64,000 bases of DNA from Pseudomonadales bacterium (lineage in GTDB: Bacteria; Pseudomonadota; Gammaproteobacteria; Pseudomonadales; DT-91), in contig CBDFIY010000003.1 of NCBI GenBank assembly GCA_965248335.1, positions 1,758,920 to 1,822,919 of the forward strand. The letters run 5' to 3'. A model generated the notes under the pieces. That model did no database searches. It had not been told where the DNA came from and saw only the letters and a list, made by a program, of their open reading frames with translations. The position numbers and the translations under genes are program-made. This document shows positions 1 to 64,000 of this stretch, one piece after another (within the stretch, counting starts at the first letter, position 1; each line of letters begins with the position of its first letter).

Positions 1-304
1 CTTCGGCATCGACCGCATCATTTTTGTTTGACTTCACAAATGGTTTTACAAATTGCGGGGCTATTAAACGTACTTCATGGCCATAGCTTTTAAATAGTCG
101 AGCCCAGTAATGAGCACTTCCGCATGCCTCCATTGCAATTAAACAAGGTGTTAACCTGGCCATGAATTCAGATAATTTCTTTCGGCTTACTTTTTTACCT
201 AACACCTTTTCACCTTTTTCATCCATGCCATGAAGTTGAAAGCTACTCTTGGCTAAATCGATGGCTAATACCTTGATATCATTTTTTGCGTTACTTTTAC
301 TCAT
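1..304 (-). CDS. IS110-family transposase, N-terminal ~100 codons (copy A). The 3' part is cut off by the window start.
   Basis: The reverse complement of 1..304 is near-identical to the 5' end of the intact IS110-type ORF at 2179..3228 (MSKSNAKNDIKVLAIDLAKSSFQ...). The start codon is the reverse complement of cat at 302..304. Confidence 0.85.
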   Translation of the reverse strand, partial: MSKSNAKNDIKVLAIDLAKSSFQLHGMDEKGEKVLGKKVSRKKLSEFMARLTPCLIAMEACGSAHYWARLFKSYGHEVRLIAPQFVKPFVKSNKNDAVDAE

Positions 305-413
305 GATTCGTATCACCTCTAATTCGAATTTGATAGTTTCGTTCGCCGTCTATTGTTGCAGATTATGATACTGCTTTAGGGTGCGAGGCGAACCATTCCA
401 TTTACTCAGCGAA
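1..413 (-). mobile_element. IS110-family element, copy A (partial, window-truncated). Its 5' (left) end lies at about 413.
   Basis: 1..413 is an inverted copy of 2088..2500, by my reading with about 1 mismatch. Similarity stops at ...CAGCG at 413 and 2088. Confidence 0.75.
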
Positions 414-2087
414 TATAAGAAAAAAAATAGCTTGACGCTGTTTTACAAAAAATTTTTATTTTTTAGTCACTCTTGGGAGTTGCTCATATTATTGACGATA
501 AGCTACCCCTGCAACCCATCAGCACTGATTAAGTCTCATTACGGGAGTGACACGAATCCAAAAAAATAAAAGTCGTTAGAATACGCTACAAAGCGAAGAA
601 ATAGCCTTAAAAAACCCATGATAGAATAACCCTCTTATTCAAGTAACCACAGGGGTCTGTTTCTATGAGAATTGATAATATCGACATCGATGCAACTCTC
701 AGTGAAGTCGAACGATTACTCGAAGAAGATAAAAATATCTCTCCAGCGTTAGTATCGATTATTACGGTATTACTACTCTTGGTTAAACTCCTGACTAATC
801 GAGCAGGGTTAAACAGCAGTAATAGCAGCAAGCCGCCATCGACGGATAATAAAAAACTAAAGCCAACCCGAAAAAAATCAGCTAAGAAAAGCGGCGATCA
901 ACTCGGACATAACGGTGTCACGCTCAAGCAAATCGACGAGCCCGATGACATTGAACGCATCCAGATTGATCGACGTACACTGCCACGAGGCGATTACGAA
1001 AAAATAGGGATTGAGCGTCGCCAAGTCTTCGATATTCAAATATGCCGTTGGGTCACTGAATTTCAAGCTGAAGTCTTAATCGATAAAGCCACCGGTAATC
1101 GCTATGTAGCACAATTCCCTGATGATGTTGGCAAAGCTGTACAGTACGGTAAGCAGCTCAAAGCCCATGCGGTTTATATGTCGCAGTATCAATTGATTCC
1201 CTACAACCGAGTTCAGGAATTTTTCGCCGATCAAATGGGCATTCCGATCAGATCTACAATTTCAATGTAGAAGCCTACAACAAGCTTGAAACTTTCGAAG
1301 CGATTGCCAAGAAAAATTTAACGGACGCGCCGTTGCTGCATGTCGACGAGACGGGAATAAATATTGGCGGCGATAGGCACTGGTTACATTGCGCCACAAA
1401 TGCCTCATGGACTTATTTCTTTGCGCACAAGAATCGCGGCAATGAAGCAACAGATCCAGAAGGCATATTGGCAGCGTTCAAGGGCGTGCTATGCCACGAT
1501 CACTGGAAACCCTATTATTGTTATAGTGGTTGCCTGCACGCTTTATGCAATGCCCATCATTTACGCGAGTTAACGCGATCGTGGGAGCAAGATAATCAAC
1601 AGTGGGCCAAATCCATGCAAGACTTCTTGGCGGCGTGTAATCGTGCAGTGCATGAAGCCGGCGGAAAACTCAGCAGCAAGGCATCCAAAAAGCAATGGGA
1701 AAACTATCGCGCCATACTTGAAGCTGCAGAGATAGAATGCCCTCCGCCTGATGAAAAAGATCGCAAAGGCAAGCGGGGGCGATTAAAGCGCAGTAAATCC
1801 CGTAATCTCCTCGAGCGTTTTATCAAATTCGAGGAGGATGTGCTGCGGTTTATGGATAATGAAATCGTGCCCTTTACGAACAATCAGGGTGAACGAGATA
1901 TTCGTATGACGAAAGTTCATCAAAAAATATCTGGGTGTTTTCGCAGCATGAAAGGCGCGAAGATTTTTTGCCGCGTTCGCAGTTATTTGTCGACGTGCCG
2001 CAAACAAGGCATGAGTTCCAGCGAGGCATTAAACTTGTTATTCAATGATGAACTGCCAGATTTTGCTAAATAATCAAAAATTACGCT
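414..2087 (+). mobile_element. IS66-family element (single tnpC type). Bounds are approximate and no terminal IRs were recognised.
   Basis: It encloses a split IS66 TnpC ORF. The flanks are set by the inner ends of the two inverted IS110 copies. Confidence 0.45.
665..2073 (+). pseudogene. tnpC: IS66-family transposase TnpC, frameshifted between about 1270 and 1333 (two ORFs, 665..1270 and 1333..2073).
   Basis: The N-terminal piece has the IS66 leucine-zipper and SSKPPS motif region. The C-terminal piece (HCATNASWTYFF..., DHWKPYY..., CNAHHLREL) is the IS66 DDE/Zn region. The two pieces are in different frames. Confidence 0.8.
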
Positions 2088-2094
2088 GAGCAAA

Positions 2095-3567
2095 TGGAAT
2101 GGTTCGCCTCGCACCCTAAAGCAGTATCATAATCTGCAACAATAGACGGCGAACGAAACTATCAAATTCGAATTAGAGGTGATACGAATCATGAGTAAAA
2201 GTAACGCAAAAAATGATATCAAGGTATTAGCCATCGATTTAGCCAAGAGTAGCTTTCAACTTCATGGCATGGATGAAAAAGGTGAAAAGGTGTTAGGTAA
2301 AAAAGTAAGCCGAAAGAAATTATCTGAATTCATGGCCAGGTTAACACCTTGTTTAATTGCAATGGAGGCATGCGGAAGTGCTCATTACTGGGCTCGACTA
2401 TTTAAAAGCTATGGCCATGAAGTACGTTTAATAGCCCCGCAATTTGTAAAACCATTTGTGAAGTCAAACAAAAATGATGCGGTCGATGCCGAAGCCATTG
2501 CCGAGGCTGCTCAGCGCCCGAATATGCGCTTTGTTGCCATTAAGTCAGTTGAACAATTAGAAAATCAATCTATTCACAGAATTCGAAGCCAGTCCATTAA
2601 AAATCGTACGGCTTTGGTCAATCAGATCCGAGGCTTATTAATGGAACAAGGAATTGATATCCCCGCAGGTCGAAAGAACGTGCTTAAAAGTATACCGATG
2701 ATTCTTGAAGATGCCGAAAATGGCTTGGGTATTCGGTTTAGGGAGATACTCTCTGATTTGCAGAATGATCTAAAAACAGTTGATAAGCGTGTTGATAAGT
2801 ATGACATGGAAATTGAGCGTATGATCAAAAATGATGAGGAGGCCCAACGATTGATGAGTATTCCGGGTGTAGGACCTCTTACCGCAACCGCGTTATTAAT
2901 AACAATTGGGGATATATCGTTGTTTAAAAATGGCCGAGAACTGGCCGCCTTTTTTGGCTTGGTTCCTCGCCAGCATTCCACGGGAGGAAGGCCAACTTTA
3001 CTCGGCATCAGCAAAAGAGGGGATGTATATTTACGCACATTGTTGATTCATGGGGCGAGGTCGGTACTGCAATATACTGAAGGTAAAAAAGATTCTGTGA
3101 GTCGATGGGCAGGCAACCTTATGCAACGTCGTGGAAAAAATGTAGCGGCCGTAGCCTTAGCCAATAAAATGGTTAGAACAGTTTTTGCCTTGCTCAAAAA
3201 TGGAGAAAGCTATGCTGTTTCAGTGTAAAGAAAGCCTAAGTATTGAAGATCGTTACCGCCTGAAAAGCGGCTATTAGTAGGAACATATTTTTAATGTATT
3301 AATGATTAAGTTTTAAGAGTAATGAACTAAGCAAATTGCGAAGAGACAAATCACCGTGATGGCATGAAAGGTAAGACCTGCATCTCAGGCAAGCTGATTG
3401 TAACTAAGGCGCTCCTCGTGAGCAGACCGTTGAGTAGATAAGCACTGAGATGAGCGAATTTCCATTAGGGCCCGAGGGATATACCTTCAAATAGAGGCCG
3501 GATATAAGACCGCAACTTTTCCTTCATGAGCACAACGATTTATCTTGCAATACGCGAGGCGAACCAT
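2095..3567 (+). mobile_element. IS110-family element, copy B (apparently complete, about 1.47 kb).
   Basis: The left end ATGGTTCGCCTCGC at about 2106 and the right end GCGAGGCGAACCAT at about 3553..3567 are inverted copies of each other. The transposase ORF lies inside. Confidence 0.6.
2179..3228 (+). CDS. IS110-family transposase (349 aa).
   Basis: Has the DEDD-type N-terminal region (VLAIDLAKSSFQLHG, AMEACGSAHYW) and the C-terminal IS110 signature (GVGPLTATALLITIGD, FFGLVPRQHSTGG). The ORF is intact. Confidence 0.9.
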   Translation: MIRIMSKSNAKNDIKVLAIDLAKSSFQLHGMDEKGEKVLGKKVSRKKLSEFMARLTPCLIAMEACGSAHYWARLFKSYGHEVRLIAPQFVKPFVKSNKNDAVDAEAIAEAAQRPNMRFVAIKSVEQLENQSIHRIRSQSIKNRTALVNQIRGLLMEQGIDIPAGRKNVLKSIPMILEDAENGLGIRFREILSDLQNDLKTVDKRVDKYDMEIERMIKNDEEAQRLMSIPGVGPLTATALLITIGDISLFKNGRELAAFFGLVPRQHSTGGRPTLLGISKRGDVYLRTLLIHGARSVLQYTEGKKDSVSRWAGNLMQRRGKNVAAVALANKMVRTVFALLKNGESYAVSV

Positions 3568-3638
3568 ATAAGTTACATACACATAAAGTAAAAGACAAGG
3601 CGACAGGGGGTTATTTTAACGGACAGGAACTTGTATTT

Positions 3639-4526
3639 ATGGTGCTGGTAACAGACATCGTTACGATACCCGTCGGTTTTCGTTTTTTTATGCCCAACCC
3701 TGAATTAACAGCATGGAGAAAGCAAAACAAGCTACTCAAAGATGCAGGCATACCGGCCAAAAAAAGACCTGAAAAACCCAAGCCTGATCCACGCTACCCA
3801 ACAATGCAGGCGTTAGCCTTGGATATGTGCAGTGAGTTTACTCGCACATTTCCTGATTTCACTGTTAAAGGTGTCTTGGCTGATGCACTTTATGGCACAG
3901 GTGCATTCATGGATACGTGCGCTGAAATAACTGGCAAAGCCCAAGTTGTCAGTCAGCTGCGATCAAATCAGCAAGTCATGAGCAGAAACTCAAAAGTGTC
4001 TTTAAAATCGTACTTTGCGCGTCAATCTGGCGTCAAAACGCACTTAATAATTCGCGGTGGTCGAAAAGAACGCGTTACCTTGCTGTCTGCTCGGCTACAC
4101 GTGTGCGCACATGGCAAACGTCGTTTTGTGGTTGCATTGAAATATGAAAATGAAGAAGAGTACCGCTATCTCGTCGCGTCTGATCTATCATGGCGACATG
4201 AAGATATTGCTAGGCTATATACATTAAGATGGTTAGTTGAGGTTTTTATTCAGGACTGGAAGGCTCATGGAGGTTGGAATAAATTGACCAAACATCAAGG
4301 CGAAGAAGGATCTGCGCGAGGCGTGATCCTGAGCTTGTTGTGCGATCAATTATTATTGCTACATCCCGAGCAGTCGGCCCGGCTTAAAAACAAACAACCC
4401 GGGATGCCCGCTGGTTGCATAATTGAACATCTTAAAACAGAAGCCCTGATCGATACCATTCATGAAGTTGTTGCGGCAAATGATCCCCTTTACGCCCTTG
4501 ATAAACTCAAAGATGCACTTTGCTGA
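3639..4526 (+). pseudogene. IS4-family transposase, 5'-truncated C-terminal fragment.
   Basis: Carries the Y-2-R-3-E-6-K signature (YTLRWLVEVFIQDWK) of IS4-family DDE transposases. The N-terminal DDE half is missing; the IS110 copy B right end sits immediately upstream. Confidence 0.7.
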
Positions 4527-4559
4527 TTGTCTAGTTGTCAACACTTCGGACAGTTTTCG

Positions 4560-5799
4560 CCCAGTACGTGACACATAATTTGTTGGATAATAGCCGTTAA
4601 TCTATAATTGACTGAATTAATTGATAATTATGTATCTAATAAGGTTCAAAAATTGACGAACTTATGGATATAATTTGCCCCCCACAAGCATCTCTCTCGC
4701 CAACTCAAGAAATCATTTAGATGTCATGAAAAAAACCTTAATCTGTTTGCAGAAATATTAATTGCTTTGATAGCAGTGAGGTCAGTTAATTTGACAAAAC
4801 TGGCAACACAAGTAGGCAAAGATGTAAAAGTAGAATCGAGTTACAGACGCTTGCAGCGGTTTTTCTCAAAGTCCCATTTCTCACCAAACGGTATAGCCCT
4901 GTTTATTACGCGGTTATTTTTTAATGACAGCATCAAATGGACATTAGCTATCGATAGAACCAACTGGCAATACGGCCGAGTGAATATCAATATATTAATG
5001 TTGAGCATTTGCTATAAAGGTCGTGCAATCCCCGTATTTTGGATGATGCTGAACAAAAAAGGTAACTCTAATACCTGCGAACGCATTCAGCTACTAAATC
5101 GTTTTATCCGCCTGTTTGGGAAAGATCGTATAGAAGCATTAACGGCTGACAGAGAATTTATCGGCAAAGACTTTTTTGACTACCTTGATCAGCAAGGCAT
5201 TCCCTTTGTTATCCGTATTAAAAAGTCTGAAATAACAACCAATAGCCGAGGTCTTGAAGTTAATATTGATGGGCTGTTCTATCATTTAAAGCCCGGTGAG
5301 GAAACATCATTAGCGGGTGTTCGATTACTATGGGGACTGCCTGTTTATCTTTCTGGAAAACGCCTTTCTGATGGTGAATTTCTTATTGTTGCGGCCAATC
5401 AGGCGCTACCCGACAGTTTAATTATTTATGCAAGACGCTGGGAAATAGAAACATTATTTGAATGCCTCAAAACGCGTGGATTTAACTTCGAGGAAACACA
5501 TCTAACGGATCACGATAAAATTGACAGGATGATGTCCGTGCTCGCGATTGCTTATTGCTGGTCTTATAAAACGGGTGTTTGGTGCTGTGAGCAAGGCGAT
5601 GGCATCAGTAAAAAAAACACGGCCGTTTAGAGAAAAGTTATTTTCGCCACGGCCTCGATTTGTTACAGCAAATAATTTCTGGCGTTGTGACTGATATTAA
5701 AAAAATACGAAAATGTCTTAACGCTTTTACGCCTAGAGACTGGATGCCGCCTCTATTTAGGATGAGTGGCATATGAGCAATTAATTGTCATGTACTAGG
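4560..5799 (+). mobile_element. IS4-family (IS10-like) element, copy 1. Defective and lacks a TSD.
   Basis: The ends CCCAGTACGTGACA... and ...TGTCATGTACTAGG are imperfect inverted repeats. It is near-identical to copy 2 at 11754..12995 apart from a 2-bp shorter poly-C tract and a few SNPs. Confidence 0.8.
4664..5630 (+). pseudogene. IS10-like transposase, copy 1. Frameshifted in a poly-C tract (C6 at 4678..4683 vs C8 in copy 2).
   Basis: From the ATG at 4664 the frame hits TAG after 19 codons. The long ORF (4767..5630) is identical to copy 2 residues 36-322 except for one C/R change. The YARRWEIETLFECLK motif resembles the IS10 YSKRMQIEETFRDLK motif. Confidence 0.8.
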
Positions 5800-5881
5800 A
5801 TAAAGGATAAAGGATAAAGGATAAAGGATAAAGGATAAAGGATAAAGGATAAAGGATAAAGGATAAAGGATAAAGGATAAC
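5798..5881. repeat. Tandem heptanucleotide repeat (GGATAAA) x about 12.
   Basis: Perfect head-to-tail 7-bp units, read directly. They begin at the last bases of the IS10-like copy 1 right end. Confidence 0.9.
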
Positions 5882-5978
5882 TTTGAGCTTTTGTATTTGA
5901 TGTGTTAAGCCATTTTTTGGGTCGAGTTCTGATTGGTTACAACTGTGCAATCATTAATATAAGACACCTTATAGCCGG

Positions 5979-6383
5979 CTAAGCCGTAGGGTTGTTTATA
6001 TAGCGTACTTCCATTCCTTTAGGTTTTCGAAATCCTGCATCGTAAGGTTGATAACGCCTGGTGTGTTCCTTGGATCTTTTACTGGGAATATAGGTTAAAG
6101 CTGGGATTGTAAAATCACGTATGTCGGCTGTATGTTGATCAGGTTTGTCAGTTACGTAGGCCGCTTTTGATTTTGTTAGAAATTTTCTACAGTGCTGATC
6201 CTCATCATTTTGTGCGTTACTGGCAAGCCAAGCTTTTTTGTCTTTATCTACTTCTTCCTTTTTTGTGAAGGATGTTAATAGAATTAGCTTTAAGGCTTTT
6301 TGTAAATTATGATTAAGCTCATCATTTCCTGAAAAATTATAACAAGAAATAAAAAAAGAAATAGAAAATATATATATGCGCAT
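5979..6383 (-). CDS. Hypothetical secreted/lipoprotein-like protein (134 aa).
   Basis: ORF with a hydrophobic N-terminus (MRIYIFSISFFISCYNF). No recognisable family. Confidence 0.3.
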   Translation of the reverse strand: MRIYIFSISFFISCYNFSGNDELNHNLQKALKLILLTSFTKKEEVDKDKKAWLASNAQNDEDQHCRKFLTKSKAAYVTDKPDQHTADIRDFTIPALTYIPSKRSKEHTRRYQPYDAGFRKPKGMEVRYINNPTA

Positions 6384-6451
6384 TTTTTGATAGTTCGTAG
6401 ACTGGAGTATGTTTGTCTATCGTTATTTAAAAAATACTGCATTCAAATAAA

Positions 6452-7306
6452 TTAAATTTTATTCATTATTGTTTTTGATAGTAAATGAAGCAAAAAAAGC
6501 GAAGTTCCGCAAATCCCGCCAATAATAATTGCAGTAAATATGTTAAGCATATAGTTAAGGTTTTCTGTGTTAATGCCAGTAAATAACGCAATGTAATGAT
6601 CTAGGTGCAAAGCATGCATAATAATGTTGCCACCGACAAACAGCATGGCGAGTGTACCTATGATTGAAATTGCTCTAAGAATGAACGGTGCAGCAACTAA
6701 GAGCATTTTACCAATCGTTTTGAATCCACGAACAGAATGTTTTACCAGATAAAAACCTAAATCATCCAGTTTTACGATGACTGCCACTAGCCCATAGATG
6801 CCTATGGTTAATAAGATCGCAACAAAGCTTAATACCATGATTTGCATGTTTATACTTTCTGCCTGAACAATATTCAACGAGATAACAATAATTTCAGTGG
6901 AAAGTACAAAATCGGTTCGAATAGCCCCCTTTACTTGCAGCTTTTCATGCAAGGCGGGGTCTGCTGGCGCTTTAGTTTCATGGGCGGGTTTTTTTGAGAG
7001 GCTGCTGCTAATTTTTTCCATACCTTCATAGCATAAATACAAGCCGCCTACGAGTAGCAAGGGTTGAATAAGGAAGTTAGCGTAAACACTCAAGAGTATC
7101 GCTACAGGAACGAGTATTAACTTATTGATGAGTGCGCCTTTGAATACCGCAAGAATGACAGGAATTTCTCGGTTGTCTTCAAATCCCGATACTTTTTCAG
7201 CACTAACAGCAATATCATCAGTAACGACGCTCATTGTTTTTTGGGCAGTGATTTTTGTCATCGCCGCGATGTCATCAATGAGCGTGAAAAGATTTGCTAA
7301 AGCCAT
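6452..7306 (-). CDS. yedI: DUF808 family inner-membrane protein (YedI-like).
   Basis: MALANLFTLIDDIAAMTKI... N-terminus and multi-TM architecture are typical of DUF808/YedI. Confidence 0.65.
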   Translation of the reverse strand: MALANLFTLIDDIAAMTKITAQKTMSVVTDDIAVSAEKVSGFEDNREIPVILAVFKGALINKLILVPVAILLSVYANFLIQPLLLVGGLYLCYEGMEKISSSLSKKPAHETKAPADPALHEKLQVKGAIRTDFVLSTEIIVISLNIVQAESINMQIMVLSFVAILLTIGIYGLVAVIVKLDDLGFYLVKHSVRGFKTIGKMLLVAAPFILRAISIIGTLAMLFVGGNIIMHALHLDHYIALFTGINTENLNYMLNIFTAIIIGGICGTSLFLLHLLSKTIMNKI

Positions 7307-7332
7307 ATTGTCAATTCCTTTGAAGGATTTAA

Positions 7333-8367
7333 CTATAGATCATGTGTGTCGGTGGGCTTAAACCAGTGTTGCGTGTTATTTGCAAAATGCACAAGCATAA
7401 GCATAACAGGTACTTCCACTAAAACACCGACCACGGTAGCGAGTACAGCGCCAGATTGTAGGCCGAAAAGTGCGATGGCGACGGCGACGGCTAACTCGAA
7501 GAAATTAGAGGTACCAATTAAACTGGCGGGGGCAGCTACGGAATAAGGTAATTTTAGTTTTCTTGCCATCCAGTATGTGAGTGCAAAAATACCGAAAGAC
7601 TGGATGATGAGAGGTATAGCAATAAGCAGAATATCAATACCTTTGCTTAGCAAGGTGTTGGCCTGCAACCCAAATAAAACCACAACCGTTAACACCAGCC
7701 CGAGCATAGAAAAAGGCTTGAAGAAGTCGCAAAACTTTTGGTAGTGATTTTCCCCTTTTTTTAGGAGTCTGTGGCGAATGAGTATGCCTGCGATCAGAGG
7801 CAATATGATGTAGAGGGTTACAGCGTAGAGTAAGGTTTCCCAAGGCACATGAATATCAGAAACGCCAAGCAAAAATGCACTGATTGGCGCAAATGCAAAC
7901 ACCATGATTAAATCATTAACCGATACCTGTACCAGCGTATAATTGGCGTCACCTTTAGTGAGATGGCTCCAAACAAATACCATTGCAGTGCAAGGCGCAA
8001 CGCCAAGTAATATCATACCGGCGATGTATTCATCGGCAAGTTCTTGTGATACCCATGGCGAATAAATAAAGCGAAAGAATAGCCAGGCCAGTGCAGCCAT
8101 GGTAAATGGTTTAATAAGCCAATTGATGACAACGGTAAGCAATAACCCTTTAGGACTTTTACCTACAGATTTGATTGATCCAAAATCAATCTGCACCATC
8201 ATCGGTAAAATCATGATCCAAATTAAAATCGCAATGGGAAAGTTTATGCCTGCAATTTCAAGATTTGCTAAAAACGCAAAGGTAGATGGGAGGTTTGAGC
8301 CAAGGTATACGCCGATTATCATTGCTAATCCGACCCAAACCGATAAAAAGCGTTCGAATAAATTCAT
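7333..8367 (-). CDS. acr3: Arsenite efflux transporter, ACR3 family (344 aa).
   Basis: A 10-TM protein whose N-terminus ([20 protein letters not shown]...) and conserved CTAMVF motif match the ACR3/ArsB(ACR3-type) family. No arsR or arsC lies adjacent. Confidence 0.85.
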
Positions 8368-8536
8368 CGCTATAGCCCTCAGGTTGTGAACGTGAGGCTG
8401 TGACTATAATGATGGTCAAAGGTCTTGTATAGAGTAATATTCACGGACTTTTGTTGACTACCTGTCTGAAGGTGAATCGAAAGCTTCAGATCTTTTCTTT
8501 GATGAGAAGCTGCAGTTGCTGCGTGGCTCTTGTTGT

Positions 8537-8576
8537 CGCTTGCCGTCTTCCGGCACCTCCAATTCCGATGGGTATA
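8537..8576 (-). repeat. Truncated copy (about 40 bp, one end only) of the 127-bp MITE-like repeat.
   Basis: CGCTTGCCGTCTTCCGGCACCTCCAATTCCGATGGGTATA matches the reverse complement of the repeat start TATACCCATCGGAATTGGAG...GGCGGCAAGCG. Confidence 0.5.
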
Positions 8577-8641
8577 AATAAAAAGATTGTCAAAATTAGC
8601 GTAGCTCACTCAAAATGGTTAAACGAAGTGATCTCTTTAAG

Positions 8642-8755
8642 TTCACGCTAAATGGCTAAAGCGATCATCCTTCAGTACTTGCTCAGCTATCGAAATATTG
8701 AAGAAATGATGCAAGAGCACGGCATTGATGTTGATCATTCGACATTAAATCGCTG
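8642..8755 (+). pseudogene. IS6-family (IS26-like) transposase N-terminal remnant.
   Basis: It translates to MAKAIILQYLLSYRNIEEMMQEHGIDVDHSTLNR*. This matches the conserved IS6 segment ...YNLSYRDIEEMMAERGISVDHSTINRW.... Confidence 0.55.
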
Positions 8756-9009
8756 AGTGATTTACTATGCTTCAATGCGCGAAAAAGCTTGTTATAAAAA
8801 GAAGATAAATTTTATTGTATATTTAAATGTGAGACATATGGCCTTGATGGCATTCGGATAACGCCTCAATCAGAATCTGTCAAGTCAAGTAGCGTCTGAC
8901 AGCCGATTGGATTGATTTGTTACACAGAGTGTTCAATATTTCTAACGAGTGCTCAAAACTTCCCGCTATTAACCCACTTCTCTGGTGGCAAGATCTTCTC
9001 CTGAACATC

Positions 9010-9726
9010 TCAGTGTTCAATAATTTTGTCTTCTTTTAGTCTGAATATATCGATGAAGCACCAATCGCCATCTTTAATCGCATGACTTAGCGCAACAACA
9101 AAATTTCCTTGTCCTATTATTCGATGTACTTTTTCATAATTTGCTGTATTACCAGTTTTCATAAATTCAAATAACCCTTCAATTTTGTCCTTAATTTGAG
9201 GGTTGTGTTGATCGTATCGATCTGGATTTATAAAATTAGTTATGCTCTCAATTTTCTTATCGATCAAAATATCTTGAAGAAACTTCGCAATAAAAGCTTT
9301 GTTACTCTCTGTCTTTTCAATATCCTCAATTTCTGTGGGACCATCAACTAAAGTACGCCCTGAGGCCGTACCCTTCTCCTCCACGTACTCTTGAATAACA
9401 TCCCAGTGTTCGATAATTTTATCATTCTCATCTGTGTCAAATATATCTGCAGTGACCCATTTAGCTTCCCCATTATTAAGGCTCTGATAAACGTGCAAAA
9501 ATACGTACTGACCATCCACCAATGATCTAACAATTTCTATTTGTCTAAGTGGGTTTCGTTTAATAAATGCTTCAAAGAAATGAGTAAAGCCTTCTACTCC
9601 ATCACCGACACCAGTGCTATGTTGAGTATATCTTTCACCTGTATATTTGGTGACAGATTCCCGAACATTTCCATCTCTTATGCCTTCGAGGTAAAGGTTT
9701 TTTGCATTCTTAAGTTTGCTGTTCAT
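9010..9726 (-). CDS. NTF2-like/SnoaL-like (predicted ester cyclase) two-domain protein (238 aa).
   Basis: Two tandem halves of about 115 aa each. Both end in the ...IIEHWDVIQ / ...KIIEH motif typical of SnoaL-like polyketide-cyclase folds. Confidence 0.5.
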   Translation of the reverse strand: MNSKLKNAKNLYLEGIRDGNVRESVTKYTGERYTQHSTGVGDGVEGFTHFFEAFIKRNPLRQIEIVRSLVDGQYVFLHVYQSLNNGEAKWVTADIFDTDENDKIIEHWDVIQEYVEEKGTASGRTLVDGPTEIEDIEKTESNKAFIAKFLQDILIDKKIESITNFINPDRYDQHNPQIKDKIEGLFEFMKTGNTANYEKVHRIIGQGNFVVALSHAIKDGDWCFIDIFRLKEDKIIEH

Positions 9727-9890
9727 TTCTGTAGCCTTTTGGAATAGTTTGGTTATTGGTGTATAGCGCCTTTATCAGATGAGCACAAAACCGTAGGCTT
9801 TGAGCTCTCGGTGGAGGTGCGAAGCACCGGAATATATTGAATGAATTTCTTAGGCTAGAACTGACGAAAACACACTAAGGGAGGCAGCAT

Positions 9891-11113
9891 TTAAGAAGAT
9901 ACCTTTTTTGGGTGTATAGTCACATCCCACTTTTTCAGCTCGGCATGTCTTGTAATGTGGGGTTGAATCTCGTCAAGCACTTCCTTACTTGGCCTTACAC
10001 CTTTCGTATAAACCTTATCAATTAAATCAACAATTGTTTTTTTACATTTATGCACAAGACTTTTTGTCCACTCCACCACCACATGAACTGAATTTAGAAG
10101 TGTGCCATTCCAATGGCTTTCCAAAAAAGCCCACCGCCTTTCAATGGGATTATATTTGCTGTGATAAGGAGGGTAGTAAACCAGCCTGATTCTCAGCCCA
10201 GTTTGACTGGAAAATTGCACCATCCGCAAAAGAAACTGAGTTCGCAGGCTATTACTCTCCGGGCCATTGTCTGTATAAATAATCAGCTCATCTTTGTCCT
10301 TGTTAGCTTCTTTGACATTCTCCCACCACAATTGCAGTGCATCACAAATAAAGTCGCTCGTCTTGTAGGAGAGTCCATAAACAACATGGAGTTGATCGTT
10401 ATCTAGGTTAAGAATCCCAAATGGCACCATTTTATCTTTATCTGCCATATCGTGATCTAGCGCCTGGACCACTTCTGCTCCGCGAGATTTACCCGCTCTG
10501 GAAAAGTCGCCGAGATTAACAGTAGCCTTGCAGTCTATGCTGATCTGCAACGTGTTTTGTCGTTGACTGGCTTCTGCTCTAACTTTGTTGACGTTGTCGA
10601 AGATGGCGTTAGTTTCTGGTATTTTTTTTCAGGTTTGGATTTCTGCACCTTGCGGAGCTTATAACCCATCCTATTCAGGATATTGCTAATGGTTCGCTCT
10701 TTAGGTAGAAGGTCTTCTTGCCAGTTCTTTTCCTCGACTAGCTTCTGCCGTACAACTTTGGCCGTTATGCGGGTATAGGCAAATGTATTTCTTAACCGTG
10801 AATCCGCTTGGCTTTCAGGCTCAACCAGGCTACGGATATCATCTTCAAGGCCTACCAGTGCAACCTCGGATTTATTTTTTCCGCAGGGTTCATAATTTCC
10901 ATAACAGATCATCCCAGTTTTTTTTTCGTTGATCCCTAATGCAACCGCCTTTCGTCCAAACCCAAAGGTTGATTCAGTCAACCGGGCACTTCCACTGCAA
11001 AGGGTTTCAGAAACTTCAGCCATAAAAAGTCTTTTTTCAGGGTTTTTTAATAGCCTGGCTGCTAATTTGAAGAGAGAAATATACTCAGGTTCTATATCAA
11101 TTGAAGTGGGCAT
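9891..11113 (-). pseudogene. ISAzo13-family (IS630-related DDE) transposase, split into two ORFs (10535..11113 and 9891..10550). The frameshift is at an A8 tract on the coding strand (T8 at 10622..10629).
   Basis: The C-terminal ORF has YYPPYHSKYNPIERRWAFLESHW. Reading one frame over from the A-run joins ...KSKPEKK to KIPETNAIFDNVNKVRAEASQ...QISIDCKATVN, which restores one continuous transposase. Confidence 0.7.
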
Positions 11114-11184
11114 AAATAAAATAGAGAATAAACAACTTTAGACATGTAATGGTAGGGCATCATACGCTGGTAATGTTTAAAATG

Positions 11185-11787
11185 CTACTTCCCTAAGCTG
11201 AAAAACCCAACATGACTGGTTAATATTGAAGGCCAAAATATCAGAAGTGAGCTCGTATAGAAAACATCATATCCGTAAATCGAAATAACTCTGCGCTTCT
11301 TTTGCTGGCAATATATCGGAAAATTCTGCAATGAAAGGCTGGCTACCAATACCCGCTTGATAAACCGATGACTAACCCTCGCAACAAAACGTTCCGGCAC
11401 AATATATCGGTGGTGGGTATATACTGGAGAGCCATCACTATAAATAACACTTCCGGGACTCACTACATCCAGAATGAACTGTTTAATATTATCTTTTGTT
11501 ACCGCAGAAACATGCCTTAAACGAACCCGTCCAAAGCCTTTAGGTTCAAGTAGCTCTACCGCTACGAGAATGACTGTTTTACTTTTACTGTTATGATTTC
11601 CTTTGCTTTTTCTCGGCACAACACCGCCAATGAAAATTTCGTCAACTTCAACGAGGCCTAATAACTTTTCTCTTTCTGGGTTGATCATTGCTGAGCGCAG
11701 CCTATGCAATAGCGCCCAAGATGTTTGATAACTTCCAAGTCCAAGTAGACGATCCCAGTACATGACAATTAATTGCTCATATGCCAC
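11185..11787 (-). pseudogene. IS1595-family (ISXO2-like) transposase C-terminal part. The gene is interrupted by IS10-like copy 2.
   Basis: ...LGLGSYQTSWALLHRLRSAM... and the DDE region (VDEIFIGG..., YSDGSPVY) are as in the DDE_Tnp_IS1595 family. It is continuous with the N-terminal fragment once the inserted IS is removed. Confidence 0.75.
11745..11753. repeat. 9-bp target-site duplication (GTAGACGAT, plus-strand reading) of IS10-like copy 2, inner side.
   Basis: The identical 9-mer is at 12996..13004, and both directly abut the CCCAGTAC... terminal IRs. A 9-bp TSD is the IS10/IS4 hallmark. Confidence 0.75.
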
Positions 11788-12995
11788 TCACCCTAAATAG
11801 AGGCGGTATCCAGTCTCTAGGCGTAAAAGCGTTAAGACATTTTCGTATTTTTTTAATATCAGTCACAACGCCAGAAATTATTTGCTGTAACAAATCGAGG
11901 CCGTGGCGAAAATAACTTTTCTCTAAACGGCCGTGTTTTTTTTACTGATGCCATCGCCTTGCTCACAGCGCCAAACACCCGTTTTATAAGACCAGCAATA
12001 AGCAATCGCGAGCACAGACATCATCCTGTCAATTTTATCGTGATCCGTTAGATGTGTTTCCTCGAAGTTAAATCCACGCGTTTTGAGGCATTCAAATAAT
12101 GTTTCTATTTCCCAGCGTCTTGCATAAATAATTAAACTGTCGGGTAGCGCCTGATTGGCCGCAACAATAAGAAATTCACCATCAGAAAGGCGTTTTCCAG
12201 AAAGATAAACAGGCAGTCCCCATAGTAATCGAACACCCGCTAATGATGTTTCCTCACCGGGCTTTAAATGATAGAACAGCCCATCAATATTAACTTCAAG
12301 ACCTCGGCTATTGGTTGTTATTTCAGACTTTTTAATACGGATAACAAAGGGAATGCCTTGCTGATCAAGGTAGTCAAAAAAGTCTTTGCCGATAAATTCT
12401 CTGTCAGCCGTTAATGCTTCTATACGATCTTTCCCAAACAGGCGGATAAAACGATTTAGTAGCTGAATGCGTTCGCAGGTATTAGAGTTACCTTTTTTGT
12501 TCAGCATCATCCAAAATACGGGGATTGCACGACCTTTATAGCAAATGCTCAACATTAATATATTGATATTCACTCGGCCGTATTGCCAGTTGGTTCTATC
12601 GATAGCTAATGTCCATTTGATGCTGTCATTAAAAAATAACCGCGTAATAAACAGGGCTATACCGTTTGGTGAGAAATGGGACTTTGAAAAAAACCGCTGC
12701 AAGCGTCTGTAACTCGATTCTACTTTTACATCTTTGCCTACTTGTGTTGCCAGTTTTGTCAAATTAACTGACCTCACTGCTATCAAAGCAATTAATATTT
12801 CTGCAAACAGATTAAGGTTTTTTTCATGACATCTAAATGATTTCTTGAGTTGGCGAGAGAGATGCTTGTGGGGGGGGCAAATTATATCCATAAGTTCGTC
12901 AATTTTTGAACCTTATTAGATACATAATTATCAATTAATTCAGTCAATTATAGATTAACGGCTATTATTCAACAAATTATGTGTCACGTACTGGG
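11754..12995 (-). mobile_element. IS4-family (IS10-like) element, copy 2. Intact (1242 bp), inserted into the IS1595 transposase gene.
   Basis: Terminal IRs CCCAGTACATGACA / CCCAGTACGTGACA, flanked by 9-bp direct repeats. It encloses a full 322-aa transposase ORF. Confidence 0.85.
11923..12891 (-). CDS. IS4-family (IS10-like) transposase, intact (322 aa).
   Basis: Full-length ORF through the G8/C8 tract at 12870..12877. YARRWEIETLFECLK matches the IS10-type Y-R-E-K signature region. Confidence 0.85.
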   Translation of the reverse strand: MDIICPPHKHLSRQLKKSFRCHEKNLNLFAEILIALIAVRSVNLTKLATQVGKDVKVESSYRRLQRFFSKSHFSPNGIALFITRLFFNDSIKWTLAIDRTNWQYGRVNINILMLSICYKGRAIPVFWMMLNKKGNSNTCERIQLLNRFIRLFGKDRIEALTADREFIGKDFFDYLDQQGIPFVIRIKKSEITTNSRGLEVNIDGLFYHLKPGEETSLAGVRLLWGLPVYLSGKRLSDGEFLIVAANQALPDSLIIYARRWEIETLFECLKTRGFNFEETHLTDHDKIDRMMSVLAIAYCWSYKTGVWRCEQGDGISKKNTAV

Positions 12996-13332
12996 GTAGA
13001 CGATATATCCCTAATGCACTAACACCATTTTTTTGATTTGTTATATACCAAACAGCACCAAACCAATCTTTGAGTGGTGTTCTGGTTTTATTAAAAATAG
13101 TACCTGAAGTAACGGACGTTTCTTTACGGCAATCTGCACACTTTAACGTAGCGTTTTTCAACTTATACGGCGTTTTATTTACATGACATCGAGGGCAGAT
13201 GAAGCCATTAGGCCAACGAATTTTAGAAATATAATCCAGGCAGGCTTGGTCATCATGAAACCAATCTATAAACTGATCCCAATTTTTAGGGTAGTCGATA
13301 CCAGATTTAAGTAGATTTGAATTCTGCGTCAT
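12955..13332 (-). pseudogene. IS1595-family transposase N-terminal part (zinc-ribbon region). Its 3' end reads into the inserted IS10-like element.
   Basis: MTQNSNLL...CLDYISKIRWPNGFICPRCHVNK...C.DCRKETSVTSGTIF is the IS1595/ISXO2 N-terminal Zn-ribbon plus HTH. The last ~8 codons are IS10-like terminal sequence. Confidence 0.75.
12996..13004. repeat. 9-bp target-site duplication (GTAGACGAT) of IS10-like copy 2, outer side.
   Basis: Matches 11745..11753. Confidence 0.75.
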
Positions 13333-13612
13333 TACTAGATATTGACATAGGTCGGGCTAAGTGGATAGCCCTTGTATATAGCCAGCAGCAGGCATACCAA
13401 ATAACTTGAATCTATCAATATAAGGTGAGCATGCATGGAGTGAAACGAGCTATTTATGGTTATTTAATAGATAGAGAGCAAGCTGATTCTGATGCAAATA
13501 TAAGTAAGATCACCCGTAATTATATTTATGACTAGCCGAAATGCTCTGTTTTCAGGATAATAGCCCGCACTTTTTGAAGATTTCCAATACAACGAACGTT
13601 CGTTGAGTTTAG

Positions 13613-14902
<1,290 letters not shown>

Positions 14903-14906
14903 TATC

Positions 14907-16295
14907 ATGCATCTTTTACCTGTTTCTTTAAATATAAAAAACAAGCCATGCCTTATTATTGGCGAACAGGCGATTGCAAAACGCAAATTAAACTTGTTGC
15001 TTAAAGCCTGCGCACAAGTTGATGTTATTTGTGAAGAAAGCCTTGATGCCGATTTTTTATCGATGATTACGCAAAGTGGTGGTCAGCAATTAAATAGTAC
15101 GTATAACAAAGACGTACTGGGCAACTATTACCTCGTTATTGTCGCCAGTGAAGACAAAGCATTGGCCGAAAAAGTCGCACAAAATGCCGAAGCTATTAAG
15201 TTGCCTGTTAATGTGTATAAGCAGCCTGATTTATCAAGTTTTAGTTTGCCCTATTTAATTGATCGTGACCCTATTACTATTGCTGTTTCAAGCTCAGGCG
15301 TTTCGTCGATCATGACACGCTTAATTCAGGCGCGTATTAATGCATTAATTCCTGTCGCGATAGGGCAGCTGGCAAAATTTTTTACCGGATTACAAAAAGA
15401 CGTTAAGGCACGCTTAAGCGACAAGCAAGACCGTCGCCGTTTTTGGGAATCTATGCTTGAAGGTGCTGTTGCAGAGAGAATTTATCAAGGCGAGCTAGAG
15501 CAAGCAAAAACCTTGTTTGATGAGCAATTGGCTGAATCGAAAGATCTTCAAAACGGTGAAGTTTACTTAATCGGCGCAGGGCCAGGCGATCCTGATTTAT
15601 TAACTTTTAAGGCACTTAGGCTTTTGCAATCTGCAGATGTCGTGTTGTATGACCGCTTAGTGAATGAATCCATATTGGATTTTGCAAGACCTGATGCGTT
15701 GAAGCTTTATGTAGGTAAGGCAATGTCGAACCATTCCGTACCGCAAGGCGAGATTAACCAGTGGCTCATTAATCATGCTAAACAAGGTAAGCGTGTTGCA
15801 CGGCTTAAAGGGGGCGACCCTTTTATTTTTGGTCGAGGTGGTGAAGAGATTGAAGATCTCGCAGATGCCCAAATTCCCTTTCAGGTGATTCCAGGAATAA
15901 CTGCTGCTAATGGATGCTCGGCCTATTCAGGCATCCCACTTACACATCGTGATTTTGCACAGTCAGTGCGATTTATTACAGGGCACCTTAAAAAGGGCGC
16001 CCTAACACTTGATTGGCCGAGTTTTGTGAGCGCTGATCAAACGCTCGTGTTTTATATGGGGCTGAGTAATATCAATACCATTTGTGAGCAACTCATAAAA
16101 CATGGGCGAACCCCTGAAACGAATGTGGCATTGATTGAAAAAGGCACAACTCGAGAGCAGAAAGTTATCGTGGGAACCTTATCAACGCTGCCCGATATTC
16201 TTACCAAAACACCGGTTAAAAGCCCAGCGCTAACTATTGTTGGTGATGTGGTTAGCTTGCGTGATAAGTTAGACTGGTTTGGGAAAACCCAATAG
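14907..16295 (+). CDS. cysG: Siroheme synthase (uroporphyrinogen-III C-methyltransferase / precorrin-2 dehydrogenase / ferrochelatase).
   Basis: 462 aa. It has an N-terminal NAD-binding CysG-N domain and a C-terminal SAM-dependent methylase domain (VYLIGAGPGDPDLLT..., GGDPFIFGRGGEE). Confidence 0.9.
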   Translation: MHLLPVSLNIKNKPCLIIGEQAIAKRKLNLLLKACAQVDVICEESLDADFLSMITQSGGQQLNSTYNKDVLGNYYLVIVASEDKALAEKVAQNAEAIKLPVNVYKQPDLSSFSLPYLIDRDPITIAVSSSGVSSIMTRLIQARINALIPVAIGQLAKFFTGLQKDVKARLSDKQDRRRFWESMLEGAVAERIYQGELEQAKTLFDEQLAESKDLQNGEVYLIGAGPGDPDLLTFKALRLLQSADVVLYDRLVNESILDFARPDALKLYVGKAMSNHSVPQGEINQWLINHAKQGKRVARLKGGDPFIFGRGGEEIEDLADAQIPFQVIPGITAANGCSAYSGIPLTHRDFAQSVRFITGHLKKGALTLDWPSFVSADQTLVFYMGLSNINTICEQLIKHGRTPETNVALIEKGTTREQKVIVGTLSTLPDILTKTPVKSPALTIVGDVVSLRDKLDWFGKTQ

Positions 16296-16319
16296 AAAAC
16301 CCAAATAGGAGACAGTTTC

Positions 16320-17681
16320 ATGGCATTTGATTTTGATCTTTTTGTAATAGGTGCAGGCTCCGGCGGTTTGCGAGCTGCACGTATGGCGGCACAAATGGGT
16401 GTGAAAGTTGGTCTTGCAGAAGAAAATGCTTTAGGCGGAACATGTGTCAATCTAGGCTGCATACCTAAAAAACTGATGGTTTATGCCTCACACTATGCCG
16501 AAGATATTAATGATGCCTATGGCTATGGGTGGACAGTCAACGGCTTTTCACATAACTGGCAGCAGCTGATCAATAATAAAAACCAAGAGATTAGTCGGTT
16601 AAACGTTATTTATCATCGATTGTTAGTCAATGCCGGTGTTAGTCTATTTTCAGCACGTGCTTATATCGATAGTGATCATGTGGTTCGTATGGGTGAAAAA
16701 ACGGTGACGGCAGAGAAGATTTTGGTTTGTGTCGGCGGTTTTCCTACGTTACCCGATATCGAAGGCTGTGAGTATGTGATAAGTTCTGATGATGTATTTT
16801 ATCTAGATAACCGACCTGAAAGAGTCGCCATTGTGGGTGGCGGTTATATAGCCTGTGAATTTTCAGGTATTTTTAATGGTTTAGGTTCAGATACACGCTT
16901 ACTGTATCGCGGTGATCAATTATTGAGAAAGTTTGATCATGATATGAGCCGTTTCGTGGCAAATGAAATGGAGAAAAAAGGCGTTAATGTACATTATCAA
17001 ACGTCTGTTGTTGCGATAGAAAAACGCGATCAGGGGTTAAGTTGCCTTCTTGATAATGGTGAAACCCTAATCGTCGATGAGGTGTTGTATGCCATTGGGC
17101 GTACGCCACATACAAAAGACTTAGGGCTTGAGAATACATCTGTCACGTTAGATGAAAAAGGATTTATACAGGTTGATGACAGGTTTCAGACAAATGCGCC
17201 TTCGATTTTTGCACTGGGTGATGTCATTGGTACGCCGGAGTTAACGCCTGTTGCCTTGGCGCAAGCGATGACTTTTGTTAACCAACAATTCGGTGATAAC
17301 ACAAGGCGTATGAGTTATGAGGCAATACCGACAGCCGTTTTGTCACAGCCTAATTTCGCCAGTTGCGGTTTAAGTGAAGAGCAAGTCATGGCTCAAGGTA
17401 TTCCGGTTATCGTGTACCGGAGTGAGTTTAAGCTGTTAAAACATACCTTATCAGGCAACTGTGAACGCGCGCTGATGAAAATCATTGTGCATAAAGATTC
17501 GGACGTTGTATTGGGTGTGCATATGGCTGGCGCGGATGCAGGAGAAATCATTCAAGGCTTTGCTGTTGTGGTAAAGGCGGCTTTAACCAAGGCGCAAATG
17601 GATATGACTATCGGTATTCACCCGACTATTGCTGAAGAGTTCGTCACGATGCGAGAAAGCCAGTATTTTCTGAATGCGTGA
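16320..17681 (+). CDS. gor: Glutathione-disulfide reductase (pyridine nucleotide-disulfide oxidoreductase class I).
   Basis: GAGSGG FAD motif, the redox-active disulfide GGTCVNLGCIPKK, and the C-terminal dimerisation domain with HPT.AEE. It is more Gor-like than Lpd-like. Confidence 0.75.
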   Translation: MAFDFDLFVIGAGSGGLRAARMAAQMGVKVGLAEENALGGTCVNLGCIPKKLMVYASHYAEDINDAYGYGWTVNGFSHNWQQLINNKNQEISRLNVIYHRLLVNAGVSLFSARAYIDSDHVVRMGEKTVTAEKILVCVGGFPTLPDIEGCEYVISSDDVFYLDNRPERVAIVGGGYIACEFSGIFNGLGSDTRLLYRGDQLLRKFDHDMSRFVANEMEKKGVNVHYQTSVVAIEKRDQGLSCLLDNGETLIVDEVLYAIGRTPHTKDLGLENTSVTLDEKGFIQVDDRFQTNAPSIFALGDVIGTPELTPVALAQAMTFVNQQFGDNTRRMSYEAIPTAVLSQPNFASCGLSEEQVMAQGIPVIVYRSEFKLLKHTLSGNCERALMKIIVHKDSDVVLGVHMAGADAGEIIQGFAVVVKAALTKAQMDMTIGIHPTIAEEFVTMRESQYFLNA

Positions 17682-17994
17682 TTCTATTAAGTAACTTGCC
17701 AATACAGATGCTATTTATTTGTTTCAAAACACTGTAGATACTTAGCCATTCTTCATCAGTTAAATGTATGCGGTTCATCATTATAAAATCGCTGATTATG
17801 CCCCAGGTGCGCCACGTCAACAGAGCCTAGGTCGTAGACCCATCTGCGAATGCCAAGCTGATAATTTTAATATTCGCTAGTCAGAAAGTACTGTCAGATG
17901 TGCTGCAGGAAAAATTGGCTTTGATGGCGTGTATACCCAACTGACTTCAATGTGCGCGATTTAGCTGTTGGAAATTATCATTAATTCGTCCGAA

Positions 17995-18560
17995 AAATAA
18001 GGTTTAAACCCCCGCCTTCAGGCGGGTAGCTTTAAGCTAGCAGTTGCCTTTATGATGCGGGCATGAAATACCGTTATGGTTCGCACACGAAATATAAGAT
18101 TGAATATCATTTTGTTTGGGTGACTAAGTATCGCTATCAGGTATTAAAAGGCGATGTTGGACTGAGAGTTCGTGAGTTAATCAGGCAAACGTGTGAGTAT
18201 TTAGAAATAGAAATATTGCGCGGCGTGATCAGCAAAGATCATGTACATTTGCTGATATCTGTGCCACCGACTTTATCACCAGCAGAGGTAATGAGGAGAA
18301 TAAAAGGTCGATCATCGACTAAATTGTTTCAGGAGTTTCCACATTTAAAGAAAAGGTATTGGGGACAGCATTTTTGGGCGAGAGGTTATTTTTGTGTGAC
18401 GGCTGGAGAGCTAACTAAAGAGATGATACAGGAGTATCTGGAGCACCACTTTGAACGAAAATTTGATGATAATTTCGATGTTGAATGAGAGTATTTATTC
18501 GGCTTTAGCCGAAAAGCTGGACTTTCAGTCCGCAGTTTTTAACCCACCGTCTTTAGGCGG
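17995..18560 (+). mobile_element. IS200/IS605-family element. Bounds are approximate and taken from the end hairpins.
   Basis: Upstream hairpin CCCGCCTTCAGGCGGG at 18011..18026. Downstream palindromes TCGGCTTTAGCCGA and CCACCGTCTTTAGGCGGTGG. The Y1 transposase lies between them. Confidence 0.6.
18063..18488 (+). CDS. tnpA: IS200/IS605-family Y1 (HuH) transposase TnpA (141 aa).
   Basis: The HuH motif HVHLLIS and conserved Y/R residues (WARGYF) are present. The size is typical. Confidence 0.9.
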   Translation: MKYRYGSHTKYKIEYHFVWVTKYRYQVLKGDVGLRVRELIRQTCEYLEIEILRGVISKDHVHLLISVPPTLSPAEVMRRIKGRSSTKLFQEFPHLKKRYWGQHFWARGYFCVTAGELTKEMIQEYLEHHFERKFDDNFDVE

Positions 18561-19559
18561 TGGTTGTTAATTCTACTGCCTAAATCAGCGCCAATTTCAG
18601 GTAGTATTTTTTCAAAAAACTCGCTAATTTTATTTTTAAAATCCTTTGCCGTGGAAAAGTACTGGTTATTCCTGACTTTTTCGTTCATCACCTTCCACAG
18701 CCGCTCTATGGGGTTTAGATTTGGGCTGTATGGTGGCAAGGTGTGAAGTTTAATGCCTAACTTGTCCGCAGCGCTCAGGACAGCCTTGGATTTATGATAG
18801 CCAGCTCCATCTAAAACTAAATGCACTGTCTTCTCACTATAATGTGCTCGTATTTTATGGAAAAATTCAATAATCGAATCGCCATTAACGGTGTCATATT
18901 GGCCGATAATAGCTTCTTCTATATGGGTGAAGTTCGATAGCACCTATTATATTGAGCCGTGTCCGACTTCCCGTGGTCTCTATGGGTTTATCGACACCCG
19001 TTTTGATCCATCCCGATGTGATTTTTGTTGCTTGAGTTGGATGAACTGCATCCATGAACAGTAAGGCTTCACCCTCTGATAGCTCAGCTTTTAGCGCTTC
19101 ATACTTTTCAATAAATTGCGCTTGTTTTTCAACATCAAACTTATGTGGAATGCCTTTAGGCTTTTTATAGCTGAAACCCTTTTGGTGTAACCACTGGGTT
19201 AGCCCTGAAACACTAAACTGCACACCCCAAGTTGTTTTAATATAATGACCAATTTGGCTCACTTGGGTATATATTTTTCCTGACAAATGAGTAACCAGCA
19301 ACTGAGATTGCTCGTTATCTAGGTAACCTTTGGAGCCGCCATTGGTTGATAATAACTTTTCATCATTTAGGTAATCATTAAGATGCCGAACAATCGTGGA
19401 CTCATCTTTTCTTAATGCCTGAGCGATCATTCTTGTCGACCAGCCTTCCGACCGCAACAAAACGACCTTCAAACGATCACTTTCTCTACTGTCTCTTGCT
19501 TGCTTATGACGCAATTCCAGTGCAAGTTTTTCGTTTTTTGTCAGGTCGATTTTCAGCAT
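18539..19559 (-). pseudogene. IS630-family (Tc1/mariner-like) transposase split into two overlapping ORFs (18894..19559 and 18539..18943). It is either +1/-2 frameshifted or, less likely, a programmed frameshift.
   Basis: N-terminal HTH region (RLKVVLLRSEGWSTRMIAQAL). The C-terminal DDE part has NLNPIERLW. The join falls in ...RLNIIGAIEL/SNFTHIEE. Confidence 0.7.
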
Positions 19560-19762
19560 CTGCGCACTATGATTATTTACTCTTTATAAATCAAGTACTT
19601 TCAATAGCGATGGGTATAGCGTAGCGGCTCAGCACGCATCATGTTTATAGCTGAAGGGTTCGTCACGATGTGAGAAGGCTAGTATTGTTAAAGTAGCTGA
19701 TTAATATTAGTCTCATGCTTAGTTGATTCAACCGCCAAAATAAGAATAAAAGGTGGCAAGAT

Positions 19763-20851
19763 ATGAGTGTGATTGCTCAGGCAGATACTTTACCTGAAAC
19801 CAGAAAAATCAAAGTTAGCAGCCCGTTGCTTTTTGCGCTGTATGGCATTATTCCCTTGTGCTTTGTTGTGTTGTTGTTGGATGTTTTTGTCTTCGATCAA
19901 CAGTTAAAAGCCACTTTTTTGCCTGTCGAGCCAGCACAGTGGGCATTTTGGGCGATTATTTTTAATTTCCCTCATATTGTTTCTTCGTTGATTACCTTGG
20001 TTGATAAAGAATACTGGCAATTCTATCAAGCACGCATGGGCAAAGCATTAATCGTGATTACACTGTTTGTGGTGACGATAACTTATCTTATCCCTCTCAT
20101 TTTTAGTGGTTTCGTATCGTCTATCATATCAGGTTTGTTTTTTGCATTTTTTGCGGCTTACACCATGTACCATGTGCTCTCGCAGCAGTTCGGTATAGGT
20201 ATGATGATGATGCGGGTGACTCAAAGCAGCTTGTATCAAGCATGGAGAGCTACCTCCACGGTCGCTGCAACGAGCTTATACTTGTGTGTTTTCGCTAAAG
20301 GCCCGCTCTCTACTATTATGATCTTAGATGTGCCGGTGAATGCCATACTGCAAAGCATTATTGGTGTTTCTTTGTTGGCGGCAACTTTTTTCGGTTTGTC
20401 GTTAGTCAAAAAGTCGCAGCGTAAGCTGGGCACGGGCTACGTTGTTTCCAATATATTGATGCTGTATTCAACGTGGTTGTTTTTGTTTTTAGATTACACG
20501 ATTTTTGTGATCATGATTCCTCGATTTGTTCATGATATAACGGCGTTTATTATTTATGCGACACATGATCAAAACCGCAATGCGGTAGAAGCACCCAATT
20601 ATATTTATCGCTGGATGCGGTTTGTACCTCTTTCGCCATTATTGTTATGCCCATTATTGGCGATTGGATTGGCAAATGGTATTCAAGGATCGACTGCTTT
20701 TGTCGATCAGTTTTTCATCGTTTCTGGTTTTCCAAGTGTGCTACAGATCAGTACGCAAATCGTTTTGATTGCGAGTCTTTTCCATTATTACATCGAAAGT
20801 TTTGTCTGGAAGCGCGACTCGCTACATCGTCATCATGTAGGGTTTAGTTGA
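19763..20851 (+). CDS. Hypothetical polytopic membrane protein (362 aa).
   Basis: Long ORF with about 8-10 hydrophobic segments. No recognisable family. Confidence 0.4.
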   Translation: MSVIAQADTLPETRKIKVSSPLLFALYGIIPLCFVVLLLDVFVFDQQLKATFLPVEPAQWAFWAIIFNFPHIVSSLITLVDKEYWQFYQARMGKALIVITLFVVTITYLIPLIFSGFVSSIISGLFFAFFAAYTMYHVLSQQFGIGMMMMRVTQSSLYQAWRATSTVAATSLYLCVFAKGPLSTIMILDVPVNAILQSIIGVSLLAATFFGLSLVKKSQRKLGTGYVVSNILMLYSTWLFLFLDYTIFVIMIPRFVHDITAFIIYATHDQNRNAVEAPNYIYRWMRFVPLSPLLLCPLLAIGLANGIQGSTAFVDQFFIVSGFPSVLQISTQIVLIASLFHYYIESFVWKRDSLHRHHVGFS

Positions 20852-20940
20852 TCTTTTTGACTTGCCACAATACTTGGGGCTGCCACAGGCTTCACTTTAG
20901 GCAGATTTAATTGGAATCAGCTTTCTTGCTCTATTACGTT

Positions 20941-21068
20941 TATACCCATCGGAATTGGAGATGCAAGAAGGCGGCAAGCGAGCGAATCCCCATGAGCTTA
21001 CAGTCAGTAAGTGATTGGGGTGAGCGAGCGCGGCCAACGCCCTTACATCTTCAAGGGTAATCGGTATA
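20941..21068 (+). repeat. MITE-like intergenic repeat, copy A (128 bp).
   Basis: TATACCCATCGGAATTGGAG...CTTCAAGGGTAATCGGTATA. Near-identical copies at 36472..36599, 38953..39079 (inverted) and 40955..41081. Confidence 0.75.
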
Positions 21069-21140
21069 AGCGATAGTAGTAAGGTTTTATCAGTAGAAGT
21101 GGCTCGCTCATTGTTATGGCTCGTTATATAATGCGTAATT

Positions 21141-22121
21141 TTGTATGCTCATTGTGTAAAGCCTATGCCAATCAATAAAGATAAATTGCTACAAGGTGGT
21201 CGTCGGGATCTTGCTAAATCGATTACGCTAGTAGAAAGTAAGCGTGATCAAGATCGTTTAGCGAGCCAAGCTTTGTTAGAGGAAGTGCTTCCTCATTCTG
21301 GTAAGAGTATTCGCATTGGAATTACAGGTGTGCCGGGTGTAGGTAAGTCGACCTTCATCGAAAGCTTTGGTATGCACTTGATTGCTCAAGGTAAAAAAGT
21401 TGCTGTACTGGCGGTTGACCCCAGTTCACCTGTTGCTGGTGGCAGTATTTTGGGTGATAAAACGCGTATGGAGTTATTGTCGCGTGAAGAGAATGCTTTT
21501 ATTCGCCCCAGCCCTTCACAGGGTAGTTTGGGTGGAGTGGCCAATAAAACACGAGAAACTATGTTGCTCTGTGAAGCGGCAGGCTACGATGTCATTATCG
21601 TTGAGACGGTCGGTGTCGGGCAATCTGAATACGAAGTGGCGGGGATGGTTGATTTCTTTTTAGTCTTGATGATGCCGAATGCGGGTGACGAATTACAAGG
21701 CATTAAAAAAGGCATCTTAGAATTAGCAGACTCCTTGGTGATCAATAAATGCGATGGCGAAAGTATTAATTTAGCAACGCGTAGCCAAAGTCAGTATCAA
21801 AGCGCGGTCAATCTCTTGCATTACACCAGTGCGTGGACACCGCGTGTCATGACCTGCTCTTCGCTTGAGCAACAAGGTATCCGCGAGGTGTGGGGCATGA
21901 TCATTGATTTTTATTATATGGCGATAGGGCAGAAAAGTTTCGATAAAAAGCGCGCGCGGCAAAACAGTGAATGGATGCGTAAACTTTTACATGAAATGGT
22001 TGATCTGCGCTTATCGAATAACCCTGAGGTTAAACAGTTGTTTCCTCAGTTGGAGGCGCGGGTGATTAGCGGTGTAACAACACCTTACCTTGCGGCAAAA
22101 AAACTGATCGATCTTTTATAG
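21141..22121 (+). CDS. meaB: MeaB/ArgK-family GTPase (methylmalonyl-CoA mutase accessory / LAO-AO transport ATPase).
   Basis: P-loop GITGVPGVGKST plus the ArgK family motifs (VLAVDPSSP, VIIVETVGVGQSE, INKCD). The true start may be the downstream Met (MPINKDK...). Confidence 0.8.
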   Translation: MYAHCVKPMPINKDKLLQGGRRDLAKSITLVESKRDQDRLASQALLEEVLPHSGKSIRIGITGVPGVGKSTFIESFGMHLIAQGKKVAVLAVDPSSPVAGGSILGDKTRMELLSREENAFIRPSPSQGSLGGVANKTRETMLLCEAAGYDVIIVETVGVGQSEYEVAGMVDFFLVLMMPNAGDELQGIKKGILELADSLVINKCDGESINLATRSQSQYQSAVNLLHYTSAWTPRVMTCSSLEQQGIREVWGMIIDFYYMAIGQKSFDKKRARQNSEWMRKLLHEMVDLRLSNNPEVKQLFPQLEARVISGVTTPYLAAKKLIDLL

Positions 22122-22301
22122 TTTAACTATAGTCCAACTTCCTGATAATCTGTATCTGAATAACAGTCTAGACAGGTTTTCTCGTAACGCTCAGTCATGT
22201 ATTGAGGGCGTTAGATGAAATATTCTGTAATTTTTACCCGCTTTGTTATTGCGTTAGGTGTGTGGTTTATTCACTACCTATATTTGCAGAGGTAGACGTA
22301 A

Positions 22302-23192
22302 ATGAAAATAGAAACCCTGGTGAGTGGCTTAAGCTTTACAGAGTGCCCACGTTGGCATAACGGGCGACTTTGGTATAGCGACTTTTATACCTGTGCGGTC
22401 TACAGCGTGGATAATGTAGGAAATAACAGAGTCGAACTACAACTGGACGACCAACCAGCGGGTTTAGGTTGGATGCCTAATGGTGATTTACGCGTGGTAT
22501 CCCAAATAAAAAAGAAACTTTTGGGATACGATGGCGCAACTATTTATGAAGTTGCAGATTTATCTTCATTGGCTAATGGTAACTGTAACGACATGGTGGT
22601 TGCATCCGATGGGGGTGCTTATATTGGGAATTTTGGTTTTGATTTCCATGCTCCCGAGTTCCGGCCAGCGCCGGCGACACTCGTCTATGTATCTTCCACG
22701 GGCGAGATCTCAGTAGCGGCAGAGGAAATGTGTTTTCCTAATGGTTCGGTTATTCTTGATTCAGGGAAAACAGATGTAAATAAGACCTTAGTTGTGGCCG
22801 AGTCGATGGGGCATTGCCTGACCGCATTCTCTATTGCCAATGATGGCACTTTGTCAGATCGACGTATTTGGGCCAACTTAGGTAGGCCCATGCAGGATGA
22901 TTACACTATGGCGAACTTTAACCTCGATGCCATTCCGCTTGGTGCTATTACACCTGATGGCATAGCGGCTGATGCGGAAGGTGGTATTTGGGTCGCAACG
23001 GTGAAAAATGAATTATTAAGAGTTATTGAGGATGGTGAGATCACGCAGCGTATTGAATTTGATCAAGCCGTGATTGCTTGTGCTGTCGGTGATGATGGCT
23101 CGCTGTACGTTTGTACTACCGCGCACTTAACGCCATCCGAGTGCCTTAAATATCGCAGCGCCCGTATTGATCGCGTTGTTTTTAGGGGCTAA
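22302..23192 (+). CDS. SMP-30/gluconolactonase/LRE-family beta-propeller protein.
   Basis: 296 aa. The N-terminus (LSFTECPRWHNGRLWYSD) and repeated blade motifs are typical of the regucalcin/gluconolactonase family. Confidence 0.7.
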   Translation: MKIETLVSGLSFTECPRWHNGRLWYSDFYTCAVYSVDNVGNNRVELQLDDQPAGLGWMPNGDLRVVSQIKKKLLGYDGATIYEVADLSSLANGNCNDMVVASDGGAYIGNFGFDFHAPEFRPAPATLVYVSSTGEISVAAEEMCFPNGSVILDSGKTDVNKTLVVAESMGHCLTAFSIANDGTLSDRRIWANLGRPMQDDYTMANFNLDAIPLGAITPDGIAADAEGGIWVATVKNELLRVIEDGEITQRIEFDQAVIACAVGDDGSLYVCTTAHLTPSECLKYRSARIDRVVFRG

Positions 23193-23530
23193 CAATTTTA
23201 TGGGGTTTAGCTGATAAAAGCGTTATTCCTTCTTTAATCCATTCACTAGTTTTTTCTTTTTTAGCCGGAAAAGTATCCAGCGATGCCTTTTCGGAATTTC
23301 CCTGCCCCCCAGATATGCCACGATTCATTCGAGTCAATAATTTCCATTTTAGTACATTCTTACTTGTTTGTCTTGATGTCAGATGGGGTGGCTAGGGGTA
23401 AATAATGCCCTGTATTTCAATAAAAATATTTATTTGCTTTTTACTGGTTTGTCTGTTTTGAGTAAATAGTATTTTTATATTAGTTAAATAAATTACGAAT
23501 TATTTTATTTTTATGTTGTCGTAATGTTGG

Positions 23531-23887
23531 ATGGTGCTTGGAATACGAATTATGGAAATAGTGATTAATTTTACAATCTGTATTTTTATATGTTTAGTTT
23601 TTTCTGTACTTGGTGGCGATGATGATTATCAGCTTGAAAATTTGCTTGCTGTTAGTGCTGCTAGGAAAAATATTAAAAATAAAGCTCCCCTTCCTCCTGC
23701 AGTTGCACTAAGTGACTTCTCAACTGTAAAAGTAATCGATATGAAAAATTTACCTCTTAAGGAACGAAAGCGAATAGTCCAAACGCCTCCTCCCGATGAG
23801 TCTACAGAAAACAGTGATTCTAATGTTGATGCTAAATTATCTCTTGTAAATCAGAATCCAGATAAGAAAATTTATTATTACCGGTAG
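23531..23887 (+). CDS. Hypothetical small membrane-anchored protein (118 aa) in an AT-rich stretch.
   Basis: ORF only. It has an N-terminal hydrophobic segment and no known family. The surrounding 23340..23900 is very AT-rich. Confidence 0.2.
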   Translation: MVLGIRIMEIVINFTICIFICLVFSVLGGDDDYQLENLLAVSAARKNIKNKAPLPPAVALSDFSTVKVIDMKNLPLKERKRIVQTPPPDESTENSDSNVDAKLSLVNQNPDKKIYYYR

Positions 23888-23919
23888 ATTTCAACATACT
23901 TGTCGCCTAAAGTTTACTT

Positions 23920-24996
23920 TTATGCCGCCTGATTTATTTCCCTATTACTTTTAGATTTCCCTGGGTTTAAATAAACCTCAGCAATGTGATCCCAGTTTCT
24001 AATGTCGCCACTCCATCGCTCTGGGTGCGCCATTTTCGCCTGTAGATAAACAGCTTTACGGTTGATTAAGATAATTCTATCTTGCTTCGTATGACGCTCT
24101 ACAGGCGTGACATATTTTATGCTGCTGTGTCTGTGCTCATGATTATACCAATCAGCAAATCCATTCACCCATTTTCGTGCTAAATCTAAACCCTCAAAGG
24201 CTTTTTCTGGGTATTCTGGTCGATACTTAAGTGTTCTAAATAATGACTCAGAATAAGGGTTATCATTACTAACAGAGGGGCGGCTAAACGACGGAGCAAC
24301 CCCTAATTCTTGCAGTGTCGCTAGCATTGTTGCGCCTTTCATCGGGCTACCGTTGTCCGAATGTAAGATCACCTGATTCGGCTTAATCCCTTCACGTAAG
24401 CAAATATCTGTCATTAAATCTGCGGCCAATGCACTGCTTTCTTGTTCATATACCTGCCAACCAACAATCTTTCGGCTATAAATATCCATGACAAGATACA
24501 AGTAATAAAACAAGCCTTTTACCGTTGTTGGTAAATACGTAATATCCCAACTATAAATCTGATTCGGGCCTGTGGCCGTCAACGATTCAGGTTTTGTAAT
24601 AACTCTGGCAGGCTTACTTCTCAGCCGATGCTTATCTTGTTTATGTGCTTTTAACACACGGTAAATAGTGGATTCAGATGCGATGTACACACCTTTATCT
24701 GCAAGCATTGGCACGATGACGCTGGGCGATAAATTCGCGTATTCAGGTTGGTTGCAGACCTGAATAATACGCTGTCTCTCAAGCTCACTGAGCTTATTAC
24801 AAGGGCTGTGCTTGGCTGACAAACGACCATCTTCATCGCCCTCTGGTCGCGCCCAGCGCTGTAATGTTTTTGGTGTAATGCCTATAATATCGCAAGCCTG
24901 CCTTTGCCTAGCACCATTGGATCGAGCCTCGCTAATCAAGTGAATAATATCATCACGCTCTTGTTTCACTATTAGCTGGCCTCGTCGCTTTCCCAT
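23920..24996 (-). CDS. IS3-family transposase OrfB (integrase catalytic core, DDE).
   Basis: rve-type domain (WDITYLPT, LHSDNGSPM, YNHEHRHSS). The frame is open upstream into the orfA overlap. Confidence 0.85.
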   Translation of the reverse strand: MGKRRGQLIVKQERDDIIHLISEARSNGARQRQACDIIGITPKTLQRWARPEGDEDGRLSAKHSPCNKLSELERQRIIQVCNQPEYANLSPSVIVPMLADKGVYIASESTIYRVLKAHKQDKHRLRSKPARVITKPESLTATGPNQIYSWDITYLPTTVKGLFYYLYLVMDIYSRKIVGWQVYEQESSALAADLMTDICLREGIKPNQVILHSDNGSPMKGATMLATLQELGVAPSFSRPSVSNDNPYSESLFRTLKYRPEYPEKAFEGLDLARKWVNGFADWYNHEHRHSSIKYVTPVERHTKQDRIILINRKAVYLQAKMAHPERWSGDIRNWDHIAEVYLNPGKSKSNREINQAA

Positions 24997-25493
24997 ATTT
25001 CGTGGACTTTTTTTTGGAGTACTAGCAGCGCTGCTGTTTCAGCTAATGCCTTATCTTTACGGTTTAACTCCTTTTTTAGTAACTTAATGTCATTTTTAAA
25101 TTGCTTATTCTCACTTTGAATTTCTGAAGCAGTCGATAGGGGCTTATTCTTGATAAAATCACCTCTCCATTGGTTGATATGATGTGGGTATATTCCTTTC
25201 TCTCGGCAAAGCTGGCTGATGTCCTCGACGCTCAAAGATCCGCAGGCAATGACCATATTCAAACGTTCTTCAGCGCTCCAATCTTGGGGCCTTTTTTCTT
25301 TAACCATGGTCATTACCCCACCATCTAATGGTTGATTAAGCCGTTGCTCTTTAGCCTGTCTAATCCATTTTTGTAACGTCGAATGGCCAATACCTAAGTT
25401 TTCAGCCACATCCTTGATGCTCATACATTCTTGTCGGCTCAATGCCTTTTCTATTGCCTGTATCTTAAACGAATGGGTAAACGATTTTCTCAT
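24972..25493 (-). CDS. IS3-family transposase OrfA (HTH + leucine zipper).
   Basis: HTH MSIKDVAENLGIGHSTLQKW. It overlaps orfB, and an A8G slippery run lies about 35 nt before its stop. Confidence 0.85.
   Translation of the reverse strand: MRKSFTHSFKIQAIEKALSRQECMSIKDVAENLGIGHSTLQKWIRQAKEQRLNQPLDGGVMTMVKEKRPQDWSAEERLNMVIACGSLSVEDISQLCREKGIYPHHINQWRGDFIKNKPLSTASEIQSENKQFKNDIKLLKKELNRKDKALAETAALLVLQKKVHEIWESDEAS
25007..25016 (-). promoter_or_regulatory. Candidate -1 programmed ribosomal frameshift site (A AAA AAA G) joining orfA and orfB.
   Basis: The plus strand has C-T8-GG at 25007..25017. On the coding strand this is CCAAAAAAAAG, the canonical IS3 A6G-type slippery heptamer inside the orfA 3' end. 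Confidence 0.6.
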
Positions 25494-25644
25494 TTTTTAT
25501 GCCTCTAATTAAAATTTTAGAGGCGACAAGTATCCTGACACAGGGGGTTACCCACTGTGGAAAAGAATGTTCTGTTGCTGTTGGATTAAATGCGAGCAAA
25601 AGCTGGCTGCGCATCAAATGAGAACTTTTATAGATGATCAGTAA

Positions 25645-28600
25645 TCATGCTATGTTAATATTTTTTAGTTTCTCTGCAATGGCAATCATCTTGTCATGAT
25701 TCTTCAAATCAATATCCAGCTTTTTATCCATACTTTGTACCAGTGGTGAAAGGCTGTACTCGATACTTTCGGCCAAGGCATGCAGTACTTTTTGGATGCC
25801 GGGCACCGGTTGATTGACCACTTGTACATCCGTTTTATTTGCTGCAAATATTTTTGCCATTAACGCGAGGCTTTGTCTGTCCATCGTGAGTGAGGGGGTA
25901 GACGAAGAGTTATCTAACGCAGATAATAATGCTTTTATGCTATCGGGGTGAAGACGGAGATTATTTTCACTGTTGTCCGTTGAACTTTGGGTAACTTGCT
26001 CAGCCGTTTGATTGAGCTGCTTAAAGCCACTGACAAGATCAACAAGCTGTGCGACCACTTTACTGCCTACATCGGCATCATCACCGCCCATGGCTTTGTT
26101 GCGAAGAAAGTCTGCTTTAATGGCTTTCCAGCGCTCGGTCTCTTCTGCTGTCATATTGCCGCGCAGTTCGGCCAATTTAAGTAAATTCGCTTCCGCACCA
26201 GCGGTTAATAGCTGCGCTTCGCCCACATAGTGATCGGCAATCAGCGTCAAGAGTTCATCGTCATTCATCACGGCCGAGACTTTCTCGGTCATTTTGTTCA
26301 TGTTTCGGTAGCTACCTTGTAATTTAAACGCAGGCTCCGTGCGGTATTGATTATCTTGCGCGGCAGATTGGATATATTGTTGATTCACGTTGAGAATCAC
26401 CTCTTGCACCACAAACAGTTTTTTGAAAACAGTGACGATTTCATCCAGCTCTGCACCGCTGTAAGGGTGGCTAAGGGCATGGGTTGAGACCTCTTTGCCT
26501 TGTGCCATGGCGATCAAATGATAGATGTCTTGCATTTCGCGCAGTGCTAAAGGAGCTAAAACGGGGTGTGAGGTGAGTGCGTTCTCGACATAACTGAGGG
26601 AAAAGGGTTCTTCCATGCCGCCTAAAACATCACCGAGATTATAAATATCAGCACGGTTGGCGAGCATGTCCGGTACTTTAAACACATCACCGGATTCGGT
26701 GTAAGGGTTACCGGCCATCACCACGCAAAATTTACGGCCACGCATGTCATAGGTTTTGGTTTGCCCTTGCCAGATGCCTTCGATACGACGTGTGCCATCG
26801 CAGAGCGAGATAAATTTTTGTAAAAACTCGGGGTCTGTGTGCTGAATATCGTCTAAATACAGCATCACGTTGTCACCCATCTCTAAGGCTAAATTGAGTT
26901 TGATGAGTTCTTGTGCAGCGGTGGAATTCGGGGCTGTAGCCGGATCGAGTGAAACGACTTCATGGCCTAAAGACGGGCAGTTGATTTTCATGAAAATCAA
27001 CCCTAAGCGGCTGGCGACGTATTCCATTAAGGTCGTTTTACCGTAGCCTGGGGGGCTGATCATCATCAACAATCCCATTAAGTCGGTGCGTTTTTTATCG
27101 CCTAATGCGCCCATTTGTTTTGCCAAGTTATCGCCAATGATCGGCAAATAAGCTTCGTTAATTAAGCGGTTACGTACAAACGAACTTAATGGTTTAGGTG
27201 TGAACTCATGCAAGCGTAGTTTTTCGCGCTCTTCGCTGATGATGTTTTTTCGCACTGCTAGATAGCGTTGGTAAGCCGGAATAATCACAGTTTTATGTTG
27301 GGCTAAACGCTGTAAAAATTCATCCAATGAGAGGCGTAAGCTCCGGTCTTTTATGCGCGCATGGCTGCCCATTAAACCGGTGATGGTGCTGTCGATTACC
27401 GCGTCGTTACGTCGGTAGCTGAGTTGTGACTCAGACAATAAAATCGCGCAGGCTTCGGGGATATAATGCGCGAGTCCTTCTTGCGGTTGATCCGACAGCA
27501 GGGCAGTTAACCAAGCCGTAGCCAGTTGCCACTGTTCGCCGACCTGATCGTTGAGGTGGCTTAATGCTTGGCGTAATGTTTTCCAAAGATCATCGGTGAG
27601 TGCTGTTTTTAAGCTGTCGATTAAGCGTAAACCTTGCTGACTTTGGATGAATGCACAGTTGGGGCGGCCGAGTTCATGCGCGAGATAATCAGCGGCTTGA
27701 TGCAGCGTGCCCTCATCGACAGGCAGTGCGTGGCTTGTGGCGAATAGGGTTAATTGCGTGCTGACTTCGGCGGTGAAGAGATTTATCGCCTCAAGGCTGC
27801 CAAAGTGGTCTTTCATTTGTTGTGCTGATTGCGCACGTTGAAGAAAGTTTTGCGTGGTGATGTCGGTTTTACCCTGACAAGCAGCAAGCCAAAATACTTG
27901 GGCAACAGCGCGTATGAGCGGGCTAAATCTGAGCAGGTCTGCATGGGCTAACGCGGGAAGTAGCGCTTGTAGAATCTTTTTCGCATCCTCATCATGAATG
28001 CCTTTTTGGTAGCCTTCTTGGTAACGGGGTGCAGCAAAATCGCGCACCAGTGCGGTTAGAGCGGCCTCATCCAAACGCGCGGCGTCGAGTTTTTCGAGCG
28101 TCAAATCGTCTTTGTGATGTTGTGCCGCATCAAGAATTTCATACGCCAGAAATTCTGCACGATAGACTTGATCGGTTTCCGAGATTTGGTTCATTGACCA
28201 ATAATCTTTCAGCGCTAATAACTCAGGGTGATCGATCTTTTCAAAATACTGGGTGCCCGTGATGTGGCAATAGAGATCGCCCTCACGCGGAATAATGGTG
28301 AGATCTAGGGGTTGCGTATTGACGCTGAATTTATGCCGCGGCCCGAGCTTGATGACGTTGCCGCCTTCTTCATAAATATCGGTTTTGTCGCGTAAGGCGC
28401 GCAGTGCTTGTTCTTTGATTGCAGCAAATCCTGAGGCGATTTCATCGGCTTTGACGTTGCTGTCGAGTGCGCGTAATTGCTCGATCAGATCACGTACCTT
28501 GATCACCAGTGCATCCGAGGAAAAGTAGGTGTGTAGGGCCTGTGCTTCGTTCATTTTGAGCGAGCGTCTTTCCATGTTTTTTAACATGCGTTGCGCTGCA

Positions 28601-30948
28601 TCGGTTAATGATTGTGCCTTGCGTTGTTGTTCGTCAATCAGTTGTTGCTTGTGCGACTCAAACGCTTCGTAGATATCTTCGCGCTTGGTTAAAATATCCG
28701 CCAAGAACGTATCTTGACCGCTAAATTGGCTTTCTAAATCTTCGAGTTGTACCAGTAAACGCGATAATTGTTCATCGCAGGCATCCGGCGTCGCCGCATT
28801 GCCCAAGGCGTTGGTTAAGCTTTGTGATAGCAGCTTAAATTGCGCCGAAAATTGCGCCGTTGATTCGGTGGAGGTTAAGGCTTTTTCGCGGTGCTTGGCC
28901 TGTGCTTTGCTTTGGTTGAGTTTGGCGTAGACATCGGAGATGGCTTCTATGATGCGAGCTTTCAGTGTCACATCAGGCACTTTCAGGGTTGCCATTAATT
29001 CGCTGAGTAAATCGAGTCCCTCGGCAATCGCTTTAACGGCTTCTACGAGTGGGGTGAGGGTATGGGTGTTTTCAGCGGCGGCTATGTCGCTATCAAGGCG
29101 GCTAATTTTTTCAAAATAAGGTGCTAATGCACGTTCATCTGCTAAAAAATCGACGGTCTTTTGTTGTAATCCGGCTTCGCTATCATTGAGTTCGGTTGTC
29201 ATGATTTCAATGCGATCGAGATCAATATAACGATGACCCTTGATGGTCATTAAGCGGCCGCGCTGTTGCCGGCAGTCGATGAGGGCGTTAACGTAATCTT
29301 CCGCTTGCTCCCATTGTTCAATCTGCAAGGCTTTTAATAAGGCGGATTGATCCGTTTCTGCTTGACGCATAATGGCGGCAGATTGGGTTTGAATGCTCTG
29401 CACTTTGATGAATTCGTCGATGACCAGCTCGGCGGTATCACTGATGGCTTTGAGTGTGTCAGCCAATAGTTTTAGGGATGCATCGGTCAGCCAATAATGG
29501 TTATCAAAGATTTTTTTGGCGGTGCTGCTCAGTGCTTCGTAACGCTTTTGCGAAACGATGTTGTCATCGATCATGCGGGTAATGCTGAACAGATCAGAGA
29601 CGCCGCGCACCAAGGCAGCGTTGCCAATTTTACCCAGAAAACTTTGGCTGGTGGGCTGCTGTGCGGCAAAATCAGCGCTGATAAATGGCGTTTGCCAAAT
29701 TTGCATAGGGTGGATGCGGGTGGCTTCTTCTTCGGCAGTAAAAATCGCCAAAATGCCGTCTTCGGCGAGTGCATAGCCATGCCCCATGATGGGATTACCG
29801 AGTTGCTTATCAATCAGGTTGTAGGCAAATAACCCCATGGCACCATCATTCGGGTTGTAAAAAACATAAGAAATATCTTCACCGTTAGGCGAGCGGATGG
29901 CGCGTTTAAAGGTAAAACCCTCGGTGTTTTCATCAAAGGTTTTGTACTCGCCGCTTTGCAGGTAGTAACCACCGGGGAAGATCAGACCGTGATCTTCGGG
30001 TAGCTGCACACAAGATTCACCCAGTGCATCAATGCGCAGCACCGATTGGGTGAGGGTATTAAAAATAAAATAACGCCATTTTTCTTCGCGGTAAGGGCGA
30101 ATCTTTAACAAGATAAGCTTGCCGACTTCGGCATAATGGAAGTCGCCATCATCTAAGGATTGAGTTTGATCGTCGACAAGTTCTTGGTAAATGCCTAAGC
30201 CGTCTTCGGTGTTGTTTTCTATTTTTAAAGTTAAATCGCCATTGATGGTTTCAACAAAAACAGTATCCAGAATATTGATATGGGAGTGACGTCCGTGTAC
30301 GGCATCTTCGCGGCGGGTTTCTTGCCATTCAAAATCAAATGCGGGCGGTAATTGAATGTCGCGTTCACCGCGATTATCGATGTAGTCGATAATGTTTTCG
30401 CAGGCTGAGATTGACCAGCGGAAAACACGCAAGTCGGTTAATCGTTCGCCAATTTGAAAACCGGCTAAAAGTTTACCTTGTTTGACGGTGAGTTCGACCA
30501 GCTTGGTATTTTTGTAATAACGATACAGTTCTTCAAAATCTTGGGTGAAACGGCTGTCGTTGAGGAAGGTGTCATCGAGGTTGAGCGGCTCTAACGCATA
30601 GTCGTCGTCGCTATACACTGGCTCAAAAAGGGCAAAAACATCCTGAACCTGTGTTTCTTTTTTCAGGCCAATAAACACGTTGTAGCCAAATAGTAGGTTG
30701 CTGCCAACTTGCACCATATCCCGCGCAATGCAGTTGTGTTCGGTGCGGACGCGGATGCGTGACATCACCGACATGTCGGAACGGCCGAATTCATTGAGCC
30801 TTGATTCGTTGAGTGTTTCGGTTTGCGTCAGTAACTCACGGCTTTGAACATCAAGTCGCTTACGGATGACATCATACGCACCGCCTTCGGCAACGGAGGT
30901 ATCCAGTGAGTTTTCAGCGTGTTCTTGCAGGGCATCAGGCGTGCTCAT
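25645..30948 (-). CDS. Giant multidomain protein (1767 aa) with a central/C-terminal AAA+ ATPase module (MoxR/AAA_5-like) and long coiled-coil regions. Function unknown.
   Basis: Walker A ISPPGYGKTTLMEY, Walker B VMLYLDDIQ, sensor-1 CVVMAGNPYTE and Arg-finger-like NRADIYNLG are all present. The N-terminal ~450 aa is probably beta-rich. A very long helical/coiled-coil middle section follows. The ORF is open throughout. Confidence 0.8.
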   Translation of the reverse strand: MSTPDALQEHAENSLDTSVAEGGAYDVIRKRLDVQSRELLTQTETLNESRLNEFGRSDMSVMSRIRVRTEHNCIARDMVQVGSNLLFGYNVFIGLKKETQVQDVFALFEPVYSDDDYALEPLNLDDTFLNDSRFTQDFEELYRYYKNTKLVELTVKQGKLLAGFQIGERLTDLRVFRWSISACENIIDYIDNRGERDIQLPPAFDFEWQETRREDAVHGRHSHINILDTVFVETINGDLTLKIENNTEDGLGIYQELVDDQTQSLDDGDFHYAEVGKLILLKIRPYREEKWRYFIFNTLTQSVLRIDALGESCVQLPEDHGLIFPGGYYLQSGEYKTFDENTEGFTFKRAIRSPNGEDISYVFYNPNDGAMGLFAYNLIDKQLGNPIMGHGYALAEDGILAIFTAEEEATRIHPMQIWQTPFISADFAAQQPTSQSFLGKIGNAALVRGVSDLFSITRMIDDNIVSQKRYEALSSTAKKIFDNHYWLTDASLKLLADTLKAISDTAELVIDEFIKVQSIQTQSAAIMRQAETDQSALLKALQIEQWEQAEDYVNALIDCRQQRGRLMTIKGHRYIDLDRIEIMTTELNDSEAGLQQKTVDFLADERALAPYFEKISRLDSDIAAAENTHTLTPLVEAVKAIAEGLDLLSELMATLKVPDVTLKARIIEAISDVYAKLNQSKAQAKHREKALTSTESTAQFSAQFKLLSQSLTNALGNAATPDACDEQLSRLLVQLEDLESQFSGQDTFLADILTKREDIYEAFESHKQQLIDEQQRKAQSLTDAAQRMLKNMERRSLKMNEAQALHTYFSSDALVIKVRDLIEQLRALDSNVKADEIASGFAAIKEQALRALRDKTDIYEEGGNVIKLGPRHKFSVNTQPLDLTIIPREGDLYCHITGTQYFEKIDHPELLALKDYWSMNQISETDQVYRAEFLAYEILDAAQHHKDDLTLEKLDAARLDEAALTALVRDFAAPRYQEGYQKGIHDEDAKKILQALLPALAHADLLRFSPLIRAVAQVFWLAACQGKTDITTQNFLQRAQSAQQMKDHFGSLEAINLFTAEVSTQLTLFATSHALPVDEGTLHQAADYLAHELGRPNCAFIQSQQGLRLIDSLKTALTDDLWKTLRQALSHLNDQVGEQWQLATAWLTALLSDQPQEGLAHYIPEACAILLSESQLSYRRNDAVIDSTITGLMGSHARIKDRSLRLSLDEFLQRLAQHKTVIIPAYQRYLAVRKNIISEEREKLRLHEFTPKPLSSFVRNRLINEAYLPIIGDNLAKQMGALGDKKRTDLMGLLMMISPPGYGKTTLMEYVASRLGLIFMKINCPSLGHEVVSLDPATAPNSTAAQELIKLNLALEMGDNVMLYLDDIQHTDPEFLQKFISLCDGTRRIEGIWQGQTKTYDMRGRKFCVVMAGNPYTESGDVFKVPDMLANRADIYNLGDVLGGMEEPFSLSYVENALTSHPVLAPLALREMQDIYHLIAMAQGKEVSTHALSHPYSGAELDEIVTVFKKLFVVQEVILNVNQQYIQSAAQDNQYRTEPAFKLQGSYRNMNKMTEKVSAVMNDDELLTLIADHYVGEAQLLTAGAEANLLKLAELRGNMTAEETERWKAIKADFLRNKAMGGDDADVGSKVVAQLVDLVSGFKQLNQTAEQVTQSSTDNSENNLRLHPDSIKALLSALDNSSSTPSLTMDRQSLALMAKIFAANKTDVQVVNQPVPGIQKVLHALAESIEYSLSPLVQSMDKKLDIDLKNHDKMIAIAEKLKNINIA

Positions 30949-31010
30949 CGAAACATGTCCTTTGAAGAGAGGCGGGTAAGCGCTTAAGGTTTTAAGCGCT
31001 GGGTGTGGAA

Positions 31011-32990
31011 TTAATCAACCAGTTCGGCCGTTTGCTGGCGAGATGTTTTTTTGTCGACTGTGTTATTGGGCGTGAGGAATTTTTCCATAGCGCTGTCTAA
31101 CAAGGTAGATATGGTCGTGCTTTTATCGGCTAGCCCATCAACGGCCTTGCCGATGGAGAGCGATTTGGCGAAGTTATCAAAGAAGTGATCTTCACCGCCA
31201 ACGATATCAATTTTTGCCTGACCAAGGGCTACGGCTAACACTTCGGCGTTGTCTTTGGCGATAGCTTTGCCTGCATCGATAGTCGCAAGTGCTTCTTCTA
31301 GCGCAGTTTCAAGGCTCATACGGAATTCTTCGTGCGCACGTGCCTTATCACTCATGCTGCCCATGGCGTCGAATTTATCCACGAGACCATCGGCTTCGGC
31401 TTTAAATTGTTCGCGGGTGATGATGGCTTTGGCTTTACCAATTTCTTCTTTTGCATGTGCTTCAGCGTCACCTTTTTTGGCAATGACACTTGCTTCTGCT
31501 GACCCGGTGCCTGAATGCGCATCAGCTTCTGCATCGCCCATAGCCTTCACGACGTTTGCCTCAGCAAAACCTTCTTTTTCAAGCGATGCGGCTTTCGCAG
31601 ACTGCACTTCTGCATCGGCGAGGCCGGGGGCGGCACGTTCGGCGCGAAGGGCGTCGGCGAGTTTCTTTTTCGCTTCGGCTTCTTTGGCTGCAGCGTCTAA
31701 TTCGGCTTGGGCAAGAATGGTGATCTCGGTGGCTTTGTGTTTCGCTGCTTGCTCCTCGGCAAGGGCGGCTGTGATTTGCTTCACTTTATCTTCGTCGGCT
31801 TTGGCTTCAGCGGCTAAGATTTTTACTTGCTTAGCACGATCAGCTTCGGAGACTTCGCGTACTTCGTTGATGCGTTCTTCTTCAACGGCCACGGTTTTGT
31901 CGACAGCTATGCGCTCACGAATCACGTTGGCGATTTCTTTTTTCTCGAGTTCGATGGCTTTTTCGGCTTCAATACGTTGCAAGTCGACTTCACGTTCGCG
32001 GGCTACGATTTCGAGATCTTTGGCACGCGTGACTTTTTCTTCTTCGATGACGACAGCGCGCTGGCGGTTTTGCTCAGCAACTTCGATTTCACGCTTTTGG
32101 TTTTCGGTTTGTACCGCTAAATCTTGCTCGACTTGAATGCGAGTACGCTCTGCTTTTAAGCGCTCTTCTTCTTGTACTTTTAAGGTTTCTGCTTCTTCGC
32201 GGGCTTTGATGGTGAGTATTTCGCGTTTTTGTTTGGCTTCGGCATCGGCTTGCTGGCGTTCGAGTTCCAGCATGGCTTCTTTGGCGGAGACATCTTTGCC
32301 TTTGATAGATAATTCTTCGTCGCGCTCTAATTCATTGGTTAGGATGTTTTGTGCGGCGGTTAATTCAGTAATTTTTTTGATGCCTTCTGCATCGAGAATG
32401 TTGTTCGGGTCGAGCGAGGATTTTGGCGTTTGCTCAAGGTAATCAATGGCGACATCTTCAAGCACGTAACCGTTTAAATCGTCACCGATCACTTCGATGA
32501 TTTTTTCACGAAACTCTAAGCGGTTTTCAAATAATTGTACGAAATCGAATTGTTTGCCAGCAGTTTTAAGGGCTTCCGAAAATTTGGCAGCAAATAATTG
32601 ATCGACGGCTGCGCGATCTGAAGCGCGGGTTGCACCCAAAGATTTAGCTACTTTTAATACATCTTCCTGTGTTTCGTTGACGCGTAAGTAGAAAGCGACA
32701 GTGATATCGGCACGCATGTTGTCTTTACAAATCAAACCATCTTGGGCACGGCGGTCGACTTCGAGTGTGATTAACGAGATGCGCATGAGTTCTTTTTTAT
32801 TGATGATGGGGTAGACCAACGCGCCGGTGAAGACGACTTTAGGTTGGGAAGACATATCATTCACGATCATTGCTGTGCCTTGCTCAACTTTGATATACCA
32901 CGCTTTGATAATGCTTAAAATACCAATAGGCAGTACGAAAAAAACAAGCGCGAGAATAACGAGCCCCATAAATCCACTGATGTCAGCCAT
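31011..32990 (-). CDS. yqiK: Flotillin-like SPFH/band-7 protein, YqiK-like (659 aa), with an extended Ala/Glu/Lys-rich coiled-coil tail.
   Basis: N-terminal TM, then an SPFH domain strongly resembling E. coli YqiK (KVVFTGALV..., DRRAQDGLICKDNMRADITVAFYLRVN..., LFAAKFSEALKTAGKQFDFV..., LNGYVLEDVAIDYLEQT). A long heptad-rich region follows. Confidence 0.9.
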   Translation of the reverse strand: MADISGFMGLVILALVFFVLPIGILSIIKAWYIKVEQGTAMIVNDMSSQPKVVFTGALVYPIINKKELMRISLITLEVDRRAQDGLICKDNMRADITVAFYLRVNETQEDVLKVAKSLGATRASDRAAVDQLFAAKFSEALKTAGKQFDFVQLFENRLEFREKIIEVIGDDLNGYVLEDVAIDYLEQTPKSSLDPNNILDAEGIKKITELTAAQNILTNELERDEELSIKGKDVSAKEAMLELERQQADAEAKQKREILTIKAREEAETLKVQEEERLKAERTRIQVEQDLAVQTENQKREIEVAEQNRQRAVVIEEEKVTRAKDLEIVAREREVDLQRIEAEKAIELEKKEIANVIRERIAVDKTVAVEEERINEVREVSEADRAKQVKILAAEAKADEDKVKQITAALAEEQAAKHKATEITILAQAELDAAAKEAEAKKKLADALRAERAAPGLADAEVQSAKAASLEKEGFAEANVVKAMGDAEADAHSGTGSAEASVIAKKGDAEAHAKEEIGKAKAIITREQFKAEADGLVDKFDAMGSMSDKARAHEEFRMSLETALEEALATIDAGKAIAKDNAEVLAVALGQAKIDIVGGEDHFFDNFAKSLSIGKAVDGLADKSTTISTLLDSAMEKFLTPNNTVDKKTSRQQTAELVD

Positions 32991-33018
32991 GATTCTTCCT
33001 TTTTTATTGTGTGTTAAA

Positions 33019-33738
33019 TTATTTTAGAAAGTCTTTTTCAGCGATGACTGAATAGGTGTTTTGTTCTTTCTGGTATGCCAATAACACCACGCGATCGCCT
33101 TTAGTAAATGTCGTGTCTTCATGTGTGCGAACTTTTAAGATCAAGCCTGCGCCGCCATCTTCAACAACCGCCTCGCCAAAGTTGTGATCGACACGCGAGC
33201 TTCTGACGACTGCAGTTTGCCCAAGAATGTATTGTTCAGTGGTTTTTTTTAATTGCTGAAAGAGTGGCCGAAGCGGTTTAATGCAAAAGATCGTGATTTT
33301 TAACCCAAGAAACAGGGAAACCAGAAATATACCCATATTAGCGGCAAGGCTTAATATACCGGCAGGGATATAGGCTTCGGAAAAATAAACAAAATAATAA
33401 CTAAAGAACCAAGCAAATACCGCGATCAAGGTGAGCGAAATGGTAACAGGTACATCGTGCAAGTTGAGTTTTAGAATAACGCCAGCAATGCCGTCAGGCA
33501 CTGTGGCCGTATCTGCTTCAAGGGCACCTGTGTCGATATCAGTGCCGCCTAGGAAATCGATATCGACAAGCCCGAGTACAGCAATACACCAAAAGAGCAG
33601 GGTTAGGATTAAGAAAAAGGTGAAAATGGCTGTTGGGAAGCTTGAGGCAAGCTGATAGAAAGGATCCATTTTTTCACTGAGAAAAATCGCAAACACAAGC
33701 CGTCCTTTTTTATTATTCGCACCCTTTGCGGGCAGCAT
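33019..33738 (-). CDS. yqiJ: NfeD-like membrane protein (YqiJ-like) with a C-terminal OB-fold.
   Basis: Several TM helices, then the NfeD beta-barrel (GQTAVVRSSRVDHNFGEAVVEDGGAGLILKVR...GDRVVLLAY). The true start may be the internal Met (MDPFYQL...). Confidence 0.75.
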   Translation of the reverse strand: MLPAKGANNKKGRLVFAIFLSEKMDPFYQLASSFPTAIFTFFLILTLLFWCIAVLGLVDIDFLGGTDIDTGALEADTATVPDGIAGVILKLNLHDVPVTISLTLIAVFAWFFSYYFVYFSEAYIPAGILSLAANMGIFLVSLFLGLKITIFCIKPLRPLFQQLKKTTEQYILGQTAVVRSSRVDHNFGEAVVEDGGAGLILKVRTHEDTTFTKGDRVVLLAYQKEQNTYSVIAEKDFLK

Positions 33739-33797
33739 AAACCGTGTTTATTCTAGCACGGTATGCGTACTTGTTTTCAAGACTTACTTGGCTTGTT

Positions 33798-35088
33798 GTT
33801 TGGCTCCCAGGGCCTCCTAGCACTTTTTGATCAGTGCATAAATTGACCGGAGAAAAGCATTTTCTCTCTGTATTTATCATTAATTGCACACCCCATAACT
33901 CGATGTTTCATCCCCTTTTTGCTTTGATCATTAAGTGTTAACAAATTCATACAGTGACGCTTTATTGTAGCAATATTGAGCCCAGCGGAATGAAGCTGGC
34001 AGTCATCTTCTTTAAAAGTAACATCTAACCGCCAATGCAGTTTATTTTCTATTTCCCAGTGTCCCCTAATGGCTTTCGCCGCATGCTTTGCATCAGGAGA
34101 GCGTGAGCTAATATACCAGGAAACTTCTTTAGACTCCCCTTTATTTGAAGACCGATGCCGCTCAACACGCACAGCCGAACTCAAGCCGCTCCAAGGTTTA
34201 GCCTTATCTACCCAGTCTGTTAATTCAAAGTGCTGATATTTCCTTATCTCTAATCGACCATGCCCTTTATTCGCCTCCTCAAAATATGAGGTCTTATTTT
34301 CTTCATAACCATCACGTTCAAGCTTGTGATGAAAAGCTTGGATTTCTTCCAGCAACCCCTGCTGATTACCTTTCAGTTGCAGAAAATAGTCAGCTTCTTT
34401 TTCAATAATCTTTTTTGCGATTTCTTTTTGGCATCCCATCGCATCAATGGTAATAGTGGCATTTTTTACCTCAATTCTGTCGATAAGCTTCGGCAAAGTT
34501 TTGATTTCATTTTTCTTTCCTTCTGATTCGAGGGCACACAGCGTCAGGCCTCGGCTTTGAGACCATGCACTAATAACATGGATGGCTTCTCGACCATTGT
34601 GCCTTGTTCCTCGCATCGTTTTGCCGTCTAATGAAATAACATCTCCTGTAGATTCACCCTGCAAACTTGAAACGAATGTCGTAAACCCTTCAATCAAATC
34701 TCTTGGTCTTATGCATGCAAGTAAAAACCGTAATGTTTCTGCACAGGGAGCAGATTCGATATCTGTATGCTTCTGCAGCCAGTCAAGCTTCATAGCTGCA
34801 AAATTAGACATGCTGTTAGGGCTATCATAACCACTTATTATTGATGAAAAAACGATTAGAAGGAGGCTTTCAAGGCTGTGTTTTTGATTGATGCCTTGTC
34901 GCGGATCTCTTATTGAGGCTGTACATGCAGATATATTCATGGTGTTTGGATGGCAGAAAACTATCTTTGACAATAGGTATGAGAAATTGACTATTTTAAT
35001 ATTGAATTTTTCAAGGACTTCGTATTATATGACAGCTTAAACTTTGTACTGATCAAAAAGTGCTAGGAAGCCCTGGTTTGGCTCCTAG
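33798..35088 (-). mobile_element. ISAs1-family element (about 1.29 kb).
   Basis: 35-bp terminal inverted repeats, CTGATCAAAAAGTGCTAGGA(G/A)GCCCTGG..., at 33798..33832 and 35051..35085. The transposase ORF lies inside. Confidence 0.8.
33831..34973 (-). CDS. ISAs1-family transposase (H-repeat-associated protein type).
   Basis: 380 aa. The C-terminal signature RGHWEIENKLHWRLDVTFKEDDC is diagnostic of ISAs1. Confidence 0.85.
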   Translation of the reverse strand: MSKIVFCHPNTMNISACTASIRDPRQGINQKHSLESLLLIVFSSIISGYDSPNSMSNFAAMKLDWLQKHTDIESAPCAETLRFLLACIRPRDLIEGFTTFVSSLQGESTGDVISLDGKTMRGTRHNGREAIHVISAWSQSRGLTLCALESEGKKNEIKTLPKLIDRIEVKNATITIDAMGCQKEIAKKIIEKEADYFLQLKGNQQGLLEEIQAFHHKLERDGYEENKTSYFEEANKGHGRLEIRKYQHFELTDWVDKAKPWSGLSSAVRVERHRSSNKGESKEVSWYISSRSPDAKHAAKAIRGHWEIENKLHWRLDVTFKEDDCQLHSAGLNIATIKRHCMNLLTLNDQSKKGMKHRVMGCAINDKYREKMLFSGQFMH

Positions 35089-35091
35089 GGG

Positions 35092-36288
35092 TTAGTGCTT
35101 TTTCGGTTTTTTGGATTTGAAGGGTTTGGTGTTGAGTTTTGAGGGCGGTAATTTAGCCATGGGCTCGAAACCTGTCACCTCTTTTCGTTCAAGCACTTTT
35201 TTTGTGAGTCGCTCAATGGCTTGCAATTGTTTAAATTCATCGGCACTGACCAAGGATACGGCATGGCCCGTGGCACCTGCGCGCCCTGTACGACCAATAC
35301 GATGCACATAATCTTCGGCAACTTGTGGCAGGTCGACATTAATAACATGTGGCAGTTGATCGATGTCGATGCCTCGTGCGGCAATATCGGTAGCAACTAA
35401 GGTACGAATAGAGCCATCTTTGAAACCGGCAAGCGCTTTAGTTCGTGCACCTTGGCTTTTGTTGCCGTGAATGGCCGCTGCGCCGACACCAGCTGCTTCG
35501 AGCTGTTTGGCTAGTTTATTGGCGCCGTGTTTGGTGCGTGAAAATACCAGCACCTGTTGCCAGTCATTGTCTTTGATTAAATGAACCAGTAATTTGGCTT
35601 TGTGGCTTTTATCGACGGGATGAATCCACTGCGTAACGGAGGAGGCTGTGGTGTTTCTTGGGGTAACGGATATCTCTACAGGGTTGTGAACCAAGCCCTT
35701 GGCCAGTGCGCGAATCTCTTCCGAGAAAGTGGCGGAAAACAACAAGTTTTGACGCTTTTTTGGCAAGAGCGCGATAATCTTTCGGATGTCTCGAATAAAG
35801 CCCATATCCAACATGCGATCCGCTTCATCTAAAACGAGCACTTCGAGTTGATTGAATTTCATCGCATTTTGCTGATAAAGATCGAGCAATCGGCCAGGTG
35901 TAGCAACCAAAATATCAACGCCCTTACGCAGTTTCATCATTTGTGGGTTGATTTTCACCCCACCAAATACCACGGCAGAGCTGATGTTTACATTTTTGCT
36001 ATAAATCTCGATGCACTGATGAACTTGCGCGGCAAGCTCACGTGTTGGCGTGACGATCAGTGAGCGCACTTGATTACCTTGCGCTGGCTTCCCTTTAGCG
36101 AGTTTTTCGATTAAAGGTAAGGCGAAGCCCGCTGTCTTGCCTGTACCAGTTTGTGCGGCAGCAAACACATCTTTGCCTTCTAAAATGGCAGGGATAGCTT
36201 GCGCTTGAATGGGTGAAGGCGTTTCGTAGCCTTGTTCAGTTACCGCATCAACGATTTGTGCGGATAAACCAAGAGAAGAAAAGGTCAT
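35092..36288 (-). CDS. rhlE: DEAD-box ATP-dependent RNA helicase (RhlE-like).
   Basis: Q-motif start [33 protein letters not shown], then [32 protein letters not shown], and a basic C-terminal tail. The ORF extends upstream, but the RhlE-like Met was chosen as the start. Confidence 0.85.
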
Positions 36289-36471
36289 AGATGAATTACT
36301 TATGATGAGTGGTTTAGGTCTCCAAATGGAGAGCCGCGCAGTGTACAGTAAAGCCTGCGTTGAGTCACAAACTAAGGTCACGATCTGAGGTAGCGGTTAA
36401 TGCTTGTATTATTACGTGGCTGATGCGTGATTTTATTTAGTGGCGTCATGCGGTAATAAGGTTCCACCTAT

Positions 36472-36599
36472 ATACCCATCGGAATTGGAGATGCAATAAG
36501 GCGGCAAGCGAGCGAATCCCCATGAGCTTACAGTCAGTAAGTGGTTGGGGTGAGCAAGCGCGGGCAACGCCACTGCATCTTCAAGGGTGATCGGTATAA
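36472..36599 (+). repeat. MITE-like intergenic repeat, copy B.
   Basis: Near-identical to 20941..21068. Confidence 0.75.
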
Positions 36600-36730
36600 T
36601 AAGGCATGCAAAGCTATATCTGTAGAGCAGTCTTACGTTTCTACTCTTTCATTTTTGGGATATTAAGATGCGTGTAATGGCGTATTGGTAGACTTAACAG
36701 TGATCAAATTGGATGCTGGAGATCCATATT

Positions 36731-37510
36731 ATGGCGAAAAATTATTTGCACGAAAAAACGGTACTCATCACAGGTGCAAGCTCAGGGATTGGCTGGCATT
36801 TGGCGAAGCAGTTAATGGCTTACGATGTTAATCTTGTATTAGTAGCTCGCCGAGTGGAGAAGTTGTCTGAATTAAAAGCTGCGCTTTTGGGGGCGGGAGA
36901 AACAAATAAATGTATCGAAACTTTTGCCGTTGATGTCAGTGATCGAGAGGGGGTCCGTACTTTTTTGGATAGCCTGCTTGCATCCTATAATATCGATGTA
37001 TTGGTCAATAATGCTGGATTGGCGCTAGATCTTGAGCCTGTAGACCGAGGAGATATCGATAGCTGGGAAGCAATGATAGATACGAATTTAAAAGGTCTTC
37101 TATATGTGACAAAGCCTGTTATGCAACAGATGCGATCCAGAGATACGGGGCATATTGTTAACCTAGGATCCGTGGCAGGCAAAATGGCCTACCCGAATGG
37201 CAATGTGTATTGCGCGACCAAATCAGCCGTTCGTATGCTAGGCGATTCGTTGAATGCAGATCTTTTTGGCACGCAGGTGAAAGTCTCCACCATCGCACCT
37301 GGTGCGGTTGAAACGGCATTTTCTCAGGTACGTTTTCATGGCGATGAAAAAAGAGCGGAGGAGGTTTATCAGGGGTTTACGCCGTTAGTAGCGGAAGATA
37401 TAGCCGAAGCGATGATTAATGTGCTGAATACTCCTCCTCATGTGAATATTCAATACTTGGATATTATGCCAACGGCACAGAGAAACCCTTATCTTTTGCA
37501 TCGTGATTAG
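36731..37510 (+). CDS. SDR-family short-chain dehydrogenase/reductase.
   Basis: TGASSGIG cofactor motif, NNAG motif, and catalytic Y-x3-K (YCATKSAV). Confidence 0.8.
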   Translation: MAKNYLHEKTVLITGASSGIGWHLAKQLMAYDVNLVLVARRVEKLSELKAALLGAGETNKCIETFAVDVSDREGVRTFLDSLLASYNIDVLVNNAGLALDLEPVDRGDIDSWEAMIDTNLKGLLYVTKPVMQQMRSRDTGHIVNLGSVAGKMAYPNGNVYCATKSAVRMLGDSLNADLFGTQVKVSTIAPGAVETAFSQVRFHGDEKRAEEVYQGFTPLVAEDIAEAMINVLNTPPHVNIQYLDIMPTAQRNPYLLHRD

Positions 37511-37759
37511 TCGGTAAAGCCCACCTGAAAGTAGGGTTTCAGCCATCGATAACCAAAATTTTCTACAAAGATAGGCATTTTTACCCATACTCTGGCTAGT
37601 TAGTTTGAGTGATAAATAGTGGAACCCTTATTTGTTATGTGAACTTATTTCGTATATTTGGTGTCTTATGCTCATGAATTAGAAATGGTTTTCGGGTGCC
37701 TAGGTAGCGCCGTAAAGCAGATTACATGTTTGATACATTCAATTTATGAGGGTATTTCT

Positions 37760-38203
37760 ATGATGCCAGCAGCAAGGAAAAGTTTAGCTGTTTTTTTCTG
37801 TGGATTTTTTGTGAGCCTTGCAGCAGGGGTCTTGAATGCAGGTAGCGCATCCATTGATGTTCGTGAGTATGATGATAAAACGCATTGGCAAGGGTATAAC
37901 TATAGAGTTAAAGCGGATGGTTATAGCTACTGTGTAAATACGGTTGATCCAAATAATGCAGTTATCACACCAGGGTTTGGCATAACGATGAATATCACTT
38001 GGGATTCCGGCGCTTTCGATTATTGTGCTTGGCGTCATAGCGAGCAAACATTCACTGTTCAGAAAATAGGTGATCCCTCTATAAAGGCCACATTTAAATG
38101 GAAGAAAGAAGCCGGAGCGGACCCTCACCTTTATATAGAAAGTGATGCGCATGGTATTTTGCATAACTCCGGAAGTCAGGTCACTATTGGCTTTAAGAAA
38201 TAA
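37760..38203 (+). CDS. Small secreted protein, paralog 1. Unknown family; a two-Cys-pair beta-rich domain is likely.
   Basis: Signal peptide MMPAARKSLAVFFCGFFVSLAAGVLNAGSA, then a ~120-aa domain that aligns along its whole length with the ORF at 38316..38762. Confidence 0.55.
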   Translation: MMPAARKSLAVFFCGFFVSLAAGVLNAGSASIDVREYDDKTHWQGYNYRVKADGYSYCVNTVDPNNAVITPGFGITMNITWDSGAFDYCAWRHSEQTFTVQKIGDPSIKATFKWKKEAGADPHLYIESDAHGILHNSGSQVTIGFKK

Positions 38204-38315
38204 CAAGCGCTAGCTATTTGTCTCAAGGTGACAGGCTTCGAATGGGTGAAATAAATTTGTCGATATAAAAAGTGAATATTTTCAACGTAGCTAACCCCAT
38301 AGAGGATGACATCAA

Positions 38316-38762
38316 ATGATGTTTGTTAAAAAGAGAGATGCTGTATGTTTAGCGGGTGCACTGCTGTTCTGTCTTATGGCGAGTATTGTGAGTGCCGGTG
38401 ATGCAACGGTTGAAGTGCGAGAGTATGATGATAAGGCGCATTGGCAGGGTTATAATTACAGGGTAACAGCGACAAGCGATAACTTTTGCGTCAGTTCAAT
38501 TTCACCCGATAACTCCGTTGTTACGCCGGGGTTTGGCGCAGACTTCAAAATTGAATATAAATCAGGCGCATTTTCTTATTGTGGTTGGCGTCATAGTCAT
38601 CAATATTTTACCGTAGAGAGGATAGGTGACCCTAATATAACGGCTGAGTTTCAGTGGTATAAAGGTGCCGGGAAAGATCCTGTGATTCATATTAAAACAG
38701 ATGACCATGGTATTTTACATCACACAGGTAGCGAGCAAATTACCATTGGTTTTAAAAAATAA
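38316..38762 (+). CDS. Small secreted protein, paralog 2 (a tandem duplicate of 37760..38203).
   Basis: A signal peptide plus a domain sharing VREYDDK.HWQGYNYRV..., C..S/T..P.N.V.TPGFG, SGAF.YC.WRHS.Q.FTV..IGDP.I.A.F.W and DPH/VI...D.HGILH..GS...TIGFKK with paralog 1. Confidence 0.55.
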   Translation: MMFVKKRDAVCLAGALLFCLMASIVSAGDATVEVREYDDKAHWQGYNYRVTATSDNFCVSSISPDNSVVTPGFGADFKIEYKSGAFSYCGWRHSHQYFTVERIGDPNITAEFQWYKGAGKDPVIHIKTDDHGILHHTGSEQITIGFKK

Positions 38763-38897
38763 ATACATCTGTTTTTAAGTTTTTAAACAGTAATGTGACA
38801 TATGAAAAAGGCGAGCGGTTAGAGCCACTTACCTAGTACATTATCTTAATCCGATTATCGGGTTTAGTTTGATGCTTTTTTTGTTATTTAAGCATTG

Positions 38898-38921
38898 GAT
38901 TCCCGCGAATGCGGGAATCCA
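38898..38921. other. Perfect 10-bp-stem hairpin GGATTCCCGC-GAAT-GCGGGAATCC.
   Basis: Read directly. It lies downstream of paralog 2 and next to MITE copy C. The flanks are not T-rich, so a terminator role is uncertain. Confidence 0.4.
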
Positions 38922-38952
38922 ATGCCAGCCAACTCTTTTCAAATGATGTGCT

Positions 38953-39079
38953 ATACCGATCACCCTTGAAGACGCAAGGGCGTTGGCCGCGCTCGCTCAC
39001 CCCAATTATTTACTGATTGTAAGCTCATGGGGATTCGCTCGTTTGCCGCCTTCTTGCATCTCCAATTCCGATGGGTATA
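38953..39079 (-). repeat. MITE-like intergenic repeat, copy C (inverted).
   Basis: Reverse complement of the consensus. It ends 8 bp before the stop codon of the esterase gene. Confidence 0.75.
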
Positions 39080-39087
39080 GATTGATA

Positions 39088-40773
39088 CTAAAAATTATCT
39101 GCAAAGAAATCTTCAGCTATCCAATAATCACAATAGTGGCCACGTAAATCACTGCCTATTGTGAAATCTTGCCCCCATGTTAAGTAGTTTTCATCCGTAT
39201 CATTGTAAGCCGGCCAGTTAGGCGCAGAGGCGTGGTTAGGATTTCCTGTTCTTGCTAGTGTGCCCATGTAGTCTTGTATAGACATAGAAACTGCTTTCTG
39301 TTCATCGGTTTTAAGTGAGCTGGTAGGTGCGCTCGAACCAAATAAAAAGCCAATTTCTCCCGAGTGAAATACGCCTAAGGGGGGTGGGTTAGTGCCCAGT
39401 TGGAATTTTGTTATCATCCTCAATATTGAATCACTGTACTCAGTAAATTGATATTGAAAGACGGGGTATCCGGCTGCGTAGAGGTTTTTAGAGGTTTTCA
39501 CCATGGCGCAGACAATGTTTCTGTCACCAGAAATGGTTGCCATTGCATGGCCGACATTAATGTATTGGTCGATAGGGTAAAGATTAAGCACGTTATCAAT
39601 ATCTTCGGGCTTCATTTCTGTAAAGCGCTCAGTCATGTAATCTTTATAGTCAGCCTCTTCCGGGTGGTCTTTTAACGCCTCGAACAAGCTACCTTCATCC
39701 TTCACTGTGCCGATAATAACGTTTTGTGGGGTTAACGCGCCTTGTTCAATTAATGCCTTGTTAGCAGAAATCATATCTTCAAAGTTAGCATTAATAAAAT
39801 GGTCGTCTTTAGTGAAATAAGGAAAAAATTTCCATTGCGTACCATCCACTAAAAAGAGTTCATTAAAGGGCGCGTCAATTTTTTTGCGCATTTCTTTGGG
39901 TGAAAGTTTACGCATGCAGGCGAGTTGCTCGGCGGCGTCCTGTTGATCACACCCCATCATGCCCGCAAATTCAGCGCCTTTTTGATCGGCTTCCTCTTGC
40001 TTCATGGTTAACCATTCGCCACAAGGGCCACTGGAGATGATTGAATTTTGAAATAAATGGCGGCTGAGTGGTGACGCCATTAGCATGCAAACGCTTGCAC
40101 CGCCTGCAGATTCCCCAAAAACCGTGATATTTTCTGGATCACCACCAAAGCCTTCAATTTCATTGTTGACCCATTTAAGTGCTGCGACTTGATCTAAAAA
40201 ACCGTAGTTTCCAGATTGCCCTTGTTCGGCTGTTAAGCCCGGTAAGGATAAAAAACCGAGAGGCCCTAAACGGTGGTTAAGGGTGACAACAACAACGTCT
40301 TCATTTTGAGAAAGAGTTGTTCCTTTATAAGACAGTTCATTACCTGAGCCGAGCAGGAATCCACCACCGAAAATCCATACCATGACAGGATATTTGCCCG
40401 GTTTATCAGGTGCCCAAATGCTAAGGTCAAGGCAGTTTTCACTGGTAAATGGGCTAAAAACGCCGGTAGGGCTAGCCCACTGTTCACAGCCGCTTAGGCT
40501 AAATGAAGCACTCTTTGTTCCATCCCAAGGTTTTACCGGCTTTGGTGGTTGCCAACGATTCTCGCCTGTAGGCGCAGCAGCATAAGGGATGCGATACCAT
40601 GCGTTGGTGAGGCTATTTGAGCGCCCTTTGACTTTTCCGTAGCTCGTTTCAACGATACGATCACAGTCCCAGAAGCAAAAATCAAAGCTGCTCGCATAGC
40701 TTGATAAAAGCAACCCTCCAAGTAAAGCGCAATACTGCATTAATCTCGATATTTTATTATCCATTATATTCAA
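39088..40773 (-). CDS. Type-B carboxylesterase/lipase family protein (secreted).
   Basis: GESAGG nucleophile-elbow motif, N-terminal signal-like segment, about 560 aa. Typical of the para-nitrobenzyl esterase family. Confidence 0.8.
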   Translation of the reverse strand: MNIMDNKISRLMQYCALLGGLLLSSYASSFDFCFWDCDRIVETSYGKVKGRSNSLTNAWYRIPYAAAPTGENRWQPPKPVKPWDGTKSASFSLSGCEQWASPTGVFSPFTSENCLDLSIWAPDKPGKYPVMVWIFGGGFLLGSGNELSYKGTTLSQNEDVVVVTLNHRLGPLGFLSLPGLTAEQGQSGNYGFLDQVAALKWVNNEIEGFGGDPENITVFGESAGGASVCMLMASPLSRHLFQNSIISSGPCGEWLTMKQEEADQKGAEFAGMMGCDQQDAAEQLACMRKLSPKEMRKKIDAPFNELFLVDGTQWKFFPYFTKDDHFINANFEDMISANKALIEQGALTPQNVIIGTVKDEGSLFEALKDHPEEADYKDYMTERFTEMKPEDIDNVLNLYPIDQYINVGHAMATISGDRNIVCAMVKTSKNLYAAGYPVFQYQFTEYSDSILRMITKFQLGTNPPPLGVFHSGEIGFLFGSSAPTSSLKTDEQKAVSMSIQDYMGTLARTGNPNHASAPNWPAYNDTDENYLTWGQDFTIGSDLRGHYCDYWIAEDFFADNF

Positions 40774-40948
40774 TCCCTTATAGGTTTATCCATGTTTGGA
40801 TATCTTACATTAAGGCTTAATATGTATGTTAGAACAATTGCTTATATGGCAGGTAAGCCTCTTGTACAATTGCGTTTACTTTCTAGTAGTGAGGGCGCAA
40901 TGAGGCTAAGGGTATTTGCAGCTAATGGTTGATTTCTGGCAATACTTC

Positions 40949-41527
40949 TCACCTATACCCATCGGAATTGGAGGTGCAAGAAGGCGGCAAGCGAGTGAAT
41001 CCCCATGAGCTTACAATCAGTAAGTGATTGGGGTGAGTGAGCGCGGCCAACGCCCTTGCATCTTCAAGGGTGATTGGTATGAAGCCATGGTCGTACTTGG
41101 TTTTTGTAATGTGTAAATTCTTGGCCAAAATTTGCTGCCAAAGCTTTTTCTTCAGGCTGTACTTGAAATCGCTGAATATAGGCAATGTAAAAACAATTAA
41201 GCTGGCGGCCCCTACTGAGCTTAGATACACAGACCAAGCAAACAGAAAGATAACAAAGCCAACATACATCGGGTTTCTTGTTATTTGATAAATAACTGAT
41301 GTGACGAGCGTTGTTGAAGCGGCTGGATTCAGTGGGTTAATGGTTGTCTTGGCGTTACGAAATGCTATTGATCCGGCCACCCCGAGTGACCATATAATCC
41401 CTACAAGTGTGTATTTGATGACAGGATTATCATTGAATGTGGGGGTATGTATGGCTACTCCCCACATGCCACCGGCAAAAATTAAAGCAACTAATGGCGG
41501 CGGTATTTTACTATCAAGAAAGCTCAC
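40949..41527 (-). CDS. Isoprenylcysteine carboxyl methyltransferase (ICMT/PEMT)-family membrane methyltransferase. Its 3' end runs into MITE copy D.
   Basis: Multi-TM protein with an RNPMY motif. The last ~34 codons (IPITLEDARALAALTHPNHLL...SDGYR) are encoded by the MITE, so the native C-terminus has been replaced. Confidence 0.6.
   Translation of the reverse strand: MSFLDSKIPPPLVALIFAGGMWGVAIHTPTFNDNPVIKYTLVGIIWSLGVAGSIAFRNAKTTINPLNPAASTTLVTSVIYQITRNPMYVGFVIFLFAWSVYLSSVGAASLIVFTLPIFSDFKYSLKKKLWQQILAKNLHITKTKYDHGFIPITLEDARALAALTHPNHLLIVSSWGFTRLPPSCTSNSDGYR
40955..41081 (+). repeat. MITE-like intergenic repeat, copy D.
   Basis: Near-identical to the other copies. It is inverted relative to copy C, and together they flank the esterase gene. 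Confidence 0.75.
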
Positions 41528-41562
41528 AAGATGACATTTTTGTTAGCATTATTCTTTGATTT

Positions 41563-43068
41563 TTACGCACTTGGTTTTTCCATTTGCCGTTCATTTTTCT
41601 GCTTCGCCTTTGGGTTGCCCGTACCCAATGCCAGGATACGCATCTCCTCGGATTCAATTTCTTTCAAAATATCTTCAAGCGTTCGGCTAATTTTAGTGCA
41701 GTTGCGAATCCATTCTATTTTTGGCCAAGTTGCACGCTCTCCTGCAAGCACCAAATTGGTAATGTCTTCTTTTTCTGGGTTAGAAAAAAGTTTCCACGGG
41801 TTAAGGAGATTAAAGTTTGGCGTGATGGTGATGTCTGCGGTGTAGTCCTGTGAAACCAATGCATGAACCTGTGTTAAAAAATAGCTGACTGCTGGCGATT
41901 TTAAGTTATCACGGGTATGCCTAAGTACGTTTGAAACAACATTTTTCGTTGTTTTAGCGGATATTTCCGCGATTAATTGTTTGATACCTTGTGTTTGACC
42001 TTTTTCAGAAACGAAAGGGACAACATGAGGGTTAACCTGGCTGGCAATAAAATGATTAACGCCATAAATACGGGATAGACGTTTGCCGGGTAGGTCGTTC
42101 GATAATGTGCCGTCAACCCACTGCCTTGATGGGTTGTAAGGCTGAGGCTGTCCATCTGAATTTTTAGCCACCAAGGTTACTGGTGGAAAGAGGCCGGGAA
42201 CAGCCGTAGAAGCTAATACGCCTTTACGAACAAAAACATTGGGTGCGCTGATGGCACTTAGCATACGTGATTCGTGGTTAAGCCTTGCGGGTGAGATGGT
42301 TATATTGATCGCACGGCCGGTTTTCTCATAGGCTTCTTGAAAGGTGATTTCAGGAATGAATTTAGCCATTGTTTCTTCAAGGTGATCACCATCAAGTAAT
42401 GCCTCTCCCCGGAATAAACGTTTCCACCCCATGAATTTCATGGCTTCAGTTTTAATGTCATCAAGTGCAAAATAAGAAGCAAGCTCTTCATCGGAAGCTG
42501 TACCTAAAATTGACGCAACAACGGAGCCTGCGCTAGAGCCTGAAATAACGGTGGGTAATAGGCGCTGTTCATGTAAGGATTTGGCAACGCCAACATGGAA
42601 CATACCAAAATTAGCACCGCCACTGAGCATAAGTGCTGACCTGCCGAAACAGTGACTCGCGCGTCTGAAAAAATCCAGTTTATCGGCAAGGCTGATAACG
42701 TCGTGGCTAATATCTTTGATATGTAATAAAGAGGCTACAACTTCGTCTATATACTCAACAATTAACGACTTTGTACCGAATTTGCTGTGGTTATAAAGTG
42801 GTGAGCGGCCAATGCCACCGAGGTTGCCGTGTATGCCTTCATTGAGCGTATAGTAAAGCTGAATATCATCGCCTTGTTGTCGAAATTCTTTCAGTTTATT
42901 TAAACGTGAGCGAATCAAGTGGTGATCATAAAATGAAGACGTTTGTCTGTCTTTCCACTCATCTAACCCTGTTTCTCTATCAAAATTAAGGGCGGCCTCT
43001 TGCCAGTCTGTATAGTTTTCACAGTAATCCATATCTTTTAATAAAGATTTGATACGTCTTGATGTCAT
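41563..43068 (-). CDS. Patatin-like phospholipase with an N-terminal DUF3336-type extension.
   Basis: Oxyanion GGANFG and the GSSAG (G-x-S-x-G) lipase serine motif. 501 aa. Confidence 0.8.
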   Translation of the reverse strand: MTSRRIKSLLKDMDYCENYTDWQEAALNFDRETGLDEWKDRQTSSFYDHHLIRSRLNKLKEFRQQGDDIQLYYTLNEGIHGNLGGIGRSPLYNHSKFGTKSLIVEYIDEVVASLLHIKDISHDVISLADKLDFFRRASHCFGRSALMLSGGANFGMFHVGVAKSLHEQRLLPTVISGSSAGSVVASILGTASDEELASYFALDDIKTEAMKFMGWKRLFRGEALLDGDHLEETMAKFIPEITFQEAYEKTGRAINITISPARLNHESRMLSAISAPNVFVRKGVLASTAVPGLFPPVTLVAKNSDGQPQPYNPSRQWVDGTLSNDLPGKRLSRIYGVNHFIASQVNPHVVPFVSEKGQTQGIKQLIAEISAKTTKNVVSNVLRHTRDNLKSPAVSYFLTQVHALVSQDYTADITITPNFNLLNPWKLFSNPEKEDITNLVLAGERATWPKIEWIRNCTKISRTLEDILKEIESEEMRILALGTGNPKAKQKNERQMEKPSA

Positions 43069-43130
43069 CTTGTCGCCCTGTGGTTGACTACCATTTTTTT
43101 ATTATAGTGATGAAAAGGGTAAAGCGTATT

Positions 43131-43880
43131 TTAAAAAGACAACGAGAAGGCAATAAGTAGTATGCATTCTGTGATCTGCTGTATTCCGCCTAAACAATCG
43201 CCGTTATATCCTTCAATTTTTTTTTGAAAGAATATTTTTCCCATAACGCTAACGGTAATTATACAGGTAAGTATTAATAGAATAAAAGTAACAGGTATTA
43301 GGAGGAAATTAAATAACAAGATAAAACAGATAACAGGTAAAGCATGGTATTTACTCAATATTATACTTGCTGTCATTTTAGATGCCTCAGAGGTTGAGGC
43401 GTAACTGCTTGTCGCAATGATAAAAAGCGGGGCTATTCGGCTCATGCTTTGTACGCTGATAAAACTGATAAGCATAATGCTTGTAGGCAGTGATACCATA
43501 AGGCTGATTTTTAACCCTAAGACAGAGATGAGGCTTAGGGCACCGTAAGTTCCTAGGCTTGAGTCTTTCATGATGAGTAAACGTTTTTCTTTGTTTAGGC
43601 CACCAAAAAGGCCATCAAAGCTATCAGCGAGGCCATCTTCGTGGATGGCGCCGGTTAATATGATCGCCATGATAACCATGCAAATGCTTACACTTGTTTG
43701 CGATAGGTGGCCGAGTAGTATAAAGCCGAGTGCTGCGCCGGTAAGGCCAATAAGCATACCAACGATGGGTAAGTAATTAACGGATAGCGCAAAATGCTCG
43801 GGTTTTAAGTTGCGTCCATTAAAGGGCATTCGGCTGAACTGAATAAAGCTGGCTTTAAGGCAATCTATGATGAAAGGCAT
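43131..43880 (-). CDS. cobS: Adenosylcobinamide-GDP ribazoletransferase (cobalamin synthase).
   Basis: Polytopic membrane protein with the HEDGLADSFDG motif characteristic of CobS. The start was chosen at the internal Met (MPFIIDC...); the ORF extends further upstream. Confidence 0.7.
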   Translation of the reverse strand: MPFIIDCLKASFIQFSRMPFNGRNLKPEHFALSVNYLPIVGMLIGLTGAALGFILLGHLSQTSVSICMVIMAIILTGAIHEDGLADSFDGLFGGLNKEKRLLIMKDSSLGTYGALSLISVLGLKISLMVSLPTSIMLISFISVQSMSRIAPLFIIATSSYASTSEASKMTASIILSKYHALPVICFILLFNFLLIPVTFILLILTCIITVSVMGKIFFQKKIEGYNGDCLGGIQQITECILLIAFSLSF

Positions 43881-44078
43881 ATGGCAGTTCCGTTTGGCTG
43901 GGTGAGTAGGTGTGCATACGCCTCTCGTAGCCTGCGTGTATCTTGATGATTGCGGTGGGTTATGAGACAATTCGCCGCCGATTTTACTGCTTGACCGCTC
44001 AATCAATCTCACCCTTTTTGGTCAGTATTAAGCATGAATCGTCGTTTTTTTTCAATCACGCTATAAAGCAGGAAATCT

Positions 44079-44696
44079 ATGGCAGAGCAAAAAGCAACCA
44101 ATGTCCATTGGCATGATGGTGAAGTCACAAAAAAAGATCGTTCTGAGTTATTAGGCCAGCAAGGTGCAACACTTTGGTTTACCGGGCTTTCAGGTAGCGG
44201 GAAAAGCACAGTCGCGGTTGAGTTAGAAAAAGCACTCTTTGCTAGAGGCAAATTATCGTATCGTCTCGATGGCGATAATGTTCGCTTGGGTATTAACAAG
44301 AATTTAGGTTTCAGCGCAGAGGATCGCGCTGAGAATATTCGCCGTGTCGGAGAGGTATCGAAATTGATGGCAGATTCGGGTGTGTTGGTACTTAACAGTT
44401 TTATCAGCCCCTATGTGGCGGATCGGGACCAAGTCAGAGCTTTGCATGAAGCCACCGATATCCCGTTTATCGAGGTGTTTGTTGATTGCAGTTTATCTGA
44501 AGCGGAGAAGCGCGACCCAAAAGGTCTGTATAAAAAAGCACGTGCAGGCGAAATTAAAAACTTCACTGGCATCGATGATCCTTATGAAGCCCCGACAAAC
44601 GCTGAGATCCATCTGAAAACAGATCAAATGTCACTCGAAGAAGAAGTGAATTTAATCGTGTCAGCGCTTGAAGAGATGAACGTTTTAGACAAGTAA
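44079..44696 (+). CDS. cysC: Adenylyl-sulfate (APS) kinase.
   Basis: P-loop GLSGSGKST, an APS-kinase length of 205 aa, and conserved ...DGDNVR.... Confidence 0.9.
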
Positions 44697-44698
44697 GC

Positions 44699-45925
44699 TT
44701 GTCTGTTGATATTGGAGAAAGAATGATGATAAAACCACACGGATCAGAGTCGCTCAACGCGTTGTTTGTTGAAGACGCATCTAAAAGAGCGTCGCTACTC
44801 AAAGAAGCAGAAAGCTTACCACAAATCGTTGTTAGCTCAGCCGCAGCTGCAAATGCGGTGATGCTGGGTGGCGGTTATTTTACTCCTCTCGACGGCTATA
44901 TGAATTTAGCTGATTGTTTAGGGGTTGCTGCTAATCTACAGACTGCCGATGGCGTTTTCTTCCCTGTACCTGTTGTCAATTTGATTGAGGACAGTGCTGC
45001 GATTCAGGGTGCAGCACGTATTGCTTTACGTGACCCTAACGTTGAAGGTCAGCCAATCATCGCGATTCAAACTGTTCAGGCGATTGAGGAGATCTCAGGT
45101 GAGCAGCTAGCCAGCATCGCTCAAGAAGTATTTGGCACGACGGATCTTTCACATCCGGGTGTGAGTACTTTTTTATCTTTAGGTAATCAATTGGTCTCGG
45201 GCCCTATTGAAGTGCTGAATTTCAGTTATTTCGAAACAGAATTCAGTGACACATTCAGAACGGCGGTACAGATTCGTGATGAAATCCAGCAACGTGGCTG
45301 GGAGAATGTGGTGGCTTTTCAAACGCGTAATCCTATGCATCGTGCGCACGAAGAGCTTTGCCGAATGGCCATGAAAGACCTCAATGCCGATGGTGTTTTG
45401 ATTCACATGCTATTGGGTAAATTGAAAAAAGGCGATATACCTGCAGATGTACGCGATAATGCGATTCGTACCATGGTTGATGGCTATTTCCCAGAAAATA
45501 CTGTGATGATTTCAGGTTATGGTTTCGATATGCTGTATGCAGGGCCGAGAGAAGCCGTGTTGCATGCACTATTTCGTCAAAATAGCGGTTGCACGCATTT
45601 TATTGTGGGTCGTGATCATGCTGGCGTAGGCGATTTCTACGGTGCTTTTGATGCACAAACAATTTTTGATGAGAAGGTGCCTGAGGGTGCGTTAGCTATC
45701 GAGATTTACAAAGCGGATCATACGGCTTACTCCAAAAAGCTTAATAAAGTGGTGATGATGCGTGATGCGCCGGATCACAGTAAAGACGATTTTATTTTGC
45801 TTTCAGGTACAAAAGTGCGTGAGATGCTTGGTCAGGGCATTGCACCACCCCCTGAGTTTTCTCGACCTGAAGTGGCGCAAATATTGATGGATTATTATCA
45901 ATCGCTGCAAGAAGAAACGGCTTAA
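44699..45925 (+). CDS. sat: Sulfate adenylyltransferase (ATP sulfurylase, single-chain Sat type).
   Basis: QTRNPMHRAHEEL and GRDHAGVG motifs. The start may be the downstream MMIKPHG. Confidence 0.85.
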   Translation: MSVDIGERMMIKPHGSESLNALFVEDASKRASLLKEAESLPQIVVSSAAAANAVMLGGGYFTPLDGYMNLADCLGVAANLQTADGVFFPVPVVNLIEDSAAIQGAARIALRDPNVEGQPIIAIQTVQAIEEISGEQLASIAQEVFGTTDLSHPGVSTFLSLGNQLVSGPIEVLNFSYFETEFSDTFRTAVQIRDEIQQRGWENVVAFQTRNPMHRAHEELCRMAMKDLNADGVLIHMLLGKLKKGDIPADVRDNAIRTMVDGYFPENTVMISGYGFDMLYAGPREAVLHALFRQNSGCTHFIVGRDHAGVGDFYGAFDAQTIFDEKVPEGALAIEIYKADHTAYSKKLNKVVMMRDAPDHSKDDFILLSGTKVREMLGQGIAPPPEFSRPEVAQILMDYYQSLQEETA

Positions 45926-45929
45926 ATAG

Positions 45930-45952
45930 AAAGGCGCGAAAGCGCCTTTGAT
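45930..45952 (+). terminator. Rho-independent terminator after sat.
   Basis: AAAGGCGCG-AA-AGCGCCTTT hairpin followed by TTGATTCAT, 5 bp after the stop codon. Confidence 0.6.
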
Positions 45953-45966
45953 TCATAAGTGCCGAC

Positions 45967-46233
45967 TTAGGTTTCGTTAAATGAATAATTTAGAGGTTCA
46001 AAGTTTTGGTTAGGGATTTTAAAGAGCAAGTTAAATCCGTTAATTAATGCGTTAAGCTTGATTTGTTCTTTTATTTCCTGACGTTGTACCTCTTTGTGCT
46101 CGTGTCGAGTGACAATATCCCAAGTATTCATGTTTTTTTCAGCAAAATTAAGTTGTCGTGCGCGTTTTTTTCTCTTTTTGTTAGGGGCGTTTTTTTTTAT
46201 CTCATTTTCATCAGTTGGTGTGGAGGCAGCCAA
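45967..46233 (-). CDS. Hypothetical small Lys/Glu-rich ORF (88 aa). It may be a remnant disrupted by the adjacent IS.
   Basis: ORF only, with no family recognised. Confidence 0.15.
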   Translation of the reverse strand: MAASTPTDENEIKKNAPNKKRKKRARQLNFAEKNMNTWDIVTRHEHKEVQRQEIKEQIKLNALINGFNLLFKIPNQNFEPLNYSFNET

Positions 46234-46519
46234 TATATCTAATAAACGTGTTGTGCATTCGGCTGCCGATTCGATGTCCGCATCGTAGTTTTCAGAGTAG
46301 GTTTCGGTATTGCTCTTAGCTAGTGCCTGACAGAAAACCCCCTAAATTCAAATAATTGATCAATAAATGACCCCATTGATTTTCAAGAAACCCATTCATT
46401 TTTTGTTTTGATCATGATTCCAATTAAAATCATAAAAACAATGTTGTTTTGGCTGGGAATGACAAATTTAAGGCGCAGCATCCCCGAGAACGTAGAATTC
46501 ATTAAGCGGATTGCTTGAG

Positions 46520-48003
46520 TTAGGCAGCTTTGCGCCGCATTGCCTGAGCTCGCTCTTTTTCCTGTAGCCCCGCGCCGAGCTTTTGGATGTTTCGTGCTAG
46601 AACAGCCAGCGATACATATCGCTTAAATCCATCGATGCCATGATCAGGGCATTTATCCAGCCCGTGAACTTCAAGCGCATTAATGCCTGACTCAACGGCT
46701 GAATGCTGCCGTTTTTCTTTTTTAAATTCGGCGCTTTTCTCTCTCGCAGATTCTTCTTTATTGCGGCGGCCTTTTTTTGGCATGATGACTTGTTCAAGAT
46801 GTTCTTTGAGTACTTTTTGATTCTCAGGTGAGTGAAAACCCTTATCAAAGCTTGTTGAAATCAGCGTAGAAAACCGCTGCTTTGTCTCCGTCACCATGCT
46901 CACCGCTATCTGATCATCGGTTGTTTTCTGCATCACTTGATGATGTAAAATAAATCCCATCTGATCTTCTAAAATGCAAACTCGCAATCCAAGCTCAACG
47001 GGTACACCTGCTTTGCCTTTGTTAATCCATTCGGTATGTTCTTGAAACAGGGAAAATACTTTTTCATTGTGTGGAATCGTTTCGCCTTGAATAACGCGAC
47101 GAGTTATCTGATCAACTTGACGGTTGGCATGAGCAATAAATGTCTGGACACTATAGGCAGTATCAAGCATTGCCTTGGTTTTTCGGGCACCCATATCTTG
47201 TTTTAGCGCAGCTAAAGCCAACGTCATCTGTGCTTTTGATATGAGTTTTTGCGCGTACTCACAATACGTTTTGTGCGCATCAACAACTTCCTGCGCACGC
47301 AGTCTTTTCTTTTCATCGTCTTTTGATGTTGAGTGTTTTATTTTTTGGGCGATACGGTACAGTTTTTTAGTCTGCTTTAAATTGAACTGATATTGCCGCC
47401 ATGCTGTGCCGCCAATCTCTTCATTGAGCGCGTAAGATAGCGTGATAATTTTACGAAGAGCATCCCATAATAAATTGATGTCGGTGGGGTAATGGACGTT
47501 CGTTTCTACAACAAAAGAATCACATCGTCCTTTTAGCTCTTCGCACGCTTTTTTTTTAAAACAACGTGACCTGCTTTCACGACGATCTCGCTGATTGCAT
47601 CCAGTACTTCGGGCGTCAGTAATGCCACATTATCTTTTAGCGTTTGTAGATTGTACGCTTTCTCATCATCGTATAAACCGTGTCCGAGCATGGCTCGAAT
47701 GGTTTTGTGATTGTTAACCATCTCATGCAGGCGATCGTAATCCCAATTGAGATTCAGCCGTAATACACCCATGACGAGAATGATCCACAAATCCATTCCA
47801 GGGCGGCCATTTGTCGCATCAATATTTTGTGGAATAAGATTTTCCAAAACAGAAAAAACCTGCTCGCGGATAGATTCCTCGGTGTAAATATGCTGCAAAC
47901 CCCGAAGAAGTTGTGGAATGTCATCGCGGGATTTTGAATTAAACTGGATGCTGGCTATATCAGCCTCGCCGAGTTGAAGTTGTTTTCGTACTGTCTGGCG
48001 CAT
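46520..48003 (-). pseudogene. IS5/IS1182-superfamily transposase. The N-terminal ORF (47533..48003) and C-terminal ORF (46520..47227) are separated by about 300 bp of disrupted reading frame.
   Basis: The N-terminal InsH-N-like region (NIDATNGRPGMDLWIILVMGVLRLNLNWDYDRL...MLG) and the C-terminal DDE tail (HSAVESGINALEVHGLDKCPDHGIDGFKRYVSLAVLARNIQKL) are in different frames. The element boundaries were not resolved. Confidence 0.6.
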
Positions 48004-48375
48004 GATGTTTTTACGGCGAAGTTTTGGGGTTTCAGGCTGTATTTAAACCGTATTATCGCATATAAACAGCCATCAGGAAAAAACTTCGTTAGCTAAATTC
48101 CCTTGAAACATTTGTGGTACCTAGCCTTGAGGCTTTTCGTTCAGGCACTAGCTACTCTTGTTTCACTTAGAAGAAAGAGAGTGATTAAGTACGCTGCAAG
48201 TTTGTGATTGCGCATTGAAATTTTTCAGCGATATTTTGATCAATCGGATTGCTAGAATTATTCAGCAATGAGTTAGTTTAGAGGAGTCTATAAATAAATT
48301 CATGATTGGCAATTTCCTCTGATGTCTATATAGTTACACGAGTTATCTATTTACGATTAATCAGGTTTGTTTTAC

Positions 48376-48432
48376 ATGTATCATCATGATCGTCTTCTTC
48401 TGTCACTCCTCCTGCCCAGCTGGGCACATTAA
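48376..48432 (+). CDS. leuL: Leucine-rich leader peptide (18 aa), a candidate leu attenuation leader.
   Basis: ATG TAT CAT CAT GAT CGT CTT CTT CTG TCA CTC CTC CTG CCC AGC TGG GCA CAT TAA translates to MYHHDRLLLSLLLPSWAH. It has 6 Leu in 7 consecutive codons and lies 60 bp upstream of leuA. The palindrome TGCCCAGCTGGGCA overlaps its 3' end. Confidence 0.55.
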   Translation: MYHHDRLLLSLLLPSWAH

Positions 48433-48493
48433 ATTTATCTGCACAATTTCCCTGTAAAAATACTATAATTCCCCCAAATTTCTGGAGTGTCTC

Positions 48494-50038
48494 ATGAAGA
48501 AAGACAAATTGGTTATTTTTGATACAACATTGCGCGATGGCGAGCAAAGCCCCGGCGCATCGATGACCAAAGATGAAAAAATCCGTATCGCCAGCGTTCT
48601 TGAAAAAATGCGTGTTGATGTGATAGAGGCCGGTTTTGCGATAGCAAGCCCTGGCGATTTCGAAGCCGTCAAAGCGATTGCCGAAATCGTAAAAGATAGC
48701 CGTATCTGCTCGCTATCCAGAGCCAATAGAAAAGATATTGAGCGGGCAGGTGAGGCGCTTAAAAATGCCAATGCCAACCGAATCCACACCTTTATTGCGA
48801 CTAGCCCGATACATATGAAGTATAAGCTCCGCATGACACCCGAAGTGGTCGTCGAGCGTGCAGTGGATGCCGTCACCTTTGCATCAAAGTTTACGGATGA
48901 CGTGGAGTTCTCGTGCGAAGATGCCAGCCGTACTGAGTTTGATTTTATGTGCCATATTATTGAACAAGTGATTAACGCGGGCGCGAAAACCATTAATATT
49001 CCCGATACAGTCGGCTACGGTGAACCTGCACAGTTCGGTAAAGTTATTGAGCGTTTGATTCAGACAATCCCAAATGCCGATAAAGCCGTTTTTTCCGTAC
49101 ATTGCCATAATGATCTTGGCTTGGCAGTTGCGAACTCATTATCTGCCGTTGCGCATGGTGCGAGACAGGTAGAATGTACCATCAATGGGTTAGGTGAGCG
49201 TGCAGGCAATGCATCGCTAGAAGAAATCGTCATGGCAGTACATACGCGTTCAGATATTTTTGATGTCGAGACAGGTATAGAAACGCATCATATCGTGCCC
49301 GCTTCTCGCCTTGTGTCAAGCATCACGGGCTTCCCTGTGCAACCGAATAAAGCCATAGTTGGCGCAAATGCTTTTGCTCATGAGGCTGGTATTCATCAAG
49401 ATGGCGTACTTAAACATCGTGAAACCTACGAAATCATGCGTGCACAGGATGTAGGCTGGGGTGAAAATCGTTTGGTACTTGGCAAGCATTCAGGTCGGGC
49501 GGCTTTTGTTTCTCGCCTTGATAGTATTGGGTATCAGTGCGCATCAGATGAAGAACTCGATACACTTTTTGCACGTTTTAAATTGCTCGCCGATAAGAAA
49601 CATGAGATTTTTGACGAAGATTTACAAGCACTTGTCACCATTGAGACGCAAGAGCGTGAAGAAGAAGGTTACCGATTAGATAACTTGCACGCAGAGTTAT
49701 CGACGAAGAGTACACCAAAAGTCTCTGTGACCTTAGTTAAAGGTGACGATCATCAAACGGTAGAAGAAACAGGCGATGGTCTTGTTGATGCAACCTTTAA
49801 AGCTATCGAAGCTATCGTAAAGACGGATTCAGAACTTGTCCTTTATTCCGTGAATAGTATCACCGAGGGTACAGATTCTTTTGGCGATGTCACCGTGCGG
49901 CTAAAAAAGGATGGCAGCATTGTCAATGGGCTAGGTGCTGATACCGATATTGTTATCGCTTCAGCTAAAGCTTACTTGCATGCGGTGAATTTATTAGAAA
50001 ACCCAACTAAAAAGGCACACCCACAAGAGGGCGTTTAA
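48494..50038 (+). CDS. leuA: 2-isopropylmalate synthase.
   Basis: [34 protein letters not shown], and the C-terminal LeuA allosteric/dimerisation domain. 514 aa. Confidence 0.9.
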
Positions 50039-50040
50039 GC

Positions 50041-50802
50041 GTGCAGGAAACGGAGCGTCAACGATGTTTACAGTGGATGGGGGTGAAGCCTTTGCAGGCC
50101 CGCTGCCCGCTGCCTAATGCTGAGCCTTCGTTTTCTTTTTATCAGATCGTTAAGGAGGATGTGCAGCAAGCGGAGCCGGAGTCACCTAGGGCTGCTGTGC
50201 TGCGTGTATTTGATGACACAGCTAAACTAGACACTACGCCTAAAAAGGTTGCGGACACCTTGTCGGCACTGCAATTTAATGATTTCCCTGCTAAGGCAAA
50301 AGAAGCCGTTAAGGTTGATATTGCTTTGCAGGATAACCGTGCTTTAGTGGTTAACGATACAAAGGTGTCTAAGGATAAAAAATTTCGCCTACGTTATGTG
50401 CGTATGGGCAGGGTGTTGTTTTTACAAGACCAGCCCAGAGTACAGTGGCAAAACGAACCCGCAGAAATTGTTTTTATGCGTGACATAGCCACGGCTGTCA
50501 TGGGGGAAGCACCGGAGAGCAAGATTTCCGATGTATTCAATTGGCCGGCTTCAGTCTATTTTGAAAGCAGTGCCGATGATGTCATTCAGGAAATTTTATC
50601 GCCTTTTTTACAAAATATGATTGTTGATGAAGATAAGCCTTTAGTGATTAACTTTGGATTGAGTCAGCATGCGTATTTAGGTGGCTTTGTTGAAGCCGCG
50701 TTAGCGGCCTCAGTTTGTGTGGATGCACAGCCGATTGCAGATTACTTCCATCAACCTGTGTTAAAACGTACGCTTTGGCAGGCGTTAAAAGCAGTACTTT
50801 AA
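50041..50802 (+). CDS. Hypothetical protein, possibly a DNA polymerase III psi-subunit (HolD)-like N-terminus with a long extension.
   Basis: The N-terminus ERQRCLQWMGVKPLQARCP resembles HolD RRDWLLQQLGITQWSLRRP. Its position directly upstream of rimI matches the holD-rimI arrangement. The rest has no recognisable family. Confidence 0.35.
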   Translation: MQETERQRCLQWMGVKPLQARCPLPNAEPSFSFYQIVKEDVQQAEPESPRAAVLRVFDDTAKLDTTPKKVADTLSALQFNDFPAKAKEAVKVDIALQDNRALVVNDTKVSKDKKFRLRYVRMGRVLFLQDQPRVQWQNEPAEIVFMRDIATAVMGEAPESKISDVFNWPASVYFESSADDVIQEILSPFLQNMIVDEDKPLVINFGLSQHAYLGGFVEAALAASVCVDAQPIADYFHQPVLKRTLWQALKAVL

Positions 50803-50805
50803 CGC

Positions 50806-51249
50806 ATGGACAATTGGCAGGTAAGGCTCTGGCAAGCCGAAGATGTACAGGTAATCGCACAAATTGAAGATGATCAAGGTTTCAGCCGTTGGTCATGTAA
50901 ACAACTGGATGAAAGCTTGCAACAGCACAGTTGCTATTTATTGGAAAAAGAGAAAGCTATTGCAGGCTACGCCATTTTTTCTCAGGTCATTGATGAGGTC
51001 GAATTGTTAAATATTACTTTTGATCGTCGTTATCAGGGTAAAGGCCTCGCCACATGCTTGCTGCGTTCTTGCTTGTTGCTGTTTAAACAGCAGGGGGCGA
51101 AGAACTGTTTTTTAGAGGTTGGCGAAAAAAACCACGGGGCCATAAAGCTTTACCGGCAGGTAGGATTTCAATCCGTAGGCTGCCGAAAAAAATATTATCG
51201 AACACAACAACCCATGCAAGATGCACTGATTTTTAGGTTAGCGTTATGA
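50806..51249 (+). CDS. rimI: GNAT N-acetyltransferase, ribosomal-protein-alanine acetyltransferase-like.
   Basis: 147 aa with acetyl-CoA binding motif A (RRYQGKGLATCLL) and motif B (LEVGEKNHGAIKLYRQVGF). Confidence 0.75.
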   Translation: MDNWQVRLWQAEDVQVIAQIEDDQGFSRWSCKQLDESLQQHSCYLLEKEKAIAGYAIFSQVIDEVELLNITFDRRYQGKGLATCLLRSCLLLFKQQGAKNCFLEVGEKNHGAIKLYRQVGFQSVGCRKKYYRTQQPMQDALIFRLAL

Positions 51250-51623
51250 AAGAAATTACTACAGACCACTGGCAACTGTTATTACCTGAAGAGTGGGTGG
51301 CGGAGCAAGATGAAGAAACCATTATTATCACCGATGCGGATGAGGTCAGCGTTGTTGAAATCACCACCTTGTTGCCTGAAAACAAAAACTCAGTGAAGTC
51401 GCTGATTGAAGAGTTATCAGAAGGTACGATAAAAACTGCCATAGCAGGGCTGACAGCTTTTTATAAAGAGTTCGAAGAAGACGGCATGTTTTGGCGAGAA
51501 TGGTTTTGTGATGGCGACAATGTGGTTGTTATTCTTAGTCATGGCTCTGATCTTGAACATAAGCACATGGATGATGGTGCGGTTGATGAAATGTTGTCGA
51601 CGTTAGCGTTGGCAGTGAGTTAG
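51246..51623 (+). CDS. Hypothetical acidic protein (125 aa).
   Basis: ORF translationally coupled to rimI (4-bp overlap). No family recognised. Confidence 0.35.
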   Translation: MKEITTDHWQLLLPEEWVAEQDEETIIITDADEVSVVEITTLLPENKNSVKSLIEELSEGTIKTAIAGLTAFYKEFEEDGMFWREWFCDGDNVVVILSHGSDLEHKHMDDGAVDEMLSTLALAVS

Positions 51624-51916
51624 CTATTTGTCATATCACTTTTAGTGTGAACAAATTTTTAATTGTAACTACATATCCTCCTCAGCCTTAAATAGCGCTA
51701 GTTGTAGTCGTTTCATGACAATTGGCGGGTGCGATTTCAAGTGATAGATTTAGCACCTTAACCTGCTTCTGAAATATTTTTTCTTAACTTTCTACGTGTA
51801 TGCATCGCGACCCCCAATTTTTTTACAAAAATCGTATACATACTCAATGTATATTGAGAGGGAGCATTATTGTAGTGCCTGCGGTCTGAATGTAGGGTAG
51901 CGATGTAGGGTATGAA

Positions 51917-52342
51917 GTGATGGTTATGAAAATATTATTTTTGTTTGTTTTTTTATTTACTGCGGAAGTTTTTCCTGTTGGAAAAGGTGTTGATTTAACG
52001 CATGTTTTGAATAGTAGAATGGAGGTGAGCAAATGGAGGGAGGGATGGTCCCTGCCAGAGCGGGCTGCGTCACGGCTGTTAAGCATTTACCAAGGATGTA
52101 AAACGCCTGAAGAGGTTACTTTGTCCTATCAAGATATAAAGCAGGCTAATCCATTTCAGCTTAAAAAACTCGTTGATGGCCCGTTTCAGGAGTTGCTTAA
52201 GAGTAACGAAGCAATGGTTGAGGATGATGGAAGTACAGTAAAGGAGAATGATGAATTGGTCACGATAATTTATACCGAACTCGTAAAAGTGTTAAAATCT
52301 CATAGCGGTAAAGTTGGTTGGAAAAATCCACTTGATCGTTGA
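51917..52342 (+). CDS. Hypothetical secreted protein (141 aa).
   Basis: Hydrophobic N-terminus MMVMKILFLFVFLFTAEVF. No family recognised. Confidence 0.3.
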   Translation: MMVMKILFLFVFLFTAEVFPVGKGVDLTHVLNSRMEVSKWREGWSLPERAASRLLSIYQGCKTPEEVTLSYQDIKQANPFQLKKLVDGPFQELLKSNEAMVEDDGSTVKENDELVTIIYTELVKVLKSHSGKVGWKNPLDR

Positions 52343-52386
52343 GGTAAGCTTAAATACGCTAAGAGTCGTATTTAAGCTTAAGCGGG

Positions 52387-52917
52387 TTACCGCTTTTTAT
52401 GCCCCTCTGTAAGGTGTGTCATATTATCCCCATTGATCGACCTTTCAAAAGAAAATGCTTTACCAAACCCTTTTACATAACGGCCCTTAATAGGGTCGAG
52501 TTTAAAAAGGTTGAAGTCTGATAAGACAGAGAGATTTTCAACCATTTCTCCATGACGGGTTTTCAGGGTATCAACGCCTTGCTTCCATTCTGCTGAATCT
52601 AACTCAGGCGTTCTTGCCTTCATTGACAGGTTGACTCTGACTCTGGCAAATAAATGCTGTGCTTCTTTTTCATCTTCAACAACCAAAACGCCGGCGTGCG
52701 GATTATTTTTGAGGTTAAGTCCGTGCAAAGCAACGTCGCTAAGCAGCACGTATAGGCAGTTGTCGCCAATGGCAAAAGGTGCGTAGGAGGCGTAGGGGTG
52801 GCCTTCTGCATCAATAGTGGAGAGGTTTAGCGATAGTCGACTATTTAAAAAATCTGAAATCTCATCAGACAAACGTTCTTGCATAGCGGTGTTTTTCATG
52901 GTCTTACCCTTTTTCAA
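52387..52917 (-). CDS. hutZ: Heme-utilisation protein HutZ/HugZ-like (pyridoxamine-5'-phosphate-oxidase-like FMN-binding split-barrel family).
   Basis: 176 aa with a PNPOx-like fold (LSTIDAEGHPYASYAPFA...). It lies in a hutX-hutZ arrangement, divergent from a TonB receptor and a hemin ABC system, with a Fur box between them. Confidence 0.6.
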   Translation of the reverse strand: MKKGKTMKNTAMQERLSDEISDFLNSRLSLNLSTIDAEGHPYASYAPFAIGDNCLYVLLSDVALHGLNLKNNPHAGVLVVEDEKEAQHLFARVRVNLSMKARTPELDSAEWKQGVDTLKTRHGEMVENLSVLSDFNLFKLDPIKGRYVKGFGKAFSFERSINGDNMTHLTEGHKKR

Positions 52918-53302
52918 GTTGTTGGAATTTTTCTAACTGATCGCTAAAGATTTCTCCGTTTTCGTCGCGGCCTAAAAACACTTTAAAAATAGTTTCTTGC
53001 GCATTTTTAAAGTTAATCGAATAGCTGGGCCTTCCTCTGTGCAATTTAGTGGCTAACTCGATGTTCTCGATTTTCTCAATGTTGATATGCCCTTCGAAGC
53101 CTTCGCCTTGGCTATCGAGATTATAAAATCCGTGTGCTATCGCCCCTTTAGGGAAGCTACCTTTATACTCAAAAACGCAGCCGCCATGAATAATAATCAC
53201 AGTGACTTTTCCGTAGCTGGGAAGTGCTTCTAAGATAGGTAACGAATTGGCTTTATCAAGAGAAATAAATTTATCTGTGAAATTACTGATTGTTTCTTTC
53301 AT
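52904..53302 (-). CDS. hutX: Heme-binding cytoplasmic protein HutX/ChuX-like.
   Basis: 132 aa, immediately upstream of the hutZ-like gene and overlapping it, as in Vibrio hutWXZ. The size and context fit the ChuX/HutX family. Confidence 0.5.
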   Translation of the reverse strand: MKETISNFTDKFISLDKANSLPILEALPSYGKVTVIIIHGGCVFEYKGSFPKGAIAHGFYNLDSQGEGFEGHINIEKIENIELATKLHRGRPSYSINFKNAQETIFKVFLGRDENGEIFSDQLEKFQQLEKG

Positions 53303-53419
53303 AGTATGTGAACGCTGTTTTTATTGTTCGGTATTACTTATATTTTTTATAGGAATAACGAGTGATGGATTATTTTGAAATAAATACTAACGGCAAAGTG
53401 TTGCATTTGCAATAATAAT

Positions 53420-53438
53420 CTATATGATAATCATTATC
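53420..53438. promoter_or_regulatory. Fur box in the divergent hutXZ / TonB-receptor promoter region.
   Basis: CTATATGATAATCATTATC matches the consensus GATAATGATAATCATTATC at 15 of 19 positions. The 3' ATGATAATCATTATC is a perfect match. Confidence 0.75.
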
Positions 53439-53459
53439 GTTTACTTTTAAGAATAAGAA

Positions 53460-55430
53460 ATGAGTGCATTCTCAAATTTTTCTATTGCGGCGCTGTTAGT
53501 CGGTTTTCATAGTATGCCAGCTGCAGCCAAAACCCAGACACCCATTACTGAAGAAGTGGTTGTTAGTGGTACGCGTACGGAGCAGGCTTATTGGGATAGC
53601 CCTGTTAAGGTAACGTTAGTGACTCGTGCAGATATTGATGGTAATCACGCGATGAACGTTGCTGAGGCGATACAGAATATCCCTGGGCTTGATTTGAAAG
53701 CGCCAATAACGGGCAAGGAAGGTCAGTCGGTTTGGATTCAAGGTGTATCCGCTGATCGCGTGTTGGTGTTGATTGATGGCGAGCCGGTTTCTGCCAGTAC
53801 CGGCTCAACAGTCGATATCACACAAATTGCGACGACCAATGTGGCACGCATTGAGATTGTGAAAGGGGCAACCTCTGCCCTGTATGGTAGCTCGGCTATT
53901 GGTGGCGTTGTCAATATCATTACCAAGAAACCTGAGGAAGGCCTATCCATACGTCTCTCCACCGATGCTGGCACCTTTGGTAAAAGGGATGTCGCTAATG
54001 GACAGTATCCACTGCCTAGTCAGCGGGTTGATGGTCAGGTGAGTTACGCCAATGAAAAATTTGCCGTGCAAGCGGGTACAAATTTGGCGCTTTCCAACGG
54101 ATTTAAAAGTGGTGTTGATGAATGGTCTCAGCCGGGGGCTAGTGGATTGCGATCGACCGTATTTACCGAAGGTACTTGGTTTGCTACAGAGAAAAGTTCG
54201 CACAAATTGCGTCTGGAATATTACCAGCAATCTCTGGAAACGCGTTACCTCGATCGAGTGGGTGCGAAAAAGTATTATCAAGTAAAAAAAGATGATGCTC
54301 AGCGACTTTCATCAAGATATAAAGGCCGTGCTGAATCTGACAACTCACTCTGGCAGTGGGGCGCTATTTACGAGCAGTTTACGAATGACACACAGCCTAC
54401 GTTAGCGAATACCCGTCATGCCGAAATGCGTTATGGCAATGTGAATGCGCAGGTCGATACGACATTGGGTCTGCACGAATTAACACATGGGCTGCAGTTT
54501 AGTCATAATTCTCTCCAATCAATTAAGAATGGCGATACAGTAAATCCAGAAGTCCCTTATAAAACAGCTGCATCGTTTGAGTATTATTTTCAGGATCATC
54601 TTACGTTTGATGTACTAGAGCTATTGCCAGGATTTCGCCTGCAGCACAATGATAAATTTGGTCAAAAGTTCACGCCAAAAATTAACGGTCGACTGAACCT
54701 TGTTGATGATGAAGATAAAACCATTTTTATTCGAGCGGGGATTGGTCAAGGCTACCGTGTTCCTAACCTGAAGGAACAATTCTTCAAGTTTGATCACAGT
54801 GAGTTGGGTTATATGGTGATCGGTAATCCTGATTTAAAACCCGAAAGTTCGTTGAGTTATCAGTGGGAGATAGGCGTCATCAATACAGAGGGTTATCAGA
54901 TTGGGCTTAACCTTTTTTACAATGACATGACCAACCTTATTGCAAAAAAACCAACAGAAAAGACCGATCTGGGTATTCAAATTCATCGTTATATCAATAT
55001 CGCAAAAGCACGTACACAGGGCGTTGAGCTTAACGGCAGTTATCAGCCAATTGATCTGATAAAAATAACTTTTGGCTACAGTTATTTAGATGCTAAGAAT
55101 TTAACAACAGGTTCGCGATTAGATAATCGTTCACAACATCAGACAAAAATTCAGATTCAGTTATTTCCGTTTGAGGGCATGGATGTTGGCTTGAATACAC
55201 GTTTTTATTCAAAACAAGTGAGCTACGATAGCGACTTGATTAAATTCACAACGCCTGCTTATACCACCTTTGATATGAAGGCGACTTATCAGTTTACGGA
55301 TCGATTCTCTCTTTATGGGGGGGTTGATAACCTCACGGATGTCACTCGTAATTTTGGCGAAAGCAAGGATAAAGATCAGCGGCCAGTTGAAGGGCGCTAC
55401 GGTTATCTCGGTATTAAATTTGAACTTTAG
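53460..55430 (+). CDS. hutA: TonB-dependent outer-membrane receptor (probable heme/hemoglobin receptor).
   Basis: Signal peptide; plug domain with the TonB-box region (EEVVVSGTRTEQ); beta-barrel with a C-terminal aromatic residue (…GIKFEL). The heme specificity is inferred from context. Confidence 0.7.
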   Translation: MSAFSNFSIAALLVGFHSMPAAAKTQTPITEEVVVSGTRTEQAYWDSPVKVTLVTRADIDGNHAMNVAEAIQNIPGLDLKAPITGKEGQSVWIQGVSADRVLVLIDGEPVSASTGSTVDITQIATTNVARIEIVKGATSALYGSSAIGGVVNIITKKPEEGLSIRLSTDAGTFGKRDVANGQYPLPSQRVDGQVSYANEKFAVQAGTNLALSNGFKSGVDEWSQPGASGLRSTVFTEGTWFATEKSSHKLRLEYYQQSLETRYLDRVGAKKYYQVKKDDAQRLSSRYKGRAESDNSLWQWGAIYEQFTNDTQPTLANTRHAEMRYGNVNAQVDTTLGLHELTHGLQFSHNSLQSIKNGDTVNPEVPYKTAASFEYYFQDHLTFDVLELLPGFRLQHNDKFGQKFTPKINGRLNLVDDEDKTIFIRAGIGQGYRVPNLKEQFFKFDHSELGYMVIGNPDLKPESSLSYQWEIGVINTEGYQIGLNLFYNDMTNLIAKKPTEKTDLGIQIHRYINIAKARTQGVELNGSYQPIDLIKITFGYSYLDAKNLTTGSRLDNRSQHQTKIQIQLFPFEGMDVGLNTRFYSKQVSYDSDLIKFTTPAYTTFDMKATYQFTDRFSLYGGVDNLTDVTRNFGESKDKDQRPVEGRYGYLGIKFEL

Positions 55431-55439
55431 GAAAATATC

Positions 55440-56519
55440 ATGAATAAAAATAAATTAATGTTGGGCGGGATGGCCGTGAGTGCGTTAATGCTTGCAGCTT
55501 GTGGTAGTGATTCAAGTAAGACGCCGAGTGCTGGAGGAGGTAGTAAAGCTTTCCAAGAGATCGCTTTAGATACAGGGACTACGGCAGGACCTAAATGGGC
55601 ATATTTTGACATTGATACGGGTAAAGTGGTTGAAAAATCAGGTGAGTGGGATATTGCTGTTAAACGTGATAAAGGTTTTAAGCTTAACAAGGGATACAAA
55701 GCCGCCTTGGCTGAAGCGCAAGCTGATTATTACAATGCTGATGGTACTCCTATTGATTCGGCCTTTACTAATGCAGATGCACAGTTTGAACTTGATACCT
55801 TTTATGCAACCACAACAGTCGATAAGAAAAGCTATGCAGCACCTTATGAATCCAGCGCTTTTGGCAGTAATTGGTATACCTATAATTTCGGAACACATGC
55901 ATTAACCGCGAATGCAGATAAATACTTTATTGTTGCAGCTGGCGACGGTAGCTATGCTAAAGTGCGCGCATCAAACATAACGCCTGAATATGTAGCCACC
56001 TTTGAATTTTATATACAGAAAAAAGATGGTAAAAAAGCCTTTAGTGATACGGCAGTGAGTGTTGATGTGGCATTAAAAGAAACTGCTCAAACTTGTGTCG
56101 ATTTTGCAACAGCGACATCTACGAATAAGACTATTGAATGTACTGATGCTAGCTGGGACGTGAAATTTGACATTGCCAATCGAAGTTATACCGTTCGTAC
56201 AAACGGCGGCCTATCAGGTTCAGGTAAGGCAACCTCATATGGGCCTGTTGCAGTTGATGATTTTAAAACAGGTACAGATACAGGGCTTGGTTATAGTTTG
56301 AAAGCAGATTATCTTGCATCAGCGTTTACTGATAGCAATCCATGGGCTTACGGTATAGGCGGCGGCCACACGATGTTACCTAACTACCGAGTGTATGCCA
56401 TTAATTTTGGTGATAAGCGTGACGCTGTAAAAGTGCAGTTTGTCGACTATTACGATCAAGATAAAAATCCTGGCAAGATTACAATGCGCTACATGAGCTT
56501 ATCAGATAACGGGGAATAA
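55440..56519 (+). CDS. Lipoprotein (359 aa), possibly a HmuY-like heme-binding accessory protein.
   Basis: Lipobox LAAC. It sits between the receptor and the hemin ABC transporter genes. HmuY-likeness is only a contextual guess. Confidence 0.4.
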   Translation: MNKNKLMLGGMAVSALMLAACGSDSSKTPSAGGGSKAFQEIALDTGTTAGPKWAYFDIDTGKVVEKSGEWDIAVKRDKGFKLNKGYKAALAEAQADYYNADGTPIDSAFTNADAQFELDTFYATTTVDKKSYAAPYESSAFGSNWYTYNFGTHALTANADKYFIVAAGDGSYAKVRASNITPEYVATFEFYIQKKDGKKAFSDTAVSVDVALKETAQTCVDFATATSTNKTIECTDASWDVKFDIANRSYTVRTNGGLSGSGKATSYGPVAVDDFKTGTDTGLGYSLKADYLASAFTDSNPWAYGIGGGHTMLPNYRVYAINFGDKRDAVKVQFVDYYDQDKNPGKITMRYMSLSDNGE

Positions 56520-56527
56520 AAGCGATT

Positions 56528-56552
56528 GCCCTACTAAGTAGGGCATTTCTTT
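56528..56552 (+). terminator. Hairpin GCCCTAC-TAA-GTAGGGC followed by a T-rich tract; an intra-operon terminator or attenuator.
   Basis: Read directly, 9 bp after the lipoprotein gene stop. Confidence 0.45.
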
Positions 56553-56569
56553 CATAGGTACGAATAATA

Positions 56570-57403
56570 ATGAAATATCTACAACAGTTTTTTGTTCTTT
56601 TATTGATAGCGCCCAGTGTATTCGCTGAGCAACGCCTCGTGACCATCGACGGATCAATCACCGAAATCGTTTATGCGTTAGGTGAAGAATCACAATTAGT
56701 TGCACGGGATGATACGAGTATCTACCCAGAAGCCGTTCATCAATTACCGAGTGTTGGTTACATGCGCGCACTGTCAACAGAGGGCGTATTATCCGTTAAG
56801 CCGACTAAAGTATTGGTGACTGAATCTGCCGGGCCAGATATTGTACTAAAACAACTATCGCGTTCTTCAGTAGATGTTGTCACGATAAAAACAGCAGCGA
56901 GCCTTGACGGTGTACGAGAAAAAATACAAAAAGTCGGTCATGAATTAGGAGATCCTCAGAAAATTCAGGCATTAATCAGCAGTTACGATAAGCAAGTAAG
57001 CTCACTTGAAAATTTGTTATCTGAAAAAGTTCATGCTTTTGCAGGTAAAAAAACCCTTATTTTTTTAGGTATGCAAGCAAATCAATTAAATGCAGCAGGG
57101 AAAAACACCAAAGCACAGGCTGTAATGGATATTCTTGGATTACATAACGCGGTTTCGCACCAAGCGTATAAGCCACTAAGCCGAGAAGCACTACTAGCGG
57201 TTAATCCTGAAGTTATCATCGTGGCCGCTCACGGGAAGATCGACCAAAATAAATTGAAAATGCAGTTCAGTTTTACCGATGCGTTTAAGCACAATCGTAT
57301 CATTTTTGTCAGTAGTGCTGAGTTGCTGAGCTTTGGTCCACGGTTGCCTAAAGTTTTATTGCACATCGCTTCGTCATTAGCTAATGACGAGAAAGACGCA
57401 TGA
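56570..57403 (+). CDS. hutB: Hemin ABC transporter periplasmic substrate-binding protein.
   Basis: Signal peptide plus the class-III SBP fold of the HmuT/HutB family. It is followed by the FecCD permease and the ATPase. Confidence 0.75.
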   Translation: MKYLQQFFVLLLIAPSVFAEQRLVTIDGSITEIVYALGEESQLVARDDTSIYPEAVHQLPSVGYMRALSTEGVLSVKPTKVLVTESAGPDIVLKQLSRSSVDVVTIKTAASLDGVREKIQKVGHELGDPQKIQALISSYDKQVSSLENLLSEKVHAFAGKKTLIFLGMQANQLNAAGKNTKAQAVMDILGLHNAVSHQAYKPLSREALLAVNPEVIIVAAHGKIDQNKLKMQFSFTDAFKHNRIIFVSSAELLSFGPRLPKVLLHIASSLANDEKDA

Positions 57404-58431
57404 GAACAGCGTATTACCCGCTGCTCTCCATAGCGTGTGGCCTATTGATGGCGGCATCACTGTCAATAGGCGCGATGTCTATTGCTTGGGGTGATCTTTT
57501 TTTTGCCGTGAAAGGGCTGGTATTTGATCTCATCAGCAACGATGATCCTTTATCACTTGTCCAGTTTTTGATCGTCGAAGTGCGCTTGCCACGAACAATC
57601 ACCGCATTGTTCGTGGGTGCCTCACTGGCTGCAGCCGGTGTGGCGATGCAAGGGCTGTTCCGTAACCCCTTGGCGGATCCGAGTTTAATCGGTGTGTCAT
57701 CCGGTGCCTCGCTTGGTGCGGTGTGCGTTATCGTTTTGTTGGGTGGGATGGGTGCAACAACACTGAGTTACCTCCTGCCAATGGGCGCTTTTCTGGGTGG
57801 GATCGTCGCTACTGTGATTGTCTATAAAATTGCCACGCACCTCTCACAAACCGATACAGCCTTATTATTACTGGCAGGCATTGCCGTTAACGCCATAGCC
57901 GGCTCAGGTGTTGGGCTGCTTAGCTATTTTGCGAACGATCAGGCACTCAGAGATTTAACCCTGTGGTCAATGGGGAGTGTGGCGAAAAGCTCTTGGGTGG
58001 GATTAGCGATTGCTTCGCCTATATTGATGATTAGCTGCTTAAAACTGTTGTCTTATCGCGCATTGCTCAACGCTTTAGTTATGGGAGAGGCGGTTGCTGG
58101 TCATATTGGTCATGATGTGAAGAAACTTAAAATACGGCTGCTCATATTAACAACACTTATCGTCAGCACGGCTGTTTCGATCAGCGGCGTTATCATGTTT
58201 TTGGGGCTAGTCGTACCGCACCTTTTACGCTTACTGATTGGCGCTGATCATAAACATTTGCTACCGCTTTCGATGTTGTTAGGTGCATCGGTTTTGTTGA
58301 TCGCGGATATTTTTTCGCGGTTGGTGATTGCGCCTGCCGAGCTACCCATCGGTCTTGTGATGTCCTTTATTGGGGCACCTTTTTTTATTTTTCTACTCCT
58401 TAAGCAGAAGAGACAAAGGGCTATAGGTTAA
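57400..58431 (+). CDS. hutC: Hemin ABC transporter permease (FecCD family).
   Basis: 343-aa polytopic FecCD-type permease. It overlaps hutB by 4 bp. Confidence 0.8.
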   Translation: MRTAYYPLLSIACGLLMAASLSIGAMSIAWGDLFFAVKGLVFDLISNDDPLSLVQFLIVEVRLPRTITALFVGASLAAAGVAMQGLFRNPLADPSLIGVSSGASLGAVCVIVLLGGMGATTLSYLLPMGAFLGGIVATVIVYKIATHLSQTDTALLLLAGIAVNAIAGSGVGLLSYFANDQALRDLTLWSMGSVAKSSWVGLAIASPILMISCLKLLSYRALLNALVMGEAVAGHIGHDVKKLKIRLLILTTLIVSTAVSISGVIMFLGLVVPHLLRLLIGADHKHLLPLSMLLGASVLLIADIFSRLVIAPAELPIGLVMSFIGAPFFIFLLLKQKRQRAIG

Positions 58432-58464
58432 TGTCATGCTAGAGGTTAACGTGAGAGGTTACTT

Positions 58465-59253
58465 ATGGCTTTAGTGGTTGAAGATATCACCGTTCGCTTA
58501 CAAGGAAAAAGCGTTCTTGATCGGGTTTCATTATCCGTGGAGCCGGGTGAGGTTCTCGCGATTTGTGGTGCAAACGGCGCGGGGAAATCCACCCTGTTAA
58601 AAGCAATAAGCAAAGATATTTTGCCAGCATCGGGCAGTATTCACATCAATGGCAGTGATATTCATTCACTTTCCTCTGCTGAAATGGCACTTAAACGTGC
58701 CATGATGCCGCAGCAAGTGGATATTCACTTTCATTTTTCAGCACGAGAATTGATTGAAATTGGCCTTTTCTTAACGCAAAGCCTTGAAGCGCGTAATAGG
58801 TTAGTCGATAAAGTGGCGCAAATGCTCGATTTAAAAGGCTTATTGGATAGAAGCTATTTAACGCTTTCTGGTGGGCAAAAACAGCGCGTACAGCTCGCAC
58901 GTGTTATCGGGCAAATATTGCAGGGCGATACTGATGAGCCACGCTATTTATTATTGGATGAGTGTACCTCAGCGATGGACATTGCGATGGTAGGCCAAGT
59001 GTTTAGTGTGTTGACTCAGCTCGTCAGGAAAATGCCTGATAAGCTTGCCGTTATTGCTGTGGTACATGATTTGAATATTGCCAGCTTATATGCGGACCGG
59101 ATTGCCTTCATACACCGAAAGAGCTGTTCATACGTGGGGAAACCGCAGGAATTGTTAAACGAAGAGACCGTTCAGGAAGTGTTTGGCACCCCGGTAACCA
59201 TTATGGCGCACCCCGATAACCAATCACCGATGGTTATGCATAAAGTCTTGTAA
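58465..59253 (+). CDS. hutD: Hemin import ATP-binding protein.
   Basis: Walker A GANGAGKST, ABC signature LSGGQKQRV, and Walker B LLLDE. Confidence 0.85.
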   Translation: MALVVEDITVRLQGKSVLDRVSLSVEPGEVLAICGANGAGKSTLLKAISKDILPASGSIHINGSDIHSLSSAEMALKRAMMPQQVDIHFHFSARELIEIGLFLTQSLEARNRLVDKVAQMLDLKGLLDRSYLTLSGGQKQRVQLARVIGQILQGDTDEPRYLLLDECTSAMDIAMVGQVFSVLTQLVRKMPDKLAVIAVVHDLNIASLYADRIAFIHRKSCSYVGKPQELLNEETVQEVFGTPVTIMAHPDNQSPMVMHKVL

Positions 59254-59391
59254 ATATGCTTGTTTGCGCTGAGGGAAGCACGGCGCTTTTTTAAGCTTTA
59301 GTTGATCGATTGATGGCTTTTTAAGAGCAACGTCAATTTTATGGCTATAGTCACTGTGGAGGATTTATATTTTTATTGCAAAAAGTAGCCA

Positions 59392-61842
59392 ATGGCCAAG
59401 TCACTTCTTTATATACTTCTGATCGTTATTTGTTCATCGTGTAGTTATGATCAGTCCAGTAATAAACTTTCTACGCCGTTTACACATAGCCCGAGAACGC
59501 TGAGCACTCAATATAGTCATGATGAAGTTTGTCAGGCGCCTTATATCCGAGAAGATATTCTTAACACCTACCATTATTTGATATCAGAATCTGTACAGGC
59601 AGAGGCATGCGATGCGCTTTATGAGGCCGGATATTCTCTGGATAAACGTGGTTTATTAGAGGAGGGTATTGTTGAAGATAAGGTTGAGGCTCTTGGCAGT
59701 CAATACAAAACTTTTGGTCTTAAGGATAAAGTGACTATCGGCATCATGGTCGCCTCAACGTTACTGGGGCTTTTGATTAGCTATGAAATATATCAGCGAA
59801 AAAAGATGTCAGGAAAACATTCTCCTCTGAGTGAAAAAAAGCAAACCACGTTATCTTTACTGGCATCGTTTCAGCAGGCAAAAGATGAGTATTTATTGCA
59901 TAAGATGCCTCAGCGTTATCGCCAGCAACTCGAAGATATCTGGCAAAGTGTTTTTGAGTGGCAAAGTAAAGAGTTGTGGTTGCTGAAAGCCGATTTGTTG
60001 GATGAGGTAGATAAGCTTGTTCAAATGAACCCCGATGATATTCTCCCCATTAGCTTCGATAAACATCCAAATTACTTGGTGGGTATACCGCCGTCAAAAC
60101 ACTTTGTACCGCTTGTGGAATACAATGATATTGGTCATTTTACACAAACGATGGCGTACTTCGATAATCTCTCTGATGATGAGCTTATTAGCAGAGGTAT
60201 CAAGAAAACAGATCTATCAGGTGTTGATAAAACTGCATTTATAGGACTGCTTGAATCTCAAGGCGGTAAGGCTTTTATTAAAGAGTCATCTAAAATTGGC
60301 TCGGTTATTAATGCTGTTTATAAGAAAGATGGTGTCATCAATCAATTGACTCGAAGTAAGTTTCTCTTAAAAACAATGACTCATTATATGGGGTGGAATA
60401 GTCGGCGAAAAGCAACCCCGTTATCCATTGCCGGTACTGCGAGAACTTTGGGTATTACGCCTTATGAAGTTACGTCATACGCCCATGGTCAGCGAGTTTA
60501 CCGTGGCCCCTCTTATTTATTTGGAAAAAATATTCGCGAGTTCGAAAACTTTAATACCTTTTTTGTGAGAGACCTTACGCCAACCGCGCGTGAAGATTAT
60601 CTTAGGGATGCAAAAGAAAAGAATGCATCCTTACTTGCTAGTTATCATCGAGCAAATGATGCGGGTGTATCTGCTATTGTCATTTCTAATGCGGATGCAC
60701 GATTACGCTTTACCACGCTAAATAAAGGCGAGCTGGGTAAGCCGCAAAAAATTGTCGGAAAAGTGTTAAATGAAGCAGCCGCTGAAATGGCAAAAAATCA
60801 ATCGGATAACCCTATTTATTATGGTGAAAAGTATGATTTTAAAGTGTCCGATTCTTTTTTAGTTGATGTAGATAGCACAGGCAAAAGGCGTACTAATGAT
60901 TTTGAGACTCAACACTTTTCCCCTCAGCTAAAGCTTAACAATGCCAAGGCAGAGTTATTAGGGCTTTTGTATGATGACATGAACCAACGAGGCGTTATTC
61001 AAGTTACGCAGCGTCTTGCCCCTGCCGATATTCATAACTATACTGCAGCCGTTAACGGGACAGCCTTAAATCATTTAGAAGCCGTTGAATTTTTAGAAAA
61101 TAAAATGAATGTTGCCGGTGCTGATAAAAATCCGAAATTAGAAAAACTTAAACATTTCTTTGTTGATCAAGCATCAGAGAACTTAGGTTCAGTTATCGAA
61201 ATTTCAGGTAATCAATATTCAGTATCCACAGAAGCCGTTAGCCATAAACCTAATATACTTGCACAGAACAACCGCAAAATAATGATGCTTAAGCATGAAG
61301 GTACGGATATGTATTCAATACATATTTTTATTGGTGCAACGGGCGTTGATCAGGTCAATATCGACGAAGGGGCTGTGTATAGCGAGCAAGGTGATAGGCT
61401 AGGGGATATGGCTTTTGGCAGTGAGTCTGGTGGCCATAAGTTGAAAGCAGGGAAGCCCATTGGCCGCTTTCCGGTGAATGGCTCGACTGTTCAATCATTT
61501 TACTTCACGGATGATTTTGAATTATTACCCGACATTACTGCTTACAATAAGGCGTTCGGTAATAAAGAGTTTATGCCTGAAATACGCGCAAAAATGGGCA
61601 ACCCTATTCTCAAAATGAAAACAAATCGCCTTGATGATGTGACGGCTGATTTGTTTGCAGAAGATTTACTTAAACAGCATGATCGTACATTTGATTGGGA
61701 TAAAGACAAAATTATTACTGCACTTAGGGCGGATCATACACGTAGAAATCTTATCCCTACATCGTTTGATTCAAGCCATGGCGATATGTTTATTCATAAA
61801 ATCATTGAGGCCGGGAAGGCTATTCAGCGCAGGCGACGGTGA
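59392..61842 (+). CDS. Large hypothetical protein (816 aa) with an N-terminal lipoprotein-like signal and one predicted TM segment. No recognisable domains.
   Basis: MAKSLLYILLIVICSSCSY... N-terminus, plus a hydrophobic stretch VTIGIMVASTLLGLLISYEIY. The ORF is continuous. A terminator follows it. Confidence 0.6.
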   Translation: MAKSLLYILLIVICSSCSYDQSSNKLSTPFTHSPRTLSTQYSHDEVCQAPYIREDILNTYHYLISESVQAEACDALYEAGYSLDKRGLLEEGIVEDKVEALGSQYKTFGLKDKVTIGIMVASTLLGLLISYEIYQRKKMSGKHSPLSEKKQTTLSLLASFQQAKDEYLLHKMPQRYRQQLEDIWQSVFEWQSKELWLLKADLLDEVDKLVQMNPDDILPISFDKHPNYLVGIPPSKHFVPLVEYNDIGHFTQTMAYFDNLSDDELISRGIKKTDLSGVDKTAFIGLLESQGGKAFIKESSKIGSVINAVYKKDGVINQLTRSKFLLKTMTHYMGWNSRRKATPLSIAGTARTLGITPYEVTSYAHGQRVYRGPSYLFGKNIREFENFNTFFVRDLTPTAREDYLRDAKEKNASLLASYHRANDAGVSAIVISNADARLRFTTLNKGELGKPQKIVGKVLNEAAAEMAKNQSDNPIYYGEKYDFKVSDSFLVDVDSTGKRRTNDFETQHFSPQLKLNNAKAELLGLLYDDMNQRGVIQVTQRLAPADIHNYTAAVNGTALNHLEAVEFLENKMNVAGADKNPKLEKLKHFFVDQASENLGSVIEISGNQYSVSTEAVSHKPNILAQNNRKIMMLKHEGTDMYSIHIFIGATGVDQVNIDEGAVYSEQGDRLGDMAFGSESGGHKLKAGKPIGRFPVNGSTVQSFYFTDDFELLPDITAYNKAFGNKEFMPEIRAKMGNPILKMKTNRLDDVTADLFAEDLLKQHDRTFDWDKDKIITALRADHTRRNLIPTSFDSSHGDMFIHKIIEAGKAIQRRRR

Positions 61843-61865
61843 AGCTTTAATATTAAGAATTAGGC

Positions 61866-61892
61866 GAAAAAAACCCGCTATAGAGCGGGTTT
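61866..61892. terminator. Bidirectional Rho-independent terminator between the 816-aa ORF and acnB.
   Basis: AAAAAAA-CCCGC-TATAGA-GCGGG-TTT. The A-run and T-run flanking the hairpin would serve both strands. Confidence 0.65.
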
Positions 61893-61914
61893 GATGATAA
61901 GAGTAGCGCAGGTT

Positions 61915-64000
61915 TTAACTCGCTTGATCAATTTGTACGGCAGCAATCTTAGCGCCATCTTCTGCACTCTTTTGGAATTCAGCAATCTGATCAAAGCTTA
62001 AGTAGCGATAAATGTCATCAGACATGGTCTCAAGTTTACTCGCAAACTGAGTATATTCCTCAGCAGTCGGCAGTTTACCTAAAATTGCACCAACAGAGGC
62101 AAGCTCTGCGGAGGTCAGATAAACGTTTGCGCCATCACCTAGGCGGTTAGGGAAGTTACGCGTAGAGGTAGAAAGTACGGTGCTGTTTGGTGCAACACGG
62201 GCTTGGTTACCCATGCATAGCGAGCAGCCGGGCATTTCTGTACGAGCGCCAGCACGGCCAAAAATGTTGTAGTAGCCTTCTTCCATTAACTGATGCTCGT
62301 CCATTTTTGTCGGTGGAGATATCCATAAGCGAGTGCTTAGCTCACCATTGTGTGCATCCAGCAATTTTCCTGCTGCACGGAAATGGCCAATGTTGGTCAT
62401 GCAAGAACCGATGAAAACTTCATCGACTTTATTGCCGGCAACATCTGACAGTGTTTTGGCATCATCAGGGTCGTTAGGGCAGCAAACAATCGGCTCTTTA
62501 ATGGCATCCAGATCTATTTCGATAACTTCTAAATATTCTGCATCGCTATCTGCTTTCATTAAAGTAGGTGCTGCAAGCCATTCTTCCATTTTGCGTGCAC
62601 GGCGCTCAAGGGTGCGAACATCACCGTAACCGTTAGCAATCATGGCGCGAAGTAAAGTGACGTTTGATCGCATGTATTCAACGAGCTTTTCTTCATTGAG
62701 AGCAATGGTACAACCTGCGGCTGAGCGCTCAGCTGAAGCGTCTGAAAGTTCAAACGCTTGCTCTATGGTGAGAGCGTCTAAACCTTCGATTTCTAGGATA
62801 CGGCCAGAGAAAATATTTTTCTTGCCTTTTTTCTCAACGGTGAGGTGACCTTCTTTGATCGCTTGATAGGGGATAGCATGGACTAAATCACGTAGGGTGA
62901 TACCGGGTTGCATCTTTCCTTTAAATCGGACCAATACAGATTCAGGCATATCCAAAGGCATGACACCTGTGGCCGCAGCAAACGCCACAAGACCGGAGCC
63001 TGCAGGAAATGAAATACCCATAGGGAAACGTGTGTGAGAATCGCCGCCGGTACCAACAGTATCAGGCAGTAGCATGCGGTTTAACCAAGAATGTATGATG
63101 CCATCGCCCGGCTTTAATGAAACGCCTCCACGATTCTTGATGAAATCTGGCAGTGTATGTTGCGTATCGATGTCGACAGGCTTGGGATAAGCGGCCGTGT
63201 GGCAAAATGATTGCATGACTAAATCAGCTGAAAAACCAAGGCAAGCGAGGTCTTTTAACTCGTCTCGCGTCATAGGGCCTGTGGTATCTTGAGAGCCAAC
63301 GGTGGTCATTTTTGGTTCACAATAAGTCCCGGCGCGAATGCCGTCAACGCCACATGCCTTACCAACCATTTTTTGGGCAAGCGTGAAGCCTTTGTCTGAA
63401 CTTTTTGGGGGAGTAGGTTTTCTGAAAAGTTCGGATTCGTCTAGGCTTAAAGATTCGCGAGCCTTTGTTGTTAAGCCACGGCCAATGATGAGGTTGATAC
63501 GGCCGCCAGCTTGTACTTCATCAAGTAAAACGTCTGATTTTAAAGCGAATTCACTGATGATGTCACCGGATTCTGAAAGGATTTTTCCATCGTAAGGGCG
63601 AATTTCGATGACATCCCCCATGCTGAGCTTTTCAACGGGCGCTTCAAAAACTAAGGCACCAGCATCTTCCATGGTGTTGTAGAAAATAGGTGCAACCTTT
63701 TCACCGATACAAATGCCACCGCCTTTTTTGTTGGGTACGCCATCAAGCTCTTCACCAAAAAACCAGAGGACAGAGTTAGTCGCTGATTTACGTGAAGAAC
63801 CCGTGCCGACAACATCACCGACAAAAGCAACAGGGTAGCCTTTATCTTTAACGGCTTTAACTTGAGACATGCAGCCTATGACGCCATGCTCTTCAGGTGT
63901 AATGCCATCACGCGTCATTTTATACATGGCGCGTGCGTGTAAAGGTATGTCGGGACGACTCCATGCATCTGGTGCAGGAGATAGGTCATCGGTATTGGTT
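61915..64000 (-). CDS. acnB: Aconitate hydratase B (bifunctional aconitase 2 / 2-methylisocitrate dehydratase). Only the 3' part is in the window; the N-terminus lies beyond position 64000.
   Basis: The frame stays open upstream of the first Met to the window edge. The translated upstream segment (...[25 protein letters not shown]...) matches the conserved AcnB region around residue 200. The C-terminal aconitase catalytic domain is present. Confidence 0.85.

Follow-up and report, generated by a model that had tools for sequence, protein, structure and literature searches.

A shortened copy of a PspA-linked membrane-stress cluster: YqiJ-like, flotillin-like and giant AAA+ ATPase genes between two insertion sequences

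Introduction

Genes for NfeD-like proteins and flotillins are known to form two-gene units. Examples are yqiJ-yqiK of Escherichia coli and yuaF-floT of Bacillus subtilis, the SPFH2/NfeD2 pairs of Hinderhofer et al. 2009 (PMC2636767). In the 64-kb window analysed here (the term refers to the whole stretch of DNA), such a unit occurs in the same order but, unlike E. coli yqiJ-yqiK, is followed by a gene for a 1767-aa AAA+ ATPase, and the three genes lie between insertion sequences. The locus raises the question of whether the giant ATPase is a genuine partner of the flotillin pair, and what the three proteins may do together.

Results

Layout of the locus

The three open frames (33738..33019, 32990..31011 and 30948..25645) and the spacers between them, 28 bp for yqiJ-like/yqiK-like and 62 bp for yqiK-like/ATPase, had been proposed from the sequence-only reading and were confirmed exactly by the ORF listing. 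All three genes are on the minus strand and all frames are intact, the 5.3-kb ORF included. The features of the locus are:

23889..25540 (-), ends approximate: IS3-family insertion sequence, with orfA/orfB and inverted repeats
25645..30948 (-): giant DUF3686 AAA+ ATPase gene, 1767 aa
26269..27081 (-): AAA+ module of the ATPase, approximately aa 1290-1560, from Pfam AAA and AAA_5 and motifs
29494..30837 (-): DUF3686 domain of the ATPase (aa 38-485), with a long helix at its N terminus and then a beta-rich part that resembles a propeller
30979..31000 (-): hairpin in the flotillin-ATPase spacer, AGCGCUUAA-AACC-UUAAGCGCU, whose 9-bp stem is perfect and whose loop has 4 nt, without a U-tract
31011..32990 (-): yqiK-like flotillin (SPFH) gene, 659 aa
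33019..33696 (-): yqiJ-like gene (NfeD-type membrane protein); the open frame runs to ATG 33738
33750..33780 (-): candidate sigma-70 promoter by consensus match only, TTGAAA, 19 nt, extended -10 TGcTAGAAT
33808..35076 (-): ISAs1-family insertion sequence, 32-nt terminal inverted repeats, 94% complementary

The yqiJ-like frame is listed as 239 aa (33738..33019), and the database copy of the protein (P0241) has 225 aa. The true start is probably GTG 33696, which is preceded at 6 nt by the Shine-Dalgarno sequence AAGGA, rather than ATG 33738. Each downstream gene of the trio has its own Shine-Dalgarno sequence, and inspection of the window spacers between the trio genes revealed no terminator with a U-tract. 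The hairpin in the flotillin-ATPase spacer has a predicted RNA folding energy of -12.9 kcal/mol (z=-3.55); strong hairpins recur in this spacer in other genomes, where many are terminator-like. The candidate promoter sits between the end of the ISAs1 element and the yqiJ-like gene, and was missed by a simple promoter scan because its spacer is 19 nt.

The encoded proteins

Pfam, BLASTP and hhalign searches bear out the identities first assigned to the products, namely an NfeD/YqiJ-like protein, a YqiK-like flotillin and an AAA+ ATPase. Neither of the two smaller proteins has a Pfam match itself: Band_7, Flot, YqiJ_N and YqiJ_OB match the E. coli proteins, and the divergent window proteins escape them. 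The YqiJ-like protein shows weak similarity to E. coli YqiJ (BLASTP E=2e-5; hhalign E=2.7e-5, probability 74%) and its homologues carry the database name DUF1449. In its 225-aa form three hydrophobic (transmembrane) segments, at residues 23-41, 82-100 and 121-139, precede a C-terminal soluble domain.

The 659-aa YqiK-like protein shares 31% identity with E. coli YqiK over 460 aligned aa (E=5e-46), and the alignment (residues 3-448) spans the Band_7 domain of YqiK. Its homologues carry the database names YqiK/flotillin family, and there was no PDB match by sequence or profile. A single N-terminal hydrophobic segment (TM at 10-28) was found, and the protein is ordered as an SPFH region, a helical region of about 300 aa rich in E, A, K, R and Q (fraction 0.63-0.68 over residues 241-480), and a conserved C-terminal tail.

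The Pfam domains of the ATPase are DUF3686 (38-485, E=5e-200), DUF7902 (607-689) and AAA (1295 onward), and the protein contains a helical arm of about 750 aa, with no transmembrane segment and no protease domain. Confidence in the AF2 models is modest (pLDDT 65 and 60); the model of the DUF3686 domain (mean pLDDT 65) consists of helices at 7-54 followed by about 25 strands. The AAA+ module contains Walker A (SPPGYGKTT, 1298-1306), Walker B (MLYLDD, 1362-1367), GNPYTE (1413-1418), R1432 and GSYR (1545-1548). Walker A, Walker B, NPxTE, the arginine and GSxR are invariant across 30 diverse homologues, the window ATPase among them, down to 32% identity, and the window ATPase keeps every family-invariant column. 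The family is large, with 5166 homologues and 716 clusters at 50% identity; its full-length members measure 1590-1930 aa. Assignment of the module to an AAA+ clade is ambiguous: Foldseek ranks NorQ/CbbQ of the MoxR class first (E about 1e-4), hhalign matches the AAA core best to RuvB (E=7e-9 over 75 columns), and no PDB relatives were found beyond the P-loop.

Conservation of the trio and its neighbours

Gene order strongly supports the earlier suspicion that the ATPase is a genuine functional partner of the SPFH/NfeD pair. Among the 74 loci with enough upstream sequence, which span Gamma-, Beta- and Zetaproteobacteria, Myxococcota, Actinomycetota and one Clostridia MAG, the YqiJ-like, YqiK-like and ATPase genes lie side by side, on one strand and in this order, without exception (74/74), and the homologue lists of the three proteins share the same contigs.

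The surroundings of the trio vary more. Genes for DUF2170 and PspA/IM30 lie within 38 of 80 fetched loci, usually just upstream and co-directional, while rhomboid, PLD-like or TelA genes occur just downstream in 11-13 of the 80; a PLD-like HKD gene follows the ATPase in 13, and a rhomboid gene is directly downstream of it in 11. About half of the sampled species (34/71) have the trio without PspA. The closest relative (66% identity) has the order DUF2170-PspA-YqiJ-YqiK-ATPase-rhomboid, and the nearest marine gammaproteobacterial loci (L002-L004, L008, L021, L026, L027 and L041 among them) carry the DUF2170-PspA pair. PspA and DUF2170 genes are absent within the 64-kb window, so any link to PspA in the source organism is putative.

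A described operon in abbreviated form

No described system with this gene content was recognised in the sequence-only reading, but Ravi et al. 2024 (mSystems, PMC11237479) report both the operon and shorter versions of it. Their operon consists of a band-7/flotillin, a YqiJ/YuaF protein with three transmembrane segments and a novel AAA+ ATPase that contains a coiled-coil and a beta-propeller. A CesT-like (DUF2170)/PspA pair often comes before these genes, and forms without this pair are termed 'abbreviated'. Their description, which is by comparative genomics only and without mechanism, places the operon within the PspA/PSP envelope-stress network. Of the genes that it covers, neither the CesT/Tir(DUF2170)-PspA pair nor the PLD gene is present in the window.

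The example of this operon on which there has been experimental work is bacABCDEF (PA3732-PA3727) of Pseudomonas aeruginosa, the 'biofilm-associated cluster' (Mace 2008; Wallart 2024, PMC10948618), in which BacA is DUF2170, BacB is PspA and BacD (PA14_16180, PaFlo3) is an SPFH protein. By RT-PCR, bacA to bacF are on one transcript; a sigma-54 site has been proposed upstream of bacA, and the operon is induced in a bacA deletion mutant and on phage infection. Deletion of paFlo3 lowered biofilm by only about 20% and gave no stress phenotype. From the literature and short primer-encoded peptides, bacC-bacD-bacE (PA3730-PA3728) correspond to the YqiJ-like, flotillin-like and ATPase genes of the window. 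The bac junction primers encode GLILKV, identical at 6/6 positions to residues 198-203 of the window YqiJ-like protein, and RIIEVI, a 5/6 match to KIIEVI of the YqiK-like protein; the primer-encoded PKNNCI matches more weakly, where DUF3686 has its conserved NNCIA block (EHNCIA in the window). The window has neither the start of the bac operon (bacA, bacB and the proposed sigma-54 site) nor its last gene, bacF. The trio is a shortened copy of the described PspA-linked membrane-stress cluster of this type.

Discussion

How the trio may work

We consider it fairly probable that the trio is the conserved core of this known membrane-maintenance operon, in 'abbreviated' form, working as follows. 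The YqiJ/NfeD-like protein, with its three transmembrane segments, would anchor and nucleate the flotillin homologue, whose long coiled-coil would let it oligomerise into a dome or cage at the inner membrane, on the cytoplasmic side. The AAA+ protein, soluble and 1767 aa long, may dock on this scaffold by means of the beta-propeller at its N terminus and its long helical arm, a physical contact that we infer from gene order only. With energy from ATP it could then build up, take apart or remodel the scaffold and its clients during envelope stress. Possible clients are PspA/ESCRT-III-type polymers, encoded adjacent to the trio in other genomes or perhaps elsewhere in the source genome. Most likely the trio serves in the handling of membrane stress, with ATP driving remodelling at its flotillin scaffold.

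The HflK/C-FtsH and prohibitin-m-AAA complexes each combine an SPFH oligomer with a membrane-located AAA+ ATPase, and the window trio would follow the same functional logic. This analogy underlies a second, tentative reading, which we hold to be possible but considerably less probable: membrane protein quality control, in which a flotillin cage encloses an AAA+ protein that unfolds or extracts client membrane proteins, the scaffold and PspA not themselves being remodelled. HflK/C-FtsH provides an established precedent for an SPFH cage that works with an AAA+ machine, the cage structure itself being cited in the literature; the AAA+ motifs of the giant ATPase are intact, and a gene for a rhomboid, an intramembrane protease, directly follows the ATPase gene in the 11 loci noted above and in the closest relative. 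However, the ATPase has neither a protease domain nor a membrane anchor; it is three times longer than FtsH, with the long helical arm that sets it further apart, and shares no homology with FtsH beyond the P-loop. The present evidence fits a client and a scaffold substrate alike.

Scaffold remodelling also invites comparison with ESCRT-III/Vps4, as PspA belongs to the ESCRT-III superfamily and the AAA+ ATPase shares an operon with PspA in about half of genomes. The window ATPase is nevertheless not Vps4-like, having no MIT domain and not clearly belonging to the classic clade, and no PspA gene lies near the window trio.

Insertion sequences, base composition and the remaining alternatives

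The locus had been described as an IS-bracketed island. An IS3-family and an ISAs1-family element do flank the trio, but the term overstates the case, as they are of different families and the ISAs1 element is a simple insertion. The ISAs1 transposase (34973..33831) matches Pfam DDE_Tnp_1 and DDE_Tnp_1_assoc, and the element is flanked by a perfect 9-bp target-site duplication, TTTGGCTCC, at 33799-33807 and 35077-35085. The IS3-type element, separated from the stop codon of the ATPase gene by about 104 bp, has overlapping frames orfA (25493..24972) and orfB (24996..23920), with Pfam HTH_Tnp_1 and rve, and 18-nt inverted repeats at 23891-23908 and 25521-25538 (89% complementary). A composite transposon was rejected because the families differ and ISAs1 has its own target duplication; since that duplication is intact, the ISAs1 insertion deleted nothing.

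The trio had also appeared visibly GC-rich. Its GC content is indeed raised (47.3% for 25645-33738 versus 43.0% for the window), but the deviation is small: the ATPase gene has a GC3 of 0.505 (z=2.3 versus 36 other genes) and the yqiK-like gene a codon-usage distance of 1.47 (background maximum 1.09), while the yqiJ-like gene is not deviant. A search for a close relative of the host genome for presence/absence comparison found none.

The combination of a membrane scaffold and a large NTPase on an IS-flanked island had invited an analogy with anti-phage defence, in which a flotillin/NfeD scaffold would keep a large NTPase, acting as sensor or effector, at the membrane, leading to abortive infection or a block to the phage. 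In its favour, insertion sequences flank the genes and GC is mildly atypical, every phage-infected P. aeruginosa sample showed upregulation of PA3728-PA3732, and the HKD fold of the PLD-like protein encoded after the ATPase in some loci is also found in defence nucleases. However, induction by phage is general behaviour of 'phage shock' membrane-stress regulons, PADLOC gave zero matches for all three proteins even at E<=1, no viral relatives of the trio occur in 2.9 million viral contigs, and the core trio contains no effector domain. Moreover, the recurrent neighbours PspA, DUF2170, TelA and rhomboid are membrane-stress genes rather than restriction, abortive-infection or toxin genes, and the likewise recurrent PLD gene does not count as a defence gene either. 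The analogy thus found no direct support, and we regard a defence role as improbable.

Slightly less probable still is that the trio is a decaying remnant, a fragment of a PspA operon cut by insertion sequences from its promoter and partners and non-functional here. The genome region is IS-rich, insertion sequences occupy both flanking positions, and in the closest relative the trio is preceded by DUF2170-PspA and followed by rhomboid, the former pair being carried by the nearest marine loci as well. Against this, the frames are intact and every family-invariant column is kept, nothing was deleted by ISAs1, many species naturally have the trio without PspA, and the plausible extended -10 candidate promoter is still present before the yqiJ-like gene.

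A DNA repair role for the ATPase, with an incidental flotillin neighbourhood, follows from the names 'DNA repair ATPase' (NCBI) and 'ATPase involved in DNA repair' (Pfam, for DUF3686) and from the RuvB match, and is already disfavoured as very improbable: that similarity is limited to the P-loop region, the Pfam search of the ATPase showed no DNA-binding or nuclease domain, a literature search found no paper backing a repair role or containing 'DUF3686', and the ATPase gene is always accompanied by genes for two membrane proteins and often by PspA.

Results

Three linked genes and their products

The operon consists of three genes separated by 28 bp (YqiJ-like to flotillin) and 62 bp (flotillin to ATPase). 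The coordinates proposed in an earlier sequence-only reading were matched exactly by the ORF list, and its identification of the products as a YqiJ-like protein, a YqiK-like flotillin and a giant AAA+ ATPase proved right.

33738..33019, minus strand: YqiJ-like gene (239 aa)
32990..31011, minus strand: YqiK-like flotillin gene (659 aa)
30948..25645, minus strand: DUF3686 AAA+ ATPase gene (1767 aa)

The YqiJ-like gene probably starts at the GTG codon at 33696, upstream of which lies an AAGGA Shine-Dalgarno sequence; the database copy of its product (P0241) has 225 aa. Shine-Dalgarno sequences also precede the flotillin and ATPase genes, and a scan of the spacers found no U-tract terminator between the genes of the trio.

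Residues 38-485 of the ATPase match Pfam DUF3686 (E=5e-200), with further matches to DUF7902 and, weakly, to AAA and AAA_5 (the last at E=2e-4, below the cut-off). No transmembrane (TM) segment was predicted, and the modelled structure has a long N-terminal helix followed by a beta-rich domain, which fits the ATPase of the operon described in the literature (see below). The Walker A (SPPGYGKTT) and Walker B (MLYLDD) motifs, GNPYTE, R1432 and GSYR are invariant in 30 homologues down to 32% identity, a pattern that predicts an active ATPase. The Walker B segment of the window protein (residues 1362-1370) reads hhhhDD followed by IQH, and the family never varies at D1366, D1367, Q1369 or H1370. 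The usual AAA+ Walker B ends in DE, for which this family has DD instead.

Signals for the AAA+ clade disagree. Foldseek with a low-confidence model of residues 1200-1767 (pLDDT 60) gave MoxR-class NorQ/CbbQ as the best match (E about 1e-4), whereas hhalign of the AAA region placed RuvB (7e-9) ahead of FtsH and RavA (RavA 1e-3). MoxR-class proteins have an AAA_5/MoxR-type core (the helix-2 insert clade) and usually a VWA partner; no VWA protein was found among the recurrent neighbour clusters that Pfam identified. The DUF3686 family is of moderate size: at 50% identity it forms 716 clusters in a set of 1.84 billion representatives, its full-length members consistently spanning 1590-1930 aa. 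No paper in the literature library searched contains the name 'DUF3686'. In databases the name 'DNA repair ATPase' has propagated across the family without supporting evidence and is a misleading annotation.

For the two smaller proteins, searches of Pfam, NCBIfam and the PDB (by sequence and by profile) returned nothing usable, and comparison with YqiK and YqiJ of E. coli supplied their identities. The 659-aa protein aligns with YqiK over 460 residues (BLASTP, 31% identity, E=5e-46), including the Pfam Band_7 stretch of YqiK. It has one N-terminal hydrophobic (TM) segment and a roughly 300-aa region rich in E/A/K/R/Q, and so displays the published flotillin architecture of TM segment, band-7/SPFH domain, coiled coil and flotillin-type tail. 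Pfam Band_7 and Flot gave no match even at E<=10, and NCBIfam FloT matched residues 464-520 only, far under its cut-off (E=1.5e-4). Given the clear BLASTP homology to YqiK, we regard the protein as belonging to a divergent flotillin subfamily rather than as a non-member.

The YqiJ-like protein (239/225 aa) has three hydrophobic segments and a weak but consistent similarity to E. coli YqiJ (E=2e-5 by BLASTP, E=2.7e-5 by hhalign), the latter alignment having a probability of 74% over 146 columns and including the C-terminal OB region. It shares topology and genomic partner with YqiJ, in keeping with the published pairing of a 3-TM YqiJ/YuaF-type gene with a flotillin gene, and its homologues carry the name DUF1449 (YqiJ family). 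Pfam YqiJ_N and YqiJ_OB did not match it. The same holds for the family at large: Band_7, Flot, YqiJ_N and YqiJ_OB miss the whole subfamily of these partners, no precomputed Pfam domains were present for them among the roughly 240 homologues listed, and most are called 'hypothetical protein'.

Conservation of the trio

One genome per species was scanned, yielding more than 585 confirmed ATPase loci, of which 80 were kept (referred to by handles such as L002). They span Gamma-, Beta- and Zetaproteobacteria, Myxococcota, Actinomycetota and one Clostridia MAG, and were searched with profile HMMs built on the window YqiJ-like and YqiK-like proteins. The order YqiJ-like, YqiK-like, ATPase, adjacent and on the same strand, was found in all 74 loci with enough upstream DNA, the other six being contig ends, and the window agrees. 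The sequence-only reading had asked whether this ATPase family tends to adjoin SPFH/NfeD genes; with 74/74 informative loci it clearly does, and the linkage exceeds local chance.

Clustering of the flanking ORFs of the 80 loci revealed further partners. DUF2170 (YjfI/CesT-like) and then PspA/IM30 were each present in 38 loci, usually immediately upstream and co-directional, while downstream of the ATPase we found a rhomboid gene (11 loci), a PLD-like HKD gene (13) and TelA (12). Of 71 loci whose upstream sequence was long enough to judge, 34 showed no PspA gene within the stretch retrieved, which reached at most 10 kb to each side. The closest relative of the window locus (66% identity, a Pseudomonadales MAG) has the order DUF2170-PspA-YqiJ-YqiK-ATPase-rhomboid, and the DUF2170-PspA pair also occurs in the marine gammaproteobacterial loci that come nearest (among them L002-L004, L008, L021, L026, L027 and L041). 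Within the 64-kb window, tblastn detected no homologue of PspA, DUF2170, rhomboid or PLD; lacking the pair, the window operon is thus of the abbreviated form, like 34/71 of the sampled loci. The near-exceptionless linkage of the trio, together with the absence of PspA from about half of the genomes, suggests that the functional core is the flotillin-ATPase pair.

The ATPase gene of Stenotrophomonas, Lysobacter, Luteimonas and Xanthomonas is followed, after ~0.5 kb, by a gene for TelA, a toxic anion resistance protein (Xanthomonadales loci L020, L022, L023, L025, L028, L038, L040, L047, L051, L059 and L069). TelA-bearing loci usually have no PspA upstream, and TelA may be a lineage-specific substitute partner.

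Relation to a described operon

The sequence-only reading knew of no described system with this gene content, but such an operon has been reported: Ravi et al. 2024 (PMC11237479) describe a CesT/Tir-PspA pair joined with three further genes, sometimes with a PLD gene in the operon, and note a wider distribution for abbreviated operons lacking the pair, which may use a PspA encoded elsewhere. The window matches this PSP-associated operon in its flotillin, 3-TM YqiJ-type protein, AAA+ ATPase and gene order, and differs from the full form in missing the upstream CesT/Tir-like (DUF2170)-PspA/IM30 pair.

The same cluster in P. aeruginosa is the bacABCDEF operon, in which BacA is DUF2170, BacB is PspA and BacD (PA14_16180, PaFlo3) is an SPFH protein; we take bacC, bacD and bacE, listed as PA3730, PA3729 and PA3728 or as PA14_16160, PA14_16180 and PA14_16190, as the probable equivalents of the trio. 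All six genes were joined by RT-PCR, and a sigma-54 site upstream of bacA was proposed by the authors of that work. In a bacA mutant the five proteins encoded downstream all increase 6- to 13-fold, deletion of paFlo3 lowers biofilm by only about 20%, and PA3728-PA3732 are upregulated in phage-infected P. aeruginosa cells. We compared the window with the bac operon through short peptides encoded by the published junction primers. GLILKV is identical (6/6) to residues 198-203 of the window YqiJ-like protein, RIIEVI agrees at 5/6 positions with KIIEVI of the YqiK-like protein, and PKNNCI matches more weakly, at the DUF3686-conserved NNCIA block (EHNCIA in the window). The window trio adds a further, abbreviated example to an operon type that computational work has already described and that experiments in P. 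aeruginosa have touched on; the system is not new in kind.

Mobile elements and composition

Three mobile elements lie in or near the region.

about 23889..25540, minus strand: IS3-type element, with an orfA/orfB pair at 25493..23920 and 18-nt inverted repeats
33808..35076, minus strand: ISAs1-type element, with a DDE transposase at 34973..33831 and 32-nt inverted repeats
18539-19559, minus strand: IS630/Tc1-like transposase, in two overlapping ORFs

The IS3-type element lies 104 bp past the ATPase stop codon, and no target duplication was made out on reading its ends. The ISAs1-type element lies in the spacer between a DEAD-box helicase gene (ORF 35092..36381), just past its stop codon, and the yqiJ-like gene. 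It is bounded by a perfect 9-bp direct repeat (TTTGGCTCC at 33799-33807 and 35077-35085), indicating a simple insertion in which nothing was removed; this intact target duplication rules out an ISAs1-mediated deletion of the PspA pair. A composite transposon has two copies of one IS around its cargo and a target duplication outside the pair. Because the flanking elements here belong to different families, they do not form one. The transposase genes that flank the trio in the 'IS-bracketed island' of the sequence-only reading are real. The IS630-like element (HTH_33, HTH_29 and the start of DDE_3 in 18894..19559) is probably frameshifted, as it is split over two overlapping ORFs. With this element at about 18.5-19.6 kb, the region is simply IS-rich and has at least three different IS families in 64 kb. 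Pfam gave no match for the ORFs at 23531-23887 (plus strand, 118 aa, beside the IS3 element) and 19763-20851 (plus strand, 362 aa, beside the MeaB gene).

The GC content of the trio is indeed raised, as first noticed (47.3% vs 43.0%), but the deviation is modest: the ATPase gene stands out in GC3 (z=2.3) and the yqiK-like gene in codon usage, while the yqiJ-like gene shows no deviation. Identity to the nearest homologues is only 66% for the ATPase, 81% for the YqiK-like protein and 61% for the YqiJ-like protein. The trio may plausibly have been acquired horizontally. No plasmid match was found for the ISAs1 DNA. A metagenome search using the nearby DEAD-box helicase recovered relatives that were only 64-75% identical and whose flanks, on both sides, were not syntenic. 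A phage-borne origin was rejected, as the 2.9 million viral contigs searched contained no relative.

Discussion

Comparative genomics had catalogued this operon before, and the window locus, a further and shortened copy, adds little by itself. Its study is useful beyond the single locus for the strength of the trio linkage across several phyla and for the misleading names ('DNA repair ATPase', 'hypothetical') carried across the family. As a family, the DUF3686 proteins are concrete candidates for the ATP-dependent step of flotillin/PspA membrane maintenance and repair in bacteria.

What was observed is the homology of the proteins, invariant motifs in the ATPase, the strict linkage of the genes and neighbours related to membrane stress; for the mechanism we infer a working model. 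The YqiJ/NfeD-like protein would anchor a flotillin dome at the inner membrane and nucleate it. The giant AAA+ protein, itself soluble, would dock through its propeller and helical arm, and ATP would be spent on remodelling the scaffold and/or PspA-type polymers or clients in envelope stress. HflK/C-FtsH and ESCRT-III/Vps4 come closest as functional analogies; the trio does not belong to either system.

A further-reaching reading, which we consider less likely than not, is that the DUF3686 protein is the long-sought bacterial remodeller that uses ATP to reshape sub-membrane scaffolds. It would be a functional counterpart of Vps4, acting on PspA/ESCRT-III, and/or one of FtsH within an SPFH cage, and the trio would be its autonomous core machine. 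According to a 2025 review, a Vps4-like ATPase 'appears absent in bacteria', and such a remodeller would fill this recognised gap. If true, PspA-less loci like that of the window would show the flotillin scaffold, not PspA, to be the obligate partner of the ATPase.

Alternatively, the ATPase could be a quality-control unfoldase working inside a flotillin cage, which we consider rather unlikely. An anti-phage defence system built on the trio, a likeness raised by the sequence-only reading, is highly improbable: no trio protein matched PADLOC-DB v2 at E<=1, viral contigs held no relatives and the neighbours are not of the defence type, leaving no evidence that ties the trio to phage defence. We give slightly less credence still to a decaying remnant, since the 5.3-kb frame is intact, family-invariant residues are kept, the ISAs1 target duplication is present and the trio stands alone in half of the species sampled. 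That the protein is truly a DNA-repair ATPase, as its database name and a P-loop match and nothing else would suggest, is barely credible.

The spacer between the flotillin and ATPase genes has a feature of its own. In the window a strong stem-loop (30979-31000, minus strand) lies right after the flotillin stop codon, with a perfect 9-bp stem and no U-tract (fold z=-3.55). Of 52 other loci with spacers of 30-400 nt, 33 reach z<=-2 for the same spacer (mononucleotide shuffles), strong stem-loops occurring in L003, L005, L009, L010, L012, L024, L030, L031, L055, L058 and others, and the hairpins of several other loci resemble intrinsic terminators with T-runs. Judged from these predicted folds, the stem-loop might act as an attenuator, keeping flotillin output high relative to that of the ATPase.

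Follow-up and report, generated by a model that had tools for sequence, protein, structure and literature searches.

Three neighboring genes on the minus strand make up the locus described here: one for a short membrane protein of the YqiJ/YuaF type, one for a flotillin-like protein, and one for a large ATPase (Table 1). They lie in a 64-kb window, which is the whole stretch of DNA that was analyzed, and are separated by gaps of 28 nt (YqiJ-like to flotillin-like) and 62 nt (flotillin-like to ATPase). A sequence-only reading of this stretch had described the ATPase gene as one unbroken 5.3-kb open reading frame encoded behind a flotillin gene, and both observations are borne out: the frame opens with ATG, and the flotillin-like gene sits directly upstream on the same strand. 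That strand, the minus strand, had been left unstated.

The flotillin-like protein, called “flotillin family protein” or “YqiK” in the sources, has one N-terminal transmembrane segment (residues 10-28) followed by a long helical region rich in Ala, Glu, and Lys. Its match to FloT is weak (E = 1.5e-4), and a Pfam search returned nothing for it, with Band_7 absent even at E <= 10. The protein is the orthologue of PaFlo3/BacD; PaFlo3 (PA14_16180), which holds the equivalent position in P. aeruginosa PA14, is an SPFH protein by InterPro (PMC13086221). The YqiJ-like protein has three transmembrane segments and a soluble C-terminal domain. It has no Pfam match itself, and one of its orthologues (locus L008) matches the Pfam family YqiJ_N. 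The ATPase itself has no transmembrane segment; its anchoring to membrane microdomains, as proposed in the sequence-only reading, is conjectural.

Table 1. Features of the locus. Positions are those of the window; residues are those of the ATPase unless a gene is named.
Feature	Position	Strand	Description
ATPase gene	25645..30948	minus	single ORF with ATG start, 1767 aa; DUF3686/“DNA repair ATPase” family
Flotillin/YqiK-like gene	31011..32990	minus	659 aa; directly upstream of ATPase gene
YqiJ/YuaF-type short NfeD gene	33019..33738	minus	239 aa; likely true start M24 at 33669
ISAs1-family insertion sequence	33815..35065	minus	between rhlE and the three-gene operon
IS3-family insertion sequence	23888..25541	minus	~100 bp downstream of ATPase stop codon
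DUF3686 domain	29494..30837	minus	residues 38-485; helix 25-54, then beta-propeller of ~7 blades
Long-helix rod	28390..29640	minus	residues 437-853; helices <=58 residues, spectrin-repeat-like antiparallel bundles
DUF7902	28882..29130	minus	residues 607-689, within the helical rod; Pfam
Near-invariant motif and small beta unit	28237..28389	minus	residues 854-904
Second helical domain	27433..28161	minus	residues 930-1172; shorter helices, globular; AF2
AAA+ alpha/beta core	26599..27201	minus	about residues 1250-1450; most conserved part of protein
Walker A SPPGYGKTT	27031-27057	minus	ISPPGYGKTT at residues 1297-1306
Walker B MLYLDD	26848-26865	minus	MLYLDDIQ at residues 1362-1369
Sensor-1 VVMAGNP			residues 1409-1415; sensor-1 Asn is N1414
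NRADIY			residues 1431-1436; Arg is R1432
Helical region after core	26149..26598	minus	residues 1451-1600; conservation 0.44-0.55; AF2 helices
Variable linker and C-terminal long helix	25648..26148	minus	residues 1601-1767; conservation 0.06-0.26

The link between the three genes is far stronger than could be known from one locus. In 76 of 80 genome loci, the gene immediately preceding that of the ATPase, in the same orientation, is flotillin-like. Three of the other four have almost no upstream DNA, and transposase ORFs take that place in the fourth (L014). A YqiJ/NfeD-like gene is found in 71 of the 80, its product being 27-55% identical to the one in the window. The trio is retained in relatives down at 31% identity and is also kept in Streptomyces (Actinomycetota) and Hymenobacter (Bacteroidota), the latter having Tir-chaperone and PspA genes besides. 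Divergence co-varies among the three proteins across loci (Spearman 0.65-0.80). Linkage of the ATPase gene to flotillin and YqiJ genes is thus almost universal, and it crosses phylum boundaries. Many relatives have a longer version of the module, to which a CesT/Tir-like chaperone (DUF2170), PspA/IM30, a PLD/HKD protein, and a rhomboid protease are added in the conserved order DUF2170-PspA-YqiJ-flotillin-ATPase-rhomboid-PLD; this extended form is a Bac/Psp-type envelope-stress operon.

The form present in the window is the abbreviated one of three genes, as no match to PspA, DUF2170, rhomboid, or PLD genes was found anywhere in its 64 kb. Two insertion sequences bracket the cluster. The upstream one, of the ISAs1 family, is flanked by a 10-bp direct repeat, GGAGCCAAAC, which is a target-site duplication. 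This means that rhlE is the native upstream neighbor and that the short form is genuine; loss of upstream PspA and DUF2170 genes through this element is ruled out by the same duplication. The downstream IS3-family element has no clear target-site duplication, and rhomboid and PLD genes may have been lost on that side. With PspA absent from the window, any PspA link in this organism would need genes elsewhere in the genome. A scan for the sigma-54 consensus (TGGCAC-N5-TTGC, one mismatch allowed) gave four sites, none near the cluster and not above chance, and a scan for sigma-70 promoters and terminators did not rise above shuffles.

The ATPase belongs to a kind of protein that was already known. 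Its first 450 residues had been described as having no recognizable family, which proved wrong: PF12458 (DUF3686) matches residues 38-485 (E = 4.8e-200) and scores 665 bits where its cut-off is 25, the profile being matched end to end (positions 1-448 of 448). A second family, PF25472 (DUF7902), matches with 82 bits against a cut-off of 26 (E = 3e-23) and is found in all of 29 diverse family members. More than 5166 homologues were found, with full-length identity of about 60% in those from Cellvibrionales and Oceanospirillales. Full-length relatives measure 1590-1930 aa and carry DUF3686 at the N-terminus; the window protein fits the family pattern of about 1600-1900 aa with one C-terminal AAA+ module bearing SPPGYGKTT, DDIQH, MAGNP, and NRAD. 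The novelty implied earlier is therefore not sustained, since by profile search the whole protein falls within a catalogued, though functionally undefined, family.

In an AF2 model, residues 60-420 are beta-rich (mean pLDDT 78.8), in agreement with the earlier description of the N-terminal 450 residues. The roughly 700-residue coiled coil that was said to follow is a helical region, with long helices at residues 437-853, but its extent was overstated. The long helices are followed by the motif DIYEEGGNVIKLGPRHKFSVNTQxLDLTIIPR, the columns of which are invariant across the family alignment and the first part of which (residues 854-881) is disordered in the model, with pLDDT below 50. Beyond it, residues 930-1172 form a globular helical domain, the least conserved stretch N-terminal of the ATPase (conservation 0.20-0.38). 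In a crude heptad scan, only residues 489-519 and 767-804 scored higher than 99% of shuffles.

All four ATPase motifs quoted earlier (ISPPGYGKTT, MLYLDDIQ, VVMAGNP, and NRADIY) are found in the translation, and an AAA+ core does exist, although it lies at about residues 1285-1450 and not at 1180-1380. Conservation was measured in 69 sequences, namely 68 diverse full-length representatives and the window protein, in which the core reaches 65-73% column identity. Walker A reads SPPGYGKT(T/S) in 68 of the 69, down to 31% identity, and DDIQH, MAGNP, and NRAD are likewise near-invariant among the variants listed. The motifs are therefore not degenerate in homologues, and the pattern indicates strong purifying selection on the motif set. 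In all members, Walker B ends in DD and not DE, an unusual hhhhDD form that could mean that the enzyme hydrolyzes ATP slowly and works as a switch, not as a processive motor. On inspection, the window protein showed no evident pore-loop motif of the classical aromatic type.

The AF2 model of the C-terminal part is poor (mean pLDDT 63.6). Residues 1451-1600 possibly form an AAA+ lid with an insertion, and the invariant FKLQGSYRNMNKM within them is a possible sensor 2. The claim of about 380 further residues becomes about 320 with the corrected core; about 150 of these are conserved and the last 165 or so are a variable tail, with a modeled helix at residues 1718-1766. Overall, the open reading frame, its motifs, and the general architecture stand as first described, and the N-terminal family, the position of the core, and the extent of the coiled coil have been corrected.

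The assignment of the core to the MoxR/AAA_5/McrB type is not established. On that assignment, the protein would be a chaperone ATPase of the MoxR type, serving the maturation of, or cofactor insertion into, a particular (membrane) enzyme complex, in the manner of RavA, CbbQ, and NorQ, with the propeller standing in for the usual VWA adaptor. Of the Pfam families, AAA_5 does match over the greatest length (positions 2-125 of 139) and finds a match in 29 of 29 members, and a beta-hairpin is predicted at residues 1388-1401, immediately ahead of the sensor-1 strand. Like the MoxR class, the members of which are chaperone-like remodelers of specific complexes, the protein has a single AAA+ module, and this class provides its weakly best structural matches. 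However, AAA_5 scores 21.7 bits in the window protein, under its cut-off of 22, and AAA_3 finds no match there; among the 29 members, the best AAA_5 E-value (1.2e-8) is no better than that of generic AAA (6.3e-9). PDB searches with the single protein and two family profiles gave nothing beyond P-loop-level matches, and these favor Rix7/NVL, p97, and RuvB across the P-loop half only. A VWA/MIDAS partner gene, which the sequence-only reading had suggested seeking in homologous loci, is found neither among the window neighbors nor in the conserved neighbor clusters. Compared to MoxR proteins, the window ATPase is about six times larger and has the DD form of Walker B. A MoxR-type role is thus unlikely.

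Public annotation would have the protein act in DNA repair: Pfam names the family “ATPase involved in DNA repair” and NCBI “DNA repair ATPase.” Besides the name, one could cite the weak RuvB matches, but these are limited to the P-loop, and searches of Pfam, NCBIfam, and PDB revealed neither a nuclease nor a helicase domain, nor one that binds DNA. SMC profiles of Pfam and NCBIfam did not match the window ATPase either. The conserved neighbors belong to membrane scaffolds and the envelope-stress response and not to DNA repair, and a literature search found no paper using DUF3686 or PF12458 or describing a flotillin-linked “DNA repair ATPase.” A repair function is scarcely credible, and the widely propagated name is probably misleading.

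A role in conflict with phages could also be considered. Here, the ATPase would serve as sensor or motor, alongside membrane components and an effector resembling a PLD/HKD nuclease, in a system that works by abortive infection or by disrupting the membrane. In some loci (18 by clustering), a gene for a PLD/HKD protein comes after that of the ATPase, phage infection induces PA3728-PA3732 of P. aeruginosa (PMC12041424), and the cluster in the window is bracketed by IS elements. However, a Psp-type membrane-stress response would show phage induction anyway, the PLD gene is absent from many loci as it is from the window, and the target-site duplication of the ISAs1 element marks a simple insertion, not the boundary of a mobile island. 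No PADLOC model was matched by the ATPase or its two partners at a threshold as loose as E <= 0.1. Homologues occur in none of 50,697 phage records and in 13 of 72,556 plasmid records, mostly megaplasmids, chromids, or records of chromosome size, so mobility by plasmid or phage was rejected. The module is also widespread, with the co-varying divergence noted above. An antiphage role is accordingly quite improbable.

Membrane organization and repair are the roles proposed for bacterial flotillins and PspA/IM30 proteins. To our knowledge, no energy-consuming partner of either has been established, and the BacE family, to which the window ATPase belongs, is the most consistent genomic candidate for one. 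The reading we favor, with confidence evenly balanced, is that the protein is the soluble ATP-consuming subunit of a YqiJ/flotillin/ATPase membrane module and drives the remodeling or assembly of a flotillin/PspA scaffold. Such a module would have three parts: the three-TM YqiJ/NfeD-type protein, the flotillin/YqiK-type SPFH scaffold, and the ATPase with its propeller, helical rod, and AAA+ module. The AAA+ modules of several copies would form a ring, and the propeller at the tip of each spectrin-like rod could dock onto flotillin assembled on the cytoplasmic side or onto polymers of PspA. Binding and hydrolysis of ATP would then power assembly, turnover, or disassembly of the scaffold under membrane stress. 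Several observations speak against this reading: the DD form of Walker B, the absence of an evident aromatic pore loop, the poor model of the C-terminal part, the small effect of a paFlo3 deletion on biofilm (about 20%; PMC13086221), and the lack of PspA, DUF2170, rhomboid, and PLD genes in the window.

A more specific and more tentative proposal, which we hold to be somewhat less than probable, is an ATP-driven motor for flotillin cages and/or PspA (ESCRT-III-type) polymers, in the form of a ring of about 1.2 MDa. Its six spectrin-like arms would each carry a propeller at the tip, and the motor would assemble, extract, or recycle subunits of the scaffold upon membrane damage. If true, it would be the so far missing source of energy for flotillin/Psp membrane repair in bacteria and a functional counterpart of Vps4. 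In Vps4-ESCRT-III and FtsH-HflK/C, an AAA+ ATPase is coupled genetically and physically to a membrane-scaffold polymer. Vps4 acting on ESCRT-III and the AAA+/SPFH pairing in FtsH-HflK/C would be functional analogues of scaffold remodeling by the window protein. The latter lacks MIT and protease domains and has no membrane anchor. Couplings to scaffolds of the ESCRT-III type (PspA) and the SPFH type are discussed in PMC11237479.

The closest known system is the bacABCDEF “biofilm-associated cluster” operon of P. aeruginosa (PMC10948618). The window ATPase is the orthologue of its BacE (PA3728/PA14_16190); the P. paraeruginosa BacE orthologue (L044, 1746 aa) shares 54% full-length identity with it. 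The orthology was checked by mapping the RT-PCR primers of PMC10948618 onto L044, where they fall on the 3' end of the ATPase gene and the adjoining PLD gene. Primer pair 16190/20 lies 174 bp apart in L044, compared to 501 bp reported for PA14; the gene assignment is unaffected. Upstream, the two loci share the short NfeD gene (bacC) and the SPFH/flotillin gene (bacD/paFlo3). The window differs in having no bacA (DUF2170), bacB (PspA), or bacF (PLD), and no sigma-54 consensus near the cluster, whereas a sigma-54 promoter was proposed for the bac operon (PMC10948618). In that operon, bacE is co-transcribed with bacA-D and is 8.9-fold up in a bacA mutant (PMC10948618). The published phenotypes stem from bacA and bacB mutants, and deletion of the flotillin gene paFlo3 reduced P. 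aeruginosa biofilm by only about 20% (PMC13086221). P. aeruginosa BacE shares its regulation with a cluster of the PspA type that has been connected to biofilm, virulence, and the response to phage.

In a comparative-genomics survey of PSP, Ravi et al. 2024 described a beta-propeller, coiled-coil, and AAA+ ATPase encoded with YqiJ/YuaF and band-7/flotillin proteins (PMC11237479). Its domain architecture and neighborhood are the same as in the window, and its account of the ATPase partner is a prediction. The window matches their “abbreviated operon” of flotillin, YqiJ, and AAA+ genes without PspA; it contributes one further orthologue in this three-gene form and no new biology. What the family analysis adds to that survey is the DUF3686 and DUF7902 identity of the ATPase, a propeller of about seven blades, the spectrin-like rod, quantified synteny, the invariant DD of Walker B, and the invariant motif at residues 854-890.

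The 1767-aa protein adds one more member to a family that is already catalogued, and the operon context of that family has been published. Its reading frame, preceded by the Shine-Dalgarno-like AAAGGA, is real, and the outline drawn by the sequence-only reading is largely right, with details corrected. For example, residues 1-450 had been said to show no recognisable family, which is wrong: Pfam places PF12458 (DUF3686, "ATPase involved in DNA repair") on residues 38-485 (E = 4.8e-200) and PF25472 (DUF7902) on residues 607-689. NCBIfam returned nothing for the protein except a P-loop match to RuvB. More than 5166 proteins are homologous at E <= 1e-5, and an exhaustive search with residues 1-500 gave 716 representative clusters at E <= 0.001, in which full-length members have 1590-1930 aa and an N-terminal DUF3686. 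Full-length relatives of about 60% identity are found in Cellvibrionales and Oceanospirillales, under the public names "DNA repair ATPase" or "AAA family ATPase". The annotated role in DNA repair is very improbable, as neither domain content nor gene context favours it. Service in an anti-phage system is also unlikely: PADLOC had no match for the protein, a search of phage records found no homologue, and homologues are rarely carried on plasmids, where tblastn of plasmid records found members in Streptomyces, Nonomuraea, Deinococcus, Hymenobacter, Vibrio, Photobacterium, Halomonas, and Proteus.

Positions of features in the window and in the ATPase (residues)
Feature	Position	Strand	Remarks
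ATPase ORF	25645..30948	minus	uninterrupted, ATG start, 1767 aa
Helix	residues 25-54		AF2
Beta-rich domain	residues 60-420		AF2
Long helices	residues 437-853		AF2; longest 52, 58, 51 residues
Low-confidence stretch	residues 854-881		AF2, pLDDT < 50
Small beta unit	residues 883-904		AF2
Near-invariant motif and small beta unit	residues 854-904; 28237-28389	minus
Domain of shorter helices	residues 930-1172		AF2
Walker A, ISPPGYGKTT	residues 1297-1306	minus
Walker B, MLYLDDIQ	residues 1362-1369; MLYLDD at 26848-26865	minus
Sensor 1, VVMAGNP	residues 1409-1415	minus
NRADIY	residues 1431-1436	minus
Flotillin-like gene	31011..32990	minus	659 aa; one N-terminal TM segment, long Ala/Glu/Lys-rich helical region
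YqiJ-like gene	33019..33738	minus	239 aa; three TM segments, soluble C-terminus
IS3-family IS	23888-25541		target duplication not clear
ISAs1-family IS	33815-35065		terminal inverted repeats, 10-bp target-site duplication
rhlE	35092..36381		beyond ISAs1-family IS from operon
MITE-like copies	20936-21069, 36466-36599, 40949-41082		direct
MITE-like copy	38952-39079		inverted
1.25-kb inverted repeat	4560-5801, 11752-12995		98-99% identity
ORFs in 1.25-kb repeat	4767..5630; 11923..12891	plus; minus
411-nt inverted repeat	1-411, 2084-2494		perfect; left edge of window

In AF2's model of residues 1-1190 (mean pLDDT 78.8), the beta-rich domain consists of six four-stranded meanders with N- and C-terminal strands, giving about seven blades. 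Foldseek against the PDB returned beta-propeller proteins only, with probabilities up to 1.00 and low TM-scores. Some of the matched chains (IFT-A, Elp1, and nucleoporin) join a propeller to a helical region, and others (paraoxonase, BtuK1, prolyl-oligopeptidase, and Trilobed-protease domains) are propeller only, a result that, for the predicted model, settles the fold class and points to no specific family. The middle of the protein had been taken for a coiled coil of about 700 aa. Only two stretches, residues 489-519 and 767-804, score above the 99th percentile of shuffled sequences in a crude heptad scan. Together with the modelled helices, this indicates a rod built of antiparallel helical bundles and, after it, a globular helical domain. 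A scan of the whole protein found no hydrophobic segment of membrane-spanning length. For residues 1150-1767 the model is poor (mean pLDDT 63.6), yet it recovers the AAA+ alpha/beta core (pLDDT about 64-88), has helices after it, and places a beta-hairpin (residues 1388-1401) directly before the sensor-1 strand.

All four motif strings quoted for the ATPase were found on translation, and their coordinates put the AAA+ core about 100 residues further along than first described. Sixty-eight diverse full-length representatives (identity down to 31%) were aligned with the window protein. Walker A reads SPPGYGKT(T/S) in 68 of the 69 sequences, and DDIQH, MAGNP, and NRAD are kept in all listed variants of the other three motifs, so the Walker motifs are intact and not degenerate in homologues. 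Conservation along the protein peaks in the core (65-73% column identity). Walker B is hhhhDD (D1366-D1367), not DE, in every listed variant; DE is the usual ending, and DD is unusual in a catalytically active AAA+ protein. A second near-invariant family motif, GGNVIKLGPRHKFSVNTQxLDLTIIPR (residues 854-890), overlaps the region that AF2 fails to place, and with the adjoining beta unit is a candidate partner-contact or ring-contact element.

The profile searches do not place the AAA+ core in any one clade. Pfam matches the ATPase region weakly, solely to AAA, AAA_5, and AAA_22, with AAA_5 at 21.7 bits, just below the cut-off of 22. Across 29 members, AAA, AAA_5, AAA_22, and RuvB_N each matched in all, with similar best E-values, and a PDB profile search favours Rix7/NVL, RuvB, and p97 solely over the helix-0/P-loop/strand-2 half. 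Since these preferences are split, "MoxR/AAA_5-like" is, on sequence, no more than a possible assignment. MoxR ATPases typically have a VWA partner gene, whereas the window neighbours and the conserved neighbour clusters contain none. The data also allow a MoxR-type maturation chaperone, a reading that overlaps the membrane-scaffold role set out at the end.

In the window, the flotillin-like and then the YqiJ-like gene lie directly upstream of the ATPase on the same strand. The former is named "flotillin family protein" or "YqiK" in public sources; it has no Pfam match, and a weak FloT match is its sole NCBIfam match. Genes for DUF2170, PspA, rhomboid, PLD/HKD, Zn-ribbon, and 78-aa proteins were found nowhere in the 64 kb, and the window copy is an abbreviated three-gene form bracketed by two insertion sequences. 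The 10-bp direct repeat GGAGCCAAAC shows that the ISAs1-family element simply inserted itself between rhlE and the operon, which may now need an IS-borne or read-through promoter. Other repeats include four copies of a MITE-like element of about 130 nt (91-95% identity), one just upstream of rhlE; a perfect inverted repeat at the window's edge; and the 1.25-kb repeats, apparently two IS copies around about 6 kb that could form a composite transposon.

Among 80 genome loci, 76 have the flotillin-like gene directly upstream on the same strand, and 71 have the YqiJ-like gene upstream. Of the four that lack a flotillin match, three have hardly any upstream DNA, and the fourth (L014) has transposase ORFs directly upstream. 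In a Zetaproteobacteria MAG (L063), the flotillin and ATPase genes are separated by two duplicated ORFs (6003-7903; nearly identical tandem ORFs of 306 and 311 aa). Neighbour-ORF clustering gave the order DUF2170 (YjfI, CesT/Tir-like), PspA/IM30, YqiJ-like, flotillin-like, ATPase, rhomboid, PLD/HKD, Zn-ribbon protein, 78-aa protein. The last two (clusters c7 and c8, the Zn-ribbon protein of about 180 aa) recur in 15-17 loci, for example at 14630-15430 of locus L008. The trio is retained in metagenomic relatives of just 31% identity, in a Streptomyces plasmid, and in Hymenobacter, where the genes ahead of it encode "molecular chaperone Tir", PspA/IM30, and a DUF1449 protein. The identities of its three proteins to the window co-vary (Spearman 0.65-0.80, 71 loci), which fits inheritance as a unit.

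This operon was described by Ravi et al. (mSystems 2024; PMC11237479), who report an added PLD (HKD) hydrolase in some Proteobacteria, list "Betapropeller+Coiled-coil+AAA-ATPase" for Dokdonia, and find abbreviated operons without PspA, the form of the window trio, more widely distributed. In P. aeruginosa the cluster is the co-transcribed bacABCDEF, with a proposed sigma-54 promoter; protein levels of BacB to BacF increase 6- to 13-fold when bacA is mutated, and bacA and bacB mutations affect biofilm, rhamnolipids, and virulence (PMC10948618). The RT-PCR primers of that study were mapped onto a P. paraeruginosa locus (L044). The 16190/20 forward primer matches the ATPase orthologue (7974..13214, 1746 aa, 54% identical) at its 3' end and the reverse primer matches the PLD gene at its 5' end, so BacE is the orthologue of the window ATPase and BacF the PLD protein. 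The PA14_16190/16200 pair spans 174 bp there (13078-13251) versus 501 bp stated for PA14; the two species may differ here, or the table may be in error. PA3728-PA3732 are upregulated on phage infection (PMC12041424), mutations in PA3728 recur among cystic-fibrosis isolates (PMC8190622), and PaFlo3/PA14_16180, the flotillin, belongs to the SPFH proteins, is partnered by a short NfeD protein, and has mild effects when deleted (PMC13086221). A literature search found no paper characterising the ATPase itself.

The best-supported role is that of a soluble AAA+ protein acting as the energy-consuming partner of a YqiJ/flotillin membrane scaffold in envelope-stress handling; in extended operons it would serve PspA too. 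The family remains biologically interesting because its function is so far only predicted, and the window copy itself is of moderate interest. By analogy, the AAA+ module may form a ring, the propeller at the end of the spectrin-like rod could dock, and ATP would drive scaffold assembly or disassembly, much as in Vps4/ESCRT-III and FtsH/HflK/C, the analogues from which these mechanics are drawn.
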